From a virus: a DNA stretch of 64,000 bases. This document shows positions 1 to 64,000 of this stretch, in pieces. The notes beneath the pieces were generated by a model. It saw only the letters and a list, made by a program, of their open reading frames with translations. It did no database searches and was not told the DNA's origin. The stretch spans positions 33,746-97,745 of IMG/VR virus record IMGVR_UViG_3300045051_001056. The stretch is one strand, 5' to 3'. The position numbers and the translations under genes are program-made. Positions within the stretch are counted from its first letter, which is position 1. The number at the start of each line of letters is the position of its first letter.

Positions 1-152
1 AAACCAGAATTTTAATATAATTTTAGTTTTCTCAGCTGGTTATGCATGTTAACGATAACGATCAAGTTTGAATCTGTTGATTATTTTAAGGAATAATCTT
101 AATAATATGTTTTAATAAATGAATTGCTTCCTTTTAAATATAATTTAAAATT

Positions 153-434
153 ATGATAAAGATATGTGTAAACAATAAAGAAGAATTTGATAAAATAGTG
201 GAAATATGGACAGAGGAGGGATGTGTTAAAAATTTTATGATTAATCATTTTTCTAGATGTTTCGACTTATATAGGAAAACAAATATATTCTTAATAAAGC
301 AAACCTTAGAATTTGGCATAAAACAAATAACTGCTTCCACGAATCGTACTTTTCCAAACCCAAAAGAACGGGAACAAGGAGTAATCTCTTCGGACAAATA
401 TTTATTATATAAAGATATCTATAAGCTTGAATAA
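153..434 (+). CDS. hypothetical phage protein
   Basis: 93-aa ORF after an AT-rich leader, same orientation as neighbours. Confidence 0.6.
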   Translation: MIKICVNNKEEFDKIVEIWTEEGCVKNFMINHFSRCFDLYRKTNIFLIKQTLEFGIKQITASTNRTFPNPKEREQGVISSDKYLLYKDIYKLE

Positions 435-533
435 TAGTGGAAGTGATTGGTGTCAAGTGGTAACACGTCAAAGATTTCATCAGCGAAAGCACTGGAAGAT
501 GAGAGTTCGAACCTCTCATCACAACTGCTATTA
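432..533 (+). ncRNA. tRNA-like RNA with extended acceptor stem and aberrant anticodon arm
   Basis: D arm GTGT-CAAGTGGTA-ACAC (450-466); T arm GAGAG-TTCGAAC-CTCTC (501-517); GTGAT/ATCAC acceptor-like helix extended by TAATAGTGG/CTGCTATTA; no canonical anticodon stem. Confidence 0.6.
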
Positions 534-803
534 ATTTAAAAACAAATTTAAAAAATAATTACATTATGGACCCACTGCCTTTCATTATATTAGGACTCTT
601 ATTATTATATTGGATGATTAAGAGTATGAATTCTGGAGGAAATAATAATTGTTGTACAAGATAACAATAACCCCCCTCCTTAAGGTTCCCCCCCAAAAAC
701 AAAAAACCCTACCGCTTACCATAAACCTTCCAACTTTATTAGGTGGTCTTAGTTTTGCCATTCTTTATCCTTACTCAGGCGTGGCTACATTCTATATTTA
801 ATG

Positions 804-835
804 CAAAGATAATACAAAATTTTTCAATTTCCAAA
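804..835 (-). promoter_or_regulatory. Bacteroidota primary-sigma promoter (TTTG-N20-TATCTTTG), leftward
   Basis: Reverse complement reads TTTG (835-832), 20 nt, TATCTTTG (811-804), matching the -33/-7 consensus. Confidence 0.7.
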
Positions 836-837
836 TA

Positions 838-1113
838 TTGTTTAAAAATTTAACATTATTTAACATGTCACTTATTGCTAAAATAATTATTGTCATCTTA
901 ATAATGGCAATTTGGTTCATTTGGGCAAGATATCTTCGATACAAATACTATCGAAGAAAAATCTGGAATTTTATTAACCTATCGTGGTTGGAAAAAAACT
1001 TATTGATAATAGAAATTATTCTAAATTGGATAATAATTATATCTACCTTTTTGATATTATGTTGGTTAATGTTTTCAATAGGTCTTTCGATCTGGATATT
1101 AATATTACATTAA
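838..1113 (+). CDS. small membrane protein (2 predicted TM helices)
   Basis: Two long hydrophobic stretches; start is probably the ATG at 865. Confidence 0.6.
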   Translation: MFKNLTLFNMSLIAKIIIVILIMAIWFIWARYLRYKYYRRKIWNFINLSWLEKNLLIIEIILNWIIIISTFLILCWLMFSIGLSIWILILH

Positions 1114-1114
1114 A

Positions 1115-1675
1115 ATGAAAAAAAATCAATTACCATTATCATGGTATATAGAAAATGATAAAAGTCAATTATTTAAAGATACAGTAATCTCATACCTTAA
1201 TACCAAGTATGGTGGAAATTATGCTGGAACTGATAAATATTATGGAATGACCGGGAAATATCATGTCAGTTCATTAAGTAATGCAGCTTTTCGAGCAAAT
1301 AATTACACACGTCTTACGTTGCAGGATTTTATTGATCTCAGCGCAATCAAAATAAAGGCTGTAAAAGAAAAAAAATATGAATTAACCAGGTCCACCATAT
1401 TAGAAATGGCCTCTCGTAATCCTGCAGTAAAAATGGCTTTAAGAGGTGCATTTCCTGATGCATTCGAACCAGAAGACAAATCTGTAAATATACCACTTGC
1501 ATCCAATATGAAAACTGAGGGGTTCCAAATAATTAGAGATAGTAATCAAGTACGCTTAGCAGAACCTATACAATATGGTGAATATTTCGGAAAGGCACTT
1601 TTTCTTAATACATCATTCAATTGGGAGCTAAGGTTGGGTGAAACACAAAGCATTTTAATACCAACAAAAAAATGA
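1115..1675 (+). CDS. hypothetical phage protein
   Basis: 186-aa ORF, tightly packed with neighbours (ATGA overlap). Confidence 0.7.
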   Translation: MKKNQLPLSWYIENDKSQLFKDTVISYLNTKYGGNYAGTDKYYGMTGKYHVSSLSNAAFRANNYTRLTLQDFIDLSAIKIKAVKEKKYELTRSTILEMASRNPAVKMALRGAFPDAFEPEDKSVNIPLASNMKTEGFQIIRDSNQVRLAEPIQYGEYFGKALFLNTSFNWELRLGETQSILIPTKK

Positions 1676-2136
1676 AAATAATATTATATATTGTAATAAT
1701 TTTCGCAACAATAAGTTGTGCCGAAAAGAAAAATCCAATTTGTTTGGAATTCCAAGGAAAATGTGAATTGCGCAAATTCAAGTGTGAAAGCGAAAAAAAC
1801 AAAACTTCTAGCGGATATTGGGTTATTGCTGGTGGAAGCTATTCTTCTCAAGAGACCACTAAAAAATGGATAACTTTTTATTGTAAAAACAATAACGGGG
1901 AATACTGTAAGTTTGATGTTATGCCTAACAAAATTAGGATCTCTATTAATGATACGATAAGTAGGCCATATGTCATATTTCACACAAAATATGATTTCTA
2001 TAATGATATTTATTTTTGCCTTTACACCGAAGGGTGGAGTCGTGGGCCCACTTCACACACATTCGATGGGCAATATGTCACAATATTTTGCAACAATGAG
2101 GATTTTCCAGAAAGTTTAAACATTGATCAATTATAA
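1672..2136 (+). CDS. putative lipoprotein
   Basis: MK + hydrophobic stretch + ISC lipobox-like motif. Confidence 0.55.
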   Translation: MKIILYIVIIFATISCAEKKNPICLEFQGKCELRKFKCESEKNKTSSGYWVIAGGSYSSQETTKKWITFYCKNNNGEYCKFDVMPNKIRISINDTISRPYVIFHTKYDFYNDIYFCLYTEGWSRGPTSHTFDGQYVTIFCNNEDFPESLNIDQL

Positions 2137-2144
2137 ATAAAAAC

Positions 2145-2513
2145 ATTAACATTCGTTGAGATTGCTAGTAAAATTCGTTTGGACCGGGGTTTGATTCCCC
2201 GCACCTCCACATGCAGGAGTCGGTATTGGACATTTCTTATATACCGTTAGATTTGTATAGGATAATATCGACTCCCCTTTCTACAACGTAATCGCCAATT
2301 ACGACACCTCGGAGGAAGCAGGTGTATTTCGTCTGCTTAAGAAAGATGTGGCACGTCGAGGTTAAATTTTATGGGGGTGATCGAGTTTGACAGCGAAAGA
2401 ATAGGGTAATTGAGAGTGTTAGTAAGCGCAAACGGCAATCAGTTTGAAATTGGTTTTCAGTCATCAAGGATGGCTGCTTAATCACGCCTAGCCCCAGCGA
2501 AATGGGGCTTTTT
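2145..2513 (+). ncRNA. ssrA: circularly permuted (two-piece) tmRNA gene
   Basis: Acceptor piece comes first (T arm CGGGG-TTTGATT-CCCCG, then CACCTCC-A at 2202-2209). Coding piece starts GGGGGTG at 2373 and pairs with it, giving G3.U70. Tag frame 2428-2481 reads ANGNQFEIGFQSSRMAA*. Confidence 0.88.
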
Positions 2514-2519
2514 CTTTTT
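2490..2519 (+). terminator. intrinsic terminator after the tmRNA coding piece
   Basis: AGCCCCA-GCGAAA-TGGGGCT hairpin followed by a U tract. Confidence 0.85.
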
Positions 2520-2681
2520 ATTAACAAAACATTTATAATGGAAGAAGAAGATAACGGATTCCTAGATAATATATCTTCTAATCCTAAGATAGTATGGGCA
2601 ATGTCTATTATATATCTCTTGCTTTTTATTTTATATATATTTATCAGTGTAATTATTTTAAATCTTTAAAAAACAAGCAAA

Positions 2682-2945
2682 ATGAAAAGAATTGAAACGC
2701 CTGCAGGAAACACAGTTTTACAATTTACTGGAGAGTATTACCGTCACAGTAGGCCTCAGAGAACAAAGAACACTCAGGTGACCGAGAATTCCATCTCATT
2801 AGATCAAAAATTGTCAGTAAAAAAATCTTTTGGGGTAGACATGTCTACAAAAACAACAGAAAAGGCGGCTGCCGCTACATTAAAACATCTTACCAACAAG
2901 ACATTCAAAGGGGAAACCATTTGGAGGTCACAACTTGCAAGATAA
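2682..2945 (+). CDS. hypothetical basic protein
   Basis: 87-aa ORF with A-rich leader. Confidence 0.6.
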   Translation: MKRIETPAGNTVLQFTGEYYRHSRPQRTKNTQVTENSISLDQKLSVKKSFGVDMSTKTTEKAAAATLKHLTNKTFKGETIWRSQLAR

Positions 2946-3216
2946 TATGGACTGGCTGTCAATAATCTATTTGATTGGGATTATATTGGCTCCAGCCATG
3001 TTTGCTATTATGGATTCGTTCGAAGAAAAAAACCGAACAAGAATTATTGACGATGAGAATTGGGGATGGGGAGCTATTTTATGCTTCTTTTCCCTATTAT
3101 GGCCATTAGTGATAATGGTATATATTTTTCGTCATTTTTTTAAAATCTTTAGCTATATTTATTGTAAAACAGAATCTATTATTCTTAACCTTAAGAATAA
3201 AAATAAAATTGGCTGA
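2935..3216 (+). CDS. small membrane protein
   Basis: Two hydrophobic helices, LLWPL motif. Confidence 0.6.
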   Translation: MQDNMDWLSIIYLIGIILAPAMFAIMDSFEEKNRTRIIDDENWGWGAILCFFSLLWPLVIMVYIFRHFFKIFSYIYCKTESIILNLKNKNKIG

Positions 3217-3234
3217 TAATTTAAAATAAATCTT

Positions 3235-3474
3235 ATGAACACAATATTACTTATTTTTTTATTAGGAATAATATTCATTCCATTAATTACATTGATCCTG
3301 ATCAAAGACGAAGATGTTGAAAACTGGGAGCCTGGGGATTGGGTAGCATTTTTCATTGTATTCGGCTTGGGATGGATTGCGATTGCAATATATACCCTGA
3401 TATGGGCGCTTTTCGTTATTTTATTAAAATTGTCAGATAAATTAATTTTAATCTTTAAAAAAACAAACAAATGA
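3235..3474 (+). CDS. small membrane protein
   Basis: Two hydrophobic helices; ATGA overlap with next gene. Confidence 0.6.
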   Translation: MNTILLIFLLGIIFIPLITLILIKDEDVENWEPGDWVAFFIVFGLGWIAIAIYTLIWALFVILLKLSDKLILIFKKTNK

Positions 3475-3794
3475 AAGTACTTTTATCAGTAGATGGGTCT
3501 AGGGCAAGCTTTGCCTATATTCGATGGAATCATTCGATTCACCATGTGTCAAATGTTATAAAGACGGATATTGACAATACAATTCCATTGAGTAAAACTA
3601 GTTGTAAAATTGATTTTTTTGATTCGAAAGGAAACGCGCTAGGTCATGTTGAAGGTAGCTCAAAAGTATCTCCAAGAGATTTTTATAACAAAGAACTTGG
3701 TAGAAAATTGACCCTTAAACGTGCCATGAAAGATATAGAAAAGCCGATTAGAACAGCTTTATGGGAAGCGTATCTCAATCGTAAAAGCAGATAA
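3471..3794 (+). CDS. hypothetical phage protein
   Basis: C-terminal SPRDFYNKELGRKLTLKRA resembles a recurrent phage motif (D.F.K..GR..A..RA). Confidence 0.7.
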   Translation: MKVLLSVDGSRASFAYIRWNHSIHHVSNVIKTDIDNTIPLSKTSCKIDFFDSKGNALGHVEGSSKVSPRDFYNKELGRKLTLKRAMKDIEKPIRTALWEAYLNRKSR

Positions 3795-3804
3795 AGCTTT
3801 CAAT

Positions 3805-4479
3805 ATGCGTAATCAAAAAAAATATCCATTTGAGGGAATTATGCACATTAAGTCCCATATAGAAATGATATTTTATGGCATGGCCCGTAAAGCAATGTTA
3901 GGAAGAAGAGATTTTGAAATAACTATTGTTTCTGGGCCTGCCATTTGTAGACATTGTAATGCTGCAAGATCAATTGGGGCAAAATTCATAAATATCTACG
4001 AAATTTCAAAAGAAGTTTATGAGAAAATTCTTGAGAGTGGAAAAAGCTTAAAAGGAGTAAAAATCCATTGTGCATCAGTTGAAAAAAGCAACGACCCATT
4101 CATAGACTGCGATTTAACTGGTATAAGCGAAATTCCATCGATAAAGAATACATTGAGAAATCAATCTTCAATACCTGGAAAAAAAGCTTTTATATGGACC
4201 GTAGCAGAGGATAGGAGAGAAAAATCTAAAAAAATTGATAACATCAATATAATAAAATCAATTTTAGATACTATAAGCGCAGGAGATGTTAAGATCGTCA
4301 ACAAAATTAGATTAAAAACTCCTAGATTAGGATTAAAAGACAGCCTTGGAAGAGAGAGACATGGCTACATTGATCAAATAGATCTGGAAACTTCTAATAA
4401 AAATATCTTATCGCTCTTGTGCTTCAAATATAACTCTGGTGGCGGGAATATGTTAACTTGTTATATAGAATATATTTAG
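3805..4479 (+). CDS. hypothetical protein with a CxxC motif
   Basis: 224-aa ORF containing CRHC. Confidence 0.65.
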   Translation: MRNQKKYPFEGIMHIKSHIEMIFYGMARKAMLGRRDFEITIVSGPAICRHCNAARSIGAKFINIYEISKEVYEKILESGKSLKGVKIHCASVEKSNDPFIDCDLTGISEIPSIKNTLRNQSSIPGKKAFIWTVAEDRREKSKKIDNINIIKSILDTISAGDVKIVNKIRLKTPRLGLKDSLGRERHGYIDQIDLETSNKNILSLLCFKYNSGGGNMLTCYIEYI

Positions 4480-5114
4480 TATGGAAATTAAACTTTCAAT
4501 GGCAACATGGGTAATTATAGCGTTACTTACTTTAGTAATTATAGTAATCCAGCATCTTTTAAATTGGTGGTACCGTCATGAGATAAAATATGGAGCTTTT
4601 TATAATGATGCATGGCTATCAATTGCCGTAGGAATTTCAGTTTTTATCCTATATTGCATATTACTTTGTTGCATACTTTAAAAATAATCAAAATGCCAAA
4701 ATCAAAATTACGAAAAAATAGAAAAACCGTAATACAAACCATCATGTCTGCACCAGTAAGAATTCTTATCATGGTGAAAAAAGGGAAAAAAGAAATTCCA
4801 TTAATTAAAACTACTAAAAGTGGCGACAAAAAAAAGGTTTACAAAAACAACCCGGATTCGAAAGTTGTTAAGCAAATCAAACATTTTAGACCGCATGCCT
4901 AAAACATTATTTACTGTACACAAAATTGCCACAGCCCTGGAATTCCTAAGAAATATCGAACTGCAAGAAGGTGTTAATGACGGAGAAATAAATCAACAAA
5001 CTCAAAGTGACATAGAGACTTGCAAAGGAATCCTAGAAAATTCCATGAAAAACGAAGGATATGTAATTGTTTATGGCGAAACAGGTAATATGATGATTAA
5101 AAAAATAGTAGAAA

Positions 5115-5366
5115 ATGTTTAAAAAAATTGGAGCATTAATTAAAATTCAAGGAGCAAAATCTAGGCCTAAAATTACTAAAACATATCCAATATTAGGAAT
5201 ATGGGAAGACGGTACAATCGCAATATTTGTATCTCGCGGCGAAGGCTATGTTGTGCAGAGGGGGGAAAAAACATCTGAGTGGGATTTTCTCGAAAATGTT
5301 GACGAAAGTGGTTTTTCCTTTCCAGCTGGATTAAGCTATTCGATTGAAAATGTAGATATAAAATGA
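5115..5366 (+). CDS. hypothetical protein, apparent paralog of 13398-13637
   Basis: YPILGIWEDGTIAIFVSRGEGYVV. Confidence 0.6.
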   Translation: MFKKIGALIKIQGAKSRPKITKTYPILGIWEDGTIAIFVSRGEGYVVQRGEKTSEWDFLENVDESGFSFPAGLSYSIENVDIK

Positions 5367-5545
5367 GATACATCATTGTCCCATTAACAGCTATTCTATA
5401 TTTTTGGTGGACCATTAAATCTATCAAGAACTTAATTGATAATTGGAGGAGTGGATATGACTTAGAAGGACACACACTCTTGTGGTGTTTTTTACATATA
5501 ATCATTTTCATATTCTTTTCGTTTCTTTATTGGTAGATAAAATTT

Positions 5546-5617
5546 TGCGGGGTAGAGCAGTGGTAGCTCGTGAGTTTCATAATCTCAAGGTCATAGGTTC
5601 GAATCCTATTCCCGCTT
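5546..5617 (+). tRNA. tRNA-Met(CAT), initiator-like acceptor stem
   Basis: Cloverleaf TGCGGGG/TCCCGCT, D arm GAGC/GCTC, anticodon loop TTCATAA, T arm ATAGG-TTCGAAT-CCTAT. Confidence 0.85.
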
Positions 5618-5681
5618 CAAAAGAAAATTGAAAATCAGACTATAATATCTGAACAATTATTATTAACTAAAAATTTGTACT

Positions 5682-6239
5682 ATGTTCTACAGATTAGACA
5701 AAAAAGGATTAGAATATGTTAGAATTAAAATGTTTTGGTTTATAATCCTTTTACTATCAGTGATTTTATTTATTGTAATAATCTTAAGTTTTTTTAACAC
5801 TATAGAAGAAAAGATTATTGAACAAAAGGTTATTGTTGTAATGAATCAGCAAAATAAATTTGAGGAATCTAAATTTATTAAAAAAATAAAAGAATTAAAT
5901 TTTCAATTTCCTCACATTGTTTATGCACAATCAATATTAGAAACGGACAGCTTCAGATCTAATATTTTTAAAGAGAATAATAATCTTTTTGGTATGAAAC
6001 AGGCCGTGATTAGAGTAAATCTTGCCAAAGGAGTTCAATATAATCATGCATATTACGATAATTGGACGGATTCCCTGCTTGATTATGCCCTATATTATTC
6101 TACATATTTATCACAATTAAAAACAGAAGACGATTACTTTAACTATCTGTCTCAATTTTATGCAGAAGATAAAGAATATGTGAATAAATTAAAAACATTA
6201 ATCAATAAATTATCATTAAGAGAAATTTTTAACAAATGA
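5682..6239 (+). CDS. glucosaminidase (GH73/FlgJ-like) peptidoglycan hydrolase with N-terminal TM helix
   Basis: AQSILET...NNLFGMK and YAEDKEY motifs; hydrophobic segment at residues 16-38. Confidence 0.8.
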   Translation: MFYRLDKKGLEYVRIKMFWFIILLLSVILFIVIILSFFNTIEEKIIEQKVIVVMNQQNKFEESKFIKKIKELNFQFPHIVYAQSILETDSFRSNIFKENNNLFGMKQAVIRVNLAKGVQYNHAYYDNWTDSLLDYALYYSTYLSQLKTEDDYFNYLSQFYAEDKEYVNKLKTLINKLSLREIFNK

Positions 6240-6258
6240 AAACGTAAAAATTAAAGCT

Positions 6259-6549
6259 ATGAAAACACCAGAAAGATATGCAGAATTGATTTTAAACAGT
6301 ACAAAAGCCCATCTTCTTGTATTGATCGAAGAAATTCAATCCGAAGCCTACGCAGAGGGCTACAACTCAGGGGTACACGACACTGTTATTGCGTGTGCAG
6401 AAAATGCGAAGCTTAAAGTTGAGCGTATGAACGGAAAAGTGCATACCGAATTTAAGAATTATGTAAAAGGTGATTACATTACAGTTGACAAAGAAAGCAT
6501 TATGAGTGTTGAGCAAACTTTAAAAAATAAACTATCCAAAATAGTATAA
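6259..6549 (+). CDS. hypothetical phage protein
   Basis: 96-aa ORF. Confidence 0.6.
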   Translation: MKTPERYAELILNSTKAHLLVLIEEIQSEAYAEGYNSGVHDTVIACAENAKLKVERMNGKVHTEFKNYVKGDYITVDKESIMSVEQTLKNKLSKIV

Positions 6550-6736
6550 TCTATAATTAGAAAGAATTAAATGAAAAAAATAAAATCCGTATATATTATA
6601 GTTCGATGGAAACCCTTAAATTCCAAAGATCAACTGTTGGATGAGAAAATAGATTCTATATCTGAAGATTTTAGGGAATCTGTTCTTAAACATGTTAGCA
6701 AATTGCCAAAAGTTTCAGTTATTAAAATAGAAAAAA

Positions 6737-6976
6737 ATGGCTGATATATCAATGTGTAACAATGAAAATTGTCCACACAAAGAAAAATGTTATCGTTATA
6801 CGGCACCAAAAGGAGAATTCCAATACTATGGCACTCATCTTTTGAAAGAAGATAATACTTGCGAAGATTTCTGGCCTAACGATGGGCATATGAAGGGAAT
6901 GGAATTTTTAAAAATAATTGGCAAATTGTCAAGAACAAAAGAATATTTACAAATATTAAATCAGACAATTTTTTAG
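6737..6976 (+). CDS. small Cys-rich phage protein
   Basis: MADISMC...CP.KEKCYRYTA...C motif, a common phage hypothetical type. Confidence 0.7.
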   Translation: MADISMCNNENCPHKEKCYRYTAPKGEFQYYGTHLLKEDNTCEDFWPNDGHMKGMEFLKIIGKLSRTKEYLQILNQTIF

Positions 6977-7190
6977 GCCATGTTGTTTGTTTTTAGGTAT
7001 GAGGCGAGAGCAGTATTGCCCGCTCTTTGCTTCTAAAAATTAAAATTATGGAATCTGATTATAACAGTATCGGACCAATACTTGACCCATCAGATCAATA
7101 TACTGAATTTTAAAAATCTAAAATAACGCCCAAATCAAAGAAGTAATTTTACTAGGCTATTGAGAGATAACCCTTTAATTTTTATTTCTT

Positions 7191-7451
7191 ATGGTTAATT
7201 ATGTGACGACAGACGGTATTGTTAGGGAATTCTCTGACATTGACATCGTAGCAATGAAAAATGGTTCTGCTCAGCTTATTCAGCATGTTGCCAGTGGTAA
7301 GTATGACGAAAATCCTGAAAGGGAAATCCGTCGGGCAGTAATTAATGTTGCTGATGATGAGACAAAAGAATCTCTTTGGGAAAAACTCAATGATGAGGAA
7401 ACAATCATCAATGGCAAAGGTAATATTGCTAAGATAAAATACGCTGTCTAA
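7191..7451 (+). CDS. hypothetical acidic protein
   Basis: 86-aa ORF with a long leader and a downstream hairpin. Confidence 0.7.
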   Translation: MVNYVTTDGIVREFSDIDIVAMKNGSAQLIQHVASGKYDENPEREIRRAVINVADDETKESLWEKLNDEETIINGKGNIAKIKYAV

Positions 7452-7463
7452 GTAAGGGTGTTT

Positions 7464-7494
7464 AAGGGGGGAGAAATCTCCCCTTTATCCTTTT
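7464..7494 (+). terminator. intrinsic terminator-like hairpin
   Basis: GGGGAG-AAAT-CTCCCC followed by TTTATCCTTTT. Confidence 0.7.
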
Positions 7495-7514
7495 AATCAA
7501 TTAAAGTAAAAGAA

Positions 7515-8012
7515 ATGAATACATTCGGAATCATAATAATTGCAACTGTAATATTTATAGGAATCATATGGGTTACATATGATATGTTTTTCATGATTCC
7601 ACGATGGGAGAAATATTATGCAGATTTAGATAGATTAAGCCAGGCTGAGCTGAAACTACAATTTTCGCAAATACGTTCAAATAAAAAGAGCTACAAGATG
7701 GAAAATAAATATTACAAAATTAATCACAATGACATTCTCGTAAAAAGCAAAGGGGAAAATAAAGGGAAAGTTAAAATGACGGGCGAAGGTGTTAAGCCTT
7801 ATGAAATAGGAGATATTGTTCATTATAATAAAGATGACGTTAAAAATATTGAAATAAATAAAAAACAATATTTGCTAATATCTATGGACAAAATTCTCTT
7901 TGCAAAAAGCAAGACCAAACATTATGAGCATCCACGTGGATGTCCACTTAAAATGGTAGATGGGTGGCTGCAATCATGGCCATATGACGATGGATTAGAT
8001 GATTGTATTTAA
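7515..8012 (+). CDS. GroES-like domain protein (possible internal start at 7698)
   Basis: NDILVK...GKVKMTGEGV...IGDIVHY...IEINKKQYLLISMDKILFA matches the GroES beta-barrel pattern. Confidence 0.6.
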   Translation: MNTFGIIIIATVIFIGIIWVTYDMFFMIPRWEKYYADLDRLSQAELKLQFSQIRSNKKSYKMENKYYKINHNDILVKSKGENKGKVKMTGEGVKPYEIGDIVHYNKDDVKNIEINKKQYLLISMDKILFAKSKTKHYEHPRGCPLKMVDGWLQSWPYDDGLDDCI

Positions 8013-8144
8013 ATTTAAAACGAACAATATGACAAAAGAAGAAGCTAAAGAAGTCCTAACGAAGAAGTTTCACATAACCGAAATGACGAAATTTCACTCT
8101 TACGAATACTTATATAAAGTAATGATAAAACTAATGGAATCGCT

Positions 8145-8456
8145 ATGACAAGAATTCTTGCATTTACAATTAATTCATTAATAGGACTTTCGGCGATCGT
8201 CGAGAAGAAGAAAAGTGAAATCATATTTTTCTCAATAGGTTTTGGACAGATATTGGTTATGGCTATAAATACATATTTCATTAGTCATACTAATTGGGCT
8301 GGCATGATATTAAGTCAATTTGCTACATCATATATATGGGCAATAAATGTGAATAAAATATTTTCTAGTGGCAAAAAAGTTAAAATATTATATGCAACTG
8401 GGGCAGCCGTTGGCTGCATAATAGGGGTTTTAATAGCAAAAAACTTAACAAAATGA
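8145..8456 (+). CDS. small multi-TM membrane protein
   Basis: Hydrophobic throughout, YATGAAVGCIIGV C-terminal helix. Confidence 0.6.
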   Translation: MTRILAFTINSLIGLSAIVEKKKSEIIFFSIGFGQILVMAINTYFISHTNWAGMILSQFATSYIWAINVNKIFSSGKKVKILYATGAAVGCIIGVLIAKNLTK

Positions 8457-8698
8457 AAAATAATTTTATTGATACAGAAGATGGCAGACTTAAGCTAGAG
8501 CAAATTTTTGATTCATTTAAGGCATGGTTGCTGAAGGATGAAGATCTTGACCTTGAAGTAATAAGACAAAAAACCGTCTTTTACAAAGCATGGTGCTGGT
8601 TTCTTTTTCGTCATACAGAAAATCCAACTGATGATAGTAGGTGTAAGCGTTGTGGAAAAAAGGCCAAAAAATATTCTATTAAACCATATACTGTATGA
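8453..8698 (+). CDS. hypothetical protein with possible metal-binding motif
   Basis: C...H...CKRC. Confidence 0.6.
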   Translation: MKNNFIDTEDGRLKLEQIFDSFKAWLLKDEDLDLEVIRQKTVFYKAWCWFLFRHTENPTDDSRCKRCGKKAKKYSIKPYTV

Positions 8699-9102
8699 AT
8701 ACGCAAGAGGAAGACCAAGATGAAAAATTCGCAAAAATCACTCAAGAACTAGATTGTCTGAAAGCTGGTATTGGGGAAGAATTTATAGCAATGCTCCCAT
8801 TGAGCGTTAGGGCAAGGCTGATGAAAAATTACCAAAAAATATATAATAAAAATCAAATTTATCATATTAATACTGGACTGATATTAGATATATCGGTATT
8901 GATGAATGGTTTTTTGCCATGGTCTGACACCGAGGAAGGTGGATCATACTGGTTAAAGGTTTATTCTCACTATAACAACAGGGTATGGCGAATGCATACT
9001 ATTGTCAATAAGTATAGGAGAATAAAGGGTGAGCCAATTTATATAGAAAGGGGTAATTTTATTGATGCAGTTAAATTAGGTGAAATTGAATATACGGATT
9101 AG
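8695..9102 (+). CDS. hypothetical phage protein
   Basis: W.DT.EG..YW motif. Confidence 0.65.
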   Translation: MNTQEEDQDEKFAKITQELDCLKAGIGEEFIAMLPLSVRARLMKNYQKIYNKNQIYHINTGLILDISVLMNGFLPWSDTEEGGSYWLKVYSHYNNRVWRMHTIVNKYRRIKGEPIYIERGNFIDAVKLGEIEYTD

Positions 9103-9105
9103 ATA

Positions 9106-9651
9106 ATGGCAATAGAAATATATACAGATGGCGCCTGTAGCGGAAATCCTGGTTATGGAGGTTGGGCTTACCTTATATTAGACCACAACTTAGAGATCAT
9201 GGTGGCAGATAAAGGTTTTATTCACCAATTTCCAACAACTAATAATTATGCAGAATTATCGGCGGTCTTAGAAGCCCTAGGGCGGGTGCTGGGAACATCT
9301 ATACACAGTCTAGAAAAATATAAAATTTTTAGAGATAACGGGATTGTTCTATATTCAGATTCTCAATATGCCATTCATGGTATTAATGAATGGATGCAAA
9401 ATTGGAAGAAAAATGGTTGGAAAAATTCCGATAATATAGAAATTGCAAATAGGAGTTTGTGGGTATCGATTTACTATATGATAGTAAACTTAGAAAGTCG
9501 AGACATTAGGGTAGAATTTGAATATGTTCCAGCTCATACAGGGAATAAATTCAATGAGAAAGTAGATAGAGCTGCAAAAATTGCAGTTAAAAATTTTAAA
9601 CAACATATAATTAAATTAAAAAATATAAGAGCACCTCAATCATCATCGTAA
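9106..9651 (+). CDS. rnhA: ribonuclease HI
   Basis: IYTDGACSGNPG, TNNYAELSA, YSDSQY, VPAHTGNKFNEKVDRAA; D-E-D-D catalytic residues present. Confidence 0.95.
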   Translation: MAIEIYTDGACSGNPGYGGWAYLILDHNLEIMVADKGFIHQFPTTNNYAELSAVLEALGRVLGTSIHSLEKYKIFRDNGIVLYSDSQYAIHGINEWMQNWKKNGWKNSDNIEIANRSLWVSIYYMIVNLESRDIRVEFEYVPAHTGNKFNEKVDRAAKIAVKNFKQHIIKLKNIRAPQSSS

Positions 9652-9654
9652 ATT

Positions 9655-10650
9655 ATGAAAATAGTAAGAAATAAATTCCTGACAAAGATTGAGAGGGGAA
9701 AGGGTCTCGAATTAAGAATACCAACTAAAAAATTCGATGATCTAATAGGAACTTCCGATGAAGGATTTCCTAAGCCTACTGGAAGAATGCAAGAGGAAGA
9801 GGAAGGGGGGCAGAAGAAGCAAGGCAAATCAAAAGAATTAATATATTATAATGGAATGGAAATATCCATTAAAGATATGTGCGAATTCTCAGATATGTCC
9901 GAAAAAACATTTCACAAATCCATAGAAAATGCATCAACAGAATATGTTTCTCTAAATAAATTATTTTTGGTTCCCCAGATAAAAATTTATAAAATACTAA
10001 GATCAATATGTTTCATAAATTTTAGTAAAAGATTTGCATTCGAAAACTCGGCGGATATTGATATCATTAATGCCATTATTCACGCAGATTGCGGAATCGA
10101 TCTTGCAGCAGAAATAAAGCAAGAATATTTTTCGACAATTTCTAGATCATCTTCAGACTTTGATTTTGCCAGGGGAATCATTGTCAGAACATCAATACCA
10201 GATATTTCATCCACTACAGCCATAGAAGATTTGCGAGGCAGATACAATGATGCTTTTTCTGAACTTCGCCTTTTTGATTTGTATTTCAATGAATATCGAG
10301 TTCCTGAAATTACTACAGAAAAATTAACTGAAGCTCTTAAGAAAGTACATCAATCTACTTTTCAAAATAAGGACAGAAATATTAATTTTATATTAACTCC
10401 GGCATCTTACTCTTATTTAAGTACAATATTGAAACTGTCAACATGGAAAAATTGCGTATTTTCAAACATAGTACTACAGCAGAGGAAAAATGGACAAATT
10501 GTTCAAATGGATTGTCGAAAACTAATTTCGGAAGAAACTCTTCCAATATTTCAGAAAATGAAATCGGTTTTGCAGGAAAATCAGATGATTCCAATAAAAA
10601 CTTTACAAGAAATTTTAATGAATTTTTATCAGAAGAAGACTTCGAATTAG
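9655..10650 (+). CDS. hypothetical protein with possible HTH-like segment
   Basis: 331-aa ORF; YNGMEISIKDMCEFSDMSEKTFHKSI resembles small phage HTH modules. Confidence 0.6.
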   Translation: MKIVRNKFLTKIERGKGLELRIPTKKFDDLIGTSDEGFPKPTGRMQEEEEGGQKKQGKSKELIYYNGMEISIKDMCEFSDMSEKTFHKSIENASTEYVSLNKLFLVPQIKIYKILRSICFINFSKRFAFENSADIDIINAIIHADCGIDLAAEIKQEYFSTISRSSSDFDFARGIIVRTSIPDISSTTAIEDLRGRYNDAFSELRLFDLYFNEYRVPEITTEKLTEALKKVHQSTFQNKDRNINFILTPASYSYLSTILKLSTWKNCVFSNIVLQQRKNGQIVQMDCRKLISEETLPIFQKMKSVLQENQMIPIKTLQEILMNFYQKKTSN

Positions 10651-10704
10651 AGTCCAGAATGATGTCTAATGAATTTAAAAATTATTCACAAATAATAAAA
10701 GAGC

Positions 10705-11832
10705 ATGAAAGAATATATGAAATTTTGGCTGGGACCAACATTAGGGCTTGATAAGGTTATCAATCTAAATGCAGTGTTGGACAACATTAGAAGAATAGTA
10801 GGCAAATCAGATTGGATCGTGGAAGATTTTATTGTATTTAAAAAGTCTTTTAACGAATACGATGTGACCGGACAATTGGATATTGCTTCAAAAATGAGCG
10901 ATTTGTTTGTAAGTATTGACAAGCAGGCAAAAAGAATTCGATTTTCCAAAACTGCCAGACGTGGATATATCCTAATGTCTCCATATCTGTCTAAAGAGAT
11001 ATTAATTGAAATTGGCAGTACTGGAGAAAGAAAGTCGGAAGCATACGCTGTGATTAATAGATTTCTCAATAGCGAAAAAAATTCTAAATCTTTCTTTGAT
11101 GAAGGGATAGTCATAAGAAATAATTTTCTAAAAGAATGTTTAAGTAAAACTAGAAGTTTTGATAGTCTTGGGGAAGTAACTCTAGGAAATCTTTCTGGTA
11201 AATTAGGGTCATTAAGAGCTCAAAATTCTATTGATATGAAATCTTTGGCCAAGATTGTAGATAAAAATACATATAGCATAATATCCTTTATGGACCATTT
11301 TGTTCAAAGAACTGCTAAATACAATTCTATATACCGAATTATTCCAGACTCTATTTTCTTAGAAATATTTGGATGTGTTCCCGAGGAACTGCTTGACGCT
11401 TGTAAGGAAAAATCTTCTAATTTCACAAAACATGAATCCATAATCAATCCCGAGAAAAAGAAGAGAGTATTTTCTCCGCAGATCATTCCTAATGTTTTTC
11501 AGCTAAATGGCTTCAGAATTCATAATTCAGACTATTTAGAGGTTGCTGATTGCTCGTTTAATGTATTAATAAAAAACATGGATAATGCAGTTGATGCAGA
11601 AGGCAACACTGCTATTATGAAAATACATTTTCTATCTTTTTTTAATGATAATAATGATAAAACGTTTTTTGTATCATATCTACCGGGGAAAAAGATAATA
11701 AAAGATGATTATAGTGAGTTGGGTAATCTCATCTATTTCTCGATTCAGAATGGTTCTGAAATAAATTTTAGGCCAAATATTGAGATTAAAAAATTAATAA
11801 TGACAAATAATTTTGAACTAGATTTAATTTAA
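10705..11832 (+). CDS. hypothetical protein
   Basis: 375-aa ORF, no motif recognised. Confidence 0.7.
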   Translation: MKEYMKFWLGPTLGLDKVINLNAVLDNIRRIVGKSDWIVEDFIVFKKSFNEYDVTGQLDIASKMSDLFVSIDKQAKRIRFSKTARRGYILMSPYLSKEILIEIGSTGERKSEAYAVINRFLNSEKNSKSFFDEGIVIRNNFLKECLSKTRSFDSLGEVTLGNLSGKLGSLRAQNSIDMKSLAKIVDKNTYSIISFMDHFVQRTAKYNSIYRIIPDSIFLEIFGCVPEELLDACKEKSSNFTKHESIINPEKKKRVFSPQIIPNVFQLNGFRIHNSDYLEVADCSFNVLIKNMDNAVDAEGNTAIMKIHFLSFFNDNNDKTFFVSYLPGKKIIKDDYSELGNLIYFSIQNGSEINFRPNIEIKKLIMTNNFELDLI

Positions 11833-11834
11833 TT

Positions 11835-12845
11835 ATGAAATGTATTTTTATTCTCAACGGATATAGCGCGATAAATGATATAGTTCGCCAAATATCAGGT
11901 TCCAGCAACATAACAATTAAGGTGAATCTATTAAGTTCATCTCCAGAAAATGCTTATTGTATATATGATGAAGAATTGCAACAAATAAGTTTTTACAATA
12001 AGCTTAACAACGAAAAAGTTAAACAATATCCGGCAATCAAAATAGATGCATATCACCGATTAGTATTCTCGATGATAACTGGAGCACTTCAAGGAAGATA
12101 TTCCCTTATATTTGCAGACGAGATTTCATCATGTGAAAATCAAATTTATAATAAAATCATTGGAATAAAGAAATATTCTAAAGATGAAAATCTTTTGGTT
12201 AAAATAAAGTCCAATGGGTATAATATAAATTCGCCATTTATGGCTGCACTCATGCTATCTCCCAATAGTAAAAAGTGGAACATCCCATTTGACTGTGAAA
12301 ATATTCCAAAAAATAATCTCATTTACCTGGGGATAGTGCCTGAAAACTATAAAAAAAGCGACGCCTCCATAACGGCAAATAGTGGAGTCGTATCCTATCT
12401 AAATGTACCGATTGGGGATGAAGAAGGTTTGTTTGGATGTAAAATATCTGAATTCATGAATTCTTCTAATGATATCGATATATCAAAAGACGTCCTGCAT
12501 TTAATTAAAAACAATACACTTCCTAGCTCGTCCAAGTTATTTCTAAAGATTGCAAGGGGTGAGCCATACAACAGTGGAAAACCCCTATGGCTAGTATCTT
12601 TAAGGGAAATTAGTGGGAAAAAAAGAATACAAATATACACACAGGAAGATTTTTTGTCATCCATAGATTGTTCTAGGCGACTGCTAGTCAATACATTGAC
12701 GTCCATGTCAGATATGCCAACATTTGCCACTATAGAAACTCATCCGTATAAAAGTATTAGAAATAGTGGAATTATTGTTGATGTGGAAAATCTTATAAAT
12801 TTTAAGCAATTTTCATATAATATATTAGATGGAACACTTAGTTGA
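11835..12845 (+). CDS. hypothetical protein
   Basis: 336-aa ORF, no motif recognised. Confidence 0.7.
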   Translation: MKCIFILNGYSAINDIVRQISGSSNITIKVNLLSSSPENAYCIYDEELQQISFYNKLNNEKVKQYPAIKIDAYHRLVFSMITGALQGRYSLIFADEISSCENQIYNKIIGIKKYSKDENLLVKIKSNGYNINSPFMAALMLSPNSKKWNIPFDCENIPKNNLIYLGIVPENYKKSDASITANSGVVSYLNVPIGDEEGLFGCKISEFMNSSNDIDISKDVLHLIKNNTLPSSSKLFLKIARGEPYNSGKPLWLVSLREISGKKRIQIYTQEDFLSSIDCSRRLLVNTLTSMSDMPTFATIETHPYKSIRNSGIIVDVENLINFKQFSYNILDGTLS

Positions 12846-13401
12846 TTTCAATTTCATTATATATAATGGAATTAAAAATGGTTTAACCATATTACAATCA
12901 ATCTATTTGGCAAATATTGTTGGAATATTTAAAAAATTTTCTCCAGAACTTGTTCCGACCACAACAACTATTCGTGCTAAAGATTTAGAAGAAATGGGAT
13001 TTGTGGTCATAGATGGCACAAATATAAGAGCCACCCCAAAAGGTCTTCGCGTTTTTAGGAATATTCGCAAAGATAATTCCAAATTGGCCTCTAGCCTTAG
13101 ACTAATGTATCCTCCAGGAATGAAGGATGATAAATGGCCATGGAGGGGAACTATTCCATCTATTGCCAAGAAGCTAGATCAGTTTAATAAGTTATACCCA
13201 GATATTACTAATGAAGAAATTGCGGAAGCAACAAAAGAATATTTGGAAAAATTTACCGACGATACTGGTAGGTCTTTATTGGCATATTTTATTTTAAAGG
13301 ATATTGGAGGATTCGCAAAAAGTATTCTTGCCGAATGGGTATATGCTAGGAGAGAAAAAATCGATTCACAAAAGTCAAATAAAAATTACGAGCAATTATG
13401 A
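12829..13401 (+). CDS. crAss-like replication-associated protein (possible wHTH; initiator or helicase loader-like)
   Basis: LEEMGFVV...ATPKG wing-like segment; YP.G...W...I..KL..F...YP..T.EEI..AT..Y pattern; lies upstream of the helicase. Confidence 0.5.
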   Translation: MEHLVDFNFIIYNGIKNGLTILQSIYLANIVGIFKKFSPELVPTTTTIRAKDLEEMGFVVIDGTNIRATPKGLRVFRNIRKDNSKLASSLRLMYPPGMKDDKWPWRGTIPSIAKKLDQFNKLYPDITNEEIAEATKEYLEKFTDDTGRSLLAYFILKDIGGFAKSILAEWVYARREKIDSQKSNKNYEQL

Positions 13402-13637
13402 AAACAACGATAACGGACGGAAAAGTTAATATAAGACCAGCATTTCCCATACTTGCAAGAAGTATTAAAACGGGCATTATAGTATTATTTACTAATGAAC
13501 GCAGTGGTATGGTTATCCATGCTCAAGAGGATGCCCCGAATTATATTGGGGAATATAGTCGCACTTGGATATCTTGCTTCGACGGGAAGGTGTGGAAAAT
13601 TATTGATAAGCCGATATCCATAAGATTTGAGCCATGA
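13398..13637 (+). CDS. hypothetical protein, apparent paralog of 5115-5366
   Basis: FPILARSIKTGIIVLFTNERSGMVI. Confidence 0.6.
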   Translation: MKTTITDGKVNIRPAFPILARSIKTGIIVLFTNERSGMVIHAQEDAPNYIGEYSRTWISCFDGKVWKIIDKPISIRFEP

Positions 13638-13798
13638 AAGCTTTTATTATAATGGGAATTAGCGTTTATGGAGGCATTGACCCAGATTCTATTAAAGTTA
13701 GTCTTTCGTCAAAAGGTGCCAAACGTGTAGAATCTAAAATTAAAAAGAAATACATAAACGTTATGAGAATCGAAAGAACGTTAAAAAATGTTAAATAA

Positions 13799-13830
13799 TT
13801 TGGTAAGTTACTGAAAATCTTGTATCTTTG
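13799..13830 (+). promoter_or_regulatory. Bacteroidota primary-sigma promoter upstream of the helicase
   Basis: TTTG (13799-13802), 20 nt, TATCTTTG (13823-13830). Confidence 0.75.
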
Positions 13831-13870
13831 TATAGGGAAACGATAAGAGAGATAATCCCAAATACAATAG

Positions 13871-14992
13871 ATGGAAGAAAAAAATCAGCAACTTTATGAA
13901 CAGACATTAGAAAAATTAAAACTTAACAAATCGAGGAGACTTTCGGGGGAAATAATCGCAATCCCTTGGAGTCTCCCCAGGTTAAGCAAAGCGCTACCCG
14001 GCATAGAACCAGAAAAAATAGTGGTTGTAACAGCCGGTCCCAAAGTTGGCAAATCTCAATTAGCCAACTTTCTTTATCTTTTTCAACCTATAGATTATTT
14101 ATACGAACACCCTCACTGCAATTTAGACTTAAAGATCTTCTATTTTTCCCTAGAAGTGTCTAAAGAGGCAATTATGAGGCAAGCTATGGCGTATAGGTTG
14201 TATACGAAATATCAAATAATAGTTTCACAACAAAAGCTGCTGTCAGTTTTCAATGATTATGTTTTAGATGATTATGTAGAGGAACTGATAGAAAAAGAAA
14301 GACCATGGTTCGAATTCTTTGAAAGTAAATTGGATGTTAATGATGAGATTCGACATCCAACAGCTATGTTTAAATACATAAAAGAATGGTACGATACCAA
14401 TGGGACTTGGAGTTATAAGAATCTCAAATTTGGCGATAAAATAGAGCGGGTGAGAGATAGGTATACTCCCAATAACCCTAATTTAATAGTGGAAGCAATT
14501 TTTGATCACTTGGGGTTACTCTCGACGGAGAAAGATCTTGATCAATGGCAAACTATTGGCAGATTCTCATCAGAATATTGCTTAGAACTTCGAGATAAAT
14601 ACAAGGCGTTAATAGTTGAGGTGCAACAACAGGCCCTAGCTGGCAGTCAGCAACAGTATACAAATTCTGGAAAATCAATAATTGAGAAACTAAAACCAGA
14701 AGTTGGTAATCTCGGAAATAATAAGGAAGTTAGTAGAGATGTTAATCTTATGTTAGGATTATTTGCTCCATCAAAATATGGATTCTCTAGTTATAAGGAA
14801 TATGATTTAGATCGTTTGAGGGACAACCACAGAGAATTAATTATAATGTTGAATAGGGACGGTGTATCTCAGCGCAATATTGACTTATATTTTGAAGGTG
14901 CTTGCAGTTATTTCAAAGAATTGCCAAGGCCAGAGGATATGGAGGAAAGGCATTATGTCGCCATAGAACAGCTTAGAAATAAAATTATTTAA
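13871..14992 (+). CDS. DnaB-like SF4 replicative helicase
   Basis: Walker A AGPKVGKS, YFSLEV, IFDHLGLL, LNRDG. Confidence 0.9.
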   Translation: MEEKNQQLYEQTLEKLKLNKSRRLSGEIIAIPWSLPRLSKALPGIEPEKIVVVTAGPKVGKSQLANFLYLFQPIDYLYEHPHCNLDLKIFYFSLEVSKEAIMRQAMAYRLYTKYQIIVSQQKLLSVFNDYVLDDYVEELIEKERPWFEFFESKLDVNDEIRHPTAMFKYIKEWYDTNGTWSYKNLKFGDKIERVRDRYTPNNPNLIVEAIFDHLGLLSTEKDLDQWQTIGRFSSEYCLELRDKYKALIVEVQQQALAGSQQQYTNSGKSIIEKLKPEVGNLGNNKEVSRDVNLMLGLFAPSKYGFSSYKEYDLDRLRDNHRELIIMLNRDGVSQRNIDLYFEGACSYFKELPRPEDMEERHYVAIEQLRNKII

Positions 14993-14993
14993 A

Positions 14994-15554
14994 ATGAGTC
15001 CACTAGAAGAAGTAAAAGAAAAGTACAGATTACTGGAAAGGGCTGGAGAATTAAGATCTGTATATGAAGTATTAAGTGCAAACAATGAAATCACTGAAGA
15101 TGAGTCGTACGAAATTCTTGATTGGTATATTGAAAAGCATGCATTGCTAACAGTTGCAGCAGAAGGATTTCGCGATTATGAAAAAAAGGGCGGTATGAAT
15201 TTAATTTTTGGCTTAAGAATTAATGAGAATGCCGGTTCGGAGAGGGGCTTTAGGTATCTTCGAGAATTTAATATTGAATTGGGAACATTTGGTAATGACA
15301 GCCCAGAATTTGATCCTAAATTCTTATTTGAAAAATATTTAAAAGCAGGAAATTCCAAAGAATCGGCATTATACATTGCCAATAAGGCTAAAAATAATAT
15401 TTTCTATATAAAATATTTATATGAAAAACTCAATAAATTCAAAATTATTTCAATAGATTGGAACCCCTCAACACTTGATAACGAAAAATTGGTTAACAAG
15501 GTGCAAGATCTTGTCAAAGATTTTATAAATAAATTATCAATAAAACAATATTAA
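14994..15554 (+). CDS. hypothetical protein
   Basis: 186-aa ORF in the replication module. Confidence 0.65.
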   Translation: MSPLEEVKEKYRLLERAGELRSVYEVLSANNEITEDESYEILDWYIEKHALLTVAAEGFRDYEKKGGMNLIFGLRINENAGSERGFRYLREFNIELGTFGNDSPEFDPKFLFEKYLKAGNSKESALYIANKAKNNIFYIKYLYEKLNKFKIISIDWNPSTLDNEKLVNKVQDLVKDFINKLSIKQY

Positions 15555-15561
15555 AAGTAAA

Positions 15562-15861
15562 ATGTCAAAAGTCGCAACAATTGGCCCCCCAATAGGAAGG
15601 GTTAACAATTTAGTATCCCCAGAGATGGAATTAATAAGAATAATCTCTCGATACCCAGACTGTACAAAATTTCTCTTGAGGTTTTATATTGGCAATAGGC
15701 CCAAGGATAAACTCAACACAATAAAGAATTTGTTAAACGAACACAAGATTTCGAGAGCATTCAATTATATGTATGAAATAATTCCTAATAAGGATACAAA
15801 TATTGTTGAGATATATAGATCTCCAGAAGATTCAGGTGAAATAAATAAAAATAATCATTAA
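15562..15861 (+). CDS. hypothetical protein
   Basis: 99-aa ORF, TAATG coupling to the next gene. Confidence 0.6.
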   Translation: MSKVATIGPPIGRVNNLVSPEMELIRIISRYPDCTKFLLRFYIGNRPKDKLNTIKNLLNEHKISRAFNYMYEIIPNKDTNIVEIYRSPEDSGEINKNNH

Positions 15862-16616
15862 TGGAATTACCACAAGAAAAAATTAGTCCATTAGCCATAG
15901 ATCCGGGTCTATTGATTATAGCTGGATTTCAAAAATCTGGCAAAACCACTGCAGTAGCTGCACTAGATGATAATCTTATTATTGATTTGGAAGGTGGGGC
16001 AAAGTATTTTAACGCAATGAGAGTTGATGTTAATAATTTAAAAAGCTTTTCCGAATTGATTAGGGCGCTACAGGCTAGCACAAAGAGAATTGGTAACAGT
16101 GAATATCGATATAAATATGGGACAATAGATACTGGTTCTAAACTGGAAGATATTGCACTTGAATTAGCTGTTATTAATTATAGAAAAACCCCTATGGGCA
16201 AGCGATGGGATGGAGGGGTCAAAGATATCCTCTCTCTTCCCAATGGCGCTGGATATGGATTTTTAAGAACCGCATATTTAGAGTTAATCGAATGGTTAAG
16301 GCCCTATTTTAAAACGCTAATATTGGTATGTCATATAAAAAATAGTTCTATCCAAAAAGATGGAGAAGAACTTGCAATTGTTGATATATCTTTAACTGGT
16401 CAATTAAAAACAATTATAGCTGCGCAGGCTGATGCCATTGGAATATTGTGGAGAAAGAAAAACCAATCCATTTTAACTTTCCGTGGAGGTGAATCTTTCA
16501 TGGTTGAGGCTAGGCCAAAACATCTAGCTGGAAAAGAATTCGTTTTAATTGAATCAGATAAGGACAATAATCTGACAATTAATTGGAATAATATTTTTAT
16601 TGAAGAAGGAATTTAA
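15861..16616 (+). CDS. AAA_24/Sak4-like ATPase
   Basis: GFQKSGKTT, IDLEGG, IDT, LPNGAGY, ILVCH. Confidence 0.85.
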   Translation: MELPQEKISPLAIDPGLLIIAGFQKSGKTTAVAALDDNLIIDLEGGAKYFNAMRVDVNNLKSFSELIRALQASTKRIGNSEYRYKYGTIDTGSKLEDIALELAVINYRKTPMGKRWDGGVKDILSLPNGAGYGFLRTAYLELIEWLRPYFKTLILVCHIKNSSIQKDGEELAIVDISLTGQLKTIIAAQADAIGILWRKKNQSILTFRGGESFMVEARPKHLAGKEFVLIESDKDNNLTINWNNIFIEEGI

Positions 16617-16641
16617 TTGTAAACAAATAAAATAAATAAAT

Positions 16642-17358
16642 ATGTTTGGTACAAAAGGTGTTGAAACTGTCGAAGGCAGCAGTACGAGTAAGTATTTCTC
16701 TTATGGCGTGAATAAGGCAAAAATTGTTGATCTAAAATTGGTCAAATCTCCCAGTTCTCCTAATCAAAAGTTGGAAGTATGGTTGGAGGGCGAGCCAGTT
16801 ACTGAAAAAGGTTTTGTAGGTGTCGATGGGGCTAGGGGAAAAGTCGGCAAACTCGTAACATATTGGTTACGCGAGGACAAACATTACCAGGATTTATTAA
16901 GACAAATCGGTATTATAGCTGATAAGCTTGGTGTACGTAAAGAAATTGATGAAATCAGCGTTAATAGCGTTTCAGAATTTGGTCAATATCTTCAGAATAT
17001 TAAGCCATATTTGTGTGGAAAATATCTTTGGTGGGTGATTGGTGCTGATTATTACAGCGAAACTCGTTACAAACTTTTGTTAGTAAAATTCAATTTTGTT
17101 AAATCCCCTTCAGAAGTTGACGAAAGTTCTCTTGTTGTGGAGCGCGGTATTCCAGTTCAAATTAATTTGACAAGTGGAGGCCCTGCGCTATTCTTCAATA
17201 AGGATAATAGATATCACTTTCGCCCATTCGAAAAGGCTGATGCAGAAGAATCTGCGCCCTCAGCCAGTTCTTTCAAGGCATCCGGGCCAACCGAGAATCT
17301 TTTCAAAGAAATTGCTGATAGCAATATCGAAAAGAAGGAGGACAATCTACCATTTTAA
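16642..17358 (+). CDS. putative single-stranded DNA-binding protein
   Basis: Lies between the Sak4-like ATPase and primase; acidic tail ending EDNLPF. Confidence 0.6.
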   Translation: MFGTKGVETVEGSSTSKYFSYGVNKAKIVDLKLVKSPSSPNQKLEVWLEGEPVTEKGFVGVDGARGKVGKLVTYWLREDKHYQDLLRQIGIIADKLGVRKEIDEISVNSVSEFGQYLQNIKPYLCGKYLWWVIGADYYSETRYKLLLVKFNFVKSPSEVDESSLVVERGIPVQINLTSGGPALFFNKDNRYHFRPFEKADAEESAPSASSFKASGPTENLFKEIADSNIEKKEDNLPF

Positions 17359-17361
17359 ATT

Positions 17362-18384
17362 ATGAAAATAACGACACGAAGTCCAGCGAGCAAGGAATTG
17401 CTCCTGGGCAAAGTGCCGGAATTAGCCATATTTAAATTATTTTGTTCAAATTTTAAATCAGTAGGTAAAAGATTTAAGTCTCCCATATCATTAAATGGGA
17501 AAATGAATACTGGCCAAGACGCAGCAATTGTCTTGCCAAACAAAAGAAAGGGTTTCGTATTATATGATTTTCGGATTGGCAGAGCTTTCTCTGCCATTAA
17601 TTTTGCTATGTTGATGACTGGCTTAAATTTTCATGATACCATAAAATATCTTTGTGGAAAATTCAATGTATCAGAGATAGACCCAGAAATTACCATAAGG
17701 CAAATGGATGTAGAATTTAACGAAAATATTATTAGAGATCTTGCCTATCCGTGTATCATAACAGTTAAATATGATGAATGGAGCCAAAAATCCATAGACT
17801 ATTGGAAGCAATATGGCTGGGAACCTTTCATGCTTGATAAGGCTAAAATTCGTCCAATCCAAAAATTTTGGGTGGCATATGAAGAGGATAAAAGAATTGA
17901 ATATAATAAACCGTTAATAGGAGACCTGTCTTTTACTTATGATTTTTTTAAGGTTGATGAGGTTTTTAGAAGAAAAATATATAACCCATTAGCTGAAAAT
18001 AAAGCATTGAAATGGAAAACAAATACCAATAAGGGCATAATTCAGGCATTAAACACTATTGAGGGCAAAGTTAAAACATTATACCTGGTATCCTCAATGA
18101 AAGACTGTGGACCATTTTGGAACGTATTAGGGCATCCATGCGCAATTGCGCCAAATTCAGAAAGTACCATGTTATTCCCAGATCAAGTAAGATATTTAAA
18201 ACAAATATCTGAACGTCAAGTTGTGTGGTATGATAATGATGAAACCGGTACTCAGAATGCATTAAAACACTCTAAAGCGTATGGTTTTGATGTCATGTGG
18301 AATCCAATTGGAACACCAAAAGATCAGAGTGATTATGTAAAAGAAAGAGGATTAAAAGAATTTAAAAAATTAATGATTCAATAA
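17362..18384 (+). CDS. DNA primase (TOPRIM)
   Basis: SSMKD, APNSE, WYDNDETG, KDQSDY crAss-type primase motifs. Confidence 0.85.
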   Translation: MKITTRSPASKELLLGKVPELAIFKLFCSNFKSVGKRFKSPISLNGKMNTGQDAAIVLPNKRKGFVLYDFRIGRAFSAINFAMLMTGLNFHDTIKYLCGKFNVSEIDPEITIRQMDVEFNENIIRDLAYPCIITVKYDEWSQKSIDYWKQYGWEPFMLDKAKIRPIQKFWVAYEEDKRIEYNKPLIGDLSFTYDFFKVDEVFRRKIYNPLAENKALKWKTNTNKGIIQALNTIEGKVKTLYLVSSMKDCGPFWNVLGHPCAIAPNSESTMLFPDQVRYLKQISERQVVWYDNDETGTQNALKHSKAYGFDVMWNPIGTPKDQSDYVKERGLKEFKKLMIQ

Positions 18385-18388
18385 AAAT

Positions 18389-18955
18389 ATGTCAGTTAAA
18401 AAATATTTCACAAGAGAGGAAAAAAGAATTGCGAATAATAATAGGGCAAGACAAAAGTATGCAAAAATGAAAGATGATCCCAATTTTCTAAAGCATGAAA
18501 GAGAGAAGGCAAAGAAATTAAGATTAGAGAAAAAAAATGGTGATCCTTTGATATGGAAGAAAATATTAGAAAGGGATAGATTGTATGCAGCAAAAAAAAG
18601 AATCTCGCAGGGGAAAATTTATATAAGTATTGAAGAAAGGCTCCTCATGAGAGCGGAAAGGGAATCATTAATTACATATTGGGTAAAGAAGTATCCCCTT
18701 AATATCAAATATGCATTTATGAAATGTGCAGAAGAACTTTCGACAACTAAAAATCCTATCTCGTGGAGGACAATACAGGGGGAATGGTATTCGAGAGTTA
18801 AGAATAAAACCATTATATTAACATGTGGATCACAGGTTGGATTTAGTAAAAATGTAAAAAATTTACTTGTAGATGAAAATGGTAATCTTCCCTCCTATAA
18901 TTTTGTTGAATTCAACAATATAATTCAAGAATTAAATAGATTAATAATATTTTAA
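18389..18955 (+). CDS. basic hypothetical protein, possibly DNA-binding
   Basis: K/R-rich helical N-terminus and HTH-like C-terminal part. Confidence 0.55.
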   Translation: MSVKKYFTREEKRIANNNRARQKYAKMKDDPNFLKHEREKAKKLRLEKKNGDPLIWKKILERDRLYAAKKRISQGKIYISIEERLLMRAERESLITYWVKKYPLNIKYAFMKCAEELSTTKNPISWRTIQGEWYSRVKNKTIILTCGSQVGFSKNVKNLLVDENGNLPSYNFVEFNNIIQELNRLIIF

Positions 18956-18958
18956 AAA

Positions 18959-19186
18959 ATGAGTAATATAAAAAAATTCTTAGAAGCGGTTGAAAACGCA
19001 CAAAAACCAGGACGGACTACAACATTTACCATAATTGCTAGAAATAGCGATGTTGGCAACGGTTCTCACACAATAAATCTCGATGATGAAGACGTTAAAC
19101 ATCTTGAAAAAAAGTATAGATTATTATATAAAAAAGAAATCCAACAGGAAATCGATCATTTACAAAAACAATTAAAGTCGTTATGA
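18959..19186 (+). CDS. hypothetical protein
   Basis: 75-aa ORF, ATGA overlap. Confidence 0.6.
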   Translation: MSNIKKFLEAVENAQKPGRTTTFTIIARNSDVGNGSHTINLDDEDVKHLEKKYRLLYKKEIQQEIDHLQKQLKSL

Positions 19187-19536
19187 GTGAATTAATTCTC
19201 TTATTGGTCCTCATCTTTCATTGGTTAGCAGATTTTGTATTCCAAAAAGAAGAAGATCAAATTAATAAATCCCATAGTTTCCACCATTTGCTCAATCATG
19301 CCATATGGTATTCCCTGATAATGTGGACCCTATTCCTTATCATTCTTCCAGCAAAGACTCATGTTTACGCATGGGCAATAACCCTATTGTCTCATACTAG
19401 TATTGATTTCTTTTCGAGTAAATTAAATAAAAAATTATGGGACGCTGGTAGAATCCATTACTTTTTTGTCAATATGGGATTTGATCAGGTCTTACATTAT
19501 ATACAATTATATCTTACAGTTAAATATCTTTTATAA
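19183..19536 (+). CDS. DUF3307-like membrane protein
   Basis: HWLADFVFQ...H...H..ID...DQVLH. Confidence 0.8.
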   Translation: MSELILLLVLIFHWLADFVFQKEEDQINKSHSFHHLLNHAIWYSLIMWTLFLIILPAKTHVYAWAITLLSHTSIDFFSSKLNKKLWDAGRIHYFFVNMGFDQVLHYIQLYLTVKYLL

Positions 19537-19539
19537 AAA

Positions 19540-19947
19540 ATGAACAAGAAAATCGCAGTTTACGGAAGTTTGAGAGAGGGAATGGGAAATTATGGACTAA
19601 TCGCCCATGCTATAAAATTATCAACAGAAGATGTTGAATTGCCATTTGCTATGGCTGATTTGGGGGGATTTCCGGGATTATACCCATCAGAAGAGAAACA
19701 TAAAATTAAAATTGAAGTTTTTGAAGTTGATGAAAATACTTTTAAAAATGTTGAACGCCTTGAAGGTTATCCTAATTTTTATGATAGGGCTAATATCGAT
19801 ACCAGTGTTGGTACCGCTGGTATATATTTTCTTCATAATACGCGGTATAGCAATGGCAGAATGGTTGAAAAATTTGATGGTGTATTTGACTGGACCAGGC
19901 ACTATAATAAAAAAGTTGAAAATACGAGAAAAGAATATTATAGATAA
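19540..19947 (+). CDS. gamma-glutamylcyclotransferase (GGCT/AIG2-like)
   Basis: VYGSLREGMGN, LGGFPGL, ERLEGYPNFYDR. Confidence 0.9.
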   Translation: MNKKIAVYGSLREGMGNYGLIAHAIKLSTEDVELPFAMADLGGFPGLYPSEEKHKIKIEVFEVDENTFKNVERLEGYPNFYDRANIDTSVGTAGIYFLHNTRYSNGRMVEKFDGVFDWTRHYNKKVENTRKEYYR

Positions 19948-19960
19948 GAAAGAGAGAAAA

Positions 19961-20206
19961 ATGAGAGTATCTATTAAATTTTTCGAAAAAGACCGAGGCG
20001 ATATAACCGGTGGAACATATGTGCAAAAAGCCATTAGAACGATATTTGTAAAAAATAATTCTTCCCTAGAGGAATATATCCTAGATCTTACAGATAGAAC
20101 TGGGGGAAAATATCGCAAGATGGCGGATAAGAATGAGTATCAATATGAGTCAGAATGGGGTACATTAAAAATAGAAACATTCAAACATTCAGGTGATGAA
20201 TTATAG
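19961..20206 (+). CDS. hypothetical protein
   Basis: MRVSIKFFEK start inferred; the longer ORF-track call overlaps GGCT. Confidence 0.5.
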   Translation: MRVSIKFFEKDRGDITGGTYVQKAIRTIFVKNNSSLEEYILDLTDRTGGKYRKMADKNEYQYESEWGTLKIETFKHSGDEL

Positions 20207-20969
20207 AGTTAAACTTCGTAGTAAAAATCCTTCTGCTTCTAAGTTGAGAAGTATGTTGAGGAGTATTAGGTGTAATAATCCTTTCCTTGTGAGGTTGGGA
20301 AGCAGAACGCCTCTTGCAGAAATTTTTCCCAGAAATAACTCTAGGGTAATAGAGTTAAATACAATAGAAGCTATTGAAAATAGTAGGAATAAGTTGAGAA
20401 TGAAAGCCTGCTTCAATACGGAAGGTATTTCTCATGCAAAATGGTTTCCCAGAGAGCAATTCAATAATGATCCCCAACAGGCTAAATATCCAATTGTTGT
20501 AAAACAAATATTTGGATTTAAGGGACATGGAATGAGATTGGTTGAGAAGCTGGAAGATTTTAGGCCTATACCAGACGGCAGCTATGTTGAAGAATTCAAA
20601 AATTTCTCGAGAGAATATAGGATTCACTGCACAAGAGATGAATCGTTTTTAGCATGGAGAAAACTTCGTCGTGAAGATGCAAAAGAGAGATGGTTTTTCA
20701 ATTCCACAAATTGTAATTGGGTCAGCGAGGAACACGAAATGTTTCAAAAACCTAAAATCTGGAATCTCATGTGCGAACATGCCCAAAGAGCTATATCTGC
20801 TACTGGACTAACAATAGGTGCAGTTGATGTAAGATGCAAATCAGATGCTAAGTCAGAAAAGGATTTCATAATATTAGAAGTAAATTCCGCTCCAGAACTT
20901 GGAGAAGTTGGAACCGAATCATATTTTAAAGTAATTAAAAAAATAGTAGAAGATAATGATACCAAATAG
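20193..20969 (+). CDS. ATP-grasp peptide ligase (RimK/phiEco32-like)
   Basis: NKLRMK, YPIVVK, GHGM, EYRIH, GAVDV, ILEVNSAP. Confidence 0.9.
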   Translation: MMNYRVKLRSKNPSASKLRSMLRSIRCNNPFLVRLGSRTPLAEIFPRNNSRVIELNTIEAIENSRNKLRMKACFNTEGISHAKWFPREQFNNDPQQAKYPIVVKQIFGFKGHGMRLVEKLEDFRPIPDGSYVEEFKNFSREYRIHCTRDESFLAWRKLRREDAKERWFFNSTNCNWVSEEHEMFQKPKIWNLMCEHAQRAISATGLTIGAVDVRCKSDAKSEKDFIILEVNSAPELGEVGTESYFKVIKKIVEDNDTK

Positions 20970-22098
20970 CGCAACTATTTCTATTTTCCGCAATAAGAAT
21001 TATCAGTTTACTCAAACTGGGTGTACAGAATTTCCTTCCGGAGATCCAAATATACATGAACACATAAGTCTTGGAATATATACCCTCTTAGACCCCTCTG
21101 TCAAAAGAACAATAGAACCACAAGTAGGTAAATTATTTGGGAATGAGTATTCTATCGATAAATATCTAGAAGATTACGTAGATCTTTTAATGGAGATTTT
21201 TGGAAAGTTAAATACTGACGGAAAGACTTTTTTCTCCAAATATACCATTCAAGATCTTTGTACAGATGCACAAAAATGTGGTAGCGGGATCAGTAGCAAT
21301 GTGGACGATAAAAATATGTTTATCTATATTTCTGGTTTTAATCCACTAAAAATTTCCAAAGATAGTGAACAAGTCATTGGCATAAGAATTAATTGTCATG
21401 AAATTCGAGCAAAAGTTTGGAAATCTGGGTATGCTAGATGTAGGAAGGTTCAGCTAGCACATACTGCTTTGCGATACATATATTCATCTGGGTATATGAT
21501 TCCTATAATATCAGTAAAACTATGGAAAGATCATGGACTATCTGCTTGGGATGCATTGTATTTTGGAACCCTAATCAAATACGGTCATCAGCCATATTAC
21601 AATGATTTTGGAGATTTATATAATCATTCGAACATGAAATATGTTTCTGAAGAGGATTTTCAAAAAAGATTTTTTGATGAAAAGCTCAATAATAGCGTTA
21701 TGGAGCATTTCAAGCCAGAGGAAAATTATATTCGCAAACATCTTGACTTAGATGTGGAAGAAGAAAATCTTTCCTCGAAATTATTAGTTCGTAAAATGTA
21801 TGAATCTATTGGCTTGACATATCGCAATTCGGACACATCGATGATATCATTATTGACAAATAGTGCATTTGAAAAGTGTTTGTTGCAATTAATTGAGACG
21901 TCAAAGGCTAAGGAAGAAGATTTGCTTATAAAAAATAATTTTAAATTTATTAAAAAGTTATTTAAATCTGCAGTTGTTGGCGCGAAATATGAAGGATATG
22001 TCCTTAAGAAAAGTAGGCTAAAAAGAATCATCTTTAAAGACGAAAATGAAACGCCATTATCAATTTTACCAACAAGTAAATATATTGAGATATTATGA
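20956..22098 (+). CDS. hypothetical protein within the ligase cluster
   Basis: 380-aa ORF overlapping the ATP-grasp stop. Confidence 0.65.
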   Translation: MIPNSATISIFRNKNYQFTQTGCTEFPSGDPNIHEHISLGIYTLLDPSVKRTIEPQVGKLFGNEYSIDKYLEDYVDLLMEIFGKLNTDGKTFFSKYTIQDLCTDAQKCGSGISSNVDDKNMFIYISGFNPLKISKDSEQVIGIRINCHEIRAKVWKSGYARCRKVQLAHTALRYIYSSGYMIPIISVKLWKDHGLSAWDALYFGTLIKYGHQPYYNDFGDLYNHSNMKYVSEEDFQKRFFDEKLNNSVMEHFKPEENYIRKHLDLDVEEENLSSKLLVRKMYESIGLTYRNSDTSMISLLTNSAFEKCLLQLIETSKAKEEDLLIKNNFKFIKKLFKSAVVGAKYEGYVLKKSRLKRIIFKDENETPLSILPTSKYIEIL

Positions 22099-22211
22099 TA
22101 ATAAAAATAGATCCCAACGATAAGAGGCAGGTTCAATATGCTAATTATTGGATAGAATTTAGTAAGCGTCTTAAAAAAAATTAGTAAACAAATCCTCAAA
22201 AAACAAAAGAA

Positions 22212-23042
22212 ATGAAATTTACAATAGGTAGTGATCCAGAAGCATTCATAATTAATGATTCATCCGGCAAGGTAGTTTCTGCAAAAAGATTTACCCTTGG
22301 CACAAAAGATGATCCAGAGGTTTTAGGTGGCGGATATGCTATTTTAAATGACAATATTCTAATCGAAGGGAATGTGCCTCCGGCTAATAATAAGGAAGAA
22401 TTTGTGATTAACATGACAAATTTGTGGAATGTCATGAACGATAGGGCTAAAGAGAGAGAGGCCCATCTACATAATGCAGATTGCATGGAAATTACAGATG
22501 CACTTTTTAATACCCCAGAAGCCCAAGAATTTGGATGCTCATCATTTAGAGATGCATGGAATGATATGATCGAAATATCGACTCCACAATTAGAAGGCCT
22601 TACGAGGCCAGCAGGTTGCCATATTCATATTGGATTTGAAAAAAATCTACTTGAAAAATATGGGCACCATTTTAGGCAAGCGGTAGTTAGATTATTTGAC
22701 ATGAATATTACCCTGCCGGCAATCAAGATTACTGGGAAAAATTATAGAACAAATAATTTATATGGTCTTCTTGGCGCATGTAGAATAACTTCATATGGAG
22801 TTGAATGTAGGTCTCTTGGGGGAACATTTTTCGATCTAAAATATTTTGAATGGATTTACGATAAGGTTGAAGGAGTGATTGAGACAATATATTGGGAAAA
22901 TAATATTGAAAAGAATCTATCCTTCATATTAGGTCTTCCTAGTATTCATACCTACAATCTAGATACTAGAATAAGAATGATTGAACAATCTAAATCATCT
23001 TTAATTAAAGGAATTTTTAAAAACTCTAAAATCATTGCTTAA
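22212..23042 (+). CDS. phiEco32-like COOH-NH2 ligase type 2
   Basis: IGSDPEAF, GTKDDP, DNILIEGNVPPA, AGCHIHIG, YGVECRSL. Confidence 0.9.
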   Translation: MKFTIGSDPEAFIINDSSGKVVSAKRFTLGTKDDPEVLGGGYAILNDNILIEGNVPPANNKEEFVINMTNLWNVMNDRAKEREAHLHNADCMEITDALFNTPEAQEFGCSSFRDAWNDMIEISTPQLEGLTRPAGCHIHIGFEKNLLEKYGHHFRQAVVRLFDMNITLPAIKITGKNYRTNNLYGLLGACRITSYGVECRSLGGTFFDLKYFEWIYDKVEGVIETIYWENNIEKNLSFILGLPSIHTYNLDTRIRMIEQSKSSLIKGIFKNSKIIA

Positions 23043-24961
23043 TGTGTAGCACTTATATTGCGAATATAATCTTAATTTCACTTTTAATACACGGTATTCT
23101 ATTTCTAATACTTAAACCAAAGCTCAACACATTAAATTGTGGCATTTGGGCGTGGTCTGCGAATACTAAAGAAGAATGGACCCCTTTGGAAAAATTTAAA
23201 TTCATTATCCTCGGTATGGAAATGGATTCTAGGGGTGGTGATGGCTGTGGAATAGCCTATGATAATCTTATATGTAAAACTGAGGAAGTAAAAAAGTTTA
23301 ATGACTTTTGGCGACAAGATCCAGTTCCCGACATATTAGATCAGCCTGTAATTATGGGTCATGATAGGAGGGCTAGTGTAGGAGCAAAAACCTATAACAA
23401 TACTCAGCCAATATTTTTCCCAGAAAGTGAGAGTGTTAAAATATGTTCAATTCTTTCTCATAATGGAACTTTGTATAATCATGAAGAATTGTTAAGAAAA
23501 TACAAAGCACATATAGGATTCGAAAAGGAACTTGATAAAATGTCTGATAGTCAGATGTTGGCGATATTAATAGAAAAAGTTGGCTGGAAAATTCTCGATG
23601 AATATATTGGATCTGCTTCAATTGTATATATGCATGCGTCTGAGCCGGGAGTAATGTATGTTTATCATGGAAGATCCAAGAACACTAAATATGTTCAAAC
23701 AGAATCCGAAGAAAGGCCACTATTTTATGGTGTCGACAATAATCAATTATGGTTTTGTAGCACAAAAGATGCATTGACGAAAATCATTTCCAATACTGAA
23801 GCTATTTGTGAACTTCCCTTTAACGCAGTTTTTAAAATTGTTGGAAACACAATGACAAAAGTTTGTGATATAGATCGCAGTAATGCCTATCAACAATCCT
23901 TTGAGGTAAAAGTTTTCAACAGCAAGAGCTCATATTATTCAAATGATTCTGACGAAGAAAATTGGCACGGAAAGAAAAATGAACATTATTGGAGCAAATA
24001 TGGTCATAAGGTTGAGAATAGGAAGTCTTTCACAGAAAATAAAGCTTCTAACGTTTCAAAAGCTGAAGACGAAGCCGTACAGTTATCTCTTTTGCCAACT
24101 CATTACAATAGGCTGACTGATTCCATATATTGGAAAAATGGAGTTTGGGTAGATCCCAATGACAAGCTTTTGCATGGCAGAGTTCTTATAACCACTGTGG
24201 GAAGAATATTTGAATCTGAAAATGCCAAAACATATTTAAAACTATATGCATTTTATTTCTGGAGAGGAAATTTAATGCTGGGGAGAACTGAATATTTAGA
24301 TTTATTAAGGGCCTCCATGAAGAATCCTGACATGAAGGGTTCTCATTTTTGGATTAACTATGCATGTAAGGGATTCGCTCAACCATACTATATCCCTTCT
24401 GAATATAATGGAAGTAACAACATATTATTTTGCAATAAAACTCATGAGCCTTTTAGTGGAGAATTTTGCCCAACCTTTTCCTCGAGAAAAATAACATTCA
24501 AAATGGGTAAGGTTGTTAAATCTCAAATGTCTGTATATAATCAACTTTCGGACATCCTTGTTTATCATGATCCATTTCCATCTGATTATGATGATGAAAT
24601 GAAAAAAATAATGGCAGAATTTCATGAAGACGAGAAACCCATAGAAGAAAAATTAGAATGTCCAAATTGCATGGGAATTACTTATGATGGATCATTGCCA
24701 TGTTCTGTATGCGGAGGCGAAGGAATAATTAGCAAGGACGACTTGGATAAAGAAATCGCCGATTTAGAGAATATTGGAAAAATGATTTCCTCCATGACCG
24801 ACGAAGCTTTTATTGCTAGAGGAATGGTACACTTGGCAAATCGAGGAATTGAAATACTTGAAGAGCCAGAGGTTTCAGATTATAATAATGGAATTTGTAA
24901 ACAATTAGAAAAAGTAAAAGAACTACTTGTAGATGGAAAGTACAATTGTAACGACATTTGA
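23042..24961 (+). CDS. class II (Ntn) glutamine amidotransferase with hydrophobic leader and C-terminal zinc finger
   Basis: CGI at residue 33, RGGDGCG, GHDRRAS, HNGTL, DSQ, ERPL; CPNC..G...CSVCGGEG near the C-terminus. Confidence 0.88.
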   Translation: MCSTYIANIILISLLIHGILFLILKPKLNTLNCGIWAWSANTKEEWTPLEKFKFIILGMEMDSRGGDGCGIAYDNLICKTEEVKKFNDFWRQDPVPDILDQPVIMGHDRRASVGAKTYNNTQPIFFPESESVKICSILSHNGTLYNHEELLRKYKAHIGFEKELDKMSDSQMLAILIEKVGWKILDEYIGSASIVYMHASEPGVMYVYHGRSKNTKYVQTESEERPLFYGVDNNQLWFCSTKDALTKIISNTEAICELPFNAVFKIVGNTMTKVCDIDRSNAYQQSFEVKVFNSKSSYYSNDSDEENWHGKKNEHYWSKYGHKVENRKSFTENKASNVSKAEDEAVQLSLLPTHYNRLTDSIYWKNGVWVDPNDKLLHGRVLITTVGRIFESENAKTYLKLYAFYFWRGNLMLGRTEYLDLLRASMKNPDMKGSHFWINYACKGFAQPYYIPSEYNGSNNILFCNKTHEPFSGEFCPTFSSRKITFKMGKVVKSQMSVYNQLSDILVYHDPFPSDYDDEMKKIMAEFHEDEKPIEEKLECPNCMGITYDGSLPCSVCGGEGIISKDDLDKEIADLENIGKMISSMTDEAFIARGMVHLANRGIEILEEPEVSDYNNGICKQLEKVKELLVDGKYNCNDI

Positions 24962-26516
24962 CGGAAAGAAAGAGGATAAGAATGATTGCGTTTTTATAAG
25001 AGGAAAATATTATCACAAAAAACGAGATTGTTTTCTTCACGACGGAATATATTATTCCCCATTTAGCAGATATCTTGTCTTTGATAATGAATCCGGCAAA
25101 AGAGTGCATAGGGCAGCAGTAAAATTAGTTTATGGGATAATTGGGTTTGACAAATCAGGGTCTCCAGTATTGGGATATTATACTCCCAATATTTCTAAAA
25201 ATGGTTTCATATATATCGCCGATAAAGAGGAGTCGGGCAGATTGAGTAAGCTTCTGAATGAAGCTTCTGATGATGGAATTGATTCTAGGACGCACGGAAG
25301 GACTACTTCTAGATACGCCGACCACAGAGATTCTTCTGAGAGAAGCACAGAAACGACCACTACAGAGTTTAACGAATTACATGTGAATGCTCCAGGATTA
25401 TTTCTGGTGCCAGTAATGAATATTCATCAAATATCTGGGAGTGGAATTATTCAGTGTAAAAATAATGATGTAGTTGCCAGAGAAGAGGAAGTTAAAATTT
25501 ATGACAAACAGAGTAAAGTTTCTTTTAATAAAATTTCTGCTATTAATCCTTATACTTTTGAGTTAAGCTATAATTGCGAAACAATGTTGAAAGAATTTTC
25601 CAATGTATTTAATCCCGAAAACTTCCAAATCGACGACAGAACAAAAGTGCTTGCCGAACATCTTCATGAATATTCTTTCGGAATAGAATATGAATCTTGG
25701 GATGGAAGAATTCCAACTTACACCGCTGCTCATAATGGGCTAATTCCGCTAAGAGATGGCAGTTTGAGGCATGACAATGTTTGTGGATTTGAATATGCAA
25801 CTGTCGTTTTAAACGGAGCGCATGGATTATCTGCAATCAAGTCTCAATGCAAAGCACTGTCGGAATATACTGAATTCAATGAACGATGCTCTATGCATAT
25901 TCATGTTGGTAATATTCCTAGGACAAAAGAAAATTTATGTAATATCTATAAGGGGATCATAAGTATTCAAGATTCCTTATATAAATTATTCCCATCCTGC
26001 CTCTCTAGGACTTCTGCTTATAAGCAGAAAGACTATTGCTCTCCATTGCCCAAAATTAGCTGTAATGAAAATTCTATTGTCGGATTTCTTAGTGATGGCA
26101 ATGAGGCATTCGATAAATTTGGAAGACATCATCCCAAGGATAGGAATATGCAGAATAAGTGGCATGTTAATTCTAGGTACCATATCGTAAATTTAAATAA
26201 TTTTTACTATACGAATAGGGGAACTATTGAACTTAGAATATCTACGCCAACATATAATCACAATAAAATATCTGCATTACTTCTATTATTCGCTGAGATC
26301 ATTAATGAATCTATTAATGGGAGGTTCTATACTGACGTATTCAAATTAATAAAGGAGAGGTTTGCTGGAGATATTCAAGAATGGATGGAGCAATATTTCC
26401 AATTCAGAGAAAAAGAATTATCTCAATGGACCACTGATAAAAATAATGGAGCTGTAAAGTATTATGAAACAATGAAAAATGACAAAGAAATTGGATGTAA
26501 AAGAGCCCTCTATTAA
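24933..26516 (+). CDS. putative amidoligase (glutamine synthetase-like, Amidoligase_2 type)
   Basis: FGIEYE, DGSL, FEYAT, CSMHIHVG, RYHIVN, TIELR. Confidence 0.88.
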   Translation: MESTIVTTFDGKKEDKNDCVFIRGKYYHKKRDCFLHDGIYYSPFSRYLVFDNESGKRVHRAAVKLVYGIIGFDKSGSPVLGYYTPNISKNGFIYIADKEESGRLSKLLNEASDDGIDSRTHGRTTSRYADHRDSSERSTETTTTEFNELHVNAPGLFLVPVMNIHQISGSGIIQCKNNDVVAREEEVKIYDKQSKVSFNKISAINPYTFELSYNCETMLKEFSNVFNPENFQIDDRTKVLAEHLHEYSFGIEYESWDGRIPTYTAAHNGLIPLRDGSLRHDNVCGFEYATVVLNGAHGLSAIKSQCKALSEYTEFNERCSMHIHVGNIPRTKENLCNIYKGIISIQDSLYKLFPSCLSRTSAYKQKDYCSPLPKISCNENSIVGFLSDGNEAFDKFGRHHPKDRNMQNKWHVNSRYHIVNLNNFYYTNRGTIELRISTPTYNHNKISALLLLFAEIINESINGRFYTDVFKLIKERFAGDIQEWMEQYFQFREKELSQWTTDKNNGAVKYYETMKNDKEIGCKRALY

Positions 26517-27237
26517 AGTCAGAAGTTCTTATATCGATCAGACGACATTCTACAATTTTTCCCAAGCAAACAATGTCTCCGGAGAAATACTCAGTCAGAT
26601 GATATCGTCTGTCGAATGTAAGGATTCTTTTAGATACATAAACACAATTGCCCTAAAGGAGCAGATGTATCCCAAAAAGGCTTTTAATGCCCTATCATAT
26701 TGTGATTTGGCTAATATTAGGTGTATAATTTTAGGGGGGATGCCGCAGCAATCTAGAATAGAATCGTGGACCGGAAGTGCATTTTCCTACAATAGTGGTG
26801 ACAATATTTCTCAAGGAACAATATTCACAGATAAATTACAGGAAGATTTGGGCAAAGTTTCCACATATTCCAATATAATATCAGATAATTGTCAATTACA
26901 AGAATCTGGAATATTGTTAATGCATGATGTGCTGTCTGTAACAAGATCACAAGAGAATATATTAAAAGTGTTATGGAGGCCCATTATAGGATATCTATTA
27001 AGCTATCTATTATACAACGATCCAGAAATTCCTGTTGTCTTCACGAACATGTCCTCCATGGTCAATCATGAATTCTCTTCCATAAGTGCAAAAAATAAAT
27101 TTTGCCTAAACGGAGGAGGATCTAATCATGCTTTTCCAGCCTCACCAAGCATATTTGACGTAGTTGAGGCTATATGCAATAGAGGTGTTCTTCATATGGC
27201 AGACAGGATTAGTTTTATTGATTTAATTTCGAAATAA
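26479..27237 (+). CDS. uracil-DNA glycosylase (family 1)-like protein, probably inactive
   Basis: YP..AFNAL...IRCIILGGMP...GSAFS, GILLM..VLSV, W; GQDPY and HPSP motifs are lost. Confidence 0.65.
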   Translation: MTKKLDVKEPSIKVRSSYIDQTTFYNFSQANNVSGEILSQMISSVECKDSFRYINTIALKEQMYPKKAFNALSYCDLANIRCIILGGMPQQSRIESWTGSAFSYNSGDNISQGTIFTDKLQEDLGKVSTYSNIISDNCQLQESGILLMHDVLSVTRSQENILKVLWRPIIGYLLSYLLYNDPEIPVVFTNMSSMVNHEFSSISAKNKFCLNGGGSNHAFPASPSIFDVVEAICNRGVLHMADRISFIDLISK

Positions 27238-28278
27238 ATGACAAAAGATGAAATTTTAAGATTACAATCTTTTAACACAGAGGGGGAGTATCGGGCTTCC
27301 CCCTCTTTAAACTATTCTTTATTAAAGGAGATTCCTAATGGTCCGAAATGCCTCGCAGAGGATTCTGCTAAAGATTTATCTGGTTCCGCAATAACTGTTG
27401 GTGGATATGTGGACTCATTTTTTACTAATAGGGAACATTTGGGAGAATTATACTACACGGAGACCTCTAAGCCAAAATTAACTGAATCAATAGATTTGTT
27501 ATTCCAAGTTTTTGCGGCAGAGGGAAATTACGAGCCCACATTGGATGAATGCGTCAAGAAGTGTAGGGAATATAAAATATATAGTTCCATCACAAAAGAC
27601 GATAAGCTAAAGAAAAGAATTCCAGAAGACTTGTTTAATAGGCTGTCAATGGAAAAAGCGGCCAGGGGAAAGACAATTTTAACTCAGGAACAATTATTTC
27701 AAAGTACTTGTGCCATTGAGAATATACTATCATTTCAGCCAGCAGTAAAATTGATTAATGGGGAAGAGGATGAGATAGTGATTTATCAATTTAAATATGA
27801 GTTTGTCTTAAAAATGAACGATGGCAAATATCGAAGCTTTAAGGTTATGTATGATATCATAAGATTCAACCTAACCAAAAAAACCATATCTGCATCTGAC
27901 ATTAAGACGGGCACAATTCCAACACATGAGTTTGGAGGCCAAATTTTTAAGTATAGATATGACATTCAGGGGATTTTATATTTTTTCGGATTGTTATCTT
28001 TACATAAAAGATATTTCCCAGAATGGAATCAACCTATGCCAGGTGATTTTCAGTTTATTTATTCTAGAAAAATTCCTAACTGTCTTCCAATTATAGTACG
28101 ACTCTCTGAAAGATTTATGAATAGCTGTGCAGAAAATTTTGAATATAAAGGAGAAAGATGCCAGGGATTGTGGAGGATAATGGAGGATGCGCACTGGTAT
28201 CTAGAAAATAAAGAATTCTCTCAACACAGGATAATTGCAGAAAATTCTAATATTATATCAATAAATCAATTATTATAA
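27238..28278 (+). CDS. PD-(D/E)XK exonuclease (RecE/ExoVIII-like)
   Basis: LNYSLLK, G..VD, KVMYDII, SDIKTG, YRYDIQGILY. Confidence 0.75.
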   Translation: MTKDEILRLQSFNTEGEYRASPSLNYSLLKEIPNGPKCLAEDSAKDLSGSAITVGGYVDSFFTNREHLGELYYTETSKPKLTESIDLLFQVFAAEGNYEPTLDECVKKCREYKIYSSITKDDKLKKRIPEDLFNRLSMEKAARGKTILTQEQLFQSTCAIENILSFQPAVKLINGEEDEIVIYQFKYEFVLKMNDGKYRSFKVMYDIIRFNLTKKTISASDIKTGTIPTHEFGGQIFKYRYDIQGILYFFGLLSLHKRYFPEWNQPMPGDFQFIYSRKIPNCLPIIVRLSERFMNSCAENFEYKGERCQGLWRIMEDAHWYLENKEFSQHRIIAENSNIISINQLL

Positions 28279-29489
28279 TGAATGTATCTCTAGCAATACA
28301 ATTATTTTCTTTATTTAAAAATATAGTAGAATGTGAAGACAATTTAGCGCTTGGAGGATTCCCAGCATTAGTAGCTCAGGGCATATTGCCCGAAGGAGAC
28401 AGGAAAACTAACGATTTAGATATTTCACTGTTTACAGACAATATAAATGATAGCGAACAATTTATACAAATTTGCAATAGGCTTCATCGATATAGGGATA
28501 TAATTAACATGCATCTGGAGAGCCTACGAGTTAATAGAAGGATGTCCGTGATAATAAAAACTTTTTCTAAATCTGGTGGAACCTTCAATCCAGATGGAGG
28601 CCTTGAAAACGTTATTGATATACAGGCTATAGCAGAACAGTCTAGAGCACTAAAGAGTAATGTTGGGGTAGATTCATCATATAGTATTATGATATCCTTT
28701 TCTCCGCATAGAGAATTTGAATATTTTCCGTTATCTACATTCTCTGATATGGTTGACTCGTTTAATCATCGCCTTTCACGGACTTATGAACGAGAGATAC
28801 TAAAATCTCTTACCATTTCTCCGGGTAAATGGTATGCAAATAGTCTAGAACATATTAATATTGTGTGTAGTAATATATCTAACATTGCCAGTCCTTTATT
28901 TTTTAATATAGAAATGAAGAAATCGGTGGAAAATTTTATTGTAGAAAAAATGAATTTTCTTTCTGAAAGATTTTCCTTGATTGACACACTCTTTCTAAAT
29001 AATATTAATGAATTGAAAGTTGATTTGTTTGTTATAGGAAAAAGGAGCCGGGAAAAATTTACTAAAACTATAGATGGCACCACATTCGTTAGGCCATATC
29101 CAATTTTAAAAGCAAAATATGAATACTGTAGGAACATAAATTCATCAGATGATGCATTCTTAAAGCATATAAATGATTTGAAGAGTTCGTATTCTATTAT
29201 AAAAATGAAGGGAATAAATGATCCTCCTACGATAGATAAATTGTCTTTAGCAAGAGATGCTCAAAAGGAATCTTTAGAAATTAAAAAATTGACAAAACAA
29301 AATAACGAAGAAATTAAAATTCAGAACATCTCACCTTCGTATTCCATATCTTCAGATTTATACGATAGGCTTAATGTGATATGGTCACACTCTTTCACCG
29401 AACACCCTTCAGCACATGGAATACTTTCACAAATTAGAAGTAATTCCCCAGCAAGTGCAGGGCGTGGTAATGTAAACATAAATGAATAA
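28278..29489 (+). CDS. nucleotidyltransferase-like protein
   Basis: LGGFPALVAQG...DRKTNDLDISL, later VDLFV and KHINDL. Confidence 0.6.
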   Translation: MNVSLAIQLFSLFKNIVECEDNLALGGFPALVAQGILPEGDRKTNDLDISLFTDNINDSEQFIQICNRLHRYRDIINMHLESLRVNRRMSVIIKTFSKSGGTFNPDGGLENVIDIQAIAEQSRALKSNVGVDSSYSIMISFSPHREFEYFPLSTFSDMVDSFNHRLSRTYEREILKSLTISPGKWYANSLEHINIVCSNISNIASPLFFNIEMKKSVENFIVEKMNFLSERFSLIDTLFLNNINELKVDLFVIGKRSREKFTKTIDGTTFVRPYPILKAKYEYCRNINSSDDAFLKHINDLKSSYSIIKMKGINDPPTIDKLSLARDAQKESLEIKKLTKQNNEEIKIQNISPSYSISSDLYDRLNVIWSHSFTEHPSAHGILSQIRSNSPASAGRGNVNINE

Positions 29490-29949
29490 ATCTATGCTAT
29501 ACATACTTCCACTAATAAGTGGATGGTCTCCGGACGCAGATTTGCCAATTAATTGTTTTGCTTTTTCTAATGTATCGGACGGCCTGGTTCTCCTATATCC
29601 AAAGGCCAGCCACGAAGAAGTTAAAGTGCATCCAAATTACATAAATAAGAAGGAATTAGAAAATTTCACATATTACGTATACAATATTGAAGAAAAATAT
29701 TTGGATGATTATCGATTATTATTAAAGGGCAAATTTAGTAAAATAAAAGAATCTACCAAAACGTTGATATTATCAAGAACGAGACGACAGGAGGATTATG
29801 ATAAAATAGATGAGATATTATACAAATCATCTTCTGCAAGGAAGAGGTACGAAAGAATGTTGGAAATACCTGACATTGATAATTTAGTTGACGAATACGA
29901 GAGTAAATTTGGAGAAGAAGAAATATTAATATTAGGAGAAAATGAGTGA
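29482..29949 (+). CDS. crAss-like hypothetical protein
   Basis: YLDDY.LLLKGKFSKI pattern. Confidence 0.65.
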   Translation: MNKSMLYILPLISGWSPDADLPINCFAFSNVSDGLVLLYPKASHEEVKVHPNYINKKELENFTYYVYNIEEKYLDDYRLLLKGKFSKIKESTKTLILSRTRRQEDYDKIDEILYKSSSARKRYERMLEIPDIDNLVDEYESKFGEEEILILGENE

Positions 29950-30262
29950 AATAAGCACGCCGAAGGCCCTCAGATTTAATGAGGGAAAATTAGACTGGAC
30001 ATTGTTAGACTTTGATTCGGTAGAGCCCTTGGTTAAAGCAATGACCTATGGGATGAAAAGATACAGTAGAGAAAATTGGAAATTGCCCTGCGATAATCCA
30101 AGACAACACTTACAGAGCGCAATTAGACACCTTCTTGCCATTGTCAAGGGAGAAGAAATTGACCCTGAGAGTGGAGAACGCCATAGTGGACATGTTATGG
30201 CTAATATGATGATGTATAATTTTCATACAAAAGATGTAAAAAATGAACATGCTGACTGTTGA
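29942..30262 (+). CDS. dATP/dGTP diphosphohydrolase domain protein (DUF5664)
   Basis: RFNEGKLDWTLL, YGMKRYSRENW, AIRHL, DPESGERHSGH. Confidence 0.85.
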   Translation: MSEISTPKALRFNEGKLDWTLLDFDSVEPLVKAMTYGMKRYSRENWKLPCDNPRQHLQSAIRHLLAIVKGEEIDPESGERHSGHVMANMMMYNFHTKDVKNEHADC

Positions 30263-30527
30263 TAAGATTCAAGTAGCAGTAAATACTGTATATTTGGGGT
30301 TTGATTGCCATTCTGGAATCAATATTAATAAATGTACTAGGGCACCTTCTTCTGGCAAACTGGCATTCTTAAAGGAAATAGCCTCGTTTCCAAATAGCAA
30401 TTCAGTTATTCTTAGTAAAGTCTCTGAAGCACTACACAGTATTCATGATGGCTCTAATAAGAATTACATAAGAATTATAACAAATGAAAATGGAATCTTC
30501 TTTTGTTTGTGCAAATGGGAGCCTTAA
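30243..30527 (+). CDS. hypothetical protein
   Basis: 94-aa ORF. Confidence 0.5.
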   Translation: MNMLTVDKIQVAVNTVYLGFDCHSGININKCTRAPSSGKLAFLKEIASFPNSNSVILSKVSEALHSIHDGSNKNYIRIITNENGIFFCLCKWEP

Positions 30528-30557
30528 ATAATTAATTATATTGAAATATTTTAATCT

Positions 30558-31016
30558 ATGAGTGGTATAACGTATTTAGCCGTTCCGTATACATGGAACC
30601 CAGAACGCTCTTTTGAAATTGCTAATAAGGTGTCATCATATTTTATGGCCGAAGGGAAGATTATTTTTTCCCCAGTTAGTCATTCGCATCACATTGCAGA
30701 TCATATGGCCGAACCACTTCGGCTATCTCAGGAATTCTGGATGAATCAAGATTTGCCAATCTTAAGAATATGCGACGAGATAATATTTGTTCTTATTAAT
30801 GCTCACGATGTTAGGTCTGGCGAAGAATTATTGGAAAAAAGTAAAGGATGCATGCGAGAACTTTCTGAAGCGATTCTAGAAAATAAATCCATCAAGATGT
30901 GCGAATATGTGGAGTTTGAGGATGGTTTTGCGGTCAATATATTAACCAATAATAAAAAAGAAAATGAAGAGATTTCTAGCACTCATCTCGACAGCCTCCT
31001 CGATGAATATCTCTGA
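30558..31016 (+). CDS. DUF1937 / nucleoside deoxyribosyltransferase-like protein
   Basis: YLAVPYT, FSPVSHSH, W...D..IL..CD, SKGCMRE. Confidence 0.75.
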   Translation: MSGITYLAVPYTWNPERSFEIANKVSSYFMAEGKIIFSPVSHSHHIADHMAEPLRLSQEFWMNQDLPILRICDEIIFVLINAHDVRSGEELLEKSKGCMRELSEAILENKSIKMCEYVEFEDGFAVNILTNNKKENEEISSTHLDSLLDEYL

Positions 31017-31087
31017 AAAGAAGAGACTTGTAGAGGTGGTAGAGTCTGATAGCGAATATTTTGCAATAGCCAAAATCAAAGAGAAAT

Positions 31088-31546
31088 ATGGTAGAGAATC
31101 TGAGATTAGACGAATTAGAGAGCTTGAGGAGCCAGGAATTTCAAGCGGAGAACCATCTATGTTTTATTGGGGGCAACATCCCATCTCTTAAAAATGGACG
31201 TGTTTTTAATTTTAAGATGAAAAGATTATTAGACAGTCCATCTGTTTCAAAATATAAAAAAACATTTGGATTTCAGTGGTCTAATAAAGAATTAATTGAT
31301 AGATTTAAAAATCATTGCAATAATAAACCTATTATAGTTGGATTTCATTTTATAAGAGACTCAGCTAGAAAATATGATTTCATAAATGCATTACAATTGC
31401 CATTAGATTTGATGAGAGATAATGGATGGATTATTGACGATAATATCAATGAAATTTTACCGATACCTTTATTGATCAACGGAAAATTTACCACTATTAA
31501 TAGGGAAAATGCGGGGGTAATTATTAAAATTTCAAACGATGAATGA
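31088..31546 (+). CDS. RusA-like Holliday junction resolvase
   Basis: GNIPSLKN, RKYDFINALQLPLDLM...WIIDDN. Confidence 0.7.
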   Translation: MVENLRLDELESLRSQEFQAENHLCFIGGNIPSLKNGRVFNFKMKRLLDSPSVSKYKKTFGFQWSNKELIDRFKNHCNNKPIIVGFHFIRDSARKYDFINALQLPLDLMRDNGWIIDDNINEILPIPLLINGKFTTINRENAGVIIKISNDE

Positions 31547-32318
31547 TGAAGTGTCCAATATATTAAGAGAAAGAGCTAAAATTGCCATAAATATAGACAA
31601 ATTAATAAATCATGGAAAGAAGAAACAGGAAAATCCTGGACAATTATCTTTATTTGATGCTGACAACTCCCTAGAATCCTTCCCAATATTAGATGAGCCA
31701 GAAAATTTTGATCCAATTAATATGATTAAGAAAGAAAAAGAGTTGTTAGGGTTCAATATATTGCATTCACTATTTGATGAATATGAATTAATTCGATGCA
31801 GATATTGTGATTCTACGTTTAACGAACTTATTACTAGCACAGAACCATTTGAGAATAAAACCATTTTGGCAGAAATTAGAGAAATTGAATATAAGAAAAG
31901 TAAAATGGGAAATCAATATGCCAAAGTTACATTTTCAGATAGAAATGTTGAAGAGAAGTTATATTTATTCGGGAAATTGTATAAAAATAATATTAGCAAA
32001 TGTCATCCGGGTGAGATATATTTGTTAACATTATCATCTGACTCTGAGGATGATATGAGAATTAGAATAGTAAATTTTCAGCCAGCAAGAGAAGTAAATG
32101 TTTTAAATGATTGTCATATCGCCTATATAAAAACAGATTTGAATAAGCTTTATGAGTTGAGAATGTATGTTAAATGTTACATGAAAGGCGACAAGCAATC
32201 TGTTGTTGTTAAGGTTGAAGATCTTGACAAAATAATATACTTGCCCGACAAAATTTCTGTTGATAATGAAAATATTCTTGAAATGAGAAAATTGGGATTT
32301 ATTATAAAATTGAGATGA
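31539..32318 (+). CDS. stand-alone DNA polymerase III alpha (DnaE) C-terminal region with clamp-binding motif and OB fold
   Basis: QLSLFD, EKELLGF..HSLFDEY, KSKMGNQYAKVTFSD...LYLFGKLY. Confidence 0.75.
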   Translation: MNDEVSNILRERAKIAINIDKLINHGKKKQENPGQLSLFDADNSLESFPILDEPENFDPINMIKKEKELLGFNILHSLFDEYELIRCRYCDSTFNELITSTEPFENKTILAEIREIEYKKSKMGNQYAKVTFSDRNVEEKLYLFGKLYKNNISKCHPGEIYLLTLSSDSEDDMRIRIVNFQPAREVNVLNDCHIAYIKTDLNKLYELRMYVKCYMKGDKQSVVVKVEDLDKIIYLPDKISVDNENILEMRKLGFIIKLR

Positions 32319-32321
32319 AGA

Positions 32322-32564
32322 ATGAAACAAAATAATACAGTATCTTCTCGCACAGTGGCGAGAAATATTTTGGCAAAAGACTATGCATTATGTCTAAGTA
32401 GAGACACCTTTTATCGCTGTGTTTGTGATTATAATACGAAGGGACGGGGATTGAAAAACTTCGCAGAAGTTGTTGACAAGATGATTTCCGATAAAAAGGA
32501 AATGGAAATGTTTTTCTCATATGTTAAACAAAATACTAATAGGTTATTTGCGAAGAGGTTTTAA
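32322..32564 (+). CDS. hypothetical protein
   Basis: Last + strand ORF before the convergent terminator. Confidence 0.6.
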   Translation: MKQNNTVSSRTVARNILAKDYALCLSRDTFYRCVCDYNTKGRGLKNFAEVVDKMISDKKEMEMFFSYVKQNTNRLFAKRF

Positions 32565-32572
32565 TGATATTA

Positions 32573-32600
32573 AAAGAGGGGAGAATATTCTCCCCTCTTT
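32573..32600. terminator. bidirectional terminator (perfect 28-bp palindrome)
   Basis: AAAGAGGGGAGAAT|ATTCTCCCCTCTTT between two convergent stop codons. Confidence 0.9.
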
Positions 32601-32601
32601 A

Positions 32602-35600
32602 TTATTGTACATTCCTCAATAATGGCCTATCCATATTATATTGAATTTTGTGATAGACATTTAATATCGGAAATTGTTTATTGAATTTTTCCAGCAATTT
32701 CTCCTCGTCATAATAATCATCGCCTGCCAAATATCTTTCACTAGCATATATAAACCTAGAAAAATCCATATATATCGATAGTGTTGGTATTGGATTGTTT
32801 ATCATTTGTGCTAATGTTCCTGGGTTGCTATAAAAAGATATGTCACTCATAATCCTATTGAGCATATTCATAGATGCGTATAAAAATCCTTTATCATCAT
32901 CGTCTCCAGCCACAATTGATGCGAGAAGTAAGTATGCTCCATATAATGTTGCCATGTAATAGATTTCATGAAATGTTTTTCTTACATTAGCAATCACCAT
33001 CGCCTTATCGATTGCGCTCATTTTTCTATTTGAAAATGCGTCTTCACCTTGAAATGCCATGAGTTTGAACATTGTTGCAAATCCATCAAGTATTCCATTG
33101 TCTTTAAAGAATTTAAAAGTAGTAACATATCTTCCCTCTTCAGTTCTTTCAAGAATCTCGTCATATCTCTTAGAGTCAAATCTATTGGCTATTCCTTCCG
33201 CCATCCAGGATAGCCTATATTGAGCTAAGAGCCTACCAATTAAATGTCTTTTAATCTCTGGAGTAGTGTCGGCATCCATATTTCCATGCAATGCTCTATT
33301 AATCTTCTTGACCTTATTTGAAAATTTGTAGAATTCTTTATTCTCCATATCATTGCCAACATCTCCATTCCAGTCTTTATTTTCCCCAAATTCCGCAGTG
33401 TTCCACTCTCCATCATCATTAAAGGCTTCGTAAAGAGATCTTTCCTTTCCAGATGAGTCTTGTATCTTTATATGTCTCATCATGGCCAATAATGTTGCCA
33501 CACGGTTTATGTATTCAGAGCTAGACATGAATCCCATTGGACCGAATAAATTTAGGTCATAAGATTTATTCTTTAATACCGCTTCCGACACGTCTATTGT
33601 TACGCCAAATTTTTGGGCCATATTATAGGCCTTATTTTTATGTAAAGAACTTGGTCTTATAGATTTTAAAGATGAGTGCATTGCTTCTAATATAGAAGCT
33701 CTAGCTTCTGTGGGATTAAAGTCTAATCTGGCAGTTGCATGATTCAATATTGATATATTTCCAAATCCTAAGTTTCCAACACCTGGGAATATGTTATACC
33801 AAAAAGCTTTCATATAAGACATTTTAATGCCAATATCTGCAGCTTTTGCTATGTCAACATTTCTGCCCAGAACTTTCATTGCACTTTCATACATGGATGA
33901 CAGAGACTTATATTCAGACTCAGTTATTTTCTTATCGTCCAGATCCTGTTCAAGTTGATTCATCCTATCTTCTAAATCTTTGTAGGCATCCTTTTCTGTA
34001 ACTATAATTACTTGATTAGGGTACTTCTTTAATATTGCCTCCGATGCTTCTTCTATCCCAAGGGAGGTGGACATCTTATTGAAATCTTCAATTATTTTAA
34101 CTGTGTTTGGAGTGCTTCCAATCACCTTAATCATATTCTTCTTTTTATCAAAGAATTTTATCTTTGTGTGCGTCCAGGTTTCATCGTCATATTTGTTTCC
34201 ATAAATATTGGCATCAATAGTGTGCTGTAACATTTTAGATGCATTAATTAGTCCTCTATCAACTAATTTTGGTCCAAGACTATCTGTTATTGGAGTTCCA
34301 TCCGAATTTTTCAAAACAGCTTTGGCCTCTTTGATAAAATGATTTCCAAGAAGAACCATTCCCTCAGTGTTAGACATGTGCTTATAGGTTAATGCCATCT
34401 CAGTAAATTTATACATTATATCCTCGAGATTTTTGCTTCTGTCAGCCATATCTATGGACCTCATGTATTTTACGGGAATGCTCCTAACTGGATTTCCGAA
34501 TTCATCAACTTCTACCCTAATCTCCTCATCGCTAGCAGGCGTTGTTGCTGAATTTATTAAATTTTGACCCAATCCAGAAAAAAACCCTTTCAAACCTCTT
34601 CGCGATACTCGATTCCATACCGTGTCCCTAACTGCTGGGATGAAATTTGGGGCCAGACCTTTCTTTGAATACGAGGGAAGATATGATAACATTTCTTCCA
34701 TAAGATTTATGTACTCATAATAAAATTTCTTAGCTAACGGATTCTCAAGTATTGATTTTTTAAATTCTGAATTATAATATCTAGTTGAATCTCCATTAGA
34801 AAATTTTGATAGAGGGATTTGCGTTATGTAATTATCTATAAATTGGAATATCCTTATATCTCTTCCGATATCATCTTTTTTTATGTATTTAATATATGCA
34901 ATTGGACTATTATTCCTCTCGTATGCATCTATTTTGGCCACTAATGCTGTATCAGAATCTATCTCCCCAGAATCTTTTTGTCTCTGGAACTCTTCCTTTT
35001 TATAGGAAAAATTCTTTTTAAAGGTTTCATATTTTAAGATAGCATCGTTAATTCTATCTTCTGCATATTCTGGGTCTCCAGTAATGCTAATAATTTTTTT
35101 CTTAACCTTCTCCCTGCCTTCTTCTGTAAAAATTTCTTCTGGATTAATGGTATATGTTCTATTTCTTAGCCAAGTATTCTTTTCTACCACAGCCTCTTGC
35201 TGCCTGGCTATTCTTTTTGCAGCATCTTTAATGCGAACAGAATCATCTATATTCTTGTAAAACTTAGACTCCATTTCTGATTTATCTGTATGGAAATTTG
35301 ATGAGATTCTTCCTATTAGATTTCCTGTGTAATTTCCATCATCATCTTTTTCCCAAAAAATATCTGGGTTTATCTTGCCTCTGATATCGTCAAATAATCC
35401 CCTAACCCTTTTTCTGATTTTGTTTACCTCTAATTGCGTTCTAGAGTTGGCCCTCTTAATAAATCCATCCACTGCACTAAGGATTTTTATTCTAGTGTCA
35501 GCTATTGTCATTGTTTTCCTTCTTATGATGTCTATGTCCTCAGCCTTTTCCAGATCATCCTGTTTCATGTTCTTAACAAAAGATTGACTTTCTTTCAGAA

Positions 35601-36732
35601 ACATATCACCAGCTTTAGTTCTTAGTTTGATTACCAAATCATCGCTTGCCCCTTGCTCTATCTCATGCAATGCTTGCTGTATCTCATCATGTATTAATGT
35701 TCCCTGATTGAGCAGAGATTGTGATACATTTTTCCACATAGTCATAGAATCCATGGCCGTAACCATGTCATCGGCGCTGGCATCTTTGGCATTGGCTATT
35801 CTTAATGCGAATTTTTTGTGAGAATCAAATAGTCTCCTTAGATTGTCAATAGTAAAATTTCTTCCATCAGATGTAAACATATCGTTAACATCATTAAGTA
35901 GTGATTTTTGTTCGACAATCATGTCTTGTTTTTTTTCCCTAATCCTATCGATTCTTCGCACTAAATCTTCTATCCTTTCATCGTTAGGTTGAACTATTTT
36001 CCTCAATTCCTGCAATTCCCTTTTCAGCGTATCTTCATTTGTTTGAAGCTTCCCAATCAAAGAATTAATGGATTTGATTTTTATTTGTGCCTGCCTTAGT
36101 ATTAATGGAATACCGCTATGCAAGCCTTTAATATCCTTAGGATTGATATTTTGATATATCTCAATAAAGTCAACATCTTCGTCCAATATTGGGAGTTCCT
36201 GCATTTCATCTCTTGTGACGGGTATATCATTTATATGATTTGATACATCTTCTCCAAAGCCAATTTCAGTATTTTCAAATGCATTTGAAATGGATGCTTC
36301 ATCATACATACTCTGCTCACCTTCATTTGATATGGAGTATAAGTATGTTTCATCAAATTCACCATCTTCCATTGGAGGCTGATCGATTCCTGGGCTAGCA
36401 TATACTTCATCATTAACAGAATTTCCCCAATCAATATTGAATTTAGTGTTATACTTCTTGCCGGTGGTGAGATTTACCTTATCTGGAGTTGTCCATTTGC
36501 CCTTATCAAGCACTAGCACGCCATGGTTTGAATCATTTTCTAGGTTATAATTATTGATACTCTTCTGATAATCAATAATTTCTTTACTAGTCTTAATTCC
36601 ATCACTCACATTCAATTCTTCTAAAAGTGTAGCATTCTCCTTTAGGTACATGGTGATACCAGCATCAGTTCCATATCTCTTGATATATTTTTGAAGCTTT
36701 TCGTCCTGTATGTTTTCTATTCTACACGCCAT
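32602..36732 (-). CDS. giant virion/ejected protein (1376 aa)
   Basis: Adjacent to vRNAP; helical, with a C-terminal hydrophobic segment; HGNMD...GRLLAQYR.W...RF...EGRY pattern of crAss-like giant proteins. Confidence 0.75.
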   Translation of the reverse strand: MACRIENIQDEKLQKYIKRYGTDAGITMYLKENATLLEELNVSDGIKTSKEIIDYQKSINNYNLENDSNHGVLVLDKGKWTTPDKVNLTTGKKYNTKFNIDWGNSVNDEVYASPGIDQPPMEDGEFDETYLYSISNEGEQSMYDEASISNAFENTEIGFGEDVSNHINDIPVTRDEMQELPILDEDVDFIEIYQNINPKDIKGLHSGIPLILRQAQIKIKSINSLIGKLQTNEDTLKRELQELRKIVQPNDERIEDLVRRIDRIREKKQDMIVEQKSLLNDVNDMFTSDGRNFTIDNLRRLFDSHKKFALRIANAKDASADDMVTAMDSMTMWKNVSQSLLNQGTLIHDEIQQALHEIEQGASDDLVIKLRTKAGDMFLKESQSFVKNMKQDDLEKAEDIDIIRRKTMTIADTRIKILSAVDGFIKRANSRTQLEVNKIRKRVRGLFDDIRGKINPDIFWEKDDDGNYTGNLIGRISSNFHTDKSEMESKFYKNIDDSVRIKDAAKRIARQQEAVVEKNTWLRNRTYTINPEEIFTEEGREKVKKKIISITGDPEYAEDRINDAILKYETFKKNFSYKKEEFQRQKDSGEIDSDTALVAKIDAYERNNSPIAYIKYIKKDDIGRDIRIFQFIDNYITQIPLSKFSNGDSTRYYNSEFKKSILENPLAKKFYYEYINLMEEMLSYLPSYSKKGLAPNFIPAVRDTVWNRVSRRGLKGFFSGLGQNLINSATTPASDEEIRVEVDEFGNPVRSIPVKYMRSIDMADRSKNLEDIMYKFTEMALTYKHMSNTEGMVLLGNHFIKEAKAVLKNSDGTPITDSLGPKLVDRGLINASKMLQHTIDANIYGNKYDDETWTHTKIKFFDKKKNMIKVIGSTPNTVKIIEDFNKMSTSLGIEEASEAILKKYPNQVIIVTEKDAYKDLEDRMNQLEQDLDDKKITESEYKSLSSMYESAMKVLGRNVDIAKAADIGIKMSYMKAFWYNIFPGVGNLGFGNISILNHATARLDFNPTEARASILEAMHSSLKSIRPSSLHKNKAYNMAQKFGVTIDVSEAVLKNKSYDLNLFGPMGFMSSSEYINRVATLLAMMRHIKIQDSSGKERSLYEAFNDDGEWNTAEFGENKDWNGDVGNDMENKEFYKFSNKVKKINRALHGNMDADTTPEIKRHLIGRLLAQYRLSWMAEGIANRFDSKRYDEILERTEEGRYVTTFKFFKDNGILDGFATMFKLMAFQGEDAFSNRKMSAIDKAMVIANVRKTFHEIYYMATLYGAYLLLASIVAGDDDDKGFLYASMNMLNRIMSDISFYSNPGTLAQMINNPIPTLSIYMDFSRFIYASERYLAGDDYYDEEKLLEKFNKQFPILNVYHKIQYNMDRPLLRNVQ

Positions 36733-39700
36733 TATTCACATTTTGTTTTGAAAATTCCACGCTCAACAGCATCTCTGAATGCAAATCTAACATTTTTTTC
36801 TGAATTACGCAAATACTCCACCACGGTAGAGCCTAATTGAGCCATTGTGCCACCATTTGCTATTATATTTGCAGTATGTAATGTCCTTGGAACATCCGAT
36901 GTAATTATTACTGAGGCGTTAGATAGTTTCTTGCCAAGCTCCTTGGCCTTATTTATTCCATTTTGAGTGAGCCTAGTCTGTTCTGATCTAAAATTGCCAG
37001 AGACATTATCCTCAGTTTCACCATGGCGCACAATATTAATAATGCCATTTCTACTTTTGATTTGGAAGGTGTCGCCGGGGCTGCTTTCCATTTTGGTATA
37101 TCTTGTTCTGAAATTATTGTCAAGATTCTGCGGCCTGCCTAAGGTATTCCATAATCTCATCAATCCAAATGCACTATTATGAGTTATTATAACCGCATTA
37201 TCTGGGGCTGATTCGATTAATTTATTTAAAGCTGATAATACATTGGTACTAAAATTGGTAAAGGATTCCCCATTAGCTATTGGCATATCTGGGTTGTTTA
37301 TAATTATATCGTCCACCATTGCTACGGCCTCCTTAGACTGTTTCGTACCAACCAAATCCTTTAAATCCAATGTTCTAAAATTGGGCTCAACAAGTATTTG
37401 TGGCTTCTGAAATTCTATTCCAATAGATGCTTTGTCGGGATTGTCTCTCCTGAATTGTTCTAACGATCTAAAGTAAGATGCTTCATCGCCCTGAAAATCT
37501 TCTAACTTCGGTAATTCTGTCATTTTTTTGGGTATTTTCTTCGCTCTCGGCAGAGCAACGTTGCTTTCTTTCCACTTCATCTCAAATTCTAATTGTTCTG
37601 AATGCGACATAGGTTTGGTGGTGGTTTCCATAGGTTTTAAGACTTCAAATTCTATAGCCGCTGCACCATCTTTAAATCTTTTTATATTATCTATTCCCTC
37701 CTGCGTCCATCCTTCTTTATACCATGTGCTTAGATACTCGGGGGTTCCCTTAGGATAAATTGCAGTTATTTTTGTTTGAACTTTCTTAATAGTCCCATCG
37801 GCAGATATTCCAGACTGAGTGATAATATCCCCCACTCTAATGTTATACTTTTGCATTTCTCCAACACTTCTCGTGGTTCTGGTCCTCAATCCAGCCTCTA
37901 TCATATCAATAGAATGGGGATTTGGTCCCAATAGTTTTTTAGATTCTGAATTTGCCACCTGAATTGTTCCAAATGACAATTTGCCAGATACAAGATTTTG
38001 GGGAATACTAACTACTGGAACAGAAACATCTTTTCTTTGTGGAATTTCCTTAACCTTATCAACCAGCGTCATCATATTTATAAACGCAGCCTCGTAAACG
38101 CTGTTTTTAGACGATTTCTGACCATTTTCGTTTTTAAAGGTTATAGAGTTTAACTTTGTGAATAACTTCGCAAATGACTCTAAAAATGCCCTTAAAACGT
38201 TTTTACCCTTTGTTATGCCAATTTTCTTTGCAGTTTCGGGTGAAATTTGAACCTGCTTCATCTGTGTCTGAAATTTTGGTCTTGACATAAGATTTGCCAC
38301 AAATTCTTCTGGAGAATTAAAGCTGTACATAGTTAACTTTAATTCATTTCTACTATCCGTATCATCTGGATAGAAATGTTGTGCAATTGAATCTATGTGC
38401 TCATCGTGAGATATAGCTGTTAGAATATATGTCCAGTCAGCATTAAGGGTTTTCCCTGTTACTATACTTATTACCGGAACATTATCCATAGAGTTCGCCG
38501 CATCCCTATATAACGCATCAACCGTATCAGAGATTTTCTTAAATGTTTTATTACCATTCTTGCCAAGAGAATAAGCCTCCGCCATCATAGCGTGATTTAA
38601 TTCGTGGGCAATAGTTTCGTGTGCATACTCTATACCATATTTATCGATAACTTCTGACATCTGTTTCTTGTAGATGCATATCTGACGTTTTTCTAGTTCA
38701 TATACGGCAACCCTACCCTCTGGGTCATTTGGTTCATAAACCATTTTGACATTATTCATATAGTCGCCCATAGACTCAGCCAATGCACCACTCCAGGCAA
38801 CGTTCGTATTCTCAGAGTTTGAGAAGAAGCTTTTTAGGTCTTTCACATACGAATTGTGTGGAATGTCTGACATAAGTTGGTCTGACGAAAAGCCAGAGTC
38901 AACCGCCGTTTCTGAACCGAGTGGTCTAATATCCTTTAATAATTTGGGAGTAACCCTTTCGCCATAACTACCAGAGTAATCTGAGAACGAAGGTGTTCCC
39001 CTTCTATTGATAGAGGCGCTACCCCTAGTAGGGATTTCGTCATATCTAGCAAATCCGTCAACCAAGGCTTCAGGGTTAAATTTGTACAATTTTATGTCGC
39101 CACCAACATATGATGATATATAGTTTTTGTATGACGGTTCTCCAGAATCATCAATAGTTATTATTCTTCCCAGAAATTCTCTATCCACGTTGTCGAACGA
39201 TTTAGAAGATGTGTCCACATTTATTCTAACGTAAGACTCCTTAGACTCCTTATCCTTAAATAATTTTCTATTAATTTTTGATATAATAGAAGCCTCTTCC
39301 GGATTATTCTGAAAATATTTCTCAACAAACTCAGCACTTCTATCCACGGAGATATCATCACCTTTCAATAGCATTGACACTTGGTCATTTACGCCCATCT
39401 TATCGAGAATATCGGCGTCCATATACTTGAGAGAACTAGTCATTTTTTGAAGTCCACCCATTAAGTATTCGTATTTAACCATATCCTCTGCAAATTTTCT
39501 ATACTCTGGATTATCGCTGGTGGCTAATTCATAAAATCCTAATGTCAAATTTTCCGCAGCAGAACTATCAGATATCCTAGCCTCCATGGTTACGAATCTG
39601 AGTTGTTCATCAGATTGCAATGTCTGAATAAATAAGTTGTTTGATAAAGCTCTTTCTTTCTTAAGCCTAATGAGATCGTTGGCCAACTGATGGTTATCGA

Positions 39701-42700
39701 CTAAATTTTCAAATGTAACACCATCCAATAGGGGCATTTTAGAGAAAACGAATGATTTGAATTCATTGGCAATATTTCTTTGGGCGTTAAATGTTCTCTT
39801 TGATTTAAACATACTACCCTTAGTTCTTTCAATATCAGACGTAGCCTGAATCAACATTGGATTGTTGTAACCCATAAGTTTTCCAATCGCATTCTGAACC
39901 TTTAGGGCGATTGATATATTGTGACCCGATGCAGTGATTTTATCGTTGTCGTCAATCTTCCATAGATATTTACCATTCTTAAGCTCTATGAATGCACTAC
40001 CATTTCTGGACCATAATGTAGATAAATTAGCCAAATCGCCAGATTGCATACCCTTTGATGCACGATATATGGTTCCCGCATTTTGATGATAGTTTGTACC
40101 AAGTCCACGAGAGTCTATTGTTGCAACGTTGGTTGCATCGGAGAACGGCCACGCTTTATCGCTAAGTTCTATGAACATATTGATAAAGTCTATTTGCTTA
40201 CCAAGATATTCTTTAGAGTTTCTTTGATCCGGAGGAGTCAATTCTACTTCACGAAAATCGTTTGGGGAATATGCTTCACTTTTCAGTGAATCGACATACG
40301 CGTCCAACTCCGACTTATCTCCAGAATATCTATTTCGAAGTTCATTAATGATTTCCTTAGCAGCGGTTGCAATTCTGGTATCACCTTCTGCTCCTTTTTT
40401 GAATTTTGCAATCGTGCCATTCGATTCAACCAAGTGGTCAGTCAGCATCTTAATCCCTTCTTGTCGAAGAAATCTTGCATTTGTAGATAGACTAAGTCCA
40501 TTTCCGCTAGAATCAGATAATATTGACATTAATGCAGACACATTGAATGTTTGCACGTTTAAATTATTCTTAGCCAACACAGGCTTATTTGCATTATCCA
40601 CTGCCCCAGACTGTTGGGTTCTAATATTTTCTATCCCAGAACGTTCGTGTGGTTTACCGTTAATATCTATATAAGTATTCTTATTGTTGGGATTTAGTCT
40701 ACCAAGTTTCAATACCTTATCTTTATTATTCTTAAATTTTGCAAACACGTAATTTTTAACTTTTCCACTCTCTGGATCTTTTACCATTATTGCGATATTT
40801 TTATTCTCCATCTTAATGGCCGCAGAAATGATTTTGGAAAATATTGCAACGCCAGACTTTGAGCCGGATTGTAACATATAATCACTAATCTGGCGAACAT
40901 AATCGCCAAATTCCCCCTTTGGATTATTTGCTATAACAAGAGAGGCCTCTTCCAGTAAATCTGGTTTCTCTAATGGTGAAAGTGCTTTTTTTATGACATC
41001 TTTATCAGACAGAACACTCTCGAATATTTCGAAGTAAGAATCTTGCAAAGCCTTCTTAATCAGGGAATCGGGTGTTTCCATATCTTTGACTAGCAACTCT
41101 CCGTACTCCTGGTCTGAAAGCATTGTATTCATTAGGTCTGCTATATCGCTACTCTCGCCAGTATCGGTAGCTTTAGATAAAGACCTCGCAACCTTCTCAT
41201 CAATCTCTCTTGCTCTATCAATTTTTTTCAATAATCTTTCATCATTTTTTACCCTACTGAGCCACCAAGAATTTATTACATCATGATTAATAATTATATC
41301 ATTATTTTCATCAAATGATATGGCATTAGATGGGATTGATGATAATTTTCCATCTTTTGTAAGAAATGTATTTCTCCAATATGTGTACAATTTGTCAATA
41401 TCAAAGTCAGATCCCATCTGAGTAGTAATCTCTGGAGGAACTATTGCAACATCTCCATATGATTTTGGTAAAAATCCTACTATCCTACCAATAACTTGAG
41501 ACGAGTGTCCTTGGTTTGGAATGCGCATTCCAATAATTGTAAGTAATTTTTCAGCCTCTTTTTCATTTTCGCCAAATTTACTCAAGTCAATTAAATTAGT
41601 CTTATCGTCAACAAAATCTTTTATATTGGCAAGTTTATTCATTTCATTCCATGCCTTAAACGGAAGAAGTATATCCATATAAGATATCCCATCTTTTGTC
41701 GAAGACATATATTTTAGTCCAGTTTCTGCATTATACCACTTAGTCTTTATTAGGCCATTAATATTATTAATCTTATCTGCATCTAGTGTATCTATTCCCC
41801 GACCAAGATCTGGGAATTGAACGAATGATCCACCTGGCTGTTTGGGTTTAATAACCCTATTGGAATACATTGAGAATAATATATTTTCCAATTTAGATGC
41901 AACGGCGCTAAACAATAATGGGATCTTGGCCTTAGCAGCATTCTGGACATGTTTAACATTGTTTTCCATCACCCCTATCCTGGATGCCTCTGAGGACATT
42001 ACACTAACGGCCTTATCCTCGTTAAACAACCCATCATTATATCCCAATTCACTATCCACATCTCTTTCTTCTGCCTGGGATAATGCAATCCTAATAGAAT
42101 GCTTTCTCTCTAAGAGGTCATTACCATTAACTTTTTCACCTTTATATTTAAATTCTTTGTCGAGAAGTCCTTCTAATATCGAAGTATCTGCCTGTGTTAC
42201 AAGTCTAATCTTGTCATGAGATTCGTCATATGGCAAATCTTGTTGATACCCAAAACCGGCAAATTCCATATTGGTTCTACCCCTGGAAAATGATTTAACC
42301 AATTCATCTTTTGGTAAGAAATTTCCTTTATCATCATAGATCGTCATTATATTTTCTGCGCCAACCTTAGCCGCCGACACGTGTACGAGCCTATCAATTT
42401 TCTCATCCTCCATAACCTGACGAAGGTCATTGAGCGGACCATTCATGGTTTCTGTTATTTGTCGTATCAGGGGCATCTCCGCAGATTTTACATAAATCTT
42501 TTTAAAATATAGTACTCCATCAATATCAACAAATCTATGAGTAACTTGCCTGGGCTTTCCCGCACCTATGATTATCTTTCTCAAGTCGGATTCATCCAGG
42601 TCTCTCCCAGAATTATATTTACTTTTTAAGTGAGTATATTCATTCTCTAATAATTGCCCATACTTAAATAATAAGTCTAATTTGTGATCCAGGGAGACAA

Positions 42701-45700
42701 ATTCAAGAGCATCTGATCCAACGGTGGATAAGTCTTTTATATCGACATTTAATTCTTTTGCCAGAGATTTTTTGTATTCGTCTCCATTGGTTTTCATATC
42801 ATTCACAAAGACTGCACTATATGTATCTGGCAATCTCTTCCCGCTTTTTAGAACGACGCCTTTGGCAACAGAAATTCCCGGGGCATTATCTGACGCCAAT
42901 CTCTTCTGATATTCTGCCATGGCATCATCTATTGCGAAATCTAATGTCTGTTCGCCCCTATTTAAGTGTTTTGCAATAAATCCCTTTACCGACTTATTGA
43001 TTTCAGCCGGATCGCCAGATATTAGCATCATTGAATTGTGGACAGCCACTTGGCTATTGAGGTTTAGATCTAATAATAGATGTAATAATGCCTGCTTTTT
43101 ATTCTTAAAAACAAATTCTGTTCCCCCCCATTGATTTGGAGCGAAGTATCCCAATTTATTATTTAATGCGTATGATTGATTTACTGGTATATCCTTAATC
43201 AATTGACCATCGACTTCAACTAATCCATTTTTCTTAAGAAGTTCAATATCATCCTCAGCCTTTTTGATGAAATAATCCGCCAGTTTGTCCTTGAAAAAGT
43301 TCTCGTACTCTGGATTTTCGAGAGACATTAATTTAATAGCAGATACCTGCTTGCCATTAACATCTATTTTTTGGTTTGGAACTATATTGTTAGAGGCATC
43401 TCTTTTAAAAATCTTGTTCAGGAATTTGTATGAGTAAATAAATTGACCATTATCAACATAATGTGCAGAATATTCATTTCTTAGCCTCTCTCTCCCATTA
43501 GAATCTGTTGTAATTATGGCCAAAATTCTTCCAAGCTCTCCACGAACAATGCAAAACGCGTCATCAAGGGCGTCGCTTTTCATTAGGACATCTTTATTTA
43601 TGGAAGCCATATTACCTTTTTGTCCTGGAATAACTATGCCCTTCGGTAGGCTAGTCCTTGGCAACTCAAAAACACTTGTAAGATGCTTGTCGGCTTTAGT
43701 GGTATCCCACACAAACATGGTGTCTTTACCATTATTCTGAAAGTCTGAGATTAAGCTTAATACTGCCTCAGATTGAGCCATTAATTTTCTTGTAGAGGCC
43801 TTTTTCGTGCCATCCTTTCTTATGCCATCCTTATAGCCAATCCTCCAAGAATTTCTAAATGGAGTATTATCCCTTCCAAGGTTTTTATTTTTAAGCCAAG
43901 AAGCCTCTCCCGTAAAGATAGAGTTCCTCAAGGCCTCTATCAATGGGAATCTTTTAATTCCATTCTCCTCAACTTTATCGTTGATTAGGTCATGAAGCAT
44001 ATTGGTTTGATAGGTGTTGATGCCAAAATTATAGTGGGCATTCCCATCGACCCCAGTACTCATATTAGCAAAATATCCATTTTTATGTCCAGCCTCAATA
44101 TTGGCAAGAAACTTAAACGCCGACTGATCCAACTTCCTCAATATTACATCTGGAGAATCATTGTCCGCTATTCCGTTCTCACCTTTTCCACTAAGAGTTT
44201 GCTCTATAGCAGAAAATATCCCAATGGGATTTCCCGTTTCGCTATATCCAAATTGGGAATCTAGGGATTTCCCCGAAAAAGTATATCCCTTTCGCTTATT
44301 ATATGTCTTGGGGAGCCTTAGTTCATCATATGTTTTATTGCTCAATCTTATACCAAGGCTGGCGAAAGCCTCTTTAACAAATTCAACCAATTCGGCATCA
44401 AGTTTAGGCCCAATCAGAGAAATATTTTTTTTCCTATATTCCCTTGCATCACTTATACTTTTAGAAAAGCTGTCAAATATATTCTTGCGCTCCTTAGGAT
44501 TATTATATAAAACTCCAGATATCATGGATTTCCATTCATTAAAAACAACCCTATCGGCTCTCCTTCTCTCTGAATTATAAGTTGACAAAGTGCTATACTT
44601 AGTATTCCAAGAATTCATTATAAACATATTCCTATGCCTATTCATTGCAATGGCAAATTGAATTCTTAATTGGGCGTCACCCTCTTTTAAATTGTCAGAC
44701 AATTGTCTGAACATATTATTGGGAATAAATTTATCCAAGATTGATGCCTCATCCTCTATGGCCCGCAATATTCCATCAACACTCCTGTCTGCAGTCATAG
44801 ACGTAAGCGCCAAAACCTTCTGATAAGCTCTCTCGGTATCCATGTGTCTTGCTAGTCCCAATGCATTTTCGCTAGGATCTTTTAGTGACCACATCAATAT
44901 CTTCACGGAATCGCTCGAAGTGCTAGATTCACTCCTGCTGAACATGCCATCATTATTCCAATCCTCTCCGCTCAAATAATCTGTGTCGGACGTGTTGATC
45001 ATTTCATCGTCTTCACTTTCAGATTCTATTTCATCCTCAGACATTTCTCTCAATCTGTCCTCATTTGAGATAGAGTTAATTACATCTTCTGAAACATCTA
45101 TGCCCAATCCTCGCAACTCTTTTATGGTAGAATCAACGATCCTCTTCCATGCTGTTATGTCAAGAATCTTTCTTACGCTTAGCGCATTATTATATGCTAT
45201 ATCGCGTTCATCTTCTGAGATTGAATCGTCCTCAGACAGTTCGGCCTGCCTATTATAGTGCGATTTCAGAGAATTATATGCAACATTTAACATTCTACGC
45301 ACGCTGACATTATTGCCTTCTTTCCTAATCAAGGTAGAAAATGCATCCTTAATTACTCCAATGCCCGCATGTTTCTCCTCACTAGTTATAGCTTGATTAT
45401 CTGAAGTCTTTATAATGAAGTCTCTATCAATATTTTTTTCATCTGACGGAACCTTGATGGCGAAAATTGACGCTTCTGGCCGCGCACCCCCCTGAACCTC
45501 ATCAACAGATTTTGCAGAATGGTCTAATAAGCTTGAGGCCACACTTACAAAATCGTTATATGCGCTACTAGGTATTTTTAATATCTTGGACACCCAGTCA
45601 AGAAAGTCTTGGAATATATTTTTCTCACCAATTTGAGGAGATGAAATGCTAGATAATTCTTTTATAAATTTAGAATTAGTAAACCCCTCGCTAATAAATT

Positions 45701-46391
45701 CATTTAAATTTTTTAATCCATAATATTTACCTTTTGCCTCAGCTTCAGTGATATTATATTTCTCCTGTATATTAGACAACACATGATTATATATGTCCCT
45801 TAATTTCTCCACGTGGGTTGATTGTGGATTATTATTAATATATCTGGCAGATATAGAGTGAATTATTTCATGAATTATTGCATTATGGGATAACCCATTT
45901 GGGGATGTTTGACTATAGTCTCCAAATTCAGATATTCTAATGGAATGTAATCCTGAATTATATTCAGCCAATGTAATATTACCCATACTGTTTTCCAGAT
46001 AGTTAACCGGCTCTAGGTCGATCCTAATATTATAATCGCCAAGACTAATTACATTGCGTAATGCATTTATTATTGGACTTAACCCAGGATTTCTAATATT
46101 GATTCTATCCAAAACCTCTCCGACAGTGGAATCATTTCTGCCATCAAAAATATCCCTCCTAACAAACTGATCGGTAGGATTACCCAATCTCCTGGCTTCA
46201 TTAAATCTTGCTTCATGTATGGCGGATAGCTCTTCCGCAGACAACTTGCCTTGCCAATAGCCATTCATGGGTAGCCCAAGGTTATCTATATTACCCTCTG
46301 TTTTATTCCATATGGAATATGCGAGAGTTGTTCCAACTTTTTCTTCTAAAGATTTAAATGCTTGAGAGGATTTATTTGGACAATTTATCAT
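36732..46391 (-). CDS. virion RNA polymerase polyprotein (phi14:2 gp66-like) with accessory domains
   Basis: RIPNQGHSS and QMGSDFDIDKLY (about 41390-41420), AVDNANKP; two HExxH zincin-like motifs (HEIIH, HELNH); ASCH-like and His-phosphatase domains at the C-terminus. Confidence 0.92.
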   Translation of the reverse strand: MINCPNKSSQAFKSLEEKVGTTLAYSIWNKTEGNIDNLGLPMNGYWQGKLSAEELSAIHEARFNEARRLGNPTDQFVRRDIFDGRNDSTVGEVLDRINIRNPGLSPIINALRNVISLGDYNIRIDLEPVNYLENSMGNITLAEYNSGLHSIRISEFGDYSQTSPNGLSHNAIIHEIIHSISARYINNNPQSTHVEKLRDIYNHVLSNIQEKYNITEAEAKGKYYGLKNLNEFISEGFTNSKFIKELSSISSPQIGEKNIFQDFLDWVSKILKIPSSAYNDFVSVASSLLDHSAKSVDEVQGGARPEASIFAIKVPSDEKNIDRDFIIKTSDNQAITSEEKHAGIGVIKDAFSTLIRKEGNNVSVRRMLNVAYNSLKSHYNRQAELSEDDSISEDERDIAYNNALSVRKILDITAWKRIVDSTIKELRGLGIDVSEDVINSISNEDRLREMSEDEIESESEDDEMINTSDTDYLSGEDWNNDGMFSRSESSTSSDSVKILMWSLKDPSENALGLARHMDTERAYQKVLALTSMTADRSVDGILRAIEDEASILDKFIPNNMFRQLSDNLKEGDAQLRIQFAIAMNRHRNMFIMNSWNTKYSTLSTYNSERRRADRVVFNEWKSMISGVLYNNPKERKNIFDSFSKSISDAREYRKKNISLIGPKLDAELVEFVKEAFASLGIRLSNKTYDELRLPKTYNKRKGYTFSGKSLDSQFGYSETGNPIGIFSAIEQTLSGKGENGIADNDSPDVILRKLDQSAFKFLANIEAGHKNGYFANMSTGVDGNAHYNFGINTYQTNMLHDLINDKVEENGIKRFPLIEALRNSIFTGEASWLKNKNLGRDNTPFRNSWRIGYKDGIRKDGTKKASTRKLMAQSEAVLSLISDFQNNGKDTMFVWDTTKADKHLTSVFELPRTSLPKGIVIPGQKGNMASINKDVLMKSDALDDAFCIVRGELGRILAIITTDSNGRERLRNEYSAHYVDNGQFIYSYKFLNKIFKRDASNNIVPNQKIDVNGKQVSAIKLMSLENPEYENFFKDKLADYFIKKAEDDIELLKKNGLVEVDGQLIKDIPVNQSYALNNKLGYFAPNQWGGTEFVFKNKKQALLHLLLDLNLNSQVAVHNSMMLISGDPAEINKSVKGFIAKHLNRGEQTLDFAIDDAMAEYQKRLASDNAPGISVAKGVVLKSGKRLPDTYSAVFVNDMKTNGDEYKKSLAKELNVDIKDLSTVGSDALEFVSLDHKLDLLFKYGQLLENEYTHLKSKYNSGRDLDESDLRKIIIGAGKPRQVTHRFVDIDGVLYFKKIYVKSAEMPLIRQITETMNGPLNDLRQVMEDEKIDRLVHVSAAKVGAENIMTIYDDKGNFLPKDELVKSFSRGRTNMEFAGFGYQQDLPYDESHDKIRLVTQADTSILEGLLDKEFKYKGEKVNGNDLLERKHSIRIALSQAEERDVDSELGYNDGLFNEDKAVSVMSSEASRIGVMENNVKHVQNAAKAKIPLLFSAVASKLENILFSMYSNRVIKPKQPGGSFVQFPDLGRGIDTLDADKINNINGLIKTKWYNAETGLKYMSSTKDGISYMDILLPFKAWNEMNKLANIKDFVDDKTNLIDLSKFGENEKEAEKLLTIIGMRIPNQGHSSQVIGRIVGFLPKSYGDVAIVPPEITTQMGSDFDIDKLYTYWRNTFLTKDGKLSSIPSNAISFDENNDIIINHDVINSWWLSRVKNDERLLKKIDRAREIDEKVARSLSKATDTGESSDIADLMNTMLSDQEYGELLVKDMETPDSLIKKALQDSYFEIFESVLSDKDVIKKALSPLEKPDLLEEASLVIANNPKGEFGDYVRQISDYMLQSGSKSGVAIFSKIISAAIKMENKNIAIMVKDPESGKVKNYVFAKFKNNKDKVLKLGRLNPNNKNTYIDINGKPHERSGIENIRTQQSGAVDNANKPVLAKNNLNVQTFNVSALMSILSDSSGNGLSLSTNARFLRQEGIKMLTDHLVESNGTIAKFKKGAEGDTRIATAAKEIINELRNRYSGDKSELDAYVDSLKSEAYSPNDFREVELTPPDQRNSKEYLGKQIDFINMFIELSDKAWPFSDATNVATIDSRGLGTNYHQNAGTIYRASKGMQSGDLANLSTLWSRNGSAFIELKNGKYLWKIDDNDKITASGHNISIALKVQNAIGKLMGYNNPMLIQATSDIERTKGSMFKSKRTFNAQRNIANEFKSFVFSKMPLLDGVTFENLVDNHQLANDLIRLKKERALSNNLFIQTLQSDEQLRFVTMEARISDSSAAENLTLGFYELATSDNPEYRKFAEDMVKYEYLMGGLQKMTSSLKYMDADILDKMGVNDQVSMLLKGDDISVDRSAEFVEKYFQNNPEEASIISKINRKLFKDKESKESYVRINVDTSSKSFDNVDREFLGRIITIDDSGEPSYKNYISSYVGGDIKLYKFNPEALVDGFARYDEIPTRGSASINRRGTPSFSDYSGSYGERVTPKLLKDIRPLGSETAVDSGFSSDQLMSDIPHNSYVKDLKSFFSNSENTNVAWSGALAESMGDYMNNVKMVYEPNDPEGRVAVYELEKRQICIYKKQMSEVIDKYGIEYAHETIAHELNHAMMAEAYSLGKNGNKTFKKISDTVDALYRDAANSMDNVPVISIVTGKTLNADWTYILTAISHDEHIDSIAQHFYPDDTDSRNELKLTMYSFNSPEEFVANLMSRPKFQTQMKQVQISPETAKKIGITKGKNVLRAFLESFAKLFTKLNSITFKNENGQKSSKNSVYEAAFINMMTLVDKVKEIPQRKDVSVPVVSIPQNLVSGKLSFGTIQVANSESKKLLGPNPHSIDMIEAGLRTRTTRSVGEMQKYNIRVGDIITQSGISADGTIKKVQTKITAIYPKGTPEYLSTWYKEGWTQEGIDNIKRFKDGAAAIEFEVLKPMETTTKPMSHSEQLEFEMKWKESNVALPRAKKIPKKMTELPKLEDFQGDEASYFRSLEQFRRDNPDKASIGIEFQKPQILVEPNFRTLDLKDLVGTKQSKEAVAMVDDIIINNPDMPIANGESFTNFSTNVLSALNKLIESAPDNAVIITHNSAFGLMRLWNTLGRPQNLDNNFRTRYTKMESSPGDTFQIKSRNGIINIVRHGETEDNVSGNFRSEQTRLTQNGINKAKELGKKLSNASVIITSDVPRTLHTANIIANGGTMAQLGSTVVEYLRNSEKNVRFAFRDAVERGIFKTKCE

Positions 46392-46416
46392 ATAAGTCTT
46401 ATTTTAATTTGTAATA

Positions 46417-46424
46417 CAAAGATA
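46417..46424 (-). promoter_or_regulatory. -7 element TATCTTTG upstream of the vRNAP gene
   Basis: Exact TAnnTTTG in a 37-bp intergenic gap; no clear -33. Confidence 0.55.
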
Positions 46425-46428
46425 CAAA

Positions 46429-49400
46429 TTATTTACAATATTTTATTAATTTTTCTCCCATAGAAATACCGTCTTCTGGGTCTGAGTTGAACAAAGTGTT
46501 ATCGACCACCTCAATTCCTATTGATGCCTTCTGCGTCGATATATCATTAGATTCAAGCAACTCAATGGTTTCCCCATCAACCTTCATTGGCTTTAATTTT
46601 GGCCTAACCTTTTTCTCTGTAGCCCTAGGCGCAGTAGTCGTAGTAGATGTTGGCTTTTCAGGGGGCGTTACAGTCTTTGCGCCTTCTTTAGTGGCATCCC
46701 TCTTTAGGTCGAAGGTTATGGTTGGCTGAATGAGATATATATTCTTTCCACCAGATTGTCCAGCAACCTTGGCATTAGTTTGAAGTGTTTCCATATATAC
46801 GCTCGAATGATTCTTATTTTCGACCGTTCCGCTCTTGGTTATAAGATTTATTCCTTCATTAGACTCTAATTTTCCAGATTGAAAATTATGACGCATAATG
46901 CCAATTACATTAACCAGATCGTTTATTATTTTCTTTCCCTTATTAGAAGTCTCTTCGCTGTCGGACTTTAGCATAGTCGCAAGGGTTGATGTGGCTATAA
47001 CATTAGATGCACCATTAGTTTGACCATATTTAATCATGGTTTTACCATCTTTATCCCAAATGGTTATAGCCGGCCTATCTTTAAAGTTTTTATCACCCCA
47101 CAAATGGGAAGGTATCATATATACAAACTGTTGTAAGTAGTTCCTAAGACCATCCATCGTGTCTATCTCCTGGCCAATCATGGAAGAATCCTTATTCACC
47201 TTTTCTGTGATTTTGGGGTCTATATTTAAATGTGCTAATATTCCATTTTTAACATACTCAATCCTTCCAGAATCGTTTACGGTTTTTGACATCACTGGCA
47301 TAGCATAGAAGGAGCCATCCCCAATCGGCAATAATATAACAGGTCTGCCAGACGTTAAGTCTTCTCGTCCAATCATCTCTTGATTTACTACATTCGATAC
47401 AATGGTTTTACCTTGATACACAACCCCATTAACGACGTGTGCAAATGGAAGAATCCCATTAAATTTCGCATCTCCAATTAGATTTGGCATAGCATCCTTA
47501 ATGGATTTATATCCCTCAGTATTAATTAAAGGATGGCCAGCAGAAATATTCTCTATCTTTGACGATATTGAAACTTTATTTCCATTTCTAAATTCATCCG
47601 TAATGGTGCTCCTTAAAGCTGTAACCTCTTGGGCAATCGATTCCGATGAATTTGTTATATTCTTTCTTGCTCCTGGCCCACCTTCGTCCAGCCATTTGGA
47701 CTCCCTTAGAAATCCTATAAGGCTACCCTTTTCTCCATTTTTTTCGGCTAAATATATCGCAATTGGTATATCTCTCCCCTCCCTTATGGCACTTGCTGCA
47801 TTGTGCGGAGTAGTCTTTCTTTTCCCATTATGATATAGTGCCTTGCCATTTTTATCATAATCTGCTAAAGGAATTTTCTCTCCCTCGTATGGCTCAATTA
47901 TTATATTTCTACCAGCATATACATGACGTCTATCTGAATTAATTAGATATTCTTCATTAATGACTCCAGTTCCAATATATTGACCATCTATAAAATTATA
48001 TTGCTCCGCAAGAAATGCTATCGAATTTGGATTTGCATTTATCTCGCCCTTCGATGATTTTCTAATTATATCACCTATTTCTCCATCATTAATATCTGAT
48101 ACTGGTTCTGCTGGATCAGATATGATATTTTCAACAGGCTTTTTTTCCTTTTTCTCTACCTGCTTAGCAGCGTCATCAATCTTTCTATCTGCAGGAACAG
48201 ACTTTCTAGAATTAATAAATTCAAACAAATCATCCTTAGTCAAATCGTCTATAGTATATCCCTTTGAATTTAGGAATGCGTCTATATCTGCCCTATTAAA
48301 TTTCGAGTCTCCTATCTTAATTGACGCCCTTGGGTCATATCCAAGCTCTCCATATAAATTCTTTATAGTTGACAATATCGTAGGCTTTCCCTGATTATTC
48401 TTATCCATGAGATAAATCCTAGCACCCCTCATTGCTCCCATAACATCTTTCATCCTTGGCTTAACTACAAGATAATCCTTTTCCCCATTAGGCTTTACTT
48501 CGGAAATTATAGATATAGTATCCTTATCTGCATCGAACTGAGATAGCTCATCGTCTTTCAGATTCTTGGCAGTATTATCTTCATTTAATTCAAATTTCTC
48601 GGATGGACGCATTTTCACGCCCTTTGGACCATCTACGACGTAGCTATGCGGGATATCTTGATTCTCGGCTGGATTATTATTAATGGTAATCGAAGAACCT
48701 GGCCTAGTCTCTGTAGCTAAATCTTTTTCATTTATAATTCCTGGAGCTTTAGGGAGAATTTCTGATCTATTATTTTGCACAACCTCATCATTCTTCTGAT
48801 CCTCAGCCTTCTGAACTTTCTTCTCCTCTTTGATCTGGAGTTCTTTTTGAAATTCTGGGCTAGTGATTCTTTTCAGGGATTCGTCAGAAATCTTTTTATT
48901 ATCTCCTAAAACAATCTTCCTTGAATTTAATTCCGATGTAGCCTCATCCAACTCCTTCTCAGTTATTTCTGGATTCTGTTTTTTGAGAGAATCCTTTGCT
49001 GCATCTATCTGGCTATTTACAATATTAATTGCCTCTCCCAAATCATCTGATGCAAGCTTCTGATTTAGAACCTCCTCTTTGTTTAAATATCCCGAGAGAT
49101 TGACACTATCACCAGACTGCTTAATTCTATTAAGTCTGTCTATGGCAATTTTTGCTCTATCTACCTCATCCTGTACCTCACTTTCTGGCCTTCCAGTTTT
49201 CTTAGAGATATCTTGAACATTCTGATTTGCAGCAATTGAAAATGAATTGATGGTATTATCTATGTCTCCATTCAAATAATCTACTTTTCCCTGCTCATCA
49301 AGATAATCTCTATCAATCCTATCATGCTCCTCCTGTGATGATGCATTTTTCTTTGCTTGGAAATAATCATCGATCCTCTTCGACCTGTTGAAAGCTGCAG

Positions 49401-50679
49401 TTCCCTTATTGTTTGTGTTTCCCCCAGCGATGGTTTGCTTTAAATTATTAACAGCCTCTTGAGAACGCTCAATCGCCGTAGTAAGAACATGGGTTCCATA
49501 CGTTTGTATTCCACCACCTAGCGCACCCATAAACATTTGCTCCAATCCTTTTGGAGCCATTAAATTATTTAGTATCCTCTCTGGATCAAGTTGATACCTA
49601 AAACCATCTTTAGACTGTTGCATTGCCTCCGTTTGAGCAGCATAGTTAACGCCCTCCTCTAGGCCCTCTTGTAGCGTTTCGGATATAACTTCCTTGTTTA
49701 GCCCTCCCATATTCTTAATCAAAGCTTGATGGGCCTTCGTAAATAATCCAGCAGAAGTTAGGTTCGACAATATGTTTACTCTATTGATATTGACATCTAA
49801 CGCGGCAGCATCTGCTGCCAATTGCTTGGCGGTCTCAATGTCCTTTCCCTCCGCAACCTTGTTATTGAAAACATCTCGATACACCCCCATCCCCTCCTGA
49901 ATGGATTCTGCCTGATTTAGAGCTATTGCATTTGCAACAGTTGTTCCAGCTTGAACTCCTGAAATATGTTTCGAAATCATTCCCTCTAGGGCAATCTGGG
50001 CTTCCGCCTCTGGGACCTTTCCCTCGGCAATTAGCCTCTGGATTCTTGCCTCATATTTAGCAAGAGCTTTTGGCGATAAAGCACCGCTACTAATGTTGCT
50101 GGATAATCTATTTAATATGCCACCAGTGATCATACCAGTGAGCACAAAAGATCCAGCAGAATTTAATAGATTAGAAATATTTTCAGTCCAATATCCAGGA
50201 TCACCTATGTCCCACGATTTATTGGGCTCTTGTCTATATATGGGTTGATTCGCATTAATCTTATCCATCCAATCCTGCATAATATTTCCAACGGCATTCC
50301 CAACCTCATCATCTATATTGAAATAATCTTCTACATCCGCTATATTGGATAAATTTTGAACTGTTCCAAGTAAGACATTTGGAATAAGTCTCGTAGCGAT
50401 ATGACCGACCTGTTCTGATGTTGGCTGCGATATGGCACGCATCTTATTGATATCGACACCTAATTCGATTCCAGCAGGATTATATAAATAATCTTGATAT
50501 TTAGATATTTCATCTATGCCAGTAGCCGATTCTGGTCCAAACGTTATAGGTCTTTCTTCTAGCGGTTTTGTCCAATCCGGAACTGAAAGAGGCCCCTCTT
50601 GAGGAGGCCCCAGTATTTGACGATTTTCCTTTTGGGCTAATTTATTTTCTGAATAAAGTATTGATAGTGGATCTGGCAT
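46429..50679 (-). CDS. giant virion/ejected protein (1416 aa)
   Basis: QEGLEEGVN...FMGALGGG pattern of podovirus-type ejection proteins; position next to vRNAP. Confidence 0.75.
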   Translation of the reverse strand: MPDPLSILYSENKLAQKENRQILGPPQEGPLSVPDWTKPLEERPITFGPESATGIDEISKYQDYLYNPAGIELGVDINKMRAISQPTSEQVGHIATRLIPNVLLGTVQNLSNIADVEDYFNIDDEVGNAVGNIMQDWMDKINANQPIYRQEPNKSWDIGDPGYWTENISNLLNSAGSFVLTGMITGGILNRLSSNISSGALSPKALAKYEARIQRLIAEGKVPEAEAQIALEGMISKHISGVQAGTTVANAIALNQAESIQEGMGVYRDVFNNKVAEGKDIETAKQLAADAAALDVNINRVNILSNLTSAGLFTKAHQALIKNMGGLNKEVISETLQEGLEEGVNYAAQTEAMQQSKDGFRYQLDPERILNNLMAPKGLEQMFMGALGGGIQTYGTHVLTTAIERSQEAVNNLKQTIAGGNTNNKGTAAFNRSKRIDDYFQAKKNASSQEEHDRIDRDYLDEQGKVDYLNGDIDNTINSFSIAANQNVQDISKKTGRPESEVQDEVDRAKIAIDRLNRIKQSGDSVNLSGYLNKEEVLNQKLASDDLGEAINIVNSQIDAAKDSLKKQNPEITEKELDEATSELNSRKIVLGDNKKISDESLKRITSPEFQKELQIKEEKKVQKAEDQKNDEVVQNNRSEILPKAPGIINEKDLATETRPGSSITINNNPAENQDIPHSYVVDGPKGVKMRPSEKFELNEDNTAKNLKDDELSQFDADKDTISIISEVKPNGEKDYLVVKPRMKDVMGAMRGARIYLMDKNNQGKPTILSTIKNLYGELGYDPRASIKIGDSKFNRADIDAFLNSKGYTIDDLTKDDLFEFINSRKSVPADRKIDDAAKQVEKKEKKPVENIISDPAEPVSDINDGEIGDIIRKSSKGEINANPNSIAFLAEQYNFIDGQYIGTGVINEEYLINSDRRHVYAGRNIIIEPYEGEKIPLADYDKNGKALYHNGKRKTTPHNAASAIREGRDIPIAIYLAEKNGEKGSLIGFLRESKWLDEGGPGARKNITNSSESIAQEVTALRSTITDEFRNGNKVSISSKIENISAGHPLINTEGYKSIKDAMPNLIGDAKFNGILPFAHVVNGVVYQGKTIVSNVVNQEMIGREDLTSGRPVILLPIGDGSFYAMPVMSKTVNDSGRIEYVKNGILAHLNIDPKITEKVNKDSSMIGQEIDTMDGLRNYLQQFVYMIPSHLWGDKNFKDRPAITIWDKDGKTMIKYGQTNGASNVIATSTLATMLKSDSEETSNKGKKIINDLVNVIGIMRHNFQSGKLESNEGINLITKSGTVENKNHSSVYMETLQTNAKVAGQSGGKNIYLIQPTITFDLKRDATKEGAKTVTPPEKPTSTTTTAPRATEKKVRPKLKPMKVDGETIELLESNDISTQKASIGIEVVDNTLFNSDPEDGISMGEKLIKYCK

Positions 50680-50680
50680 A

Positions 50681-52381
50681 CTATTCCTCCTCTTTTCTTC
50701 TTCTATCTTCTTTTATTTTCGATAAGACTGGCAATGACGACTGCTCCCACCTATTATACAATTGCCTCGTTAGAGCCAATCTCTGATTATTCTCATCTGA
50801 TGGATTTTCTCCGCCCAAGAACTGTGGACTAGTAAATACGTCTACGGCCGTCCTAGTGTCTCTTGGAGGCATTTTAATTAATGCATGCTCCATTGATATG
50901 TCTTTCGGCTTACTTCCTGAATTGTCTTTCGCGCTTAATGAAAAGTCGAAAAATATTTGACCAGTCACGCTATTAACATGTATTCCATTGAAAGTAATGG
51001 CTCTGTCAGATGTGTCTGGAGAAGTGAATTTTCCCTTCTTCTTACCATTACCTATGAATTCCCTAGTAACCTCATCGCCACCACCCCAATTCAGGGAATT
51101 CTCTGGCAAATTCTGTAAGTTTTGTCTCAAATTCTCACCAACAGCCTTACGATAATTGTCCACCCACTCGGTCAATTTCTTGTCTCCAAACAATTGTATC
51201 GATTCCCAATCTGGATTTATCATTATATGGGATTTCCATGGTTGAGCCGCCTGGGTATCTGAAAGAATTTTCTCCCTACCAGCCAAGAGATTTGAATATT
51301 CTTTATACTCTGGAGTATTTGAGGATATATTCCAAGCATCTGCAGGAGCATATCCTGTAAGGCCAATTTGTATCTGCCTATCCACGACCGGCTTTAAGGA
51401 TTTTATTCTATCATCCATCTGTTGTAATGTGGGATATTTCCCTCCAGTAGCATCAGAAATTCTTTTGTCAACATCCTTTTTAGCCTCTGGCGCAATAGAT
51501 ATTATGTCCTCAATATTTTGAGATGGCAATTCTGGACCAGTTGCAGTAATTGCAGTTCTAACCAGTGCTGGCTTTGCATATTGGGGATTCTGTCCTGCTC
51601 CAATATTTTTAAGGATTTCGGATGGCAATTGGTGTCTTTCTACGCCACCAACAACTGACGTCATTATACCACTACGTATTGCATCGCGAACTTCTTGATT
51701 AGGCTTTTCTACACCAGCAGCCTTAGCTGATAGTTCTGTTTGGCTATCTACCCAAGATTTAAATTGTGGATTAGATTGATAAGCCTCCATTGCCTCATCC
51801 GCGTTCTTGAACCCTTTCTGAACATTGAGGAATCCATACTTATCCACATCTTCCCTAACTTCACCCTCTGCAAAATTCTTCCCGATCAAAATACCGTGAG
51901 ATAGCAATTTGTTTCTATCGACAGCTTGATAGGGCTCTAGGGTTCTGCCACGCTTTGTCCAATCGTCGAAAGATTGTTCTAATGGATTTTGACCTAATAA
52001 TATGTTTTCACCAGTAGATTTATCCTTGAGATATTGTTTATATAATTCTTGACGTTGATTTGCGAATTGTTCCATTGGAGCCACATCTCTGAGATAGAGC
52101 TTCCTGAGACCCTTTGCCTCCTCGAGCAATCTTTGGGTAGCACCCTCCTTTGCCATCCTATTCATTAGGTTTGCCGATGCTACCTCGAACTCATCAGTTT
52201 TGCCAGCCTTATCTCCGAGCATTGTCACCAGGGTAGTCTTAGCCTCATTCATTGCATCAACTTTGGCCTCTACATCTTTTTCTCTTGTATACATTTGCTG
52301 TGGAACGAATGCCAACTCCTGCATACTTAGCGGCGTATATTGAGCCGTGGGAGCATCTCCCCAAAATCTATTAACTGCCAT
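50681..52381 (-). CDS. virion cargo/ejected protein (566 aa)
   Basis: N-terminal NRF...YTPLSMQELAFVP pattern; position between cargo and giant genes. Confidence 0.65.
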   Translation of the reverse strand: MAVNRFWGDAPTAQYTPLSMQELAFVPQQMYTREKDVEAKVDAMNEAKTTLVTMLGDKAGKTDEFEVASANLMNRMAKEGATQRLLEEAKGLRKLYLRDVAPMEQFANQRQELYKQYLKDKSTGENILLGQNPLEQSFDDWTKRGRTLEPYQAVDRNKLLSHGILIGKNFAEGEVREDVDKYGFLNVQKGFKNADEAMEAYQSNPQFKSWVDSQTELSAKAAGVEKPNQEVRDAIRSGIMTSVVGGVERHQLPSEILKNIGAGQNPQYAKPALVRTAITATGPELPSQNIEDIISIAPEAKKDVDKRISDATGGKYPTLQQMDDRIKSLKPVVDRQIQIGLTGYAPADAWNISSNTPEYKEYSNLLAGREKILSDTQAAQPWKSHIMINPDWESIQLFGDKKLTEWVDNYRKAVGENLRQNLQNLPENSLNWGGGDEVTREFIGNGKKKGKFTSPDTSDRAITFNGIHVNSVTGQIFFDFSLSAKDNSGSKPKDISMEHALIKMPPRDTRTAVDVFTSPQFLGGENPSDENNQRLALTRQLYNRWEQSSLPVLSKIKEDRRRKEEE

Positions 52382-52396
52382 ATTTATATATTTTCA

Positions 52397-52427
52397 CAAA
52401 TATACGTAAAATTCTTTAAACTACAAT
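52397..52427 (-). promoter_or_regulatory. Bacteroidota-type promoter (ATTG-N19-TATATTTG)
   Basis: TATATTTG just upstream of the ATG at 52381, in an intergenic gap. Confidence 0.55.
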
Positions 52428-52429
52428 AT

Positions 52430-55400
52430 TTAAATCTTTGGCAACTTTTTGCCAGTCTTTGGATCATAACCATACAGTCCAGCTATAAGCTTGGCCGACC
52501 AATTTTCTTTTCCAATTTGACCCATCTGAGATAGTGCATCACTAATATATTTAGCACGAATCATGTCTCTAGCAGCCAAATCCTGCTGATTTGCTATCAA
52601 GTTTTCTCTTGCAATTTTAGACGCCTCTGTCTGCTGTTGCAAATTAACTCTATTGGAAGCGTCAGTTGCGGAGGCATTATACTTATCAACATCTGCACGC
52701 AAGGCAAGATTTCTGGCATTAATATCTGTAATTGCCTCTCCAGCGCCCCGTGCGCCAGATAATGCTAGTCCAGCCATAGTTCCCCTTGCGGCGGCACCAG
52801 ACCCACCAGATATAGTTGGCAACATATTCAAGTTAGACCTATATTGACTAGCTATCGCCTCTTGAACTGGTGCGGTAGACAATTGCTCCGCAGATATAAG
52901 TGATGGACTAGTTGTTGGAAGCGACACACTTGTTGGAAGTGGCCTTGCCCTCCTTGCAAACAATCCAGCTATTGCGTTAAATGCAACTGGAGAATATCTC
53001 ATTAAGTCATTCATATCAATTTTGTCACGCCCTGCAGCAACTTCTTGCTGCCTATTTTTAATTGTGGCAAGTTCTACGTCTTTCGCTGGTTCCCCGGAGA
53101 CAAGTGATTCGACCGGTTTCATTTCCGTAATTTCACCATCCTTCAACGGTGTGGCTGCGTATGGATTCTTTCTACCAGGGCCCAGGGATGGAACTCCAAG
53201 TCCCATTCTTTTTAATACGTTTGATGCATATTCATTAATGCTAGGCTCTTTTCCATACCCCTGCCTTCTATTTAACGCTAAGTCTGAATATCCAAGAGAA
53301 CCCTCGCCAGCATACCACGCCTTAGCCGCGCCTTCTGGTCCATATTTATCGTAATATTGTTTCAGCTTAAACGCTGCAACTTTCTCCTGATTCTCGGGAG
53401 TCATTGGCGCCAACTTCGGTAGCCCAGCTTCTTCTGCCCATGACGGCCAATTCCCTGGCATAATTTGGTATTTACCAGATGCACCAGTTCTTTTATTTCT
53501 TGACGAATAATCTCCACCAGATTCCTGACCGCTAATCGCCGACAGAAAAGATTGGAATTCCTCATCGCTACCATTATATTTTGATGAATATTTAGATGCA
53601 ATAATTGGTGCAGAATATTTATCAATATCAGGCTTTTGCATTGCAAGAACGTCTGATAATGGAGTTATCCCGGTAGTTGGTTGAACTATAGTTGGCTGAA
53701 CCTGTGCCACATCTTGTTTTTCAGGCGCTAAACCGATAAGATTAGACAATCCTCTATATCCAGCATAAGCCAATCCTGCGCCAGTTGCACCAGCTCCCAG
53801 CAACTTTGCTCCGGCGAGTTCATCTTTCCATTCATCTCTCCATCCCTTCGGTTCAGCCATTTGTGGCTCAGCTTGACTAGCGGCTTGTGCTGCCCGCTGT
53901 GCGCTTGGAGTTACTTTTGTTTTAGGTACTTTACCAGAAATTAATTCCCCAAGAGAACCTTCTGGAATGCCAGCGCCAACGCTACCTTTAGCAGCGGCTA
54001 ATTTATCAAGCAATTCGGCTTCTTGCGCGGATTTATATGCAGCGCGACCAGCCTTACTAGACCTATACGACCTAGCTATTCTATCTATAGTTGGTTGAAA
54101 TGTTTTAAATGCTATTTGTTCTGCCTCAGACATTGGCTTATTAATCATTTTACCAACTCCAGGCAAAATGTTAGCCAAATAATCTGACTCATTTTCAGGA
54201 GGATTTGCAAAGAAATCATAGGCGCCAGTTATGGGTGACAATAATGCTTGAGCCCCTGGAGTCATTCCATATATGGAACCCCTTAGTCTCGATATGGGAG
54301 TTGATCTGTCCTCTTTTATCGTGCCACTATCGGGTCTCTTTAAATAATCTGGGACCCGAATATCCAATGGATTCCCATCTGCATAGACTATTCCACCAAT
54401 ATTTCTCATATTGCCCGGAGATAATAATCCTCCGAACTCAAATCTATTCCTAACCTGCTGATCTGGCAATAACATACCACCATCTTCGTGATGCCATTTT
54501 CTTGCATTTTGTGCAAATATCGCACGCTTCCTCGTTAATGGATTTTTACTATGAGTCAGTTCCTCCGTAGTTTTTCCTGTTGCCTTTTTTGTCGCAGTAA
54601 ACTTGCCACGATTTTCTGGTTTAATATGAATAGTCCCGCCACTTTTATATTGGAATGCATCTGCGGCCCTATTGGCAGCATCCCCAAATGACGCACCATA
54701 TATTCTTCCACCCAAATCAAACCCATAAGGACTCTGACCAGTTGGAGTTAGCGCCTTAAATGCGGCTGAACGTGGCCCAAAATATCCAAGCTTGCCTTCG
54801 TTAAATTTTATCTCATCCTTTCCAATTATGGGGAGCACCGTACCGGTTCGTCCTGCCGCAAAATTTTGATAGTCTTGCGCAGCCTTGATAAATTCTGGGG
54901 AAGCTTTTACCATAGGGAATGCGCCATAACCAGTGTTCTGAACAGAATCTAATCTGTGCTCTATTTGTGAATTTCTAAATGTTGGATCTGCTTCAAATCC
55001 CTTCAAAACACTCTCAAATCTTGGATCTTTTGCCAAAAGTTGTTTTCTTAGCGGATTTGCTGCCCTATGATATCTGGCGGCCAGAGTGTCTCCCATCGCA
55101 ATAGACTCGGCATCTGATTTAAATTTTCCAGCAGTTCCCTGCAATTCCCCAGACACTATTGGTCCCCCATCCTTCATGAATCTCAATACGCCATCCTTGA
55201 ACCTTTTTTCAATCCGTCCACCAAGTTCCTTTTTTAATTCTGGATATTTAGCATAAACCTTTGACCTAACATCAGAACGACCATGTAGCCCAGCCAATCT
55301 TAATGCATCGACTGCATCTGCCCTGGTTGGTATCGGATAACTACGATGACCTCCGGCAAAATCACTACCCTTTACAGATGGATACGGTTTCTTCTTAGAA

Positions 55401-56119
55401 CCATAATCTTCTTTTCTAGAAAGCCCTCCTCCCTGGGAGTGTAAAAATTCATTAATGGAACCCTGACCGCCCTGTATCGCAAGAGTATCGAGTATGTCCA
55501 TTTCTCCACCTTTATGATATTTGTGGTCTATCGGGTAATTCCCTCCCCACGCATATTCATCAAATCTCTTTGGATTTCGTGCGTGATATTTTCCAAATCT
55601 AGTAGGAATAGTAAGAGGTATTTCTGCGGTAGTCCCACCGAATTCCATGTCTCTGGGGGTGATCGGCATATTCATAGGGTGAATACCTCCACCAGTAGCC
55701 ATCTTGCGCATATTCTCTAATTCTTGATCGGGAATATTCATTGGATGCATAAAGCCCCCCATAGCATACTGGGACACTTCATCAGATAAGCCTCTATCTA
55801 TGAGTCCCTTATAATAAGTTTCATCAACCATATTTGGATTTTTCTTAGAATCCTCAATATGATCAATAGCAATTGATTTCGCAACCTTGTTGATAGTCGG
55901 GAATTTTCCATTCTCTTTATAGTATTTCTTTACAAAATCTAGTGTGGGTTTATGTTCCTTCTCAACTTCAATGCCTTTATCTAGTTCTCTATCAGTGTTG
56001 ATCGAACTCTCATAATCAAACTGCTCTCTACGCAAGGCGTCTAATTGGGCAAGTATATTTTTCTTGTCCCCACCTTTTGCGACTATTTCTTTTGCCCTCT
56101 GTGCGAATTTAGTATTCAT
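52430..56119 (-). CDS. modular virion cargo protein with lytic transglycosylase/lysozyme-like domain and DUF5661-like module
   Basis: ISGQESGGDY...ASGKYQIMPGNW...PENQE...AWYAGEG; GIEVEKEH...IAIDHIE...YY; many xxxGG motifs. Start at 56119 inferred because it directly follows the upstream stop. Confidence 0.8.
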   Translation of the reverse strand: MNTKFAQRAKEIVAKGGDKKNILAQLDALRREQFDYESSINTDRELDKGIEVEKEHKPTLDFVKKYYKENGKFPTINKVAKSIAIDHIEDSKKNPNMVDETYYKGLIDRGLSDEVSQYAMGGFMHPMNIPDQELENMRKMATGGGIHPMNMPITPRDMEFGGTTAEIPLTIPTRFGKYHARNPKRFDEYAWGGNYPIDHKYHKGGEMDILDTLAIQGGQGSINEFLHSQGGGLSRKEDYGSKKKPYPSVKGSDFAGGHRSYPIPTRADAVDALRLAGLHGRSDVRSKVYAKYPELKKELGGRIEKRFKDGVLRFMKDGGPIVSGELQGTAGKFKSDAESIAMGDTLAARYHRAANPLRKQLLAKDPRFESVLKGFEADPTFRNSQIEHRLDSVQNTGYGAFPMVKASPEFIKAAQDYQNFAAGRTGTVLPIIGKDEIKFNEGKLGYFGPRSAAFKALTPTGQSPYGFDLGGRIYGASFGDAANRAADAFQYKSGGTIHIKPENRGKFTATKKATGKTTEELTHSKNPLTRKRAIFAQNARKWHHEDGGMLLPDQQVRNRFEFGGLLSPGNMRNIGGIVYADGNPLDIRVPDYLKRPDSGTIKEDRSTPISRLRGSIYGMTPGAQALLSPITGAYDFFANPPENESDYLANILPGVGKMINKPMSEAEQIAFKTFQPTIDRIARSYRSSKAGRAAYKSAQEAELLDKLAAAKGSVGAGIPEGSLGELISGKVPKTKVTPSAQRAAQAASQAEPQMAEPKGWRDEWKDELAGAKLLGAGATGAGLAYAGYRGLSNLIGLAPEKQDVAQVQPTIVQPTTGITPLSDVLAMQKPDIDKYSAPIIASKYSSKYNGSDEEFQSFLSAISGQESGGDYSSRNKRTGASGKYQIMPGNWPSWAEEAGLPKLAPMTPENQEKVAAFKLKQYYDKYGPEGAAKAWYAGEGSLGYSDLALNRRQGYGKEPSINEYASNVLKRMGLGVPSLGPGRKNPYAATPLKDGEITEMKPVESLVSGEPAKDVELATIKNRQQEVAAGRDKIDMNDLMRYSPVAFNAIAGLFARRARPLPTSVSLPTTSPSLISAEQLSTAPVQEAIASQYRSNLNMLPTISGGSGAAARGTMAGLALSGARGAGEAITDINARNLALRADVDKYNASATDASNRVNLQQQTEASKIARENLIANQQDLAARDMIRAKYISDALSQMGQIGKENWSAKLIAGLYGYDPKTGKKLPKI

Positions 56120-56120
56120 A

Positions 56121-57746
56121 TTAAATGTCTTTAAATATGTAGCCACCATATTTGAATTGTCCTCGTATTTGGGTAGGCGGCATACAATATCCCATCTTTC
56201 CACCCATATTAAATTGCTGGCTTTGTTCCTCGAACTTTTTCATCTCGATTGCATCGTCATTTGCCTGTCGTAATCTTTCAAGCATTTTATCCTGACTGCC
56301 TTTTGCTATTGGGTCATTCGGCCTATCTTCGACCATCTTTGACAATTTTTTGCTTATGCTGGCAAATGATTTTCCAGTTAGATTTCCGCCAAGGTTGTAT
56401 TCCTTGGGATTATTTAATTTTAATCTATCTGAATATATATAGTTTTTAAATTTAGTTTCCCCTTGCTCAACAAGATTAGGCTCCCCGTTGGGACCACCCA
56501 CTCCCTGCCTAACACCTCCGTCTGGATTTTGCTCATGAGAGCCACCCTCATTGAACTCCGTTAGTCTGGGAATTACGTCTCCACCTTTCGCAAGATATCT
56601 GCCGCTGGGATTTTCCCCAGAATATTTGTTTCTAATCATTGCGCCCATCTCGTACTTCATTCCACCGTAATTATATATATGTGCTTGTGGTGATATGTTT
56701 TTAGTAGCGCTACCAAGCTCCTCCCTCTTTTTGATTATTTCTTGCAATTGCTCTGCCTCAGCTTGTTTGTTGCCACCTACTACACCAGACACGCCACCAA
56801 TCACTGCTCCCACACCCATTCCAATTGGGCCCAATGCTGCTCCAGCCTGTGCTCCTTTTAATGCTCCGCTAATTCCACTGCCAACTGGACCCTTCGAAGC
56901 AAAGGGCTCTGCGGCCATATTAGCCAAATCCAAACCAGTGCCGACACGATCCATACTTAGTCCAGAAACTCTCGGGTTAAAGTTTTTGAACGCGTAATTT
57001 GTTGCAAGTTCCGCTTTGGGCATAATCTGTGGCAAGCCAGTATTCATCGATGGTTGTAAATTCCCATTACCCAAATATCCAGGCTGACCCGGTAGGAACG
57101 TTTCCCTTCCACCATCCTGAAATGATTGTGGTTGATTCGTATTTTGTACTGGAGAATTTAATTCCGAAAGATTGTTTCTCATAAAGTTAACCATGGCCCC
57201 ACCAGTAAAAAAGGTTTTTCTTGAATTAATTATATCCTGCGCAAACCCAGCAGCGTCCGCGCTTTTTTTAAAATAATTAAGAACCTTTGGAATTTTTCCC
57301 AACATTGGGATCGCGGATAACGGCTGTGTTATGTCATCAGAATTAAATGTGCTATCTTGCCAGGATTTAGCAACATCAGGCCAACTGGACAATCCAGTTG
57401 GATCAATCGCTTTATACACAGCACCCAATGGAGAATTTAACGCTTTTCGGTAATCATCAATTGACACATGCTTCATACTTCTCTCTAAAGACTCTTTAAA
57501 TCCAATCTGTGTTGGGCCACCTTTGATGGTGAAAAATTTTTTTAATTTTTCTAATTGTCCCCCATTAGAATATTCTTTACCGCCCATAGAATATACACCA
57601 CCACCATGAGAGTGAATTATTGGCAGTTCGCCCCCAAATGCTTTATTAGACATTGCTCCAAAGAATCGTCTCTGGGCATCTGTGATCTTTTTTCCTCGGA
57701 TAGTGCCATCGTGCAAAATTTCCAAGGCTTTACTTTTAGATATCAT
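56121..57746 (-). CDS. virion cargo protein with glycine-zipper membrane segment
   Basis: GALKGAQAGAALGPIGMGVGAVIGGVSGVVGG; GGSHEQNPDGGV...LVEQGET...YSDRL crAss-like motif. Confidence 0.75.
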   Translation of the reverse strand: MISKSKALEILHDGTIRGKKITDAQRRFFGAMSNKAFGGELPIIHSHGGGVYSMGGKEYSNGGQLEKLKKFFTIKGGPTQIGFKESLERSMKHVSIDDYRKALNSPLGAVYKAIDPTGLSSWPDVAKSWQDSTFNSDDITQPLSAIPMLGKIPKVLNYFKKSADAAGFAQDIINSRKTFFTGGAMVNFMRNNLSELNSPVQNTNQPQSFQDGGRETFLPGQPGYLGNGNLQPSMNTGLPQIMPKAELATNYAFKNFNPRVSGLSMDRVGTGLDLANMAAEPFASKGPVGSGISGALKGAQAGAALGPIGMGVGAVIGGVSGVVGGNKQAEAEQLQEIIKKREELGSATKNISPQAHIYNYGGMKYEMGAMIRNKYSGENPSGRYLAKGGDVIPRLTEFNEGGSHEQNPDGGVRQGVGGPNGEPNLVEQGETKFKNYIYSDRLKLNNPKEYNLGGNLTGKSFASISKKLSKMVEDRPNDPIAKGSQDKMLERLRQANDDAIEMKKFEEQSQQFNMGGKMGYCMPPTQIRGQFKYGGYIFKDI

Positions 57747-57748
57747 AA

Positions 57749-60700
57749 TTATGACCTTTGTGCTGAATAATACAAGACTAAATCGTTTAAAAGTATAGTT
57801 TTCTTTGGATCATTTGGAGTATAACTTATTTTTGCAAACAAATAATGGCCCCTAATCCTAGAGACATTATCACTGCTTGATCTTGGTATATATATTCTAG
57901 ACATTCTAAATCTACGTTGTATTGTAGAAACATCTGCAGCATTTGCAGTTAGATAATCATTATAGCAAGATAAGGCAGTGATATTATCATTGTAATGTGT
58001 TGTTGGATTCGTAGTATCAACCACATCATGAGTCCATTCTAGCGCATTAAACACGCAGTCATTCTGGCCGCCCTCTGGATTCAGACATATAGTCAATTCC
58101 ATTGCATATTGAGTTCCATAGAAATTGCATGACTTATTAGCCAGAAAGTGATTCCACACCTTGTTGTCATTTGCTGTCGAAATGGAATACAACTTGCCAT
58201 CAATCGTAAATACAAACTTAGCTGGCATATCGCATACCTCAGTAAACCGCTTGATTCCCTCGTCATAAATAAGAGTTTCAGTTGTCCCTGTATTATCGTC
58301 TGACTGTCGAGTAATCGTAAAATATACATCATCAGTTATTGGGTTGAACCCTAAAACAAATTTGGGCTTATACTGCTTATCTGTATCGTATCCTTTAACA
58401 TATTGAGACATCCCAAGCGTGTCGCTAAGTCCGGAGACAGTGGCCCCCTCAATCATGTTAATAGTCCTACGTATCCTGTCGCCATAATATACTGCAGATG
58501 AGGTTGATACTATTCCATTGAAATCATCACACCCAGAATTAGTATTAATATATTGGTATGTATTGAGTACCTGTCCTACCCCTAATTCAATTGCGATAGA
58601 ATCATTTGTAGCTATCTGAACTCTTGGTAGAACGCTAACAATACTTACCCCATCTCTCTGGAACGAATATAGGATATCGTTAAATTTGAATAACCGATTT
58701 ATTCTCCCATATTCCCCTTCAAGATATAACTCTTCATTAACTAAAACATCTGTCCATGAATCGATTATTTCTCCAGAGATTTTGGGTTTGGTGGCCAGAA
58801 TTCTATTAGTGAAATGCACATTCTTAATCAATAAGAATGGATCGGGTTGAGAGATAATTGCATTTCCCAATTGAGAATATACAGAATTGTATTTATGGAA
58901 TTCATCATTTGTAGGAAGGAATGTGGATTTCCAGCCACCAAAGGAATTATCGCTTCTCTCTTTTAAGTTTATAGTTGTCTCAACAGGTATGCTAACGATT
59001 TCAGACATCTGAATTCTAGTCTCTGAAAAAGAGACTCCACCTATTCTAGATATCCTTGCAAATAAGAAATTGCCAACAAATACATCGCCACAATCCATTA
59101 TTTGATAAGTATTGTCGCCAGCCGTTATTGTTTGGTATTTCCCTACTCCTATATATTTATTAATACTTCTATCCTCATAATATTTGCCACCATACTGATT
59201 CTCTATATCAACAACAAGTTCTGCCAGTAAAACATTGTCATCCGAAGTGGGCGTGGCTGATGTTGCGCTATTTGAAAGCGACAACATTAATGTTTCATAT
59301 GAATCCTGATTACTCAAAACAAATGTTATATTCGGAGCGGCAACTGAGTCGACACCATATATAGGTTTATCCCAATTGGCAGTATTGCTACCGCCATCAT
59401 AAACATATTCCGTCCTACCGTCAGCAAGTATAGATTGCAGAGAATTTGTGTACCTGTAGTCGCCATTCCCATTATATGTTCTTATATTAGAATCATTCCT
59501 GGAAAATTCAGGGGAACCCAATAGTTCTTTTTCGTTTACGGTTCCATCTATTTTTAATGCCCAATTTTCCTGATATAAATATTCTCTATAATATTGCAAT
59601 AGTTGCTCGGTGTTTACGCCTGGTGCAGCTACATCTGGTTTGTTTGGACCAATGTATCCATTTGCATTAAGAAAATTATGGGTCTCTGTGAATGAACCGC
59701 TATTTGTATATTTCGATATATTGAATAAAGTGCCAAGGGATTCGGATGAATATTCTCTGAAAATATTATTCAAATCTGAGTGAACCATTTTGCCGTGTGC
59801 AGAACGTTTATTCTGCTTCAACGAGGCAACCGCCCTCAACCTCATGCCAGAATATAGACTAGGATTACCAAATACTGTCTCTGGAGAAAATAATTGCATA
59901 ATTCGATTATCCTGAAATGAGAATTGCAGCCCAGCAACTACGGCCAAACTATTGGAGGACTGTGTGTCTCTATATATCTCCTGCCAGGGGGTGGGATTCC
60001 TATCATTTGCCGCCATTGCCACATGGGTAGCAGAATCCTTGGGTTGTAAATTTATGCAAGAATTAGTAAGAAGCTTGTTTATTTTTACATCATATCTATA
60101 TTGAGGGGAGCCACCAAAAAAAGATGTATATGGAATATCAATTTGATCCTGATAGTGCCTTACCCACGGGCATGATATTTTTACATTATTATTCTTATAA
60201 CTGGCGCCATTTACAAAATTGGCATCAACCTTCGCTATTGCCGGAGATGTTTCCTGGAATATCATGGGGGTGATAATTCCTTGAGCAATAACCGACTTAT
60301 CAGACTCCTGACGTTCTACTCTCAAAAATTTATATCCAACAATGTCTTGAGCCTGCAATCTAGCTATACCGGCCGAAGATATAACAAATTGTATCGTCGC
60401 TCTATTAACTCCATTATTAGAAAATCCTGCTGGGACAACTACATCCGCAATCCACTGTGGAGTAGACTTTTGCGACTTATCATTATAAAACTCAATAGCC
60501 CAACGATAAACCTCGCCACATTTCATATATCTTATATCATCTGGATCATATCCAGCAGCAATAATATCTGTCGTAGATTCGCTAATTATCGTATAAGACA
60601 CGAAGCGACCCTCTCCACCAGGTACCGCGGTAGCAGGATGTAGCTGATAAAGCGTTCCATCCGCTGGGACATTCTTGTTCTGAATAGCATCGTGCGTTAC

Positions 60701-61984
60701 AGACACATTGCTTCCACTAATAGTATAGGCTCTTGCTGTTTTTAATAAGGTATATTCTGTTCCAGATTTATCTTTTATCTTAACATTCCCAGCAACATCT
60801 GCAGAGTATGCTCTTGAATCGAAATAATTAGAACTATCGACAGTTAATCCCTGATTAATCTCCCATATATCTTCTTGTATATTAGCTAGTAAAAATCTAT
60901 TTTTCTTTGCAATAATACATCTTGGAATAATCTCAGTTCCGCCAAGAAATACTAATTCCTCTAAAGTTATATTATATTTTACCCTACCATCATCAGTTAT
61001 TGTTATTGTGCCAGAATTTGGCGTTGCGCCTTTGGGGGCAGCAAATTCTCCAACAACGCTAACAATCGGCACTGTATTTAGGTCATTGTATTTAATAGAA
61101 TAGATCCTCATATAGTCATAATTCGAGTCTATATTATCTATCGTTATGATATTTGATTTTCCTATAATCTCATTAACGTCACCACCATTATTTGCCTTGC
61201 CAAGAAAAATCAATTCTGATGTAGGCGATATCTTTGTCTGTCCACCGTTAACATTAAATAAGTTGTAGCAATATTGTATTGCCCCGGAAGTATGTTGCCC
61301 CCCAGCTATTTGCTGTTTAAGGTATGGCTCTGACATATTATATTGTGGAACCATATACAATACCTTCTTTGATTTGGAAAGATCTGTGGTAGACAATAGA
61401 TTCACTGAAAAAACCTGATGCTCCCCATCGGCAATATACATCTTAACAACACTCTCACTCTCAACATTGACTACTATATCAAAATTCTCTTCTGCGAGTG
61501 AATTCCATTCCAAATCATTGATGTAAATTAACTCCAACCCATCGAATTCTGTATAGCTCCAGATGCAATCTATACTATGCTCAGGAGACGTTGTGGTTGT
61601 TAAAAAATAAGTGGTTGGACCATTTGATGCGGTAGCAACAATATCTATATTCACAACTGGCAAATATGCATTTAATGCCACTATGTCAGCATTAACTACT
61701 CCCGCAAATGTTTTAGTAGTTAGGACGTTGTCTATCTTATACGACACTTGTAGATTGCCGCTATTGGCAGATATTGTATCTATAGAGGTAAACGTAAATT
61801 TTAATTCATTACCACTCTGGCACCTAATAACTCCATTTGATGGAACATTATTATTTTCACCAGTAGCATATGTAGACGTTATGCGACCATTCCTCAGGAA
61901 AAAATATTGATCTTTACTTCTGCGAGCAGGCGGCATGTCAACATTCATTCCACCAAGATATGTATATTGATCTTTTTTTATCAT
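57749..61984 (-). CDS. tail stabilisation/muzzle protein (P22 gp10-like)
   Basis: GGMNVD, GEVYRWAIEF, GDVFVG, RRFRMSRIYIPR...RIRGHY; size and synteny. Confidence 0.8.
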   Translation of the reverse strand: MIKKDQYTYLGGMNVDMPPARRSKDQYFFLRNGRITSTYATGENNNVPSNGVIRCQSGNELKFTFTSIDTISANSGNLQVSYKIDNVLTTKTFAGVVNADIVALNAYLPVVNIDIVATASNGPTTYFLTTTTSPEHSIDCIWSYTEFDGLELIYINDLEWNSLAEENFDIVVNVESESVVKMYIADGEHQVFSVNLLSTTDLSKSKKVLYMVPQYNMSEPYLKQQIAGGQHTSGAIQYCYNLFNVNGGQTKISPTSELIFLGKANNGGDVNEIIGKSNIITIDNIDSNYDYMRIYSIKYNDLNTVPIVSVVGEFAAPKGATPNSGTITITDDGRVKYNITLEELVFLGGTEIIPRCIIAKKNRFLLANIQEDIWEINQGLTVDSSNYFDSRAYSADVAGNVKIKDKSGTEYTLLKTARAYTISGSNVSVTHDAIQNKNVPADGTLYQLHPATAVPGGEGRFVSYTIISESTTDIIAAGYDPDDIRYMKCGEVYRWAIEFYNDKSQKSTPQWIADVVVPAGFSNNGVNRATIQFVISSAGIARLQAQDIVGYKFLRVERQESDKSVIAQGIITPMIFQETSPAIAKVDANFVNGASYKNNNVKISCPWVRHYQDQIDIPYTSFFGGSPQYRYDVKINKLLTNSCINLQPKDSATHVAMAANDRNPTPWQEIYRDTQSSNSLAVVAGLQFSFQDNRIMQLFSPETVFGNPSLYSGMRLRAVASLKQNKRSAHGKMVHSDLNNIFREYSSESLGTLFNISKYTNSGSFTETHNFLNANGYIGPNKPDVAAPGVNTEQLLQYYREYLYQENWALKIDGTVNEKELLGSPEFSRNDSNIRTYNGNGDYRYTNSLQSILADGRTEYVYDGGSNTANWDKPIYGVDSVAAPNITFVLSNQDSYETLMLSLSNSATSATPTSDDNVLLAELVVDIENQYGGKYYEDRSINKYIGVGKYQTITAGDNTYQIMDCGDVFVGNFLFARISRIGGVSFSETRIQMSEIVSIPVETTINLKERSDNSFGGWKSTFLPTNDEFHKYNSVYSQLGNAIISQPDPFLLIKNVHFTNRILATKPKISGEIIDSWTDVLVNEELYLEGEYGRINRLFKFNDILYSFQRDGVSIVSVLPRVQIATNDSIAIELGVGQVLNTYQYINTNSGCDDFNGIVSTSSAVYYGDRIRRTINMIEGATVSGLSDTLGMSQYVKGYDTDKQYKPKFVLGFNPITDDVYFTITRQSDDNTGTTETLIYDEGIKRFTEVCDMPAKFVFTIDGKLYSISTANDNKVWNHFLANKSCNFYGTQYAMELTICLNPEGGQNDCVFNALEWTHDVVDTTNPTTHYNDNITALSCYNDYLTANAADVSTIQRRFRMSRIYIPRSSSDNVSRIRGHYLFAKISYTPNDPKKTILLNDLVLYYSAQRS

Positions 61985-62817
61985 TATTGTTTCCTAAGAC
62001 GTTCTGGATGACCCATATTTCTATAAAACGTTTTACTTTGCTTATCATTGAGCATAAGTCTATTCATGGTGTCGCTTAAGGACTCCCTCTTGTCTAGTGA
62101 CATGGCCACTGCATGAGACTGAGACTGACCTATATACCAACAATATTCCCTCTCAGCATGTTCGGCAGCATATCTCACATCTTTTCCAAGATCTGCCATG
62201 ATGCCAAAATATTGAGACTTTACATAATTTTCAATAGCCTTTTCCACAGATGGATCATTTGGTATCATAGGAAGACCCTCGTCATCTAAAATGATCCCAT
62301 CATAAGCTACATCGATAGTTCCTAGCGGGAACGATGTGTAGATGTAATTACCATTACATTGATATGTATTCCCGGGAGAAATATTATGAGTATACGATTT
62401 ATTCATGAACACATGGAATGGATCAGTTGCCTCCCACATCTGAACATACTCCTCGCCCTTAACTACTGGATTCTGTATGATATTTTCACTATTAAACGTC
62501 CATATACCATCCTCAGGATAATTTACAATTATATTTGGATCGGCATTTTCAAAAGTCCATGTATCTGCCCTGAAGGTATCGCTGGGGGTTAGGACCCTGC
62601 GAGCTGCTTTCATGAATACCATGTCCCATGGTTTAGGGGCTCTATTATCTTCTATTCCTAGACGAATAATTTTTCTTTCCATATAATTATCAGATCCAAT
62701 GAGACGTATTACATCTATAGCCCATACTATGCAAGACTCATATGTAACGTCTGTCATCATGGGATGCCTCATGATCCTATCAATTACAGATCTTAGTGAT
62801 ATAAATGAATTGTACAT
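61984..62817 (-). CDS. tail ring/tubular protein
   Basis: YIYTSF..G.I.VAY.GI.LDDEGLPMIP, Y.WY.GQ crAss-like pattern. Confidence 0.75.
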   Translation of the reverse strand: MYNSFISLRSVIDRIMRHPMMTDVTYESCIVWAIDVIRLIGSDNYMERKIIRLGIEDNRAPKPWDMVFMKAARRVLTPSDTFRADTWTFENADPNIIVNYPEDGIWTFNSENIIQNPVVKGEEYVQMWEATDPFHVFMNKSYTHNISPGNTYQCNGNYIYTSFPLGTIDVAYDGIILDDEGLPMIPNDPSVEKAIENYVKSQYFGIMADLGKDVRYAAEHAEREYCWYIGQSQSHAVAMSLDKRESLSDTMNRLMLNDKQSKTFYRNMGHPERLRKQ

Positions 62818-62818
62818 T

Positions 62819-63343
62819 CTATTTCGTTTCTAATGTGTCAAATTCGCTATCCATTATTCTTTTGGCAATACTTCTTTTTATGGATCTATTAACCTGCGCA
62901 GTATAAAATAACCTATTCTTAAACAAGCAGCCACGCTTTCTATAGAGTATTGCGAATATGTACCCTCCACTATGAGGATTAGTATGATAAACATATTGCA
63001 CCTTCTCTAGATATGGATATTCTTTCCATAACTTTTTAGTCTCCTTCCAGTCTATAGGCCTTTTCATGGTTATTTTTCCATCTTCATCAACATGTGCAGT
63101 CGGCCTATATTTCCTGGTAATTATTCTTCCAAGATTATACGGTAATTTAAAATCATACATTTTCTCGGACATAGCGTTTGCAATTCCTAGAAGAATCCCA
63201 TCAAGTATTTTACTGTGCAATTTTCGGTCAACCTCATTTTTAGTTCCATCATATATTTTACTATAATGTCTATAGTAATCATTCATCCCGTAATCGCTAA
63301 TTACCTTGTGGATTCTGAGACAACCCTTCCTCTGTCGAGTCAT
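62819..63343 (-). CDS. IHF/HU-like DNA-binding protein of crAss-like structural modules
   Basis: FKLPYNLGRI, PIDWKETKKLW, N.HS.GY. Confidence 0.65.
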   Translation of the reverse strand: MTRQRKGCLRIHKVISDYGMNDYYRHYSKIYDGTKNEVDRKLHSKILDGILLGIANAMSEKMYDFKLPYNLGRIITRKYRPTAHVDEDGKITMKRPIDWKETKKLWKEYPYLEKVQYVYHTNPHSGGYIFAILYRKRGCLFKNRLFYTAQVNRSIKRSIAKRIMDSEFDTLETK

Positions 63344-63959
63344 TTAATTGGTCTTTAGGTATTTTAAGTAAATTCGCTAACTTCACGTCAACAATCTTTC
63401 TAACATCTATTAGATTCTGCTCTGATAGAGGATATTTTTCTGAATAAAAATCATTAGCACCACCGTTAATAGTATATGCTAATTCTGGATCTTCAAATAA
63501 TCCTCTGACAATAACTGATTCTATTAGTTTGTAGACATTATTCTTGCTATTAAACACAAGGTATCCGGATTCATCTATTGCGCAATAGATCTGATCTGTA
63601 ACATATGGATTGTTGCCAACGAATGGCAATCTTTCTATTGAAACTACATTTAATGGAAGTTGTAAAGAAGTTCCAGATAGCCCAGTCCCATACGCCTTTA
63701 ACGGAGAATTTGCATTTCCAGTTGTCTTAATTATGCTAGGCAGCGCAATGGATGACCTACCATTGAGGCCAATGGCGGTAGTTATACTCTGCATCTCAAC
63801 AGAGGGTACCACGTTTCTGGGATCCGAATATCTCTGCTGCAATACGGTGCCCCTAGCATTCCTAACTAGATAAGCGAGAAATTCGTTTGTCTGATCCGCG
63901 TCATCGCTCATAATTCGAAATTCCTCTCGTATAGAATATATGATTTCCTTAAGAGTCAT
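63297..63959 (-). CDS. tail ring/tubular protein (P22 gp4-like)
   Basis: MTLKEIIY.I.E, R.....QRY, GLFEDP, YPL, P.D..ND; ATG at 63959 preferred over the TTG call. Confidence 0.7.
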   Translation of the reverse strand: MTLKEIIYSIREEFRIMSDDADQTNEFLAYLVRNARGTVLQQRYSDPRNVVPSVEMQSITTAIGLNGRSSIALPSIIKTTGNANSPLKAYGTGLSGTSLQLPLNVVSIERLPFVGNNPYVTDQIYCAIDESGYLVFNSKNNVYKLIESVIVRGLFEDPELAYTINGGANDFYSEKYPLSEQNLIDVRKIVDVKLANLLKIPKDQLNDSTEEGLSQNPQGN

Positions 63960-63974
63960 TGTATAAAATTTTTG

Positions 63975-63982
63975 CAAATATA
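63975..63982 (-). promoter_or_regulatory. -7 element TATATTTG upstream of the ring protein gene
   Basis: TAnnTTTG 15 nt upstream of the ATG; the -33 would lie outside the window. Confidence 0.5.
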
Positions 63983-64000
63983 ATAAAAATTTTCAGAATA

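What the first reader, a model, noticed from the sequence alone, without database searches (positions are those of the whole stretch)
2145..2513. Phage-encoded circularly permuted (two-piece) tmRNA with its own degradation tag
Seen: the normal 3' half of tmRNA (GGAC-CGGGG-TTTGATT-CCCCG-CACCTCC-A, 2181-2209) lies upstream of the normal 5' half (GGGGGTG-ATCGAGTTTGAC, from 2373). GGGGGTG pairs with CACCTCC over 7 bp and includes the G3.U70 alanyl-tRNA synthetase determinant and an A discriminator. The two pieces also pair through AGCGAA/TTCGTT, GGTAATT/GATTGCT and GAGTGTTAGT/ATTAACATTC. A resume context TAAGC|GCA opens the frame ANGNQFEIGFQSSRMAA* (2428-2481), followed by an intrinsic terminator. 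Known: permuted ssrA genes occur in Alphaproteobacteria and in some Betaproteobacteria and cyanobacteria, and the Bacteroidota ssrA genes I know are one-piece. Inference: this is an independently permuted, very compact tmRNA (little room for the usual pseudoknots) in a crAss-like phage. It may rescue ribosomes stalled by host anti-phage RNases or tRNases, or redirect tagging. No smpB is visible in the window, so it would use the host protein.
Basis: partly seen in the sequence, partly recalled or inferred. Interest (0 to 1): 0.92.

Follow-up and report, generated by a model that had tools for sequence, protein, structure and literature searches.

The report
Two-piece tmRNA gene in crAss-like phage
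This soil (rhizosphere) crAss-like phage carries a real, very small, back-to-front ("two-piece") gene for tmRNA, the RNA that frees stalled ribosomes. It belongs to a phage family of such genes that public records already label but that no paper I could search describes.

Summary
Rfam's permuted-tmRNA model hits window 2160-2481 at 56.1 bits (cut-off 47).

The genome is a 97.7-kb Crassvirales phage with terminal repeats. Its capsid protein is 54-58% identical to Steigviridae. Its DNA occurs in rhizosphere metagenomes. It has no SmpB gene.

The gene is not unique. Motif scans found at least 25 distinct genes of the same compact build. Many lie on crAss-like contigs of about 100 kb. These genes show compensatory changes in the acceptor stem, the T stem and helix P2. 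Their tag frames are conserved.

RefSeq already labels homologues in cr60_1, cr114_1 and other phages as SsrA. This scan has noted the family before, in at least 57 other genomes.

The alpha, beta and cyano lineage models all fail on it. Its sequence signatures match one-piece Bacteroidota tmRNAs. A separate origin of the permutation, with loss of the pseudoknots, is therefore likely.

Closer relatives of this phage lack the gene.

Verdict: a sound member of a catalogued but unstudied family. Function (processing, alanylation, tagging) is untested.

The parts
2145..2209 (+). Acceptor piece. 3' strands of helix P2: P2c 2145-2154, P2b 2160-2166, P2a 2174-2179. Then GGAC 2181-2184, T arm 2185-2201 (loop 2190-2196 with U at position 56), 3' acceptor strand 2202-2208 and discriminator A 2209. 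CCA is not encoded.
   Evidence: RF04321 alignment; unconstrained folds; family comparison
2210..2372 (+). Intervening segment of 163 nt, predicted to be removed by tRNA-end processing. It forms hairpins of its own. In relatives it is 43-163 nt long and not conserved.
2373..2427 (+). 5' part of the coding piece: 5' acceptor strand 2373-2379 (G3 pairs with U70), D-loop 2380-2391, P2a 2392-2397, conserved internal loop 2398-2404, P2b 2405-2411, P2c 2414-2423, and a 4-nt spacer with UAA at -5 to -3 from the resume codon.
2428..2481 (+). Tag reading frame: resume codon GCA, 17 codons ending ..R-M-A-A, stop TAA at 2479-2481.
   Evidence: ARAGORN -ps80 output; frame conserved in relatives
2490..2519 (+). 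Intrinsic terminator (7-bp stem, 6-nt loop, T run) that ends the coding piece.

Best explanation
Window 2145-2519 is a functional gene for a circularly permuted, two-piece tmRNA of a compact type found in crAss-like phages.

Inferred mechanism:
1. One transcript is cut by host tRNA-end enzymes. RNase P cuts before G2373. A 3' trimming activity cuts after A2209, and CCA is then added.
2. This yields an acceptor piece of about 65 nt and a coding piece of about 140 nt.
3. The two pieces stay joined by the 7-bp acceptor stem and a three-part helix P2.
4. Host AlaRS charges the RNA through G3.U70 and A73.
5. Host SmpB and EF-Tu deliver it to stalled ribosomes.
6. Translation resumes at GCA 2428, adds a 17-residue tag ending in Ala-Ala, and stops at TAA.

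The phage thereby adds ribosome-rescue capacity, with its own tag, during infection.

Shown: the sequence and fold, membership of a conserved and covarying family, the phage's identity, and the absence of SmpB from the phage genome.
Inferred: processing, charging, tagging and the benefit to the phage.
For: Detection and fold:
- RF04321 scores 56.1 bits, above the cut-off of 47.
- Unconstrained folds give the expected architecture.
- P2 duplex: z about -4.4, with 1 of 3000 shuffles as good.
- A terminator closes the gene.
- ARAGORN -ps80 calls a permuted tmRNA with the same tag.

Family:
- At least 25 distinct permuted genes have the same build.
- They score 40-69 bits on RF04321.
- ARAGORN at default calls six of them permuted tmRNAs.

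Covariation on 13 genes:
- 91.5% of cells are paired, against 47-57% when the partners are slid.
- 8 pairs show changes on both sides.
- The covariation score is 0.258 against 0.068 in shuffles (0 of 500 as high).
- G3.U70 is invariant in 13 of 13.
- Acceptor positions 5-7, T-stem positions 1-2 and P2a positions 4-6 change in a compensatory way.
- All 13 fold into the same three-part P2 from unrelated sequences.
- The D-loop base before N-UUUGAC covaries with T-loop position 56: A with U in 13 sequence types, G with C in 4, and 1 exception.

Tag frames keep their length class. They start with Gly or Ala then Asn, end in Ala-Ala or Val-Ala, and differ by synonymous changes.

Phage identity: the capsid protein is 54-58% identical to Steigviridae, and portal and TerL match.
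Against: - There are no expression data. No RNA run holds the locus, and the DNA pieces in four rhizosphere runs are identical, so they give no variation.
- Closer relatives lack any tmRNA hit. These are three IMG/VR contigs with 86-92% capsid identity and six of the seven named Steigviridae I searched. The gene is therefore dispensable for this kind of phage.
- ARAGORN at default misses this copy and at -ps80 flags it as low-scoring.
- The T loop has U instead of the near-universal C at position 56.
- No promoter could be assigned. The Bacteroidota -7 motif occurs in the window at chance frequency.
- No pseudoknot-free tmRNA of this type has been shown to work.
Confidence: 0.78

Rival explanations
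1. It folds and is charged like a tmRNA, but its role is to compete with the host tmRNA. It would act either as a decoy that dampens host trans-translation, or as a re-tagger whose different tag changes the fate of rescued proteins.
For: - The phage tags differ strongly from the host-type tags found in Bacteroidota genomes.
- No phage SmpB exists, so the RNA must share the host's.
Against: - The tag frame is conserved and ends in the usual Ala-Ala degron type across the family. This fits ordinary tagging for proteolysis.
- A pure decoy would not need a frame.
Confidence: 0.14
2. It is a recently acquired, decaying or neutral passenger copy with no function in this phage.
For: - It is absent from the closest relatives.
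- It lies in a variable region with no nucleotide similarity to relatives.
- Its ARAGORN score is low.
Against: - All defining elements are intact: 7 of 7 acceptor pairs, G3.U70, A73, 5 of 5 T-stem pairs, and an open tag frame with a stop.
- It has the strongest P2 duplex z-score of the 13 genes compared.
- Its own terminator fits exactly.
Confidence: 0.06
3. It is an attachment-site remnant: a fragment of a host tmRNA gene carried by an integrating phage.
For: Phages often integrate into tmRNA genes and carry the 3' end of the gene (general knowledge; PMC11915505). The two IMG/VR hits carry whole one-piece tmRNA genes; one lies in a record classed as a provirus.
Against: - Both halves and a tag frame are present, in permuted order, and they pair with each other.
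- The same arrangement is conserved in many phages.
- None of the ten flanking ORFs tested matched an integrase family.
- The record has direct terminal repeats and is not classed as a provirus.
Confidence: 0.02

Closest known systems
tmRNA (SsrA) features annotated in RefSeq crAss-like phages, e.g. cr60_1 NC_055891 and cr114_1 NC_055897 (Suoliviridae); also cr52_1, cr125_1, cr115_1
   Same: - Permuted order and compact build.
- Three-part helix P2 with the conserved internal loop.
- Tag frame close to P2.
- No encoded CCA.
- Host phage belongs to Crassvirales.
   Different: - The acceptor stem differs at positions 5-7.
- The tag starts Ala-Asn rather than Gly-Asn and is longer.
- The coding piece ends in an intrinsic terminator and is not followed by hairpins and tRNA genes.
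- The phage is Steigviridae-like and from rhizosphere, not gut.
- Nucleotide similarity is too low for blastn.
One-piece tmRNAs carried by Bacteroidota phages and prophages: cr106_1 NC_055871 (Steigviridae), G010/L041 (crAss-like), and second copies in Bacteroides sp. 224 and Dysgonomonas sp. 216
   Same: Most of them share the tRNA-like-domain signature: the same acceptor stem, the UUUGAC-AG D-loop end, U at T-loop position 56, and no encoded CCA. L002 and L003 also have tags starting Ala-Asn.
   Different: They are one-piece genes of 304-386 nt and align to the whole standard model at 74-82 bits. The window's gene is permuted and lacks the pseudoknot region.
Two-piece tmRNAs of Alphaproteobacteria, a betaproteobacterial lineage and cyanobacteria (RF01849, RF01850, RF01851), and the marine phages that carry them (Melnitz, pelagiphages, cyanophages; PMC9004378)
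   Same: Permuted gene order and processing into an acceptor piece and a coding piece. Phage carriage of two-piece tmRNA is documented.
   Different: - The lineage models fail: 18-23 bits against cut-offs of 50-84.
- In the 7 alphaproteobacterial genes read, the T loop is reduced, CCA is encoded, and well over twice as many bases lie between the D-loop and the resume codon.
- 40 sampled alphaproteobacterial genes score 89-163 bits on RF04321, against 40-69 bits for the crAss type.

Membership tests
tmRNA (any form) | tRNA-like domain: 7-bp acceptor stem with G3.U70, discriminator A, 5-bp T stem with 7-nt T loop, no anticodon arm | tested here: met
   The T loop has U at position 56, matched by A in the D-loop.
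tmRNA (any form) | Tag reading frame without a start codon. The resume codon is Ala or Gly and follows a UAA-containing context. The tag ends in hydrophobic-Ala-Ala and a stop. | tested here: met
   Frame 2428-2481
tmRNA (any form) | Works with SmpB | tested here: inconclusive
   No SmpB (PF01668) in the 97.7-kb phage genome. Use of the host protein is inferred.
tmRNA (any form) | Alanylation and trans-translation | not testable with these tools
   Needs biochemistry.
Permuted tmRNA (Rfam RF04321) | Score at or above the gathering cut-off, with the acceptor piece upstream of the coding piece | tested here: met
   56.1 bits against 47, model positions 1-213
alpha, beta or cyano two-piece lineages (RF01849, RF01850, RF01851) | Score at or above each family's gathering cut-off, which covers the lineage-specific helices and pseudoknots | tested here: not met
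   20.7 of 50, 23.1 of 84 and 18 of 70 bits, matching the tRNA-like domain only
Standard one-piece tmRNA (RF00023) | Collinear 5' half, pseudoknots, 3' half | tested here: not met
   19.4 bits, 3' end only
crAss-type compact permuted tmRNA (family defined here and by RefSeq labels) | Bacteroidota-type domain signatures; three-part P2 joining the pieces; conserved loop between P2a and P2b; 36-47 nt from D-loop to resume codon; carried by Crassvirales | tested here: met
tmRNA-derived attP fragment | Only the 3' end of the gene, next to an integrase | tested here: not met
   Both halves and the tag are present. None of the ten flanking ORFs tested matched an integrase family.

The most novel reading that the evidence does not exclude
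The crAss-type genes, this one included, are a fourth, independent origin of the two-piece tmRNA. They would have arisen from a Bacteroidota-type one-piece gene inside phages, by permutation and loss of all pseudoknots. At about 65 + 140 nt they would be among the smallest tag-encoding tmRNAs. They would show that a tRNA-like domain, one long helix and a frame are enough for trans-translation with a host SmpB. In this soil phage the gene would be a sporadic acquisition.
Probability: 0.5. Interest if true: 0.6.

Novelty: new member of a known kind. Interest (0 to 1): 0.4.

Why it matters
If active, these RNAs are a natural minimal design for trans-translation. They would speak to a long-standing question: what the tmRNA pseudoknots are for. 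They would also show that abundant Bacteroidota phages invest in ribosome rescue.

This copy extends the family in two ways. It moves it from gut and rumen Suoliviridae to a rhizosphere Steigviridae-like phage. It also shows that default ARAGORN annotation misses divergent members.

The value of this single locus is limited, because the family is already labelled in RefSeq and this scan has noted it many times.

Tried and rejected
- Searches (viral contigs; metagenome contigs) were mis-specified by me. The pattern had 7 N instead of 6 between the T loop and CTCCA, so it could not match even the window's own gene. Their blanks say nothing. The single hit was an ordinary tRNA.
- One search failed because 'of' needs a G handle.

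Searches that found nothing useful:
- Megablast of 1500-3500 against phages found nothing.
- Relatives of the two upstream ORFs were not found in viral contigs.
- Blastn of the gene against phages found only 29-31-nt T-arm matches in Caulobacter and Ruegeria phages.
- The exact T-arm/acceptor pattern found two loci that turned out to carry one-piece phage tmRNAs.
- Most genome and metagenome hits to the 5' motif were unrelated coding DNA.

Sequencing runs:
- No RNA holder is listed.
- Contigs of four rhizosphere runs hold identical pieces and give no variation. The extra depth at 2170-2211 comes from other organisms' tmRNA 3' ends.

Other:
- No promoter could be assigned. The TAnnTTTG motif occurs 45 times against about 40 expected, and sigma-70-like sites are at shuffle level.
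- The tally includes one unpublished genome (G060). L156 (unpublished G018) was excluded.
- I did not run complex prediction, structure prediction or protein searches, because the finding is an RNA.

Full report
**What is in the sequence**

Window 2145-2519 lies in a gap of about 400 nt between small + strand ORFs. The upstream ORF ends at 2136.
- GGAC lies at 2181-2184.
- The 5-bp T stem with its 7-nt loop lies at 2185-2201.
- The 3' acceptor strand lies at 2202-2208, and the discriminator A at 2209.
- After 163 nt comes the 5' acceptor strand at 2373-2379. It gives seven pairs, including G3.U70.
- The D-loop follows the 5' acceptor strand.
- Three stretches (2392-2397, 2405-2411, 2414-2423) pair with 2174-2179, 2160-2166 and 2145-2154.
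- The resume codon is GCA at 2428, and the frame has 17 codons with TAA at 2479-2481.
- An intrinsic terminator lies at 2490-2509.

**Is it more than chance?**

- Rfam 15's permuted-tmRNA model RF04321 matches 2160-2481 over its full length. The score is 56.1 bits against a gathering score of 47, with E 3e-8 for the window.
- ViennaRNA recovers the whole proposed architecture without constraints. This holds both for the two pieces cofolded and for the precursor 2137-2515.
- The inter-piece duplex is -19.8 kcal/mol. Shuffles average -9.3 (sd 2.4), and 1 of 3000 is as good. Among 34-mers of the genome, 102 of 17,766 are as good.
- ARAGORN at default finds only a tRNA-Met at 5546.

**The phage**

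- The window is bases 33746-97745 of a 97,745-bp IMG/VR record with direct terminal repeats.
- Its capsid, portal and large-terminase proteins match phage head families.
- The capsid protein is 54-58% identical to Steigviridae crAss-like phages such as cr111_1, cr108_1 and crAss001.
- Identical pieces of the locus occur in contigs of four rhizosphere-metagenome runs.
- The genome has no SmpB.

**Relatives of the gene**

The closest phages lack the gene.
- Three IMG/VR contigs have capsid proteins 86-92% identical.
- None has a tmRNA hit.
- They share no nucleotide similarity with genome positions 28.1-47.6 kb, where the gene lies.

Scans with the 5' domain motif found the family.
- At least 25 distinct permuted genes have intervening segments of 43-163 nt.
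- Many lie on IMG/VR contigs of 96-101 kb.
- One lies on a 100.9-kb contig of a MAG labelled Mollicutes. That contig encodes a crAss-type capsid (30% identity) and terminase (38% identity).
- Members score 40-69 bits on RF04321.
- ARAGORN at default calls six of them permuted tmRNAs.
- Blastn with a gut member hits 14 GenBank/RefSeq records. RefSeq annotates 'transfer-messenger RNA, SsrA' at that place in cr60_1, cr114_1, cr52_1, cr125_1 and cr115_1.

The same motif also found one-piece tmRNAs carried by phages and prophages. These include a crAss-like 92.9-kb genome and second copies in Bacteroides sp. 224 and Dysgonomonas sp. 216. Among seven named Steigviridae, none has a permuted gene, and one (cr106_1) has an annotated one-piece gene.

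**Conservation and covariation**

I aligned 13 permuted genes (A1) and counted pairs in the acceptor stem, T stem and P2a.
- 91.5% of cells are paired, against 47-57% when the partners are slid.
- Eight pairs have changes on both sides.
- The covariation score is 0.258 against 0.068 in shuffles (0 of 500 as high).
- G3.U70 is invariant.

MAFFT misplaced one gap in P2a. Anchored extraction gives 5-6 of 6 pairs in 12 of 13 genes, with seven different helix sequences.

Each gene on its own folds into the same three-part P2 from unrelated sequence. A loop between P2a and P2b is conserved in sequence.

The D-loop base two positions before UUUGAC goes with T-loop position 56. It is A with U in 13 sequence types, G with C in 4, and there is 1 exception. 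The A was partly imposed by my motifs, but the U was not. I read this as the tRNA elbow pair, which is an inference.

The tag frames share several features.
- They start with Gly or Ala, then Asn.
- They end in Ala-Ala or Val-Ala.
- They keep their frame and differ by synonymous changes.

**Origin**

- The alpha, beta and cyano models reach only 20.7, 23.1 and 18 bits on the window's gene. On relatives they reach at most 43 bits.
- Forty sampled alphaproteobacterial genes score 89-163 bits on RF04321. The seven I read have a reduced T loop, an encoded CCA and a much longer stretch before the resume codon.
- The phage genes share features with the hosts' own one-piece tmRNAs (L147-L150):
  - the UUUGAC-AGC junction;
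  - GUUUGGAC before the T arm;
  - a single C after the discriminator instead of CCA;
  - in most members, the resume context UAACU followed by GGC AAU;
  - remnants of the sequence that precedes pseudoknot 1 in the host genes.
- This favours a separate permutation of a Bacteroidota-type gene with loss of the pseudoknots. The case rests on short signatures, not on a tree.

**How it most likely works**

- Host RNase P and 3'-end enzymes release the two pieces, and CCA is added.
- The pieces pair, AlaRS charges the RNA, and host SmpB and EF-Tu bring it to stalled ribosomes.
- The frame then adds a degradation tag.

None of these steps is shown here. There are no RNA data.

**Status**

- I found no paper on tmRNA in crAss-like phages in the library.
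- Two-piece tmRNAs in marine phages are published (PMC9004378).
- The 2025 tmRNA database counts 79 phage sequences and 48 'permuted' instances in Bacteroidota assemblies, sorted by best-scoring lineage model (PMC11915505).
- This scan has already recorded the same family in at least 57 other genomes, with follow-ups that reached the same reading. I read those notes after my own analysis.
- This locus is therefore a sound, divergent member of a catalogued but unstudied family.

Noticed in passing
L145 1071-1142 (cr114_1, NC_055897): A tRNA gene lies inside the intervening segment of that phage's permuted tmRNA gene (RF04321 hit 1003-1321). tRNA processing would therefore cut out the spacer.
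   Followed up: no
L053 2147-2274; L097 37-170; L117 1183-1356; L144 67-224 and 1159-1260; L145 547-714: Hatchet ribozymes, RAGATH-9 and RAGATH-20 RNAs lie 0.2-5 kb from the tmRNA genes of gut crAss-like phages.
   Followed up: no
G009:C26 (MSHB01000026, 100.9 kb; locus L053): A contig binned in a 'Mollicutes bacterium' MAG is a crAss-like phage genome. Its terminase match contains 13 TAG and 3 TAA stops. This suggests TAG recoding and/or an intron.
   Followed up: partly
L147/L151 (Bacteroides sp. 224); L148/L152 (Dysgonomonas sp. 216): Each bacterium has two tmRNA genes: a host-type one (128-130 bits) and a divergent phage-type one-piece copy (78-79 bits). In Bacteroides sp. 224 the phage-type copy lies in a region that IMG/VR calls a provirus.
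   Followed up: partly
window 2211-2291: A 26-codon ATG frame starts two bases after the discriminator, inside the intervening segment. There is no evidence that it is a gene.
   Followed up: no
L117, L105, L115, L101 tag ends: Several gut members end the tag frame with TGA, in some directly followed by TAA. Others use TAA.
   Followed up: no
window 5546-5618 and 5682-6239: A tRNA-Met (CAT) and an endolysin-like ORF lie 3 kb downstream. The ORFs that flank the tmRNA gene match no PHROG family.
   Followed up: partly
L177 358-661 (cr106_1, NC_055871): A Steigviridae phage carries a short (304-nt) one-piece tmRNA next to tRNA-Arg and tRNA-Ile. Its acceptor stem is the same as in the permuted genes of cr60_1 and cr114_1.
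   Followed up: partly

Follow-up and report, generated by a model that had tools for sequence, protein, structure and literature searches.

We found that three giant proteins of one phage, here called A, B and C, carry cysteines at those of their ends that face each other, that these cysteines are conserved among relatives, and that their presence depends strictly on whether a junction is split between two genes or fused within one. The junction cysteines lie 0-5 residues from the C-terminus of A and B and at residues 3-7 of B and C. Sequence comparison and analogy with a solved phage structure suggest that they join A to B and B to C, tail to head, with disulfides as the most likely link, a reading to which we give a probability of roughly 0.65. 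The window, i.e. the whole stretch of DNA that was analysed, comprises 64,000 nucleotides.

Terminal cysteines in three cysteine-poor proteins

Injected phage proteins tend to be almost free of cysteine. Protein A has a single cysteine at residue 1415 (..KYCK), protein B has four at residues 4, 947, 2572 and 3218 (MINC.. and ..KTKCE), and protein C has one at residue 3 (MAC..). Translations and codons read on the minus strand confirm the three open reading frames, their sizes and their cysteine positions as described in an earlier, sequence-only reading of this DNA (Table 1). They also bear out its observation that four of the six cysteines lie near termini, with none at the N-terminus of A or at the C-terminus of C. 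With 6 cysteines in 6011 residues (0.10%) vs 247 in 21,432 (1.15%) in the other open reading frames of the 97,745-bp genome, the cysteine frequency of A, B and C is far below that of the phage proteome, as in other cysteine-suppressed injected proteins. The placement of four of six cysteines within four residues of a terminus has a binomial p of about 4e-9 (arithmetic from those counts), and the four terminal residues cannot be attributed to chance.

Table 1. Features of the three giant proteins and the two upstream genes, with positions in the window
Feature	Position	Strand	Remark
Protein A	46429..50679	(-)	1416 aa; first link of the proposed chain
Cys1415 codon of A, TGT	46435..46437	(-)	codon read directly; invariant column, 8 homologues
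Conserved C-terminal tail of A, last about 20 residues	46432..46491	(-)	D-P-x-x-T-D-S-x-G-E-x-L-x-K-Y-C-K type
Protein B, virion RNA polymerase (vRNAP)	36732..46391	(-)	3219 aa; middle link of the proposed chain
Cys4 codon of B (MINC..), TGT	46380..46382	(-)	read directly
Conserved 41-residue N-terminal head of B	46269..46391	(-)	invariant M1 C4 L15 A24 I27 W28 G33 G39 P41
DFDID catalytic motif of crAss-type RNA polymerase, B residues 1662-1666	41394..41408	(-)	invariant in alignment
HExxH, B residues 2596-2600	38592..38606	(-)	invariant; within weak SprT-like zincin match
Histidine phosphatase (His_Phos_1) match, B residues 3120-3180	36852..37034	(-)	
Conserved C-terminal tail of B, about 35 residues	36735..36839	(-)	..RFAFRxALxxGIFKTKC
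Cys3218 codon of B (..KTKCE), TGT	36738..36740	(-)	read directly
Protein C	32602..36732	(-)	1376 aa; last link of the proposed chain
Cys3 codon of C (MAC..), TGT	36724..36726	(-)	read directly
566-aa protein directly upstream of A	50681..52381	(-)	no Cys
1239-aa protein (ATG start)	52430..56149	(-)	no Cys; SLT lytic transglycosylase domain 864-952

The terminal cysteines are conserved over large distances and stay invariant while the sequence flanking them changes. Cys1415 of A occupies an invariant column in 8 homologues of 20-38% identity, in 7 of which it is the only cysteine; across 7 unfused B proteins of 29-44% identity, Cys4 and Cys3218 are likewise kept without exception. The internal residues Cys947 and Cys2572 are unique to this phage and replaced in all 7 of these B relatives. 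Throughout the survey of B-family proteins described below, the N-terminal cysteine is confined to residues 3-7, and of the 82 proteins that have a cysteine in their last 30 residues, 80 carry it at a distance of 0-5 residues from the end.

By the DFDxD motif in B and the homologous giant proteins flanking it, A, B and C belong to the RNA-polymerase cargo block of Crassvirales (motif definition from 10.1101/2020.03.07.982082). Searches with the B core retrieved 142 phage records, nearly all from crAss-like phages and Flavobacterium or Cellulophaga relatives, and the N-terminal domain of A adjoins B in 29 crAss-like loci of IMG/VR. Neither a near-identity DNA search of phages nor a single-protein IMG/VR scan with B returned a match, so that only distant relatives of this phage appear to be present in these collections. 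For A, no family was found in Pfam and PHROG; its N-terminal domain (about residues 60-420) also occurs in crAss-like proteins labelled as RNAP-associated. The C-terminal part of C (about residues 870-1370) is homologous to crAss001 gp49 and phi14:2 gp076, with residues 870-1284 matching crAss001 gp49 and its relatives at E about 1e-9. A word-based homologue search for C retrieved C itself only, an IMG/VR scan with the C alignment retrieved crAss001-like contigs only, and profiles of A and C hit no chain among PDB sequences at E<=1.

The sequence-only reading had further held that the N-termini of B and C resemble each other, which did not stand for the window: hhalign gave a probability of 7%, and the best local alignment reached p=0.41 against shuffles. 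Similarity between the heads of B and C is significant in some other lineages only. AF2 modelling of C residues 1-600 from an 8-row alignment yielded a pLDDT of 45 and a pTM of 0.22; in this low-confidence model the N-terminus consists of a coil (1-10) followed by helices at 11-20 and 22-32.

The two upstream proteins likely are ejected as well, the 566-aa protein as further cargo outside the cysteine chain and the 1239-aa SLT protein as an enzyme that would cut the cell wall. An alternative GTG start of the latter at 56203 would give it an extra cysteine at residue 8. A role of A in membrane insertion was considered and rejected, with no segment of A, B, C or the two upstream proteins reaching a Kyte-Doolittle value of 1.6 over 19 residues.

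Split and fused junctions

Fifteen crAss-like genomes were compared as whole gene sets: the window, crAss001 (gp47/gp50/gp49), phi14:2 (gp078/077/076), FpV4, the p-crAssphage-like LMMB, L003, G001-G006 and G008-G010. In 15/15 genomes a split junction has a cysteine on both facing ends, and the outer ends have none. The junction cysteines of crAss001 are Cys2339 of gp47, Cys5 and Cys2404 of gp50, and Cys5 of gp49. The tabulation of orthologous gene triplets that the sequence-only reading had proposed as a check thus finds the terminal cysteines conserved and reciprocally paired. Its notion that the proteins are linked in gene order had to be given up as a rule, as the A gene of crAss001 lies on the other strand and that of G008 is not adjacent; the rule follows protein identity, with A first, B next and C last. 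A case that speaks against the tether is L022, where the A gene itself is split in two and no cysteine occurs at the break.

Gene fusions in 161 B-family proteins, representatives of clusters at 50% identity, show the same dependence from the other side. An N-terminal cysteine occurs in 0/70 proteins with an A domain fused at the N-end vs 73/91 without (Fisher p=6e-29), and a C-terminal cysteine in 0/71 with a C domain fused at the C-end vs 80/90 without (Fisher p=3.5e-35). Where the junction is a peptide bond, both of its cysteines are absent, and among 18 fusions of A, B and C, 13 are devoid of any cysteine in about 5000 residues. Internal cysteines make up 0.024% of the 641,493 residues of the 161 relatives. 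On a tree of the B core, independent pairs differing in fusion state numbered 18 and 13 for the two junctions; the cysteine changed opposite to fusion in about 10 and 11 of them, respectively, and never in the same direction (p about 0.002 and 0.001). The pattern therefore does not go back to one inherited event.

About 10-20% of the single, unfused proteins in the survey break the rule; most of these look like truncated open reading frames or missed A domains, and about 7 fit neither explanation. In the nearest A+B fusions (P0033 and P0034), the conserved A tail is missing and B lacks 72 to 300 residues at its start. A further protein, P0009, combines the N-terminal domain of A with the C-terminal domain of C; it has no B core and no cysteine. 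It has been proposed that fused forms undergo cleavage into their parts (10.1101/2020.03.07.982082), and if this is so, a lasting chain would not be needed in those phages.

Known systems and rival readings

The closest parallel is found in the cyanopodophage A4 (Anabaena phage A-4L), where cryo-EM of the pre-ejectosome showed gp27 to dock in gp26 through its C-terminal helix and a Cys1715-Cys5 disulfide to lock the two (PMC12002296, PNAS 2025). The signature is the same as in the window, i.e. adjacent giant ejection proteins with cysteines at facing ends: gp27 (1717 aa) has its sole cysteine at residue 1715 and gp26 (1114 aa) at residue 5, and both junctions of the window fit this arrangement of a C-terminal cysteine in the upstream protein and a cysteine near residue 5 in the downstream one, with both proteins otherwise (nearly) free of cysteine. 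BLASTP of A4 gp26 and gp27 against A, B and C gave no hit below E=0.1; by analogy, and family membership apart, A, B and C may nevertheless work like the A4 pair. A4 differs in having one junction instead of two and a chain without RNA polymerase. Its authors interpret the bond as stabilising a ring within a pentameric core rather than as part of a thread (PMC12002296), and report no link to gene fusion or fission.

Homologous blocks with the identical cysteine rule are present in phi14:2 (gp078-gp077-gp076, named gp67/66/65 in the RNAP paper) and crAss001 (gp47-gp50-gp49), which share the N-terminal domain of A, the B core with DFDxD and the C-terminal domain of C with the window at about 20-30% identity. 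Mass spectrometry detected crAss001 gp47, gp49 and gp50 (PMC10172136) and the phi14:2 block proteins (record notes) in the virion. The N4-like injected proteins (vRNAP gp50/gp71, gp51/72 and gp52/73) are nearly free of cysteine as in the window, with 0.00075% vs 0.865% in the proteome (PMC11445570), and the single-chain N4 vRNAP resembles the cysteine-free triple fusions; they differ in having no terminal cysteine and a different type of RNA polymerase that is always a single chain.

The covariation with fusion and fission shows that the termini pair, but not by which chemistry. Instead of a disulfide, a bridging metal ion, other thiol chemistry of the thioester or ligation type, or non-covalent docking in which the cysteines fine-tune the fit might link them, since the conserved head and tail modules containing the cysteines could dock by themselves and assembly happens in the reducing cytoplasm. 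We consider such a link unlikely. A usual metal site needs more ligands than one cysteine per side, and no conserved His or Cys lies nearby; the A4 structure contains a plain disulfide with the same signature. The virion mass spectrometry of crAss001 lists each of the three proteins on its own, which speaks against ligation, though that analysis cannot test permanent ligation. Intein trans-splicing was also considered; on inspection of the termini, no element of intein size stood out. As for translational fusion, the 37-nt spacer between A and B argues against coupling there, and B ends and C begins within a shared TAATG, leaving no spacer.

Each terminal cysteine might also act independently, as a tether to the portal, the inner capsid wall or other cargo or in a homodimer, and fusion would then remove an end together with its cysteine. 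Among other cargo, the 861-aa protein of LMMB and the 598-aa protein of FpV4 have a lone terminal cysteine without evident partner, and terminal cysteines may therefore have other partners too; moreover, crAss001 virions contain many inter-subunit disulfides in their tail proteins and further ones in gp57 (PMC10172136), a finding that equally favours disulfides between A, B and C. We nonetheless judge independent action to be quite improbable: it leaves unexplained why the outer ends, N-terminal in A and C-terminal in C, lack cysteine in 15/15 genomes, why triple fusions need none, and why split junctions have exactly one per side, and B, with its two cysteines, would polymerise in a homodimer model. 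Chance, or an artefact of start-codon or open reading frame calling in cysteine-poor proteins, finds some favour in the other, cysteine-rich open reading frames of the genome, where terminal cysteines occur at about the chance rate (18 of 99 vs about 13% expected from their ordinary cysteine content). This reading is refuted by the invariant alignment columns, the fusion test on the 161 proteins (Fisher p between 1e-28 and 1e-35) and the independent pairs, and we give it practically no credence; the binomial p obtained in the window alone counts against it as well, and an M-x(1-5)-C start recurs in many independently called genes.

Proposed tether and its meaning for crAss-like phages

In the head-to-tail tether that we favour, the RNA-polymerase cargo block of A, B and C would be carried inside the capsid and delivered into the host. 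Two pairings would arise, A tail to B head and B tail to C head; in each, the partners would dock first, and an intermolecular disulfide would lock them after the particle has left the reducing cytoplasm. The resulting, nearly linear A-B-C chain would replace the peptide bond of fused relatives and could hold A, B and C together, in a set order and at equal copy numbers, during packaging and while they thread through the tail; once they are in the host cytoplasm, reduction might separate them. The bond itself, the time of its formation, ejection as a thread and release by reduction are what we infer from the observed cysteine pattern. Gut phages live in the anoxic lumen, where disulfide formation is uncertain, which counts against a disulfide chain. 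More tentatively, we suggest that a peptide bond and a terminal cysteine pair are interchangeable and were switched many times, that the chain threads the tail as one string, and that reduction in the host frees and perhaps activates the RNA polymerase.

A linear A-B-C chain via terminal cysteines, as put forward in the sequence-only reading, draws strong support from conservation, pairing in 15/15 genomes, loss in fusions and the A4 precedent, with the exception of its gene order. That reading was also aware of no earlier description. In the literature searched we found none of a terminal-cysteine linkage of A, B and C in Crassvirales, and the words 'cysteine' and 'Cys' have no hits in PMC10172136 and the text of the phi14:2 preprint; for phages generally, the A4 structure (PNAS 2025) is such a description.

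Of the phages in the human gut, crassviruses are the most abundant. According to papers of 2023 and 2026, it is unknown how their three proteins, an RNA-polymerase cargo of about 700 kDa, are arranged and ejected. The rule predicts a 1:1:1 chain of fixed order, and it points to four residues as targets for mutagenesis and to two peptide pairs that could be sought in mass spectra already recorded with and without reduction. In annotation, it can help to distinguish genuine protein ends from gene breaks caused by introns or sequencing errors. The single disulfide of A4 is probably one case of a wider design rule, by which cysteine is avoided except at chain junctions. As a rule that extends across the order, it offers a direct handle on how this cargo is packed and injected.

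Cysteine placement in the giant cargo proteins

The right-hand 64 kb of the 97,745-bp virus record, which make up the window, contain a strand switch near 32 kb, after which five large minus-strand genes follow consecutively. GC skew and AT skew both flip sign at about position 32000, at the boundary between plus-strand genes and the cargo and structural block on the minus strand. Sequence comparison identifies the giant cargo protein B as a crAss-type virion RNA polymerase: matches to its core come from 142 phage records, nearly all of them from crAss-like phages and Flavobacterium or Cellulophaga relatives, and a DFDID motif at residues 1662-1666 is invariant in the alignment of B relatives. 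In many crAss-like contigs the N-terminal domain of its partner A lies beside B or forms part of a fusion with it, and the C-terminal third of the partner C matches crAss001 gp49. The 1239-aa protein encoded upstream of A is probably an ejected cell-wall cutter, because of its SLT lytic transglycosylase domain. If translation began at the GTG that the ORF finder lists at 56203, the protein would have an extra Cys at residue 8.

Coordinates and cysteines of the cargo-block features and of three small ORFs
Feature	Position (window)	Strand	Size or residues	Remarks
C	32602-36732	-	1376 aa	sole Cys at residue 3
B	36732-46391	-	3219 aa	Cys 4, 947, 2572 and 3218
Histidine phosphatase match, near C-terminus of B	36852-37034	-	3120-3180
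HExxH motif of B	38592-38606	-	2596-2600	invariant; within weak SprT-like zincin match
A	46429-50679	-	1416 aa	sole Cys at residue 1415
Protein just upstream of A	50681-52381	-	566 aa	zero Cys
Protein upstream of A, from ATG	52430-56149	-	1239 aa	zero Cys; SLT domain at 864-952
Small ORF	4612-4902	+	96 aa	single Cys at residue 5
Small ORF	19631-20206	+	191 aa	single Cys at residue 4
Small ORF	outside window (genome 27860-28171)	-	103 aa	single Cys is last residue

The cysteine positions that the sequence-only reading had assigned to A, B and C agree exactly with the translations, and the codons were also checked in the DNA. Cys makes up 0.10% of these three proteins versus 1.15% of the genome's other ORFs. 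Four of the six cysteines do lie within four residues of a terminus, as had been claimed, an arrangement with a chance probability of about 4e-9 by our arithmetic from the Cys counts. In the remaining ORFs terminal Cys is roughly as frequent as their usual Cys content would predict, and the terminal single Cys of the three small ORFs is probably due to chance, since Cys amounts to 1.15% of the proteome. The likeness claimed for the N-termini of B and C did not reach significance in alignment tests within the window, and an AF2 model of residues 1-600 of C was of poor quality.

Terminal cysteines and the fusion state of the junctions

The genes for A, B and C are fused in some phages (10.1101/2020.03.07.982082). 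If cysteines pair across the A|B and B|C junctions of separate proteins, a fused junction should therefore carry neither Cys, and neither was present at the fused junctions in an initial set of 22 B relatives. For a broader survey, 150 B-core representatives were drawn from a library with clusters at 50% identity, A and C domains were detected in the B-core proteins by iterated profiles, and the first and last ten residues were scored in the 161 proteins of 1800 residues or more whose sequence begins with M. Cys occurred in the first ten residues in none of the 70 proteins with an N-end A domain versus 73 of the 91 without (p=6e-29), and in the last ten residues in 0/71 with a C-end C domain versus 80/90 without (p=3.5e-35). 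Of the 18 triple fusions, 13 lack any Cys in about 5000 residues. A+B fusions have exactly one in 25 of 52 cases and B+C fusions in 35 of 53; internal Cys accounts for 0.024% of the 641,493 residues of the 161 proteins. In this survey the N-terminal Cys lies exclusively at residues 3-7, and of the 82 proteins with a Cys in their last 30 residues, 80 carry the C-terminal Cys 0-5 residues before the end.

Shared ancestry does not account for this association. A FastTree phylogeny of the B core shows 27 changes of fusion state for A and 17 for C, and among 18 (A) and 13 (C) independent pairs Cys changed opposite to fusion in about 10 and 11, respectively, and the same way in none (p about 0.002 for A and 0.001 for C, sign test). 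P0033 and P0034 (47-50% core identity), the closest relatives of B from the window, are both A+B fusions in which A is 37-59 residues short at its end and B 72-300 residues short at its start. The Cys-bearing tail and head modules vanish together with the split, upon gain of the peptide bond.

Where the proteins are separate, the terminal cysteines are conserved. Seven unfused B proteins from the same clade as the window (29-44% identity) share Cys4 and Cys3218 without exception. In place of Cys947 they have G/Q/A/S, and in place of Cys2572 T/S/I. The C-terminal Cys of A is an invariant column, 1-3 residues from the end in 7/7 homologues (20-38% identity). The terminal cysteines sit within conserved modules of 41 (B head), 35 (B tail) and 20 (A tail) residues.

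The reciprocal placement of cysteines also holds throughout complete sets. All 15 genomes in which every partner was readable (the window, crAss001, phi14:2, FpV4, the p-crAssphage relative LMMB and ten IMG/VR genomes) carry Cys on both sides of each of their 12 split A|B and 11 split B|C junctions, and none at an outer end. The crAss001 proteins have Cys at 2339 of 2341 (gp47, A; sole), at 5, 1334 and 2404 of 2412 (gp50, B) and at 5 (gp49, C; sole); those of phi14:2 at the last residue (gp078, A; sole), at 3 and 2179 of 2180 (gp077, B) and at 3 (gp076, C; sole). In Flavobacterium phage FpV4, the 4287-aa A+B fusion has its sole Cys one residue from the end, and C has Cys 3 and one internal Cys. 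In LMMB, Cys lies one residue from the end of A and at residue 3 of the 4070-aa B+C fusion, which has none at its C-end. The sequence-only reading had tied the pattern to gene order, which is contradicted by crAss001, where A is encoded on the opposite strand, and by the IMG/VR genome G008, where it is nonadjacent; the rule thus tracks the proteins.

Exceptions and interrupted genes

Most exceptions look like N-end-truncated ORFs or proteins with long N-extensions whose A domain escaped the A profile, and about seven single-protein exceptions remain. At locus L008, an apparent exception, a LAGLIDADG homing endonuclease gene interrupts the B gene inside the catalytic motif; the break lacks Cys and the true B ends carry the regular ones. 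In genome G006 a LAGLIDADG gene (L065:9743-10516, minus strand) lies within B, exactly at the catalytic motif. The upstream ORF ends in ..QMGSDNP, and as this break has no Cys, the gene is probably an intron-type insertion. Protein P0124 stops at this motif too (..QMGSDFD). At L022:9848-18787 the A gene consists of two ORFs 3 nt apart, again without Cys at the break (1890 aa, zero Cys; 1087 aa, sole Cys one residue from the end); this could be a sequencing error, read-through or a genuine exception. Two other cargo-like proteins encoded upstream of A, one in LMMB (L070:2555-5140, 861 aa, sole Cys one residue from the end) and one in FpV4 (L069:2126-3922, 598 aa, sole Cys at residue 5), each have a single terminal Cys whose partner is not evident, and their window counterparts have zero Cys. 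The NCBI protein P0009 (2197 aa, 88-kb contig) combines the N-terminal domain of A with the C-terminal domain of C, contains no B core and has zero Cys.

A candidate disulfide-linked chain

A comparable linkage has been described in the cyanopodophage A4, where cryo-EM shows the C-terminal helix of gp27 docked in gp26 with a Cys1715-Cys5 disulfide (PMC12002296). In the A4 genome record these are the sole cysteines of gp27 (1717 aa) and gp26 (1114 aa), the same signature as at the window junctions, although A4 is an unrelated podophage. The suggestion that such chaining was undescribed thus stands for Crassvirales, where we found no account in the literature searched, but not for phages at large. 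Cysteine avoidance in injected proteins is already known from N4-like phages (PMC11445570). The crAss001 atlas reports disulfides for tail proteins and gp57 alone, and its text has no match to 'cysteine' (PMC10172136); the phi14:2 RNAP preprint has none to Cys or disulfide (10.1101/2020.03.07.982082). A review from 2023 and an N4 study from 2026 (PMC13434306) still treat the arrangement of the three proteins as open. That terminal Cys is tied to fusion state appears not to have been described before.

The simplest reading is that the junction cysteines would join A, B and C, because they are needed only where chains meet, on both sides, and never in the one-chain form. The chemistry is likely to be a disulfide, since each side has a single Cys and the alignments of the B and A ends showed no conserved metal ligand nearby; crAss001 virions contain inter-subunit disulfides elsewhere in the particle (PMC10172136). 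We infer that the bonds would form presumably once the proteins are out of the reducing cytoplasm, that A-B-C would be ejected as one thread, and that reduction in the new host would separate the chains. Passage through the tail channel already needs partial unfolding (PMC10172136; PMC13434306), and near-terminal cysteines would leave the linked chain with only a few residues of overhang, which suits threading through this channel.
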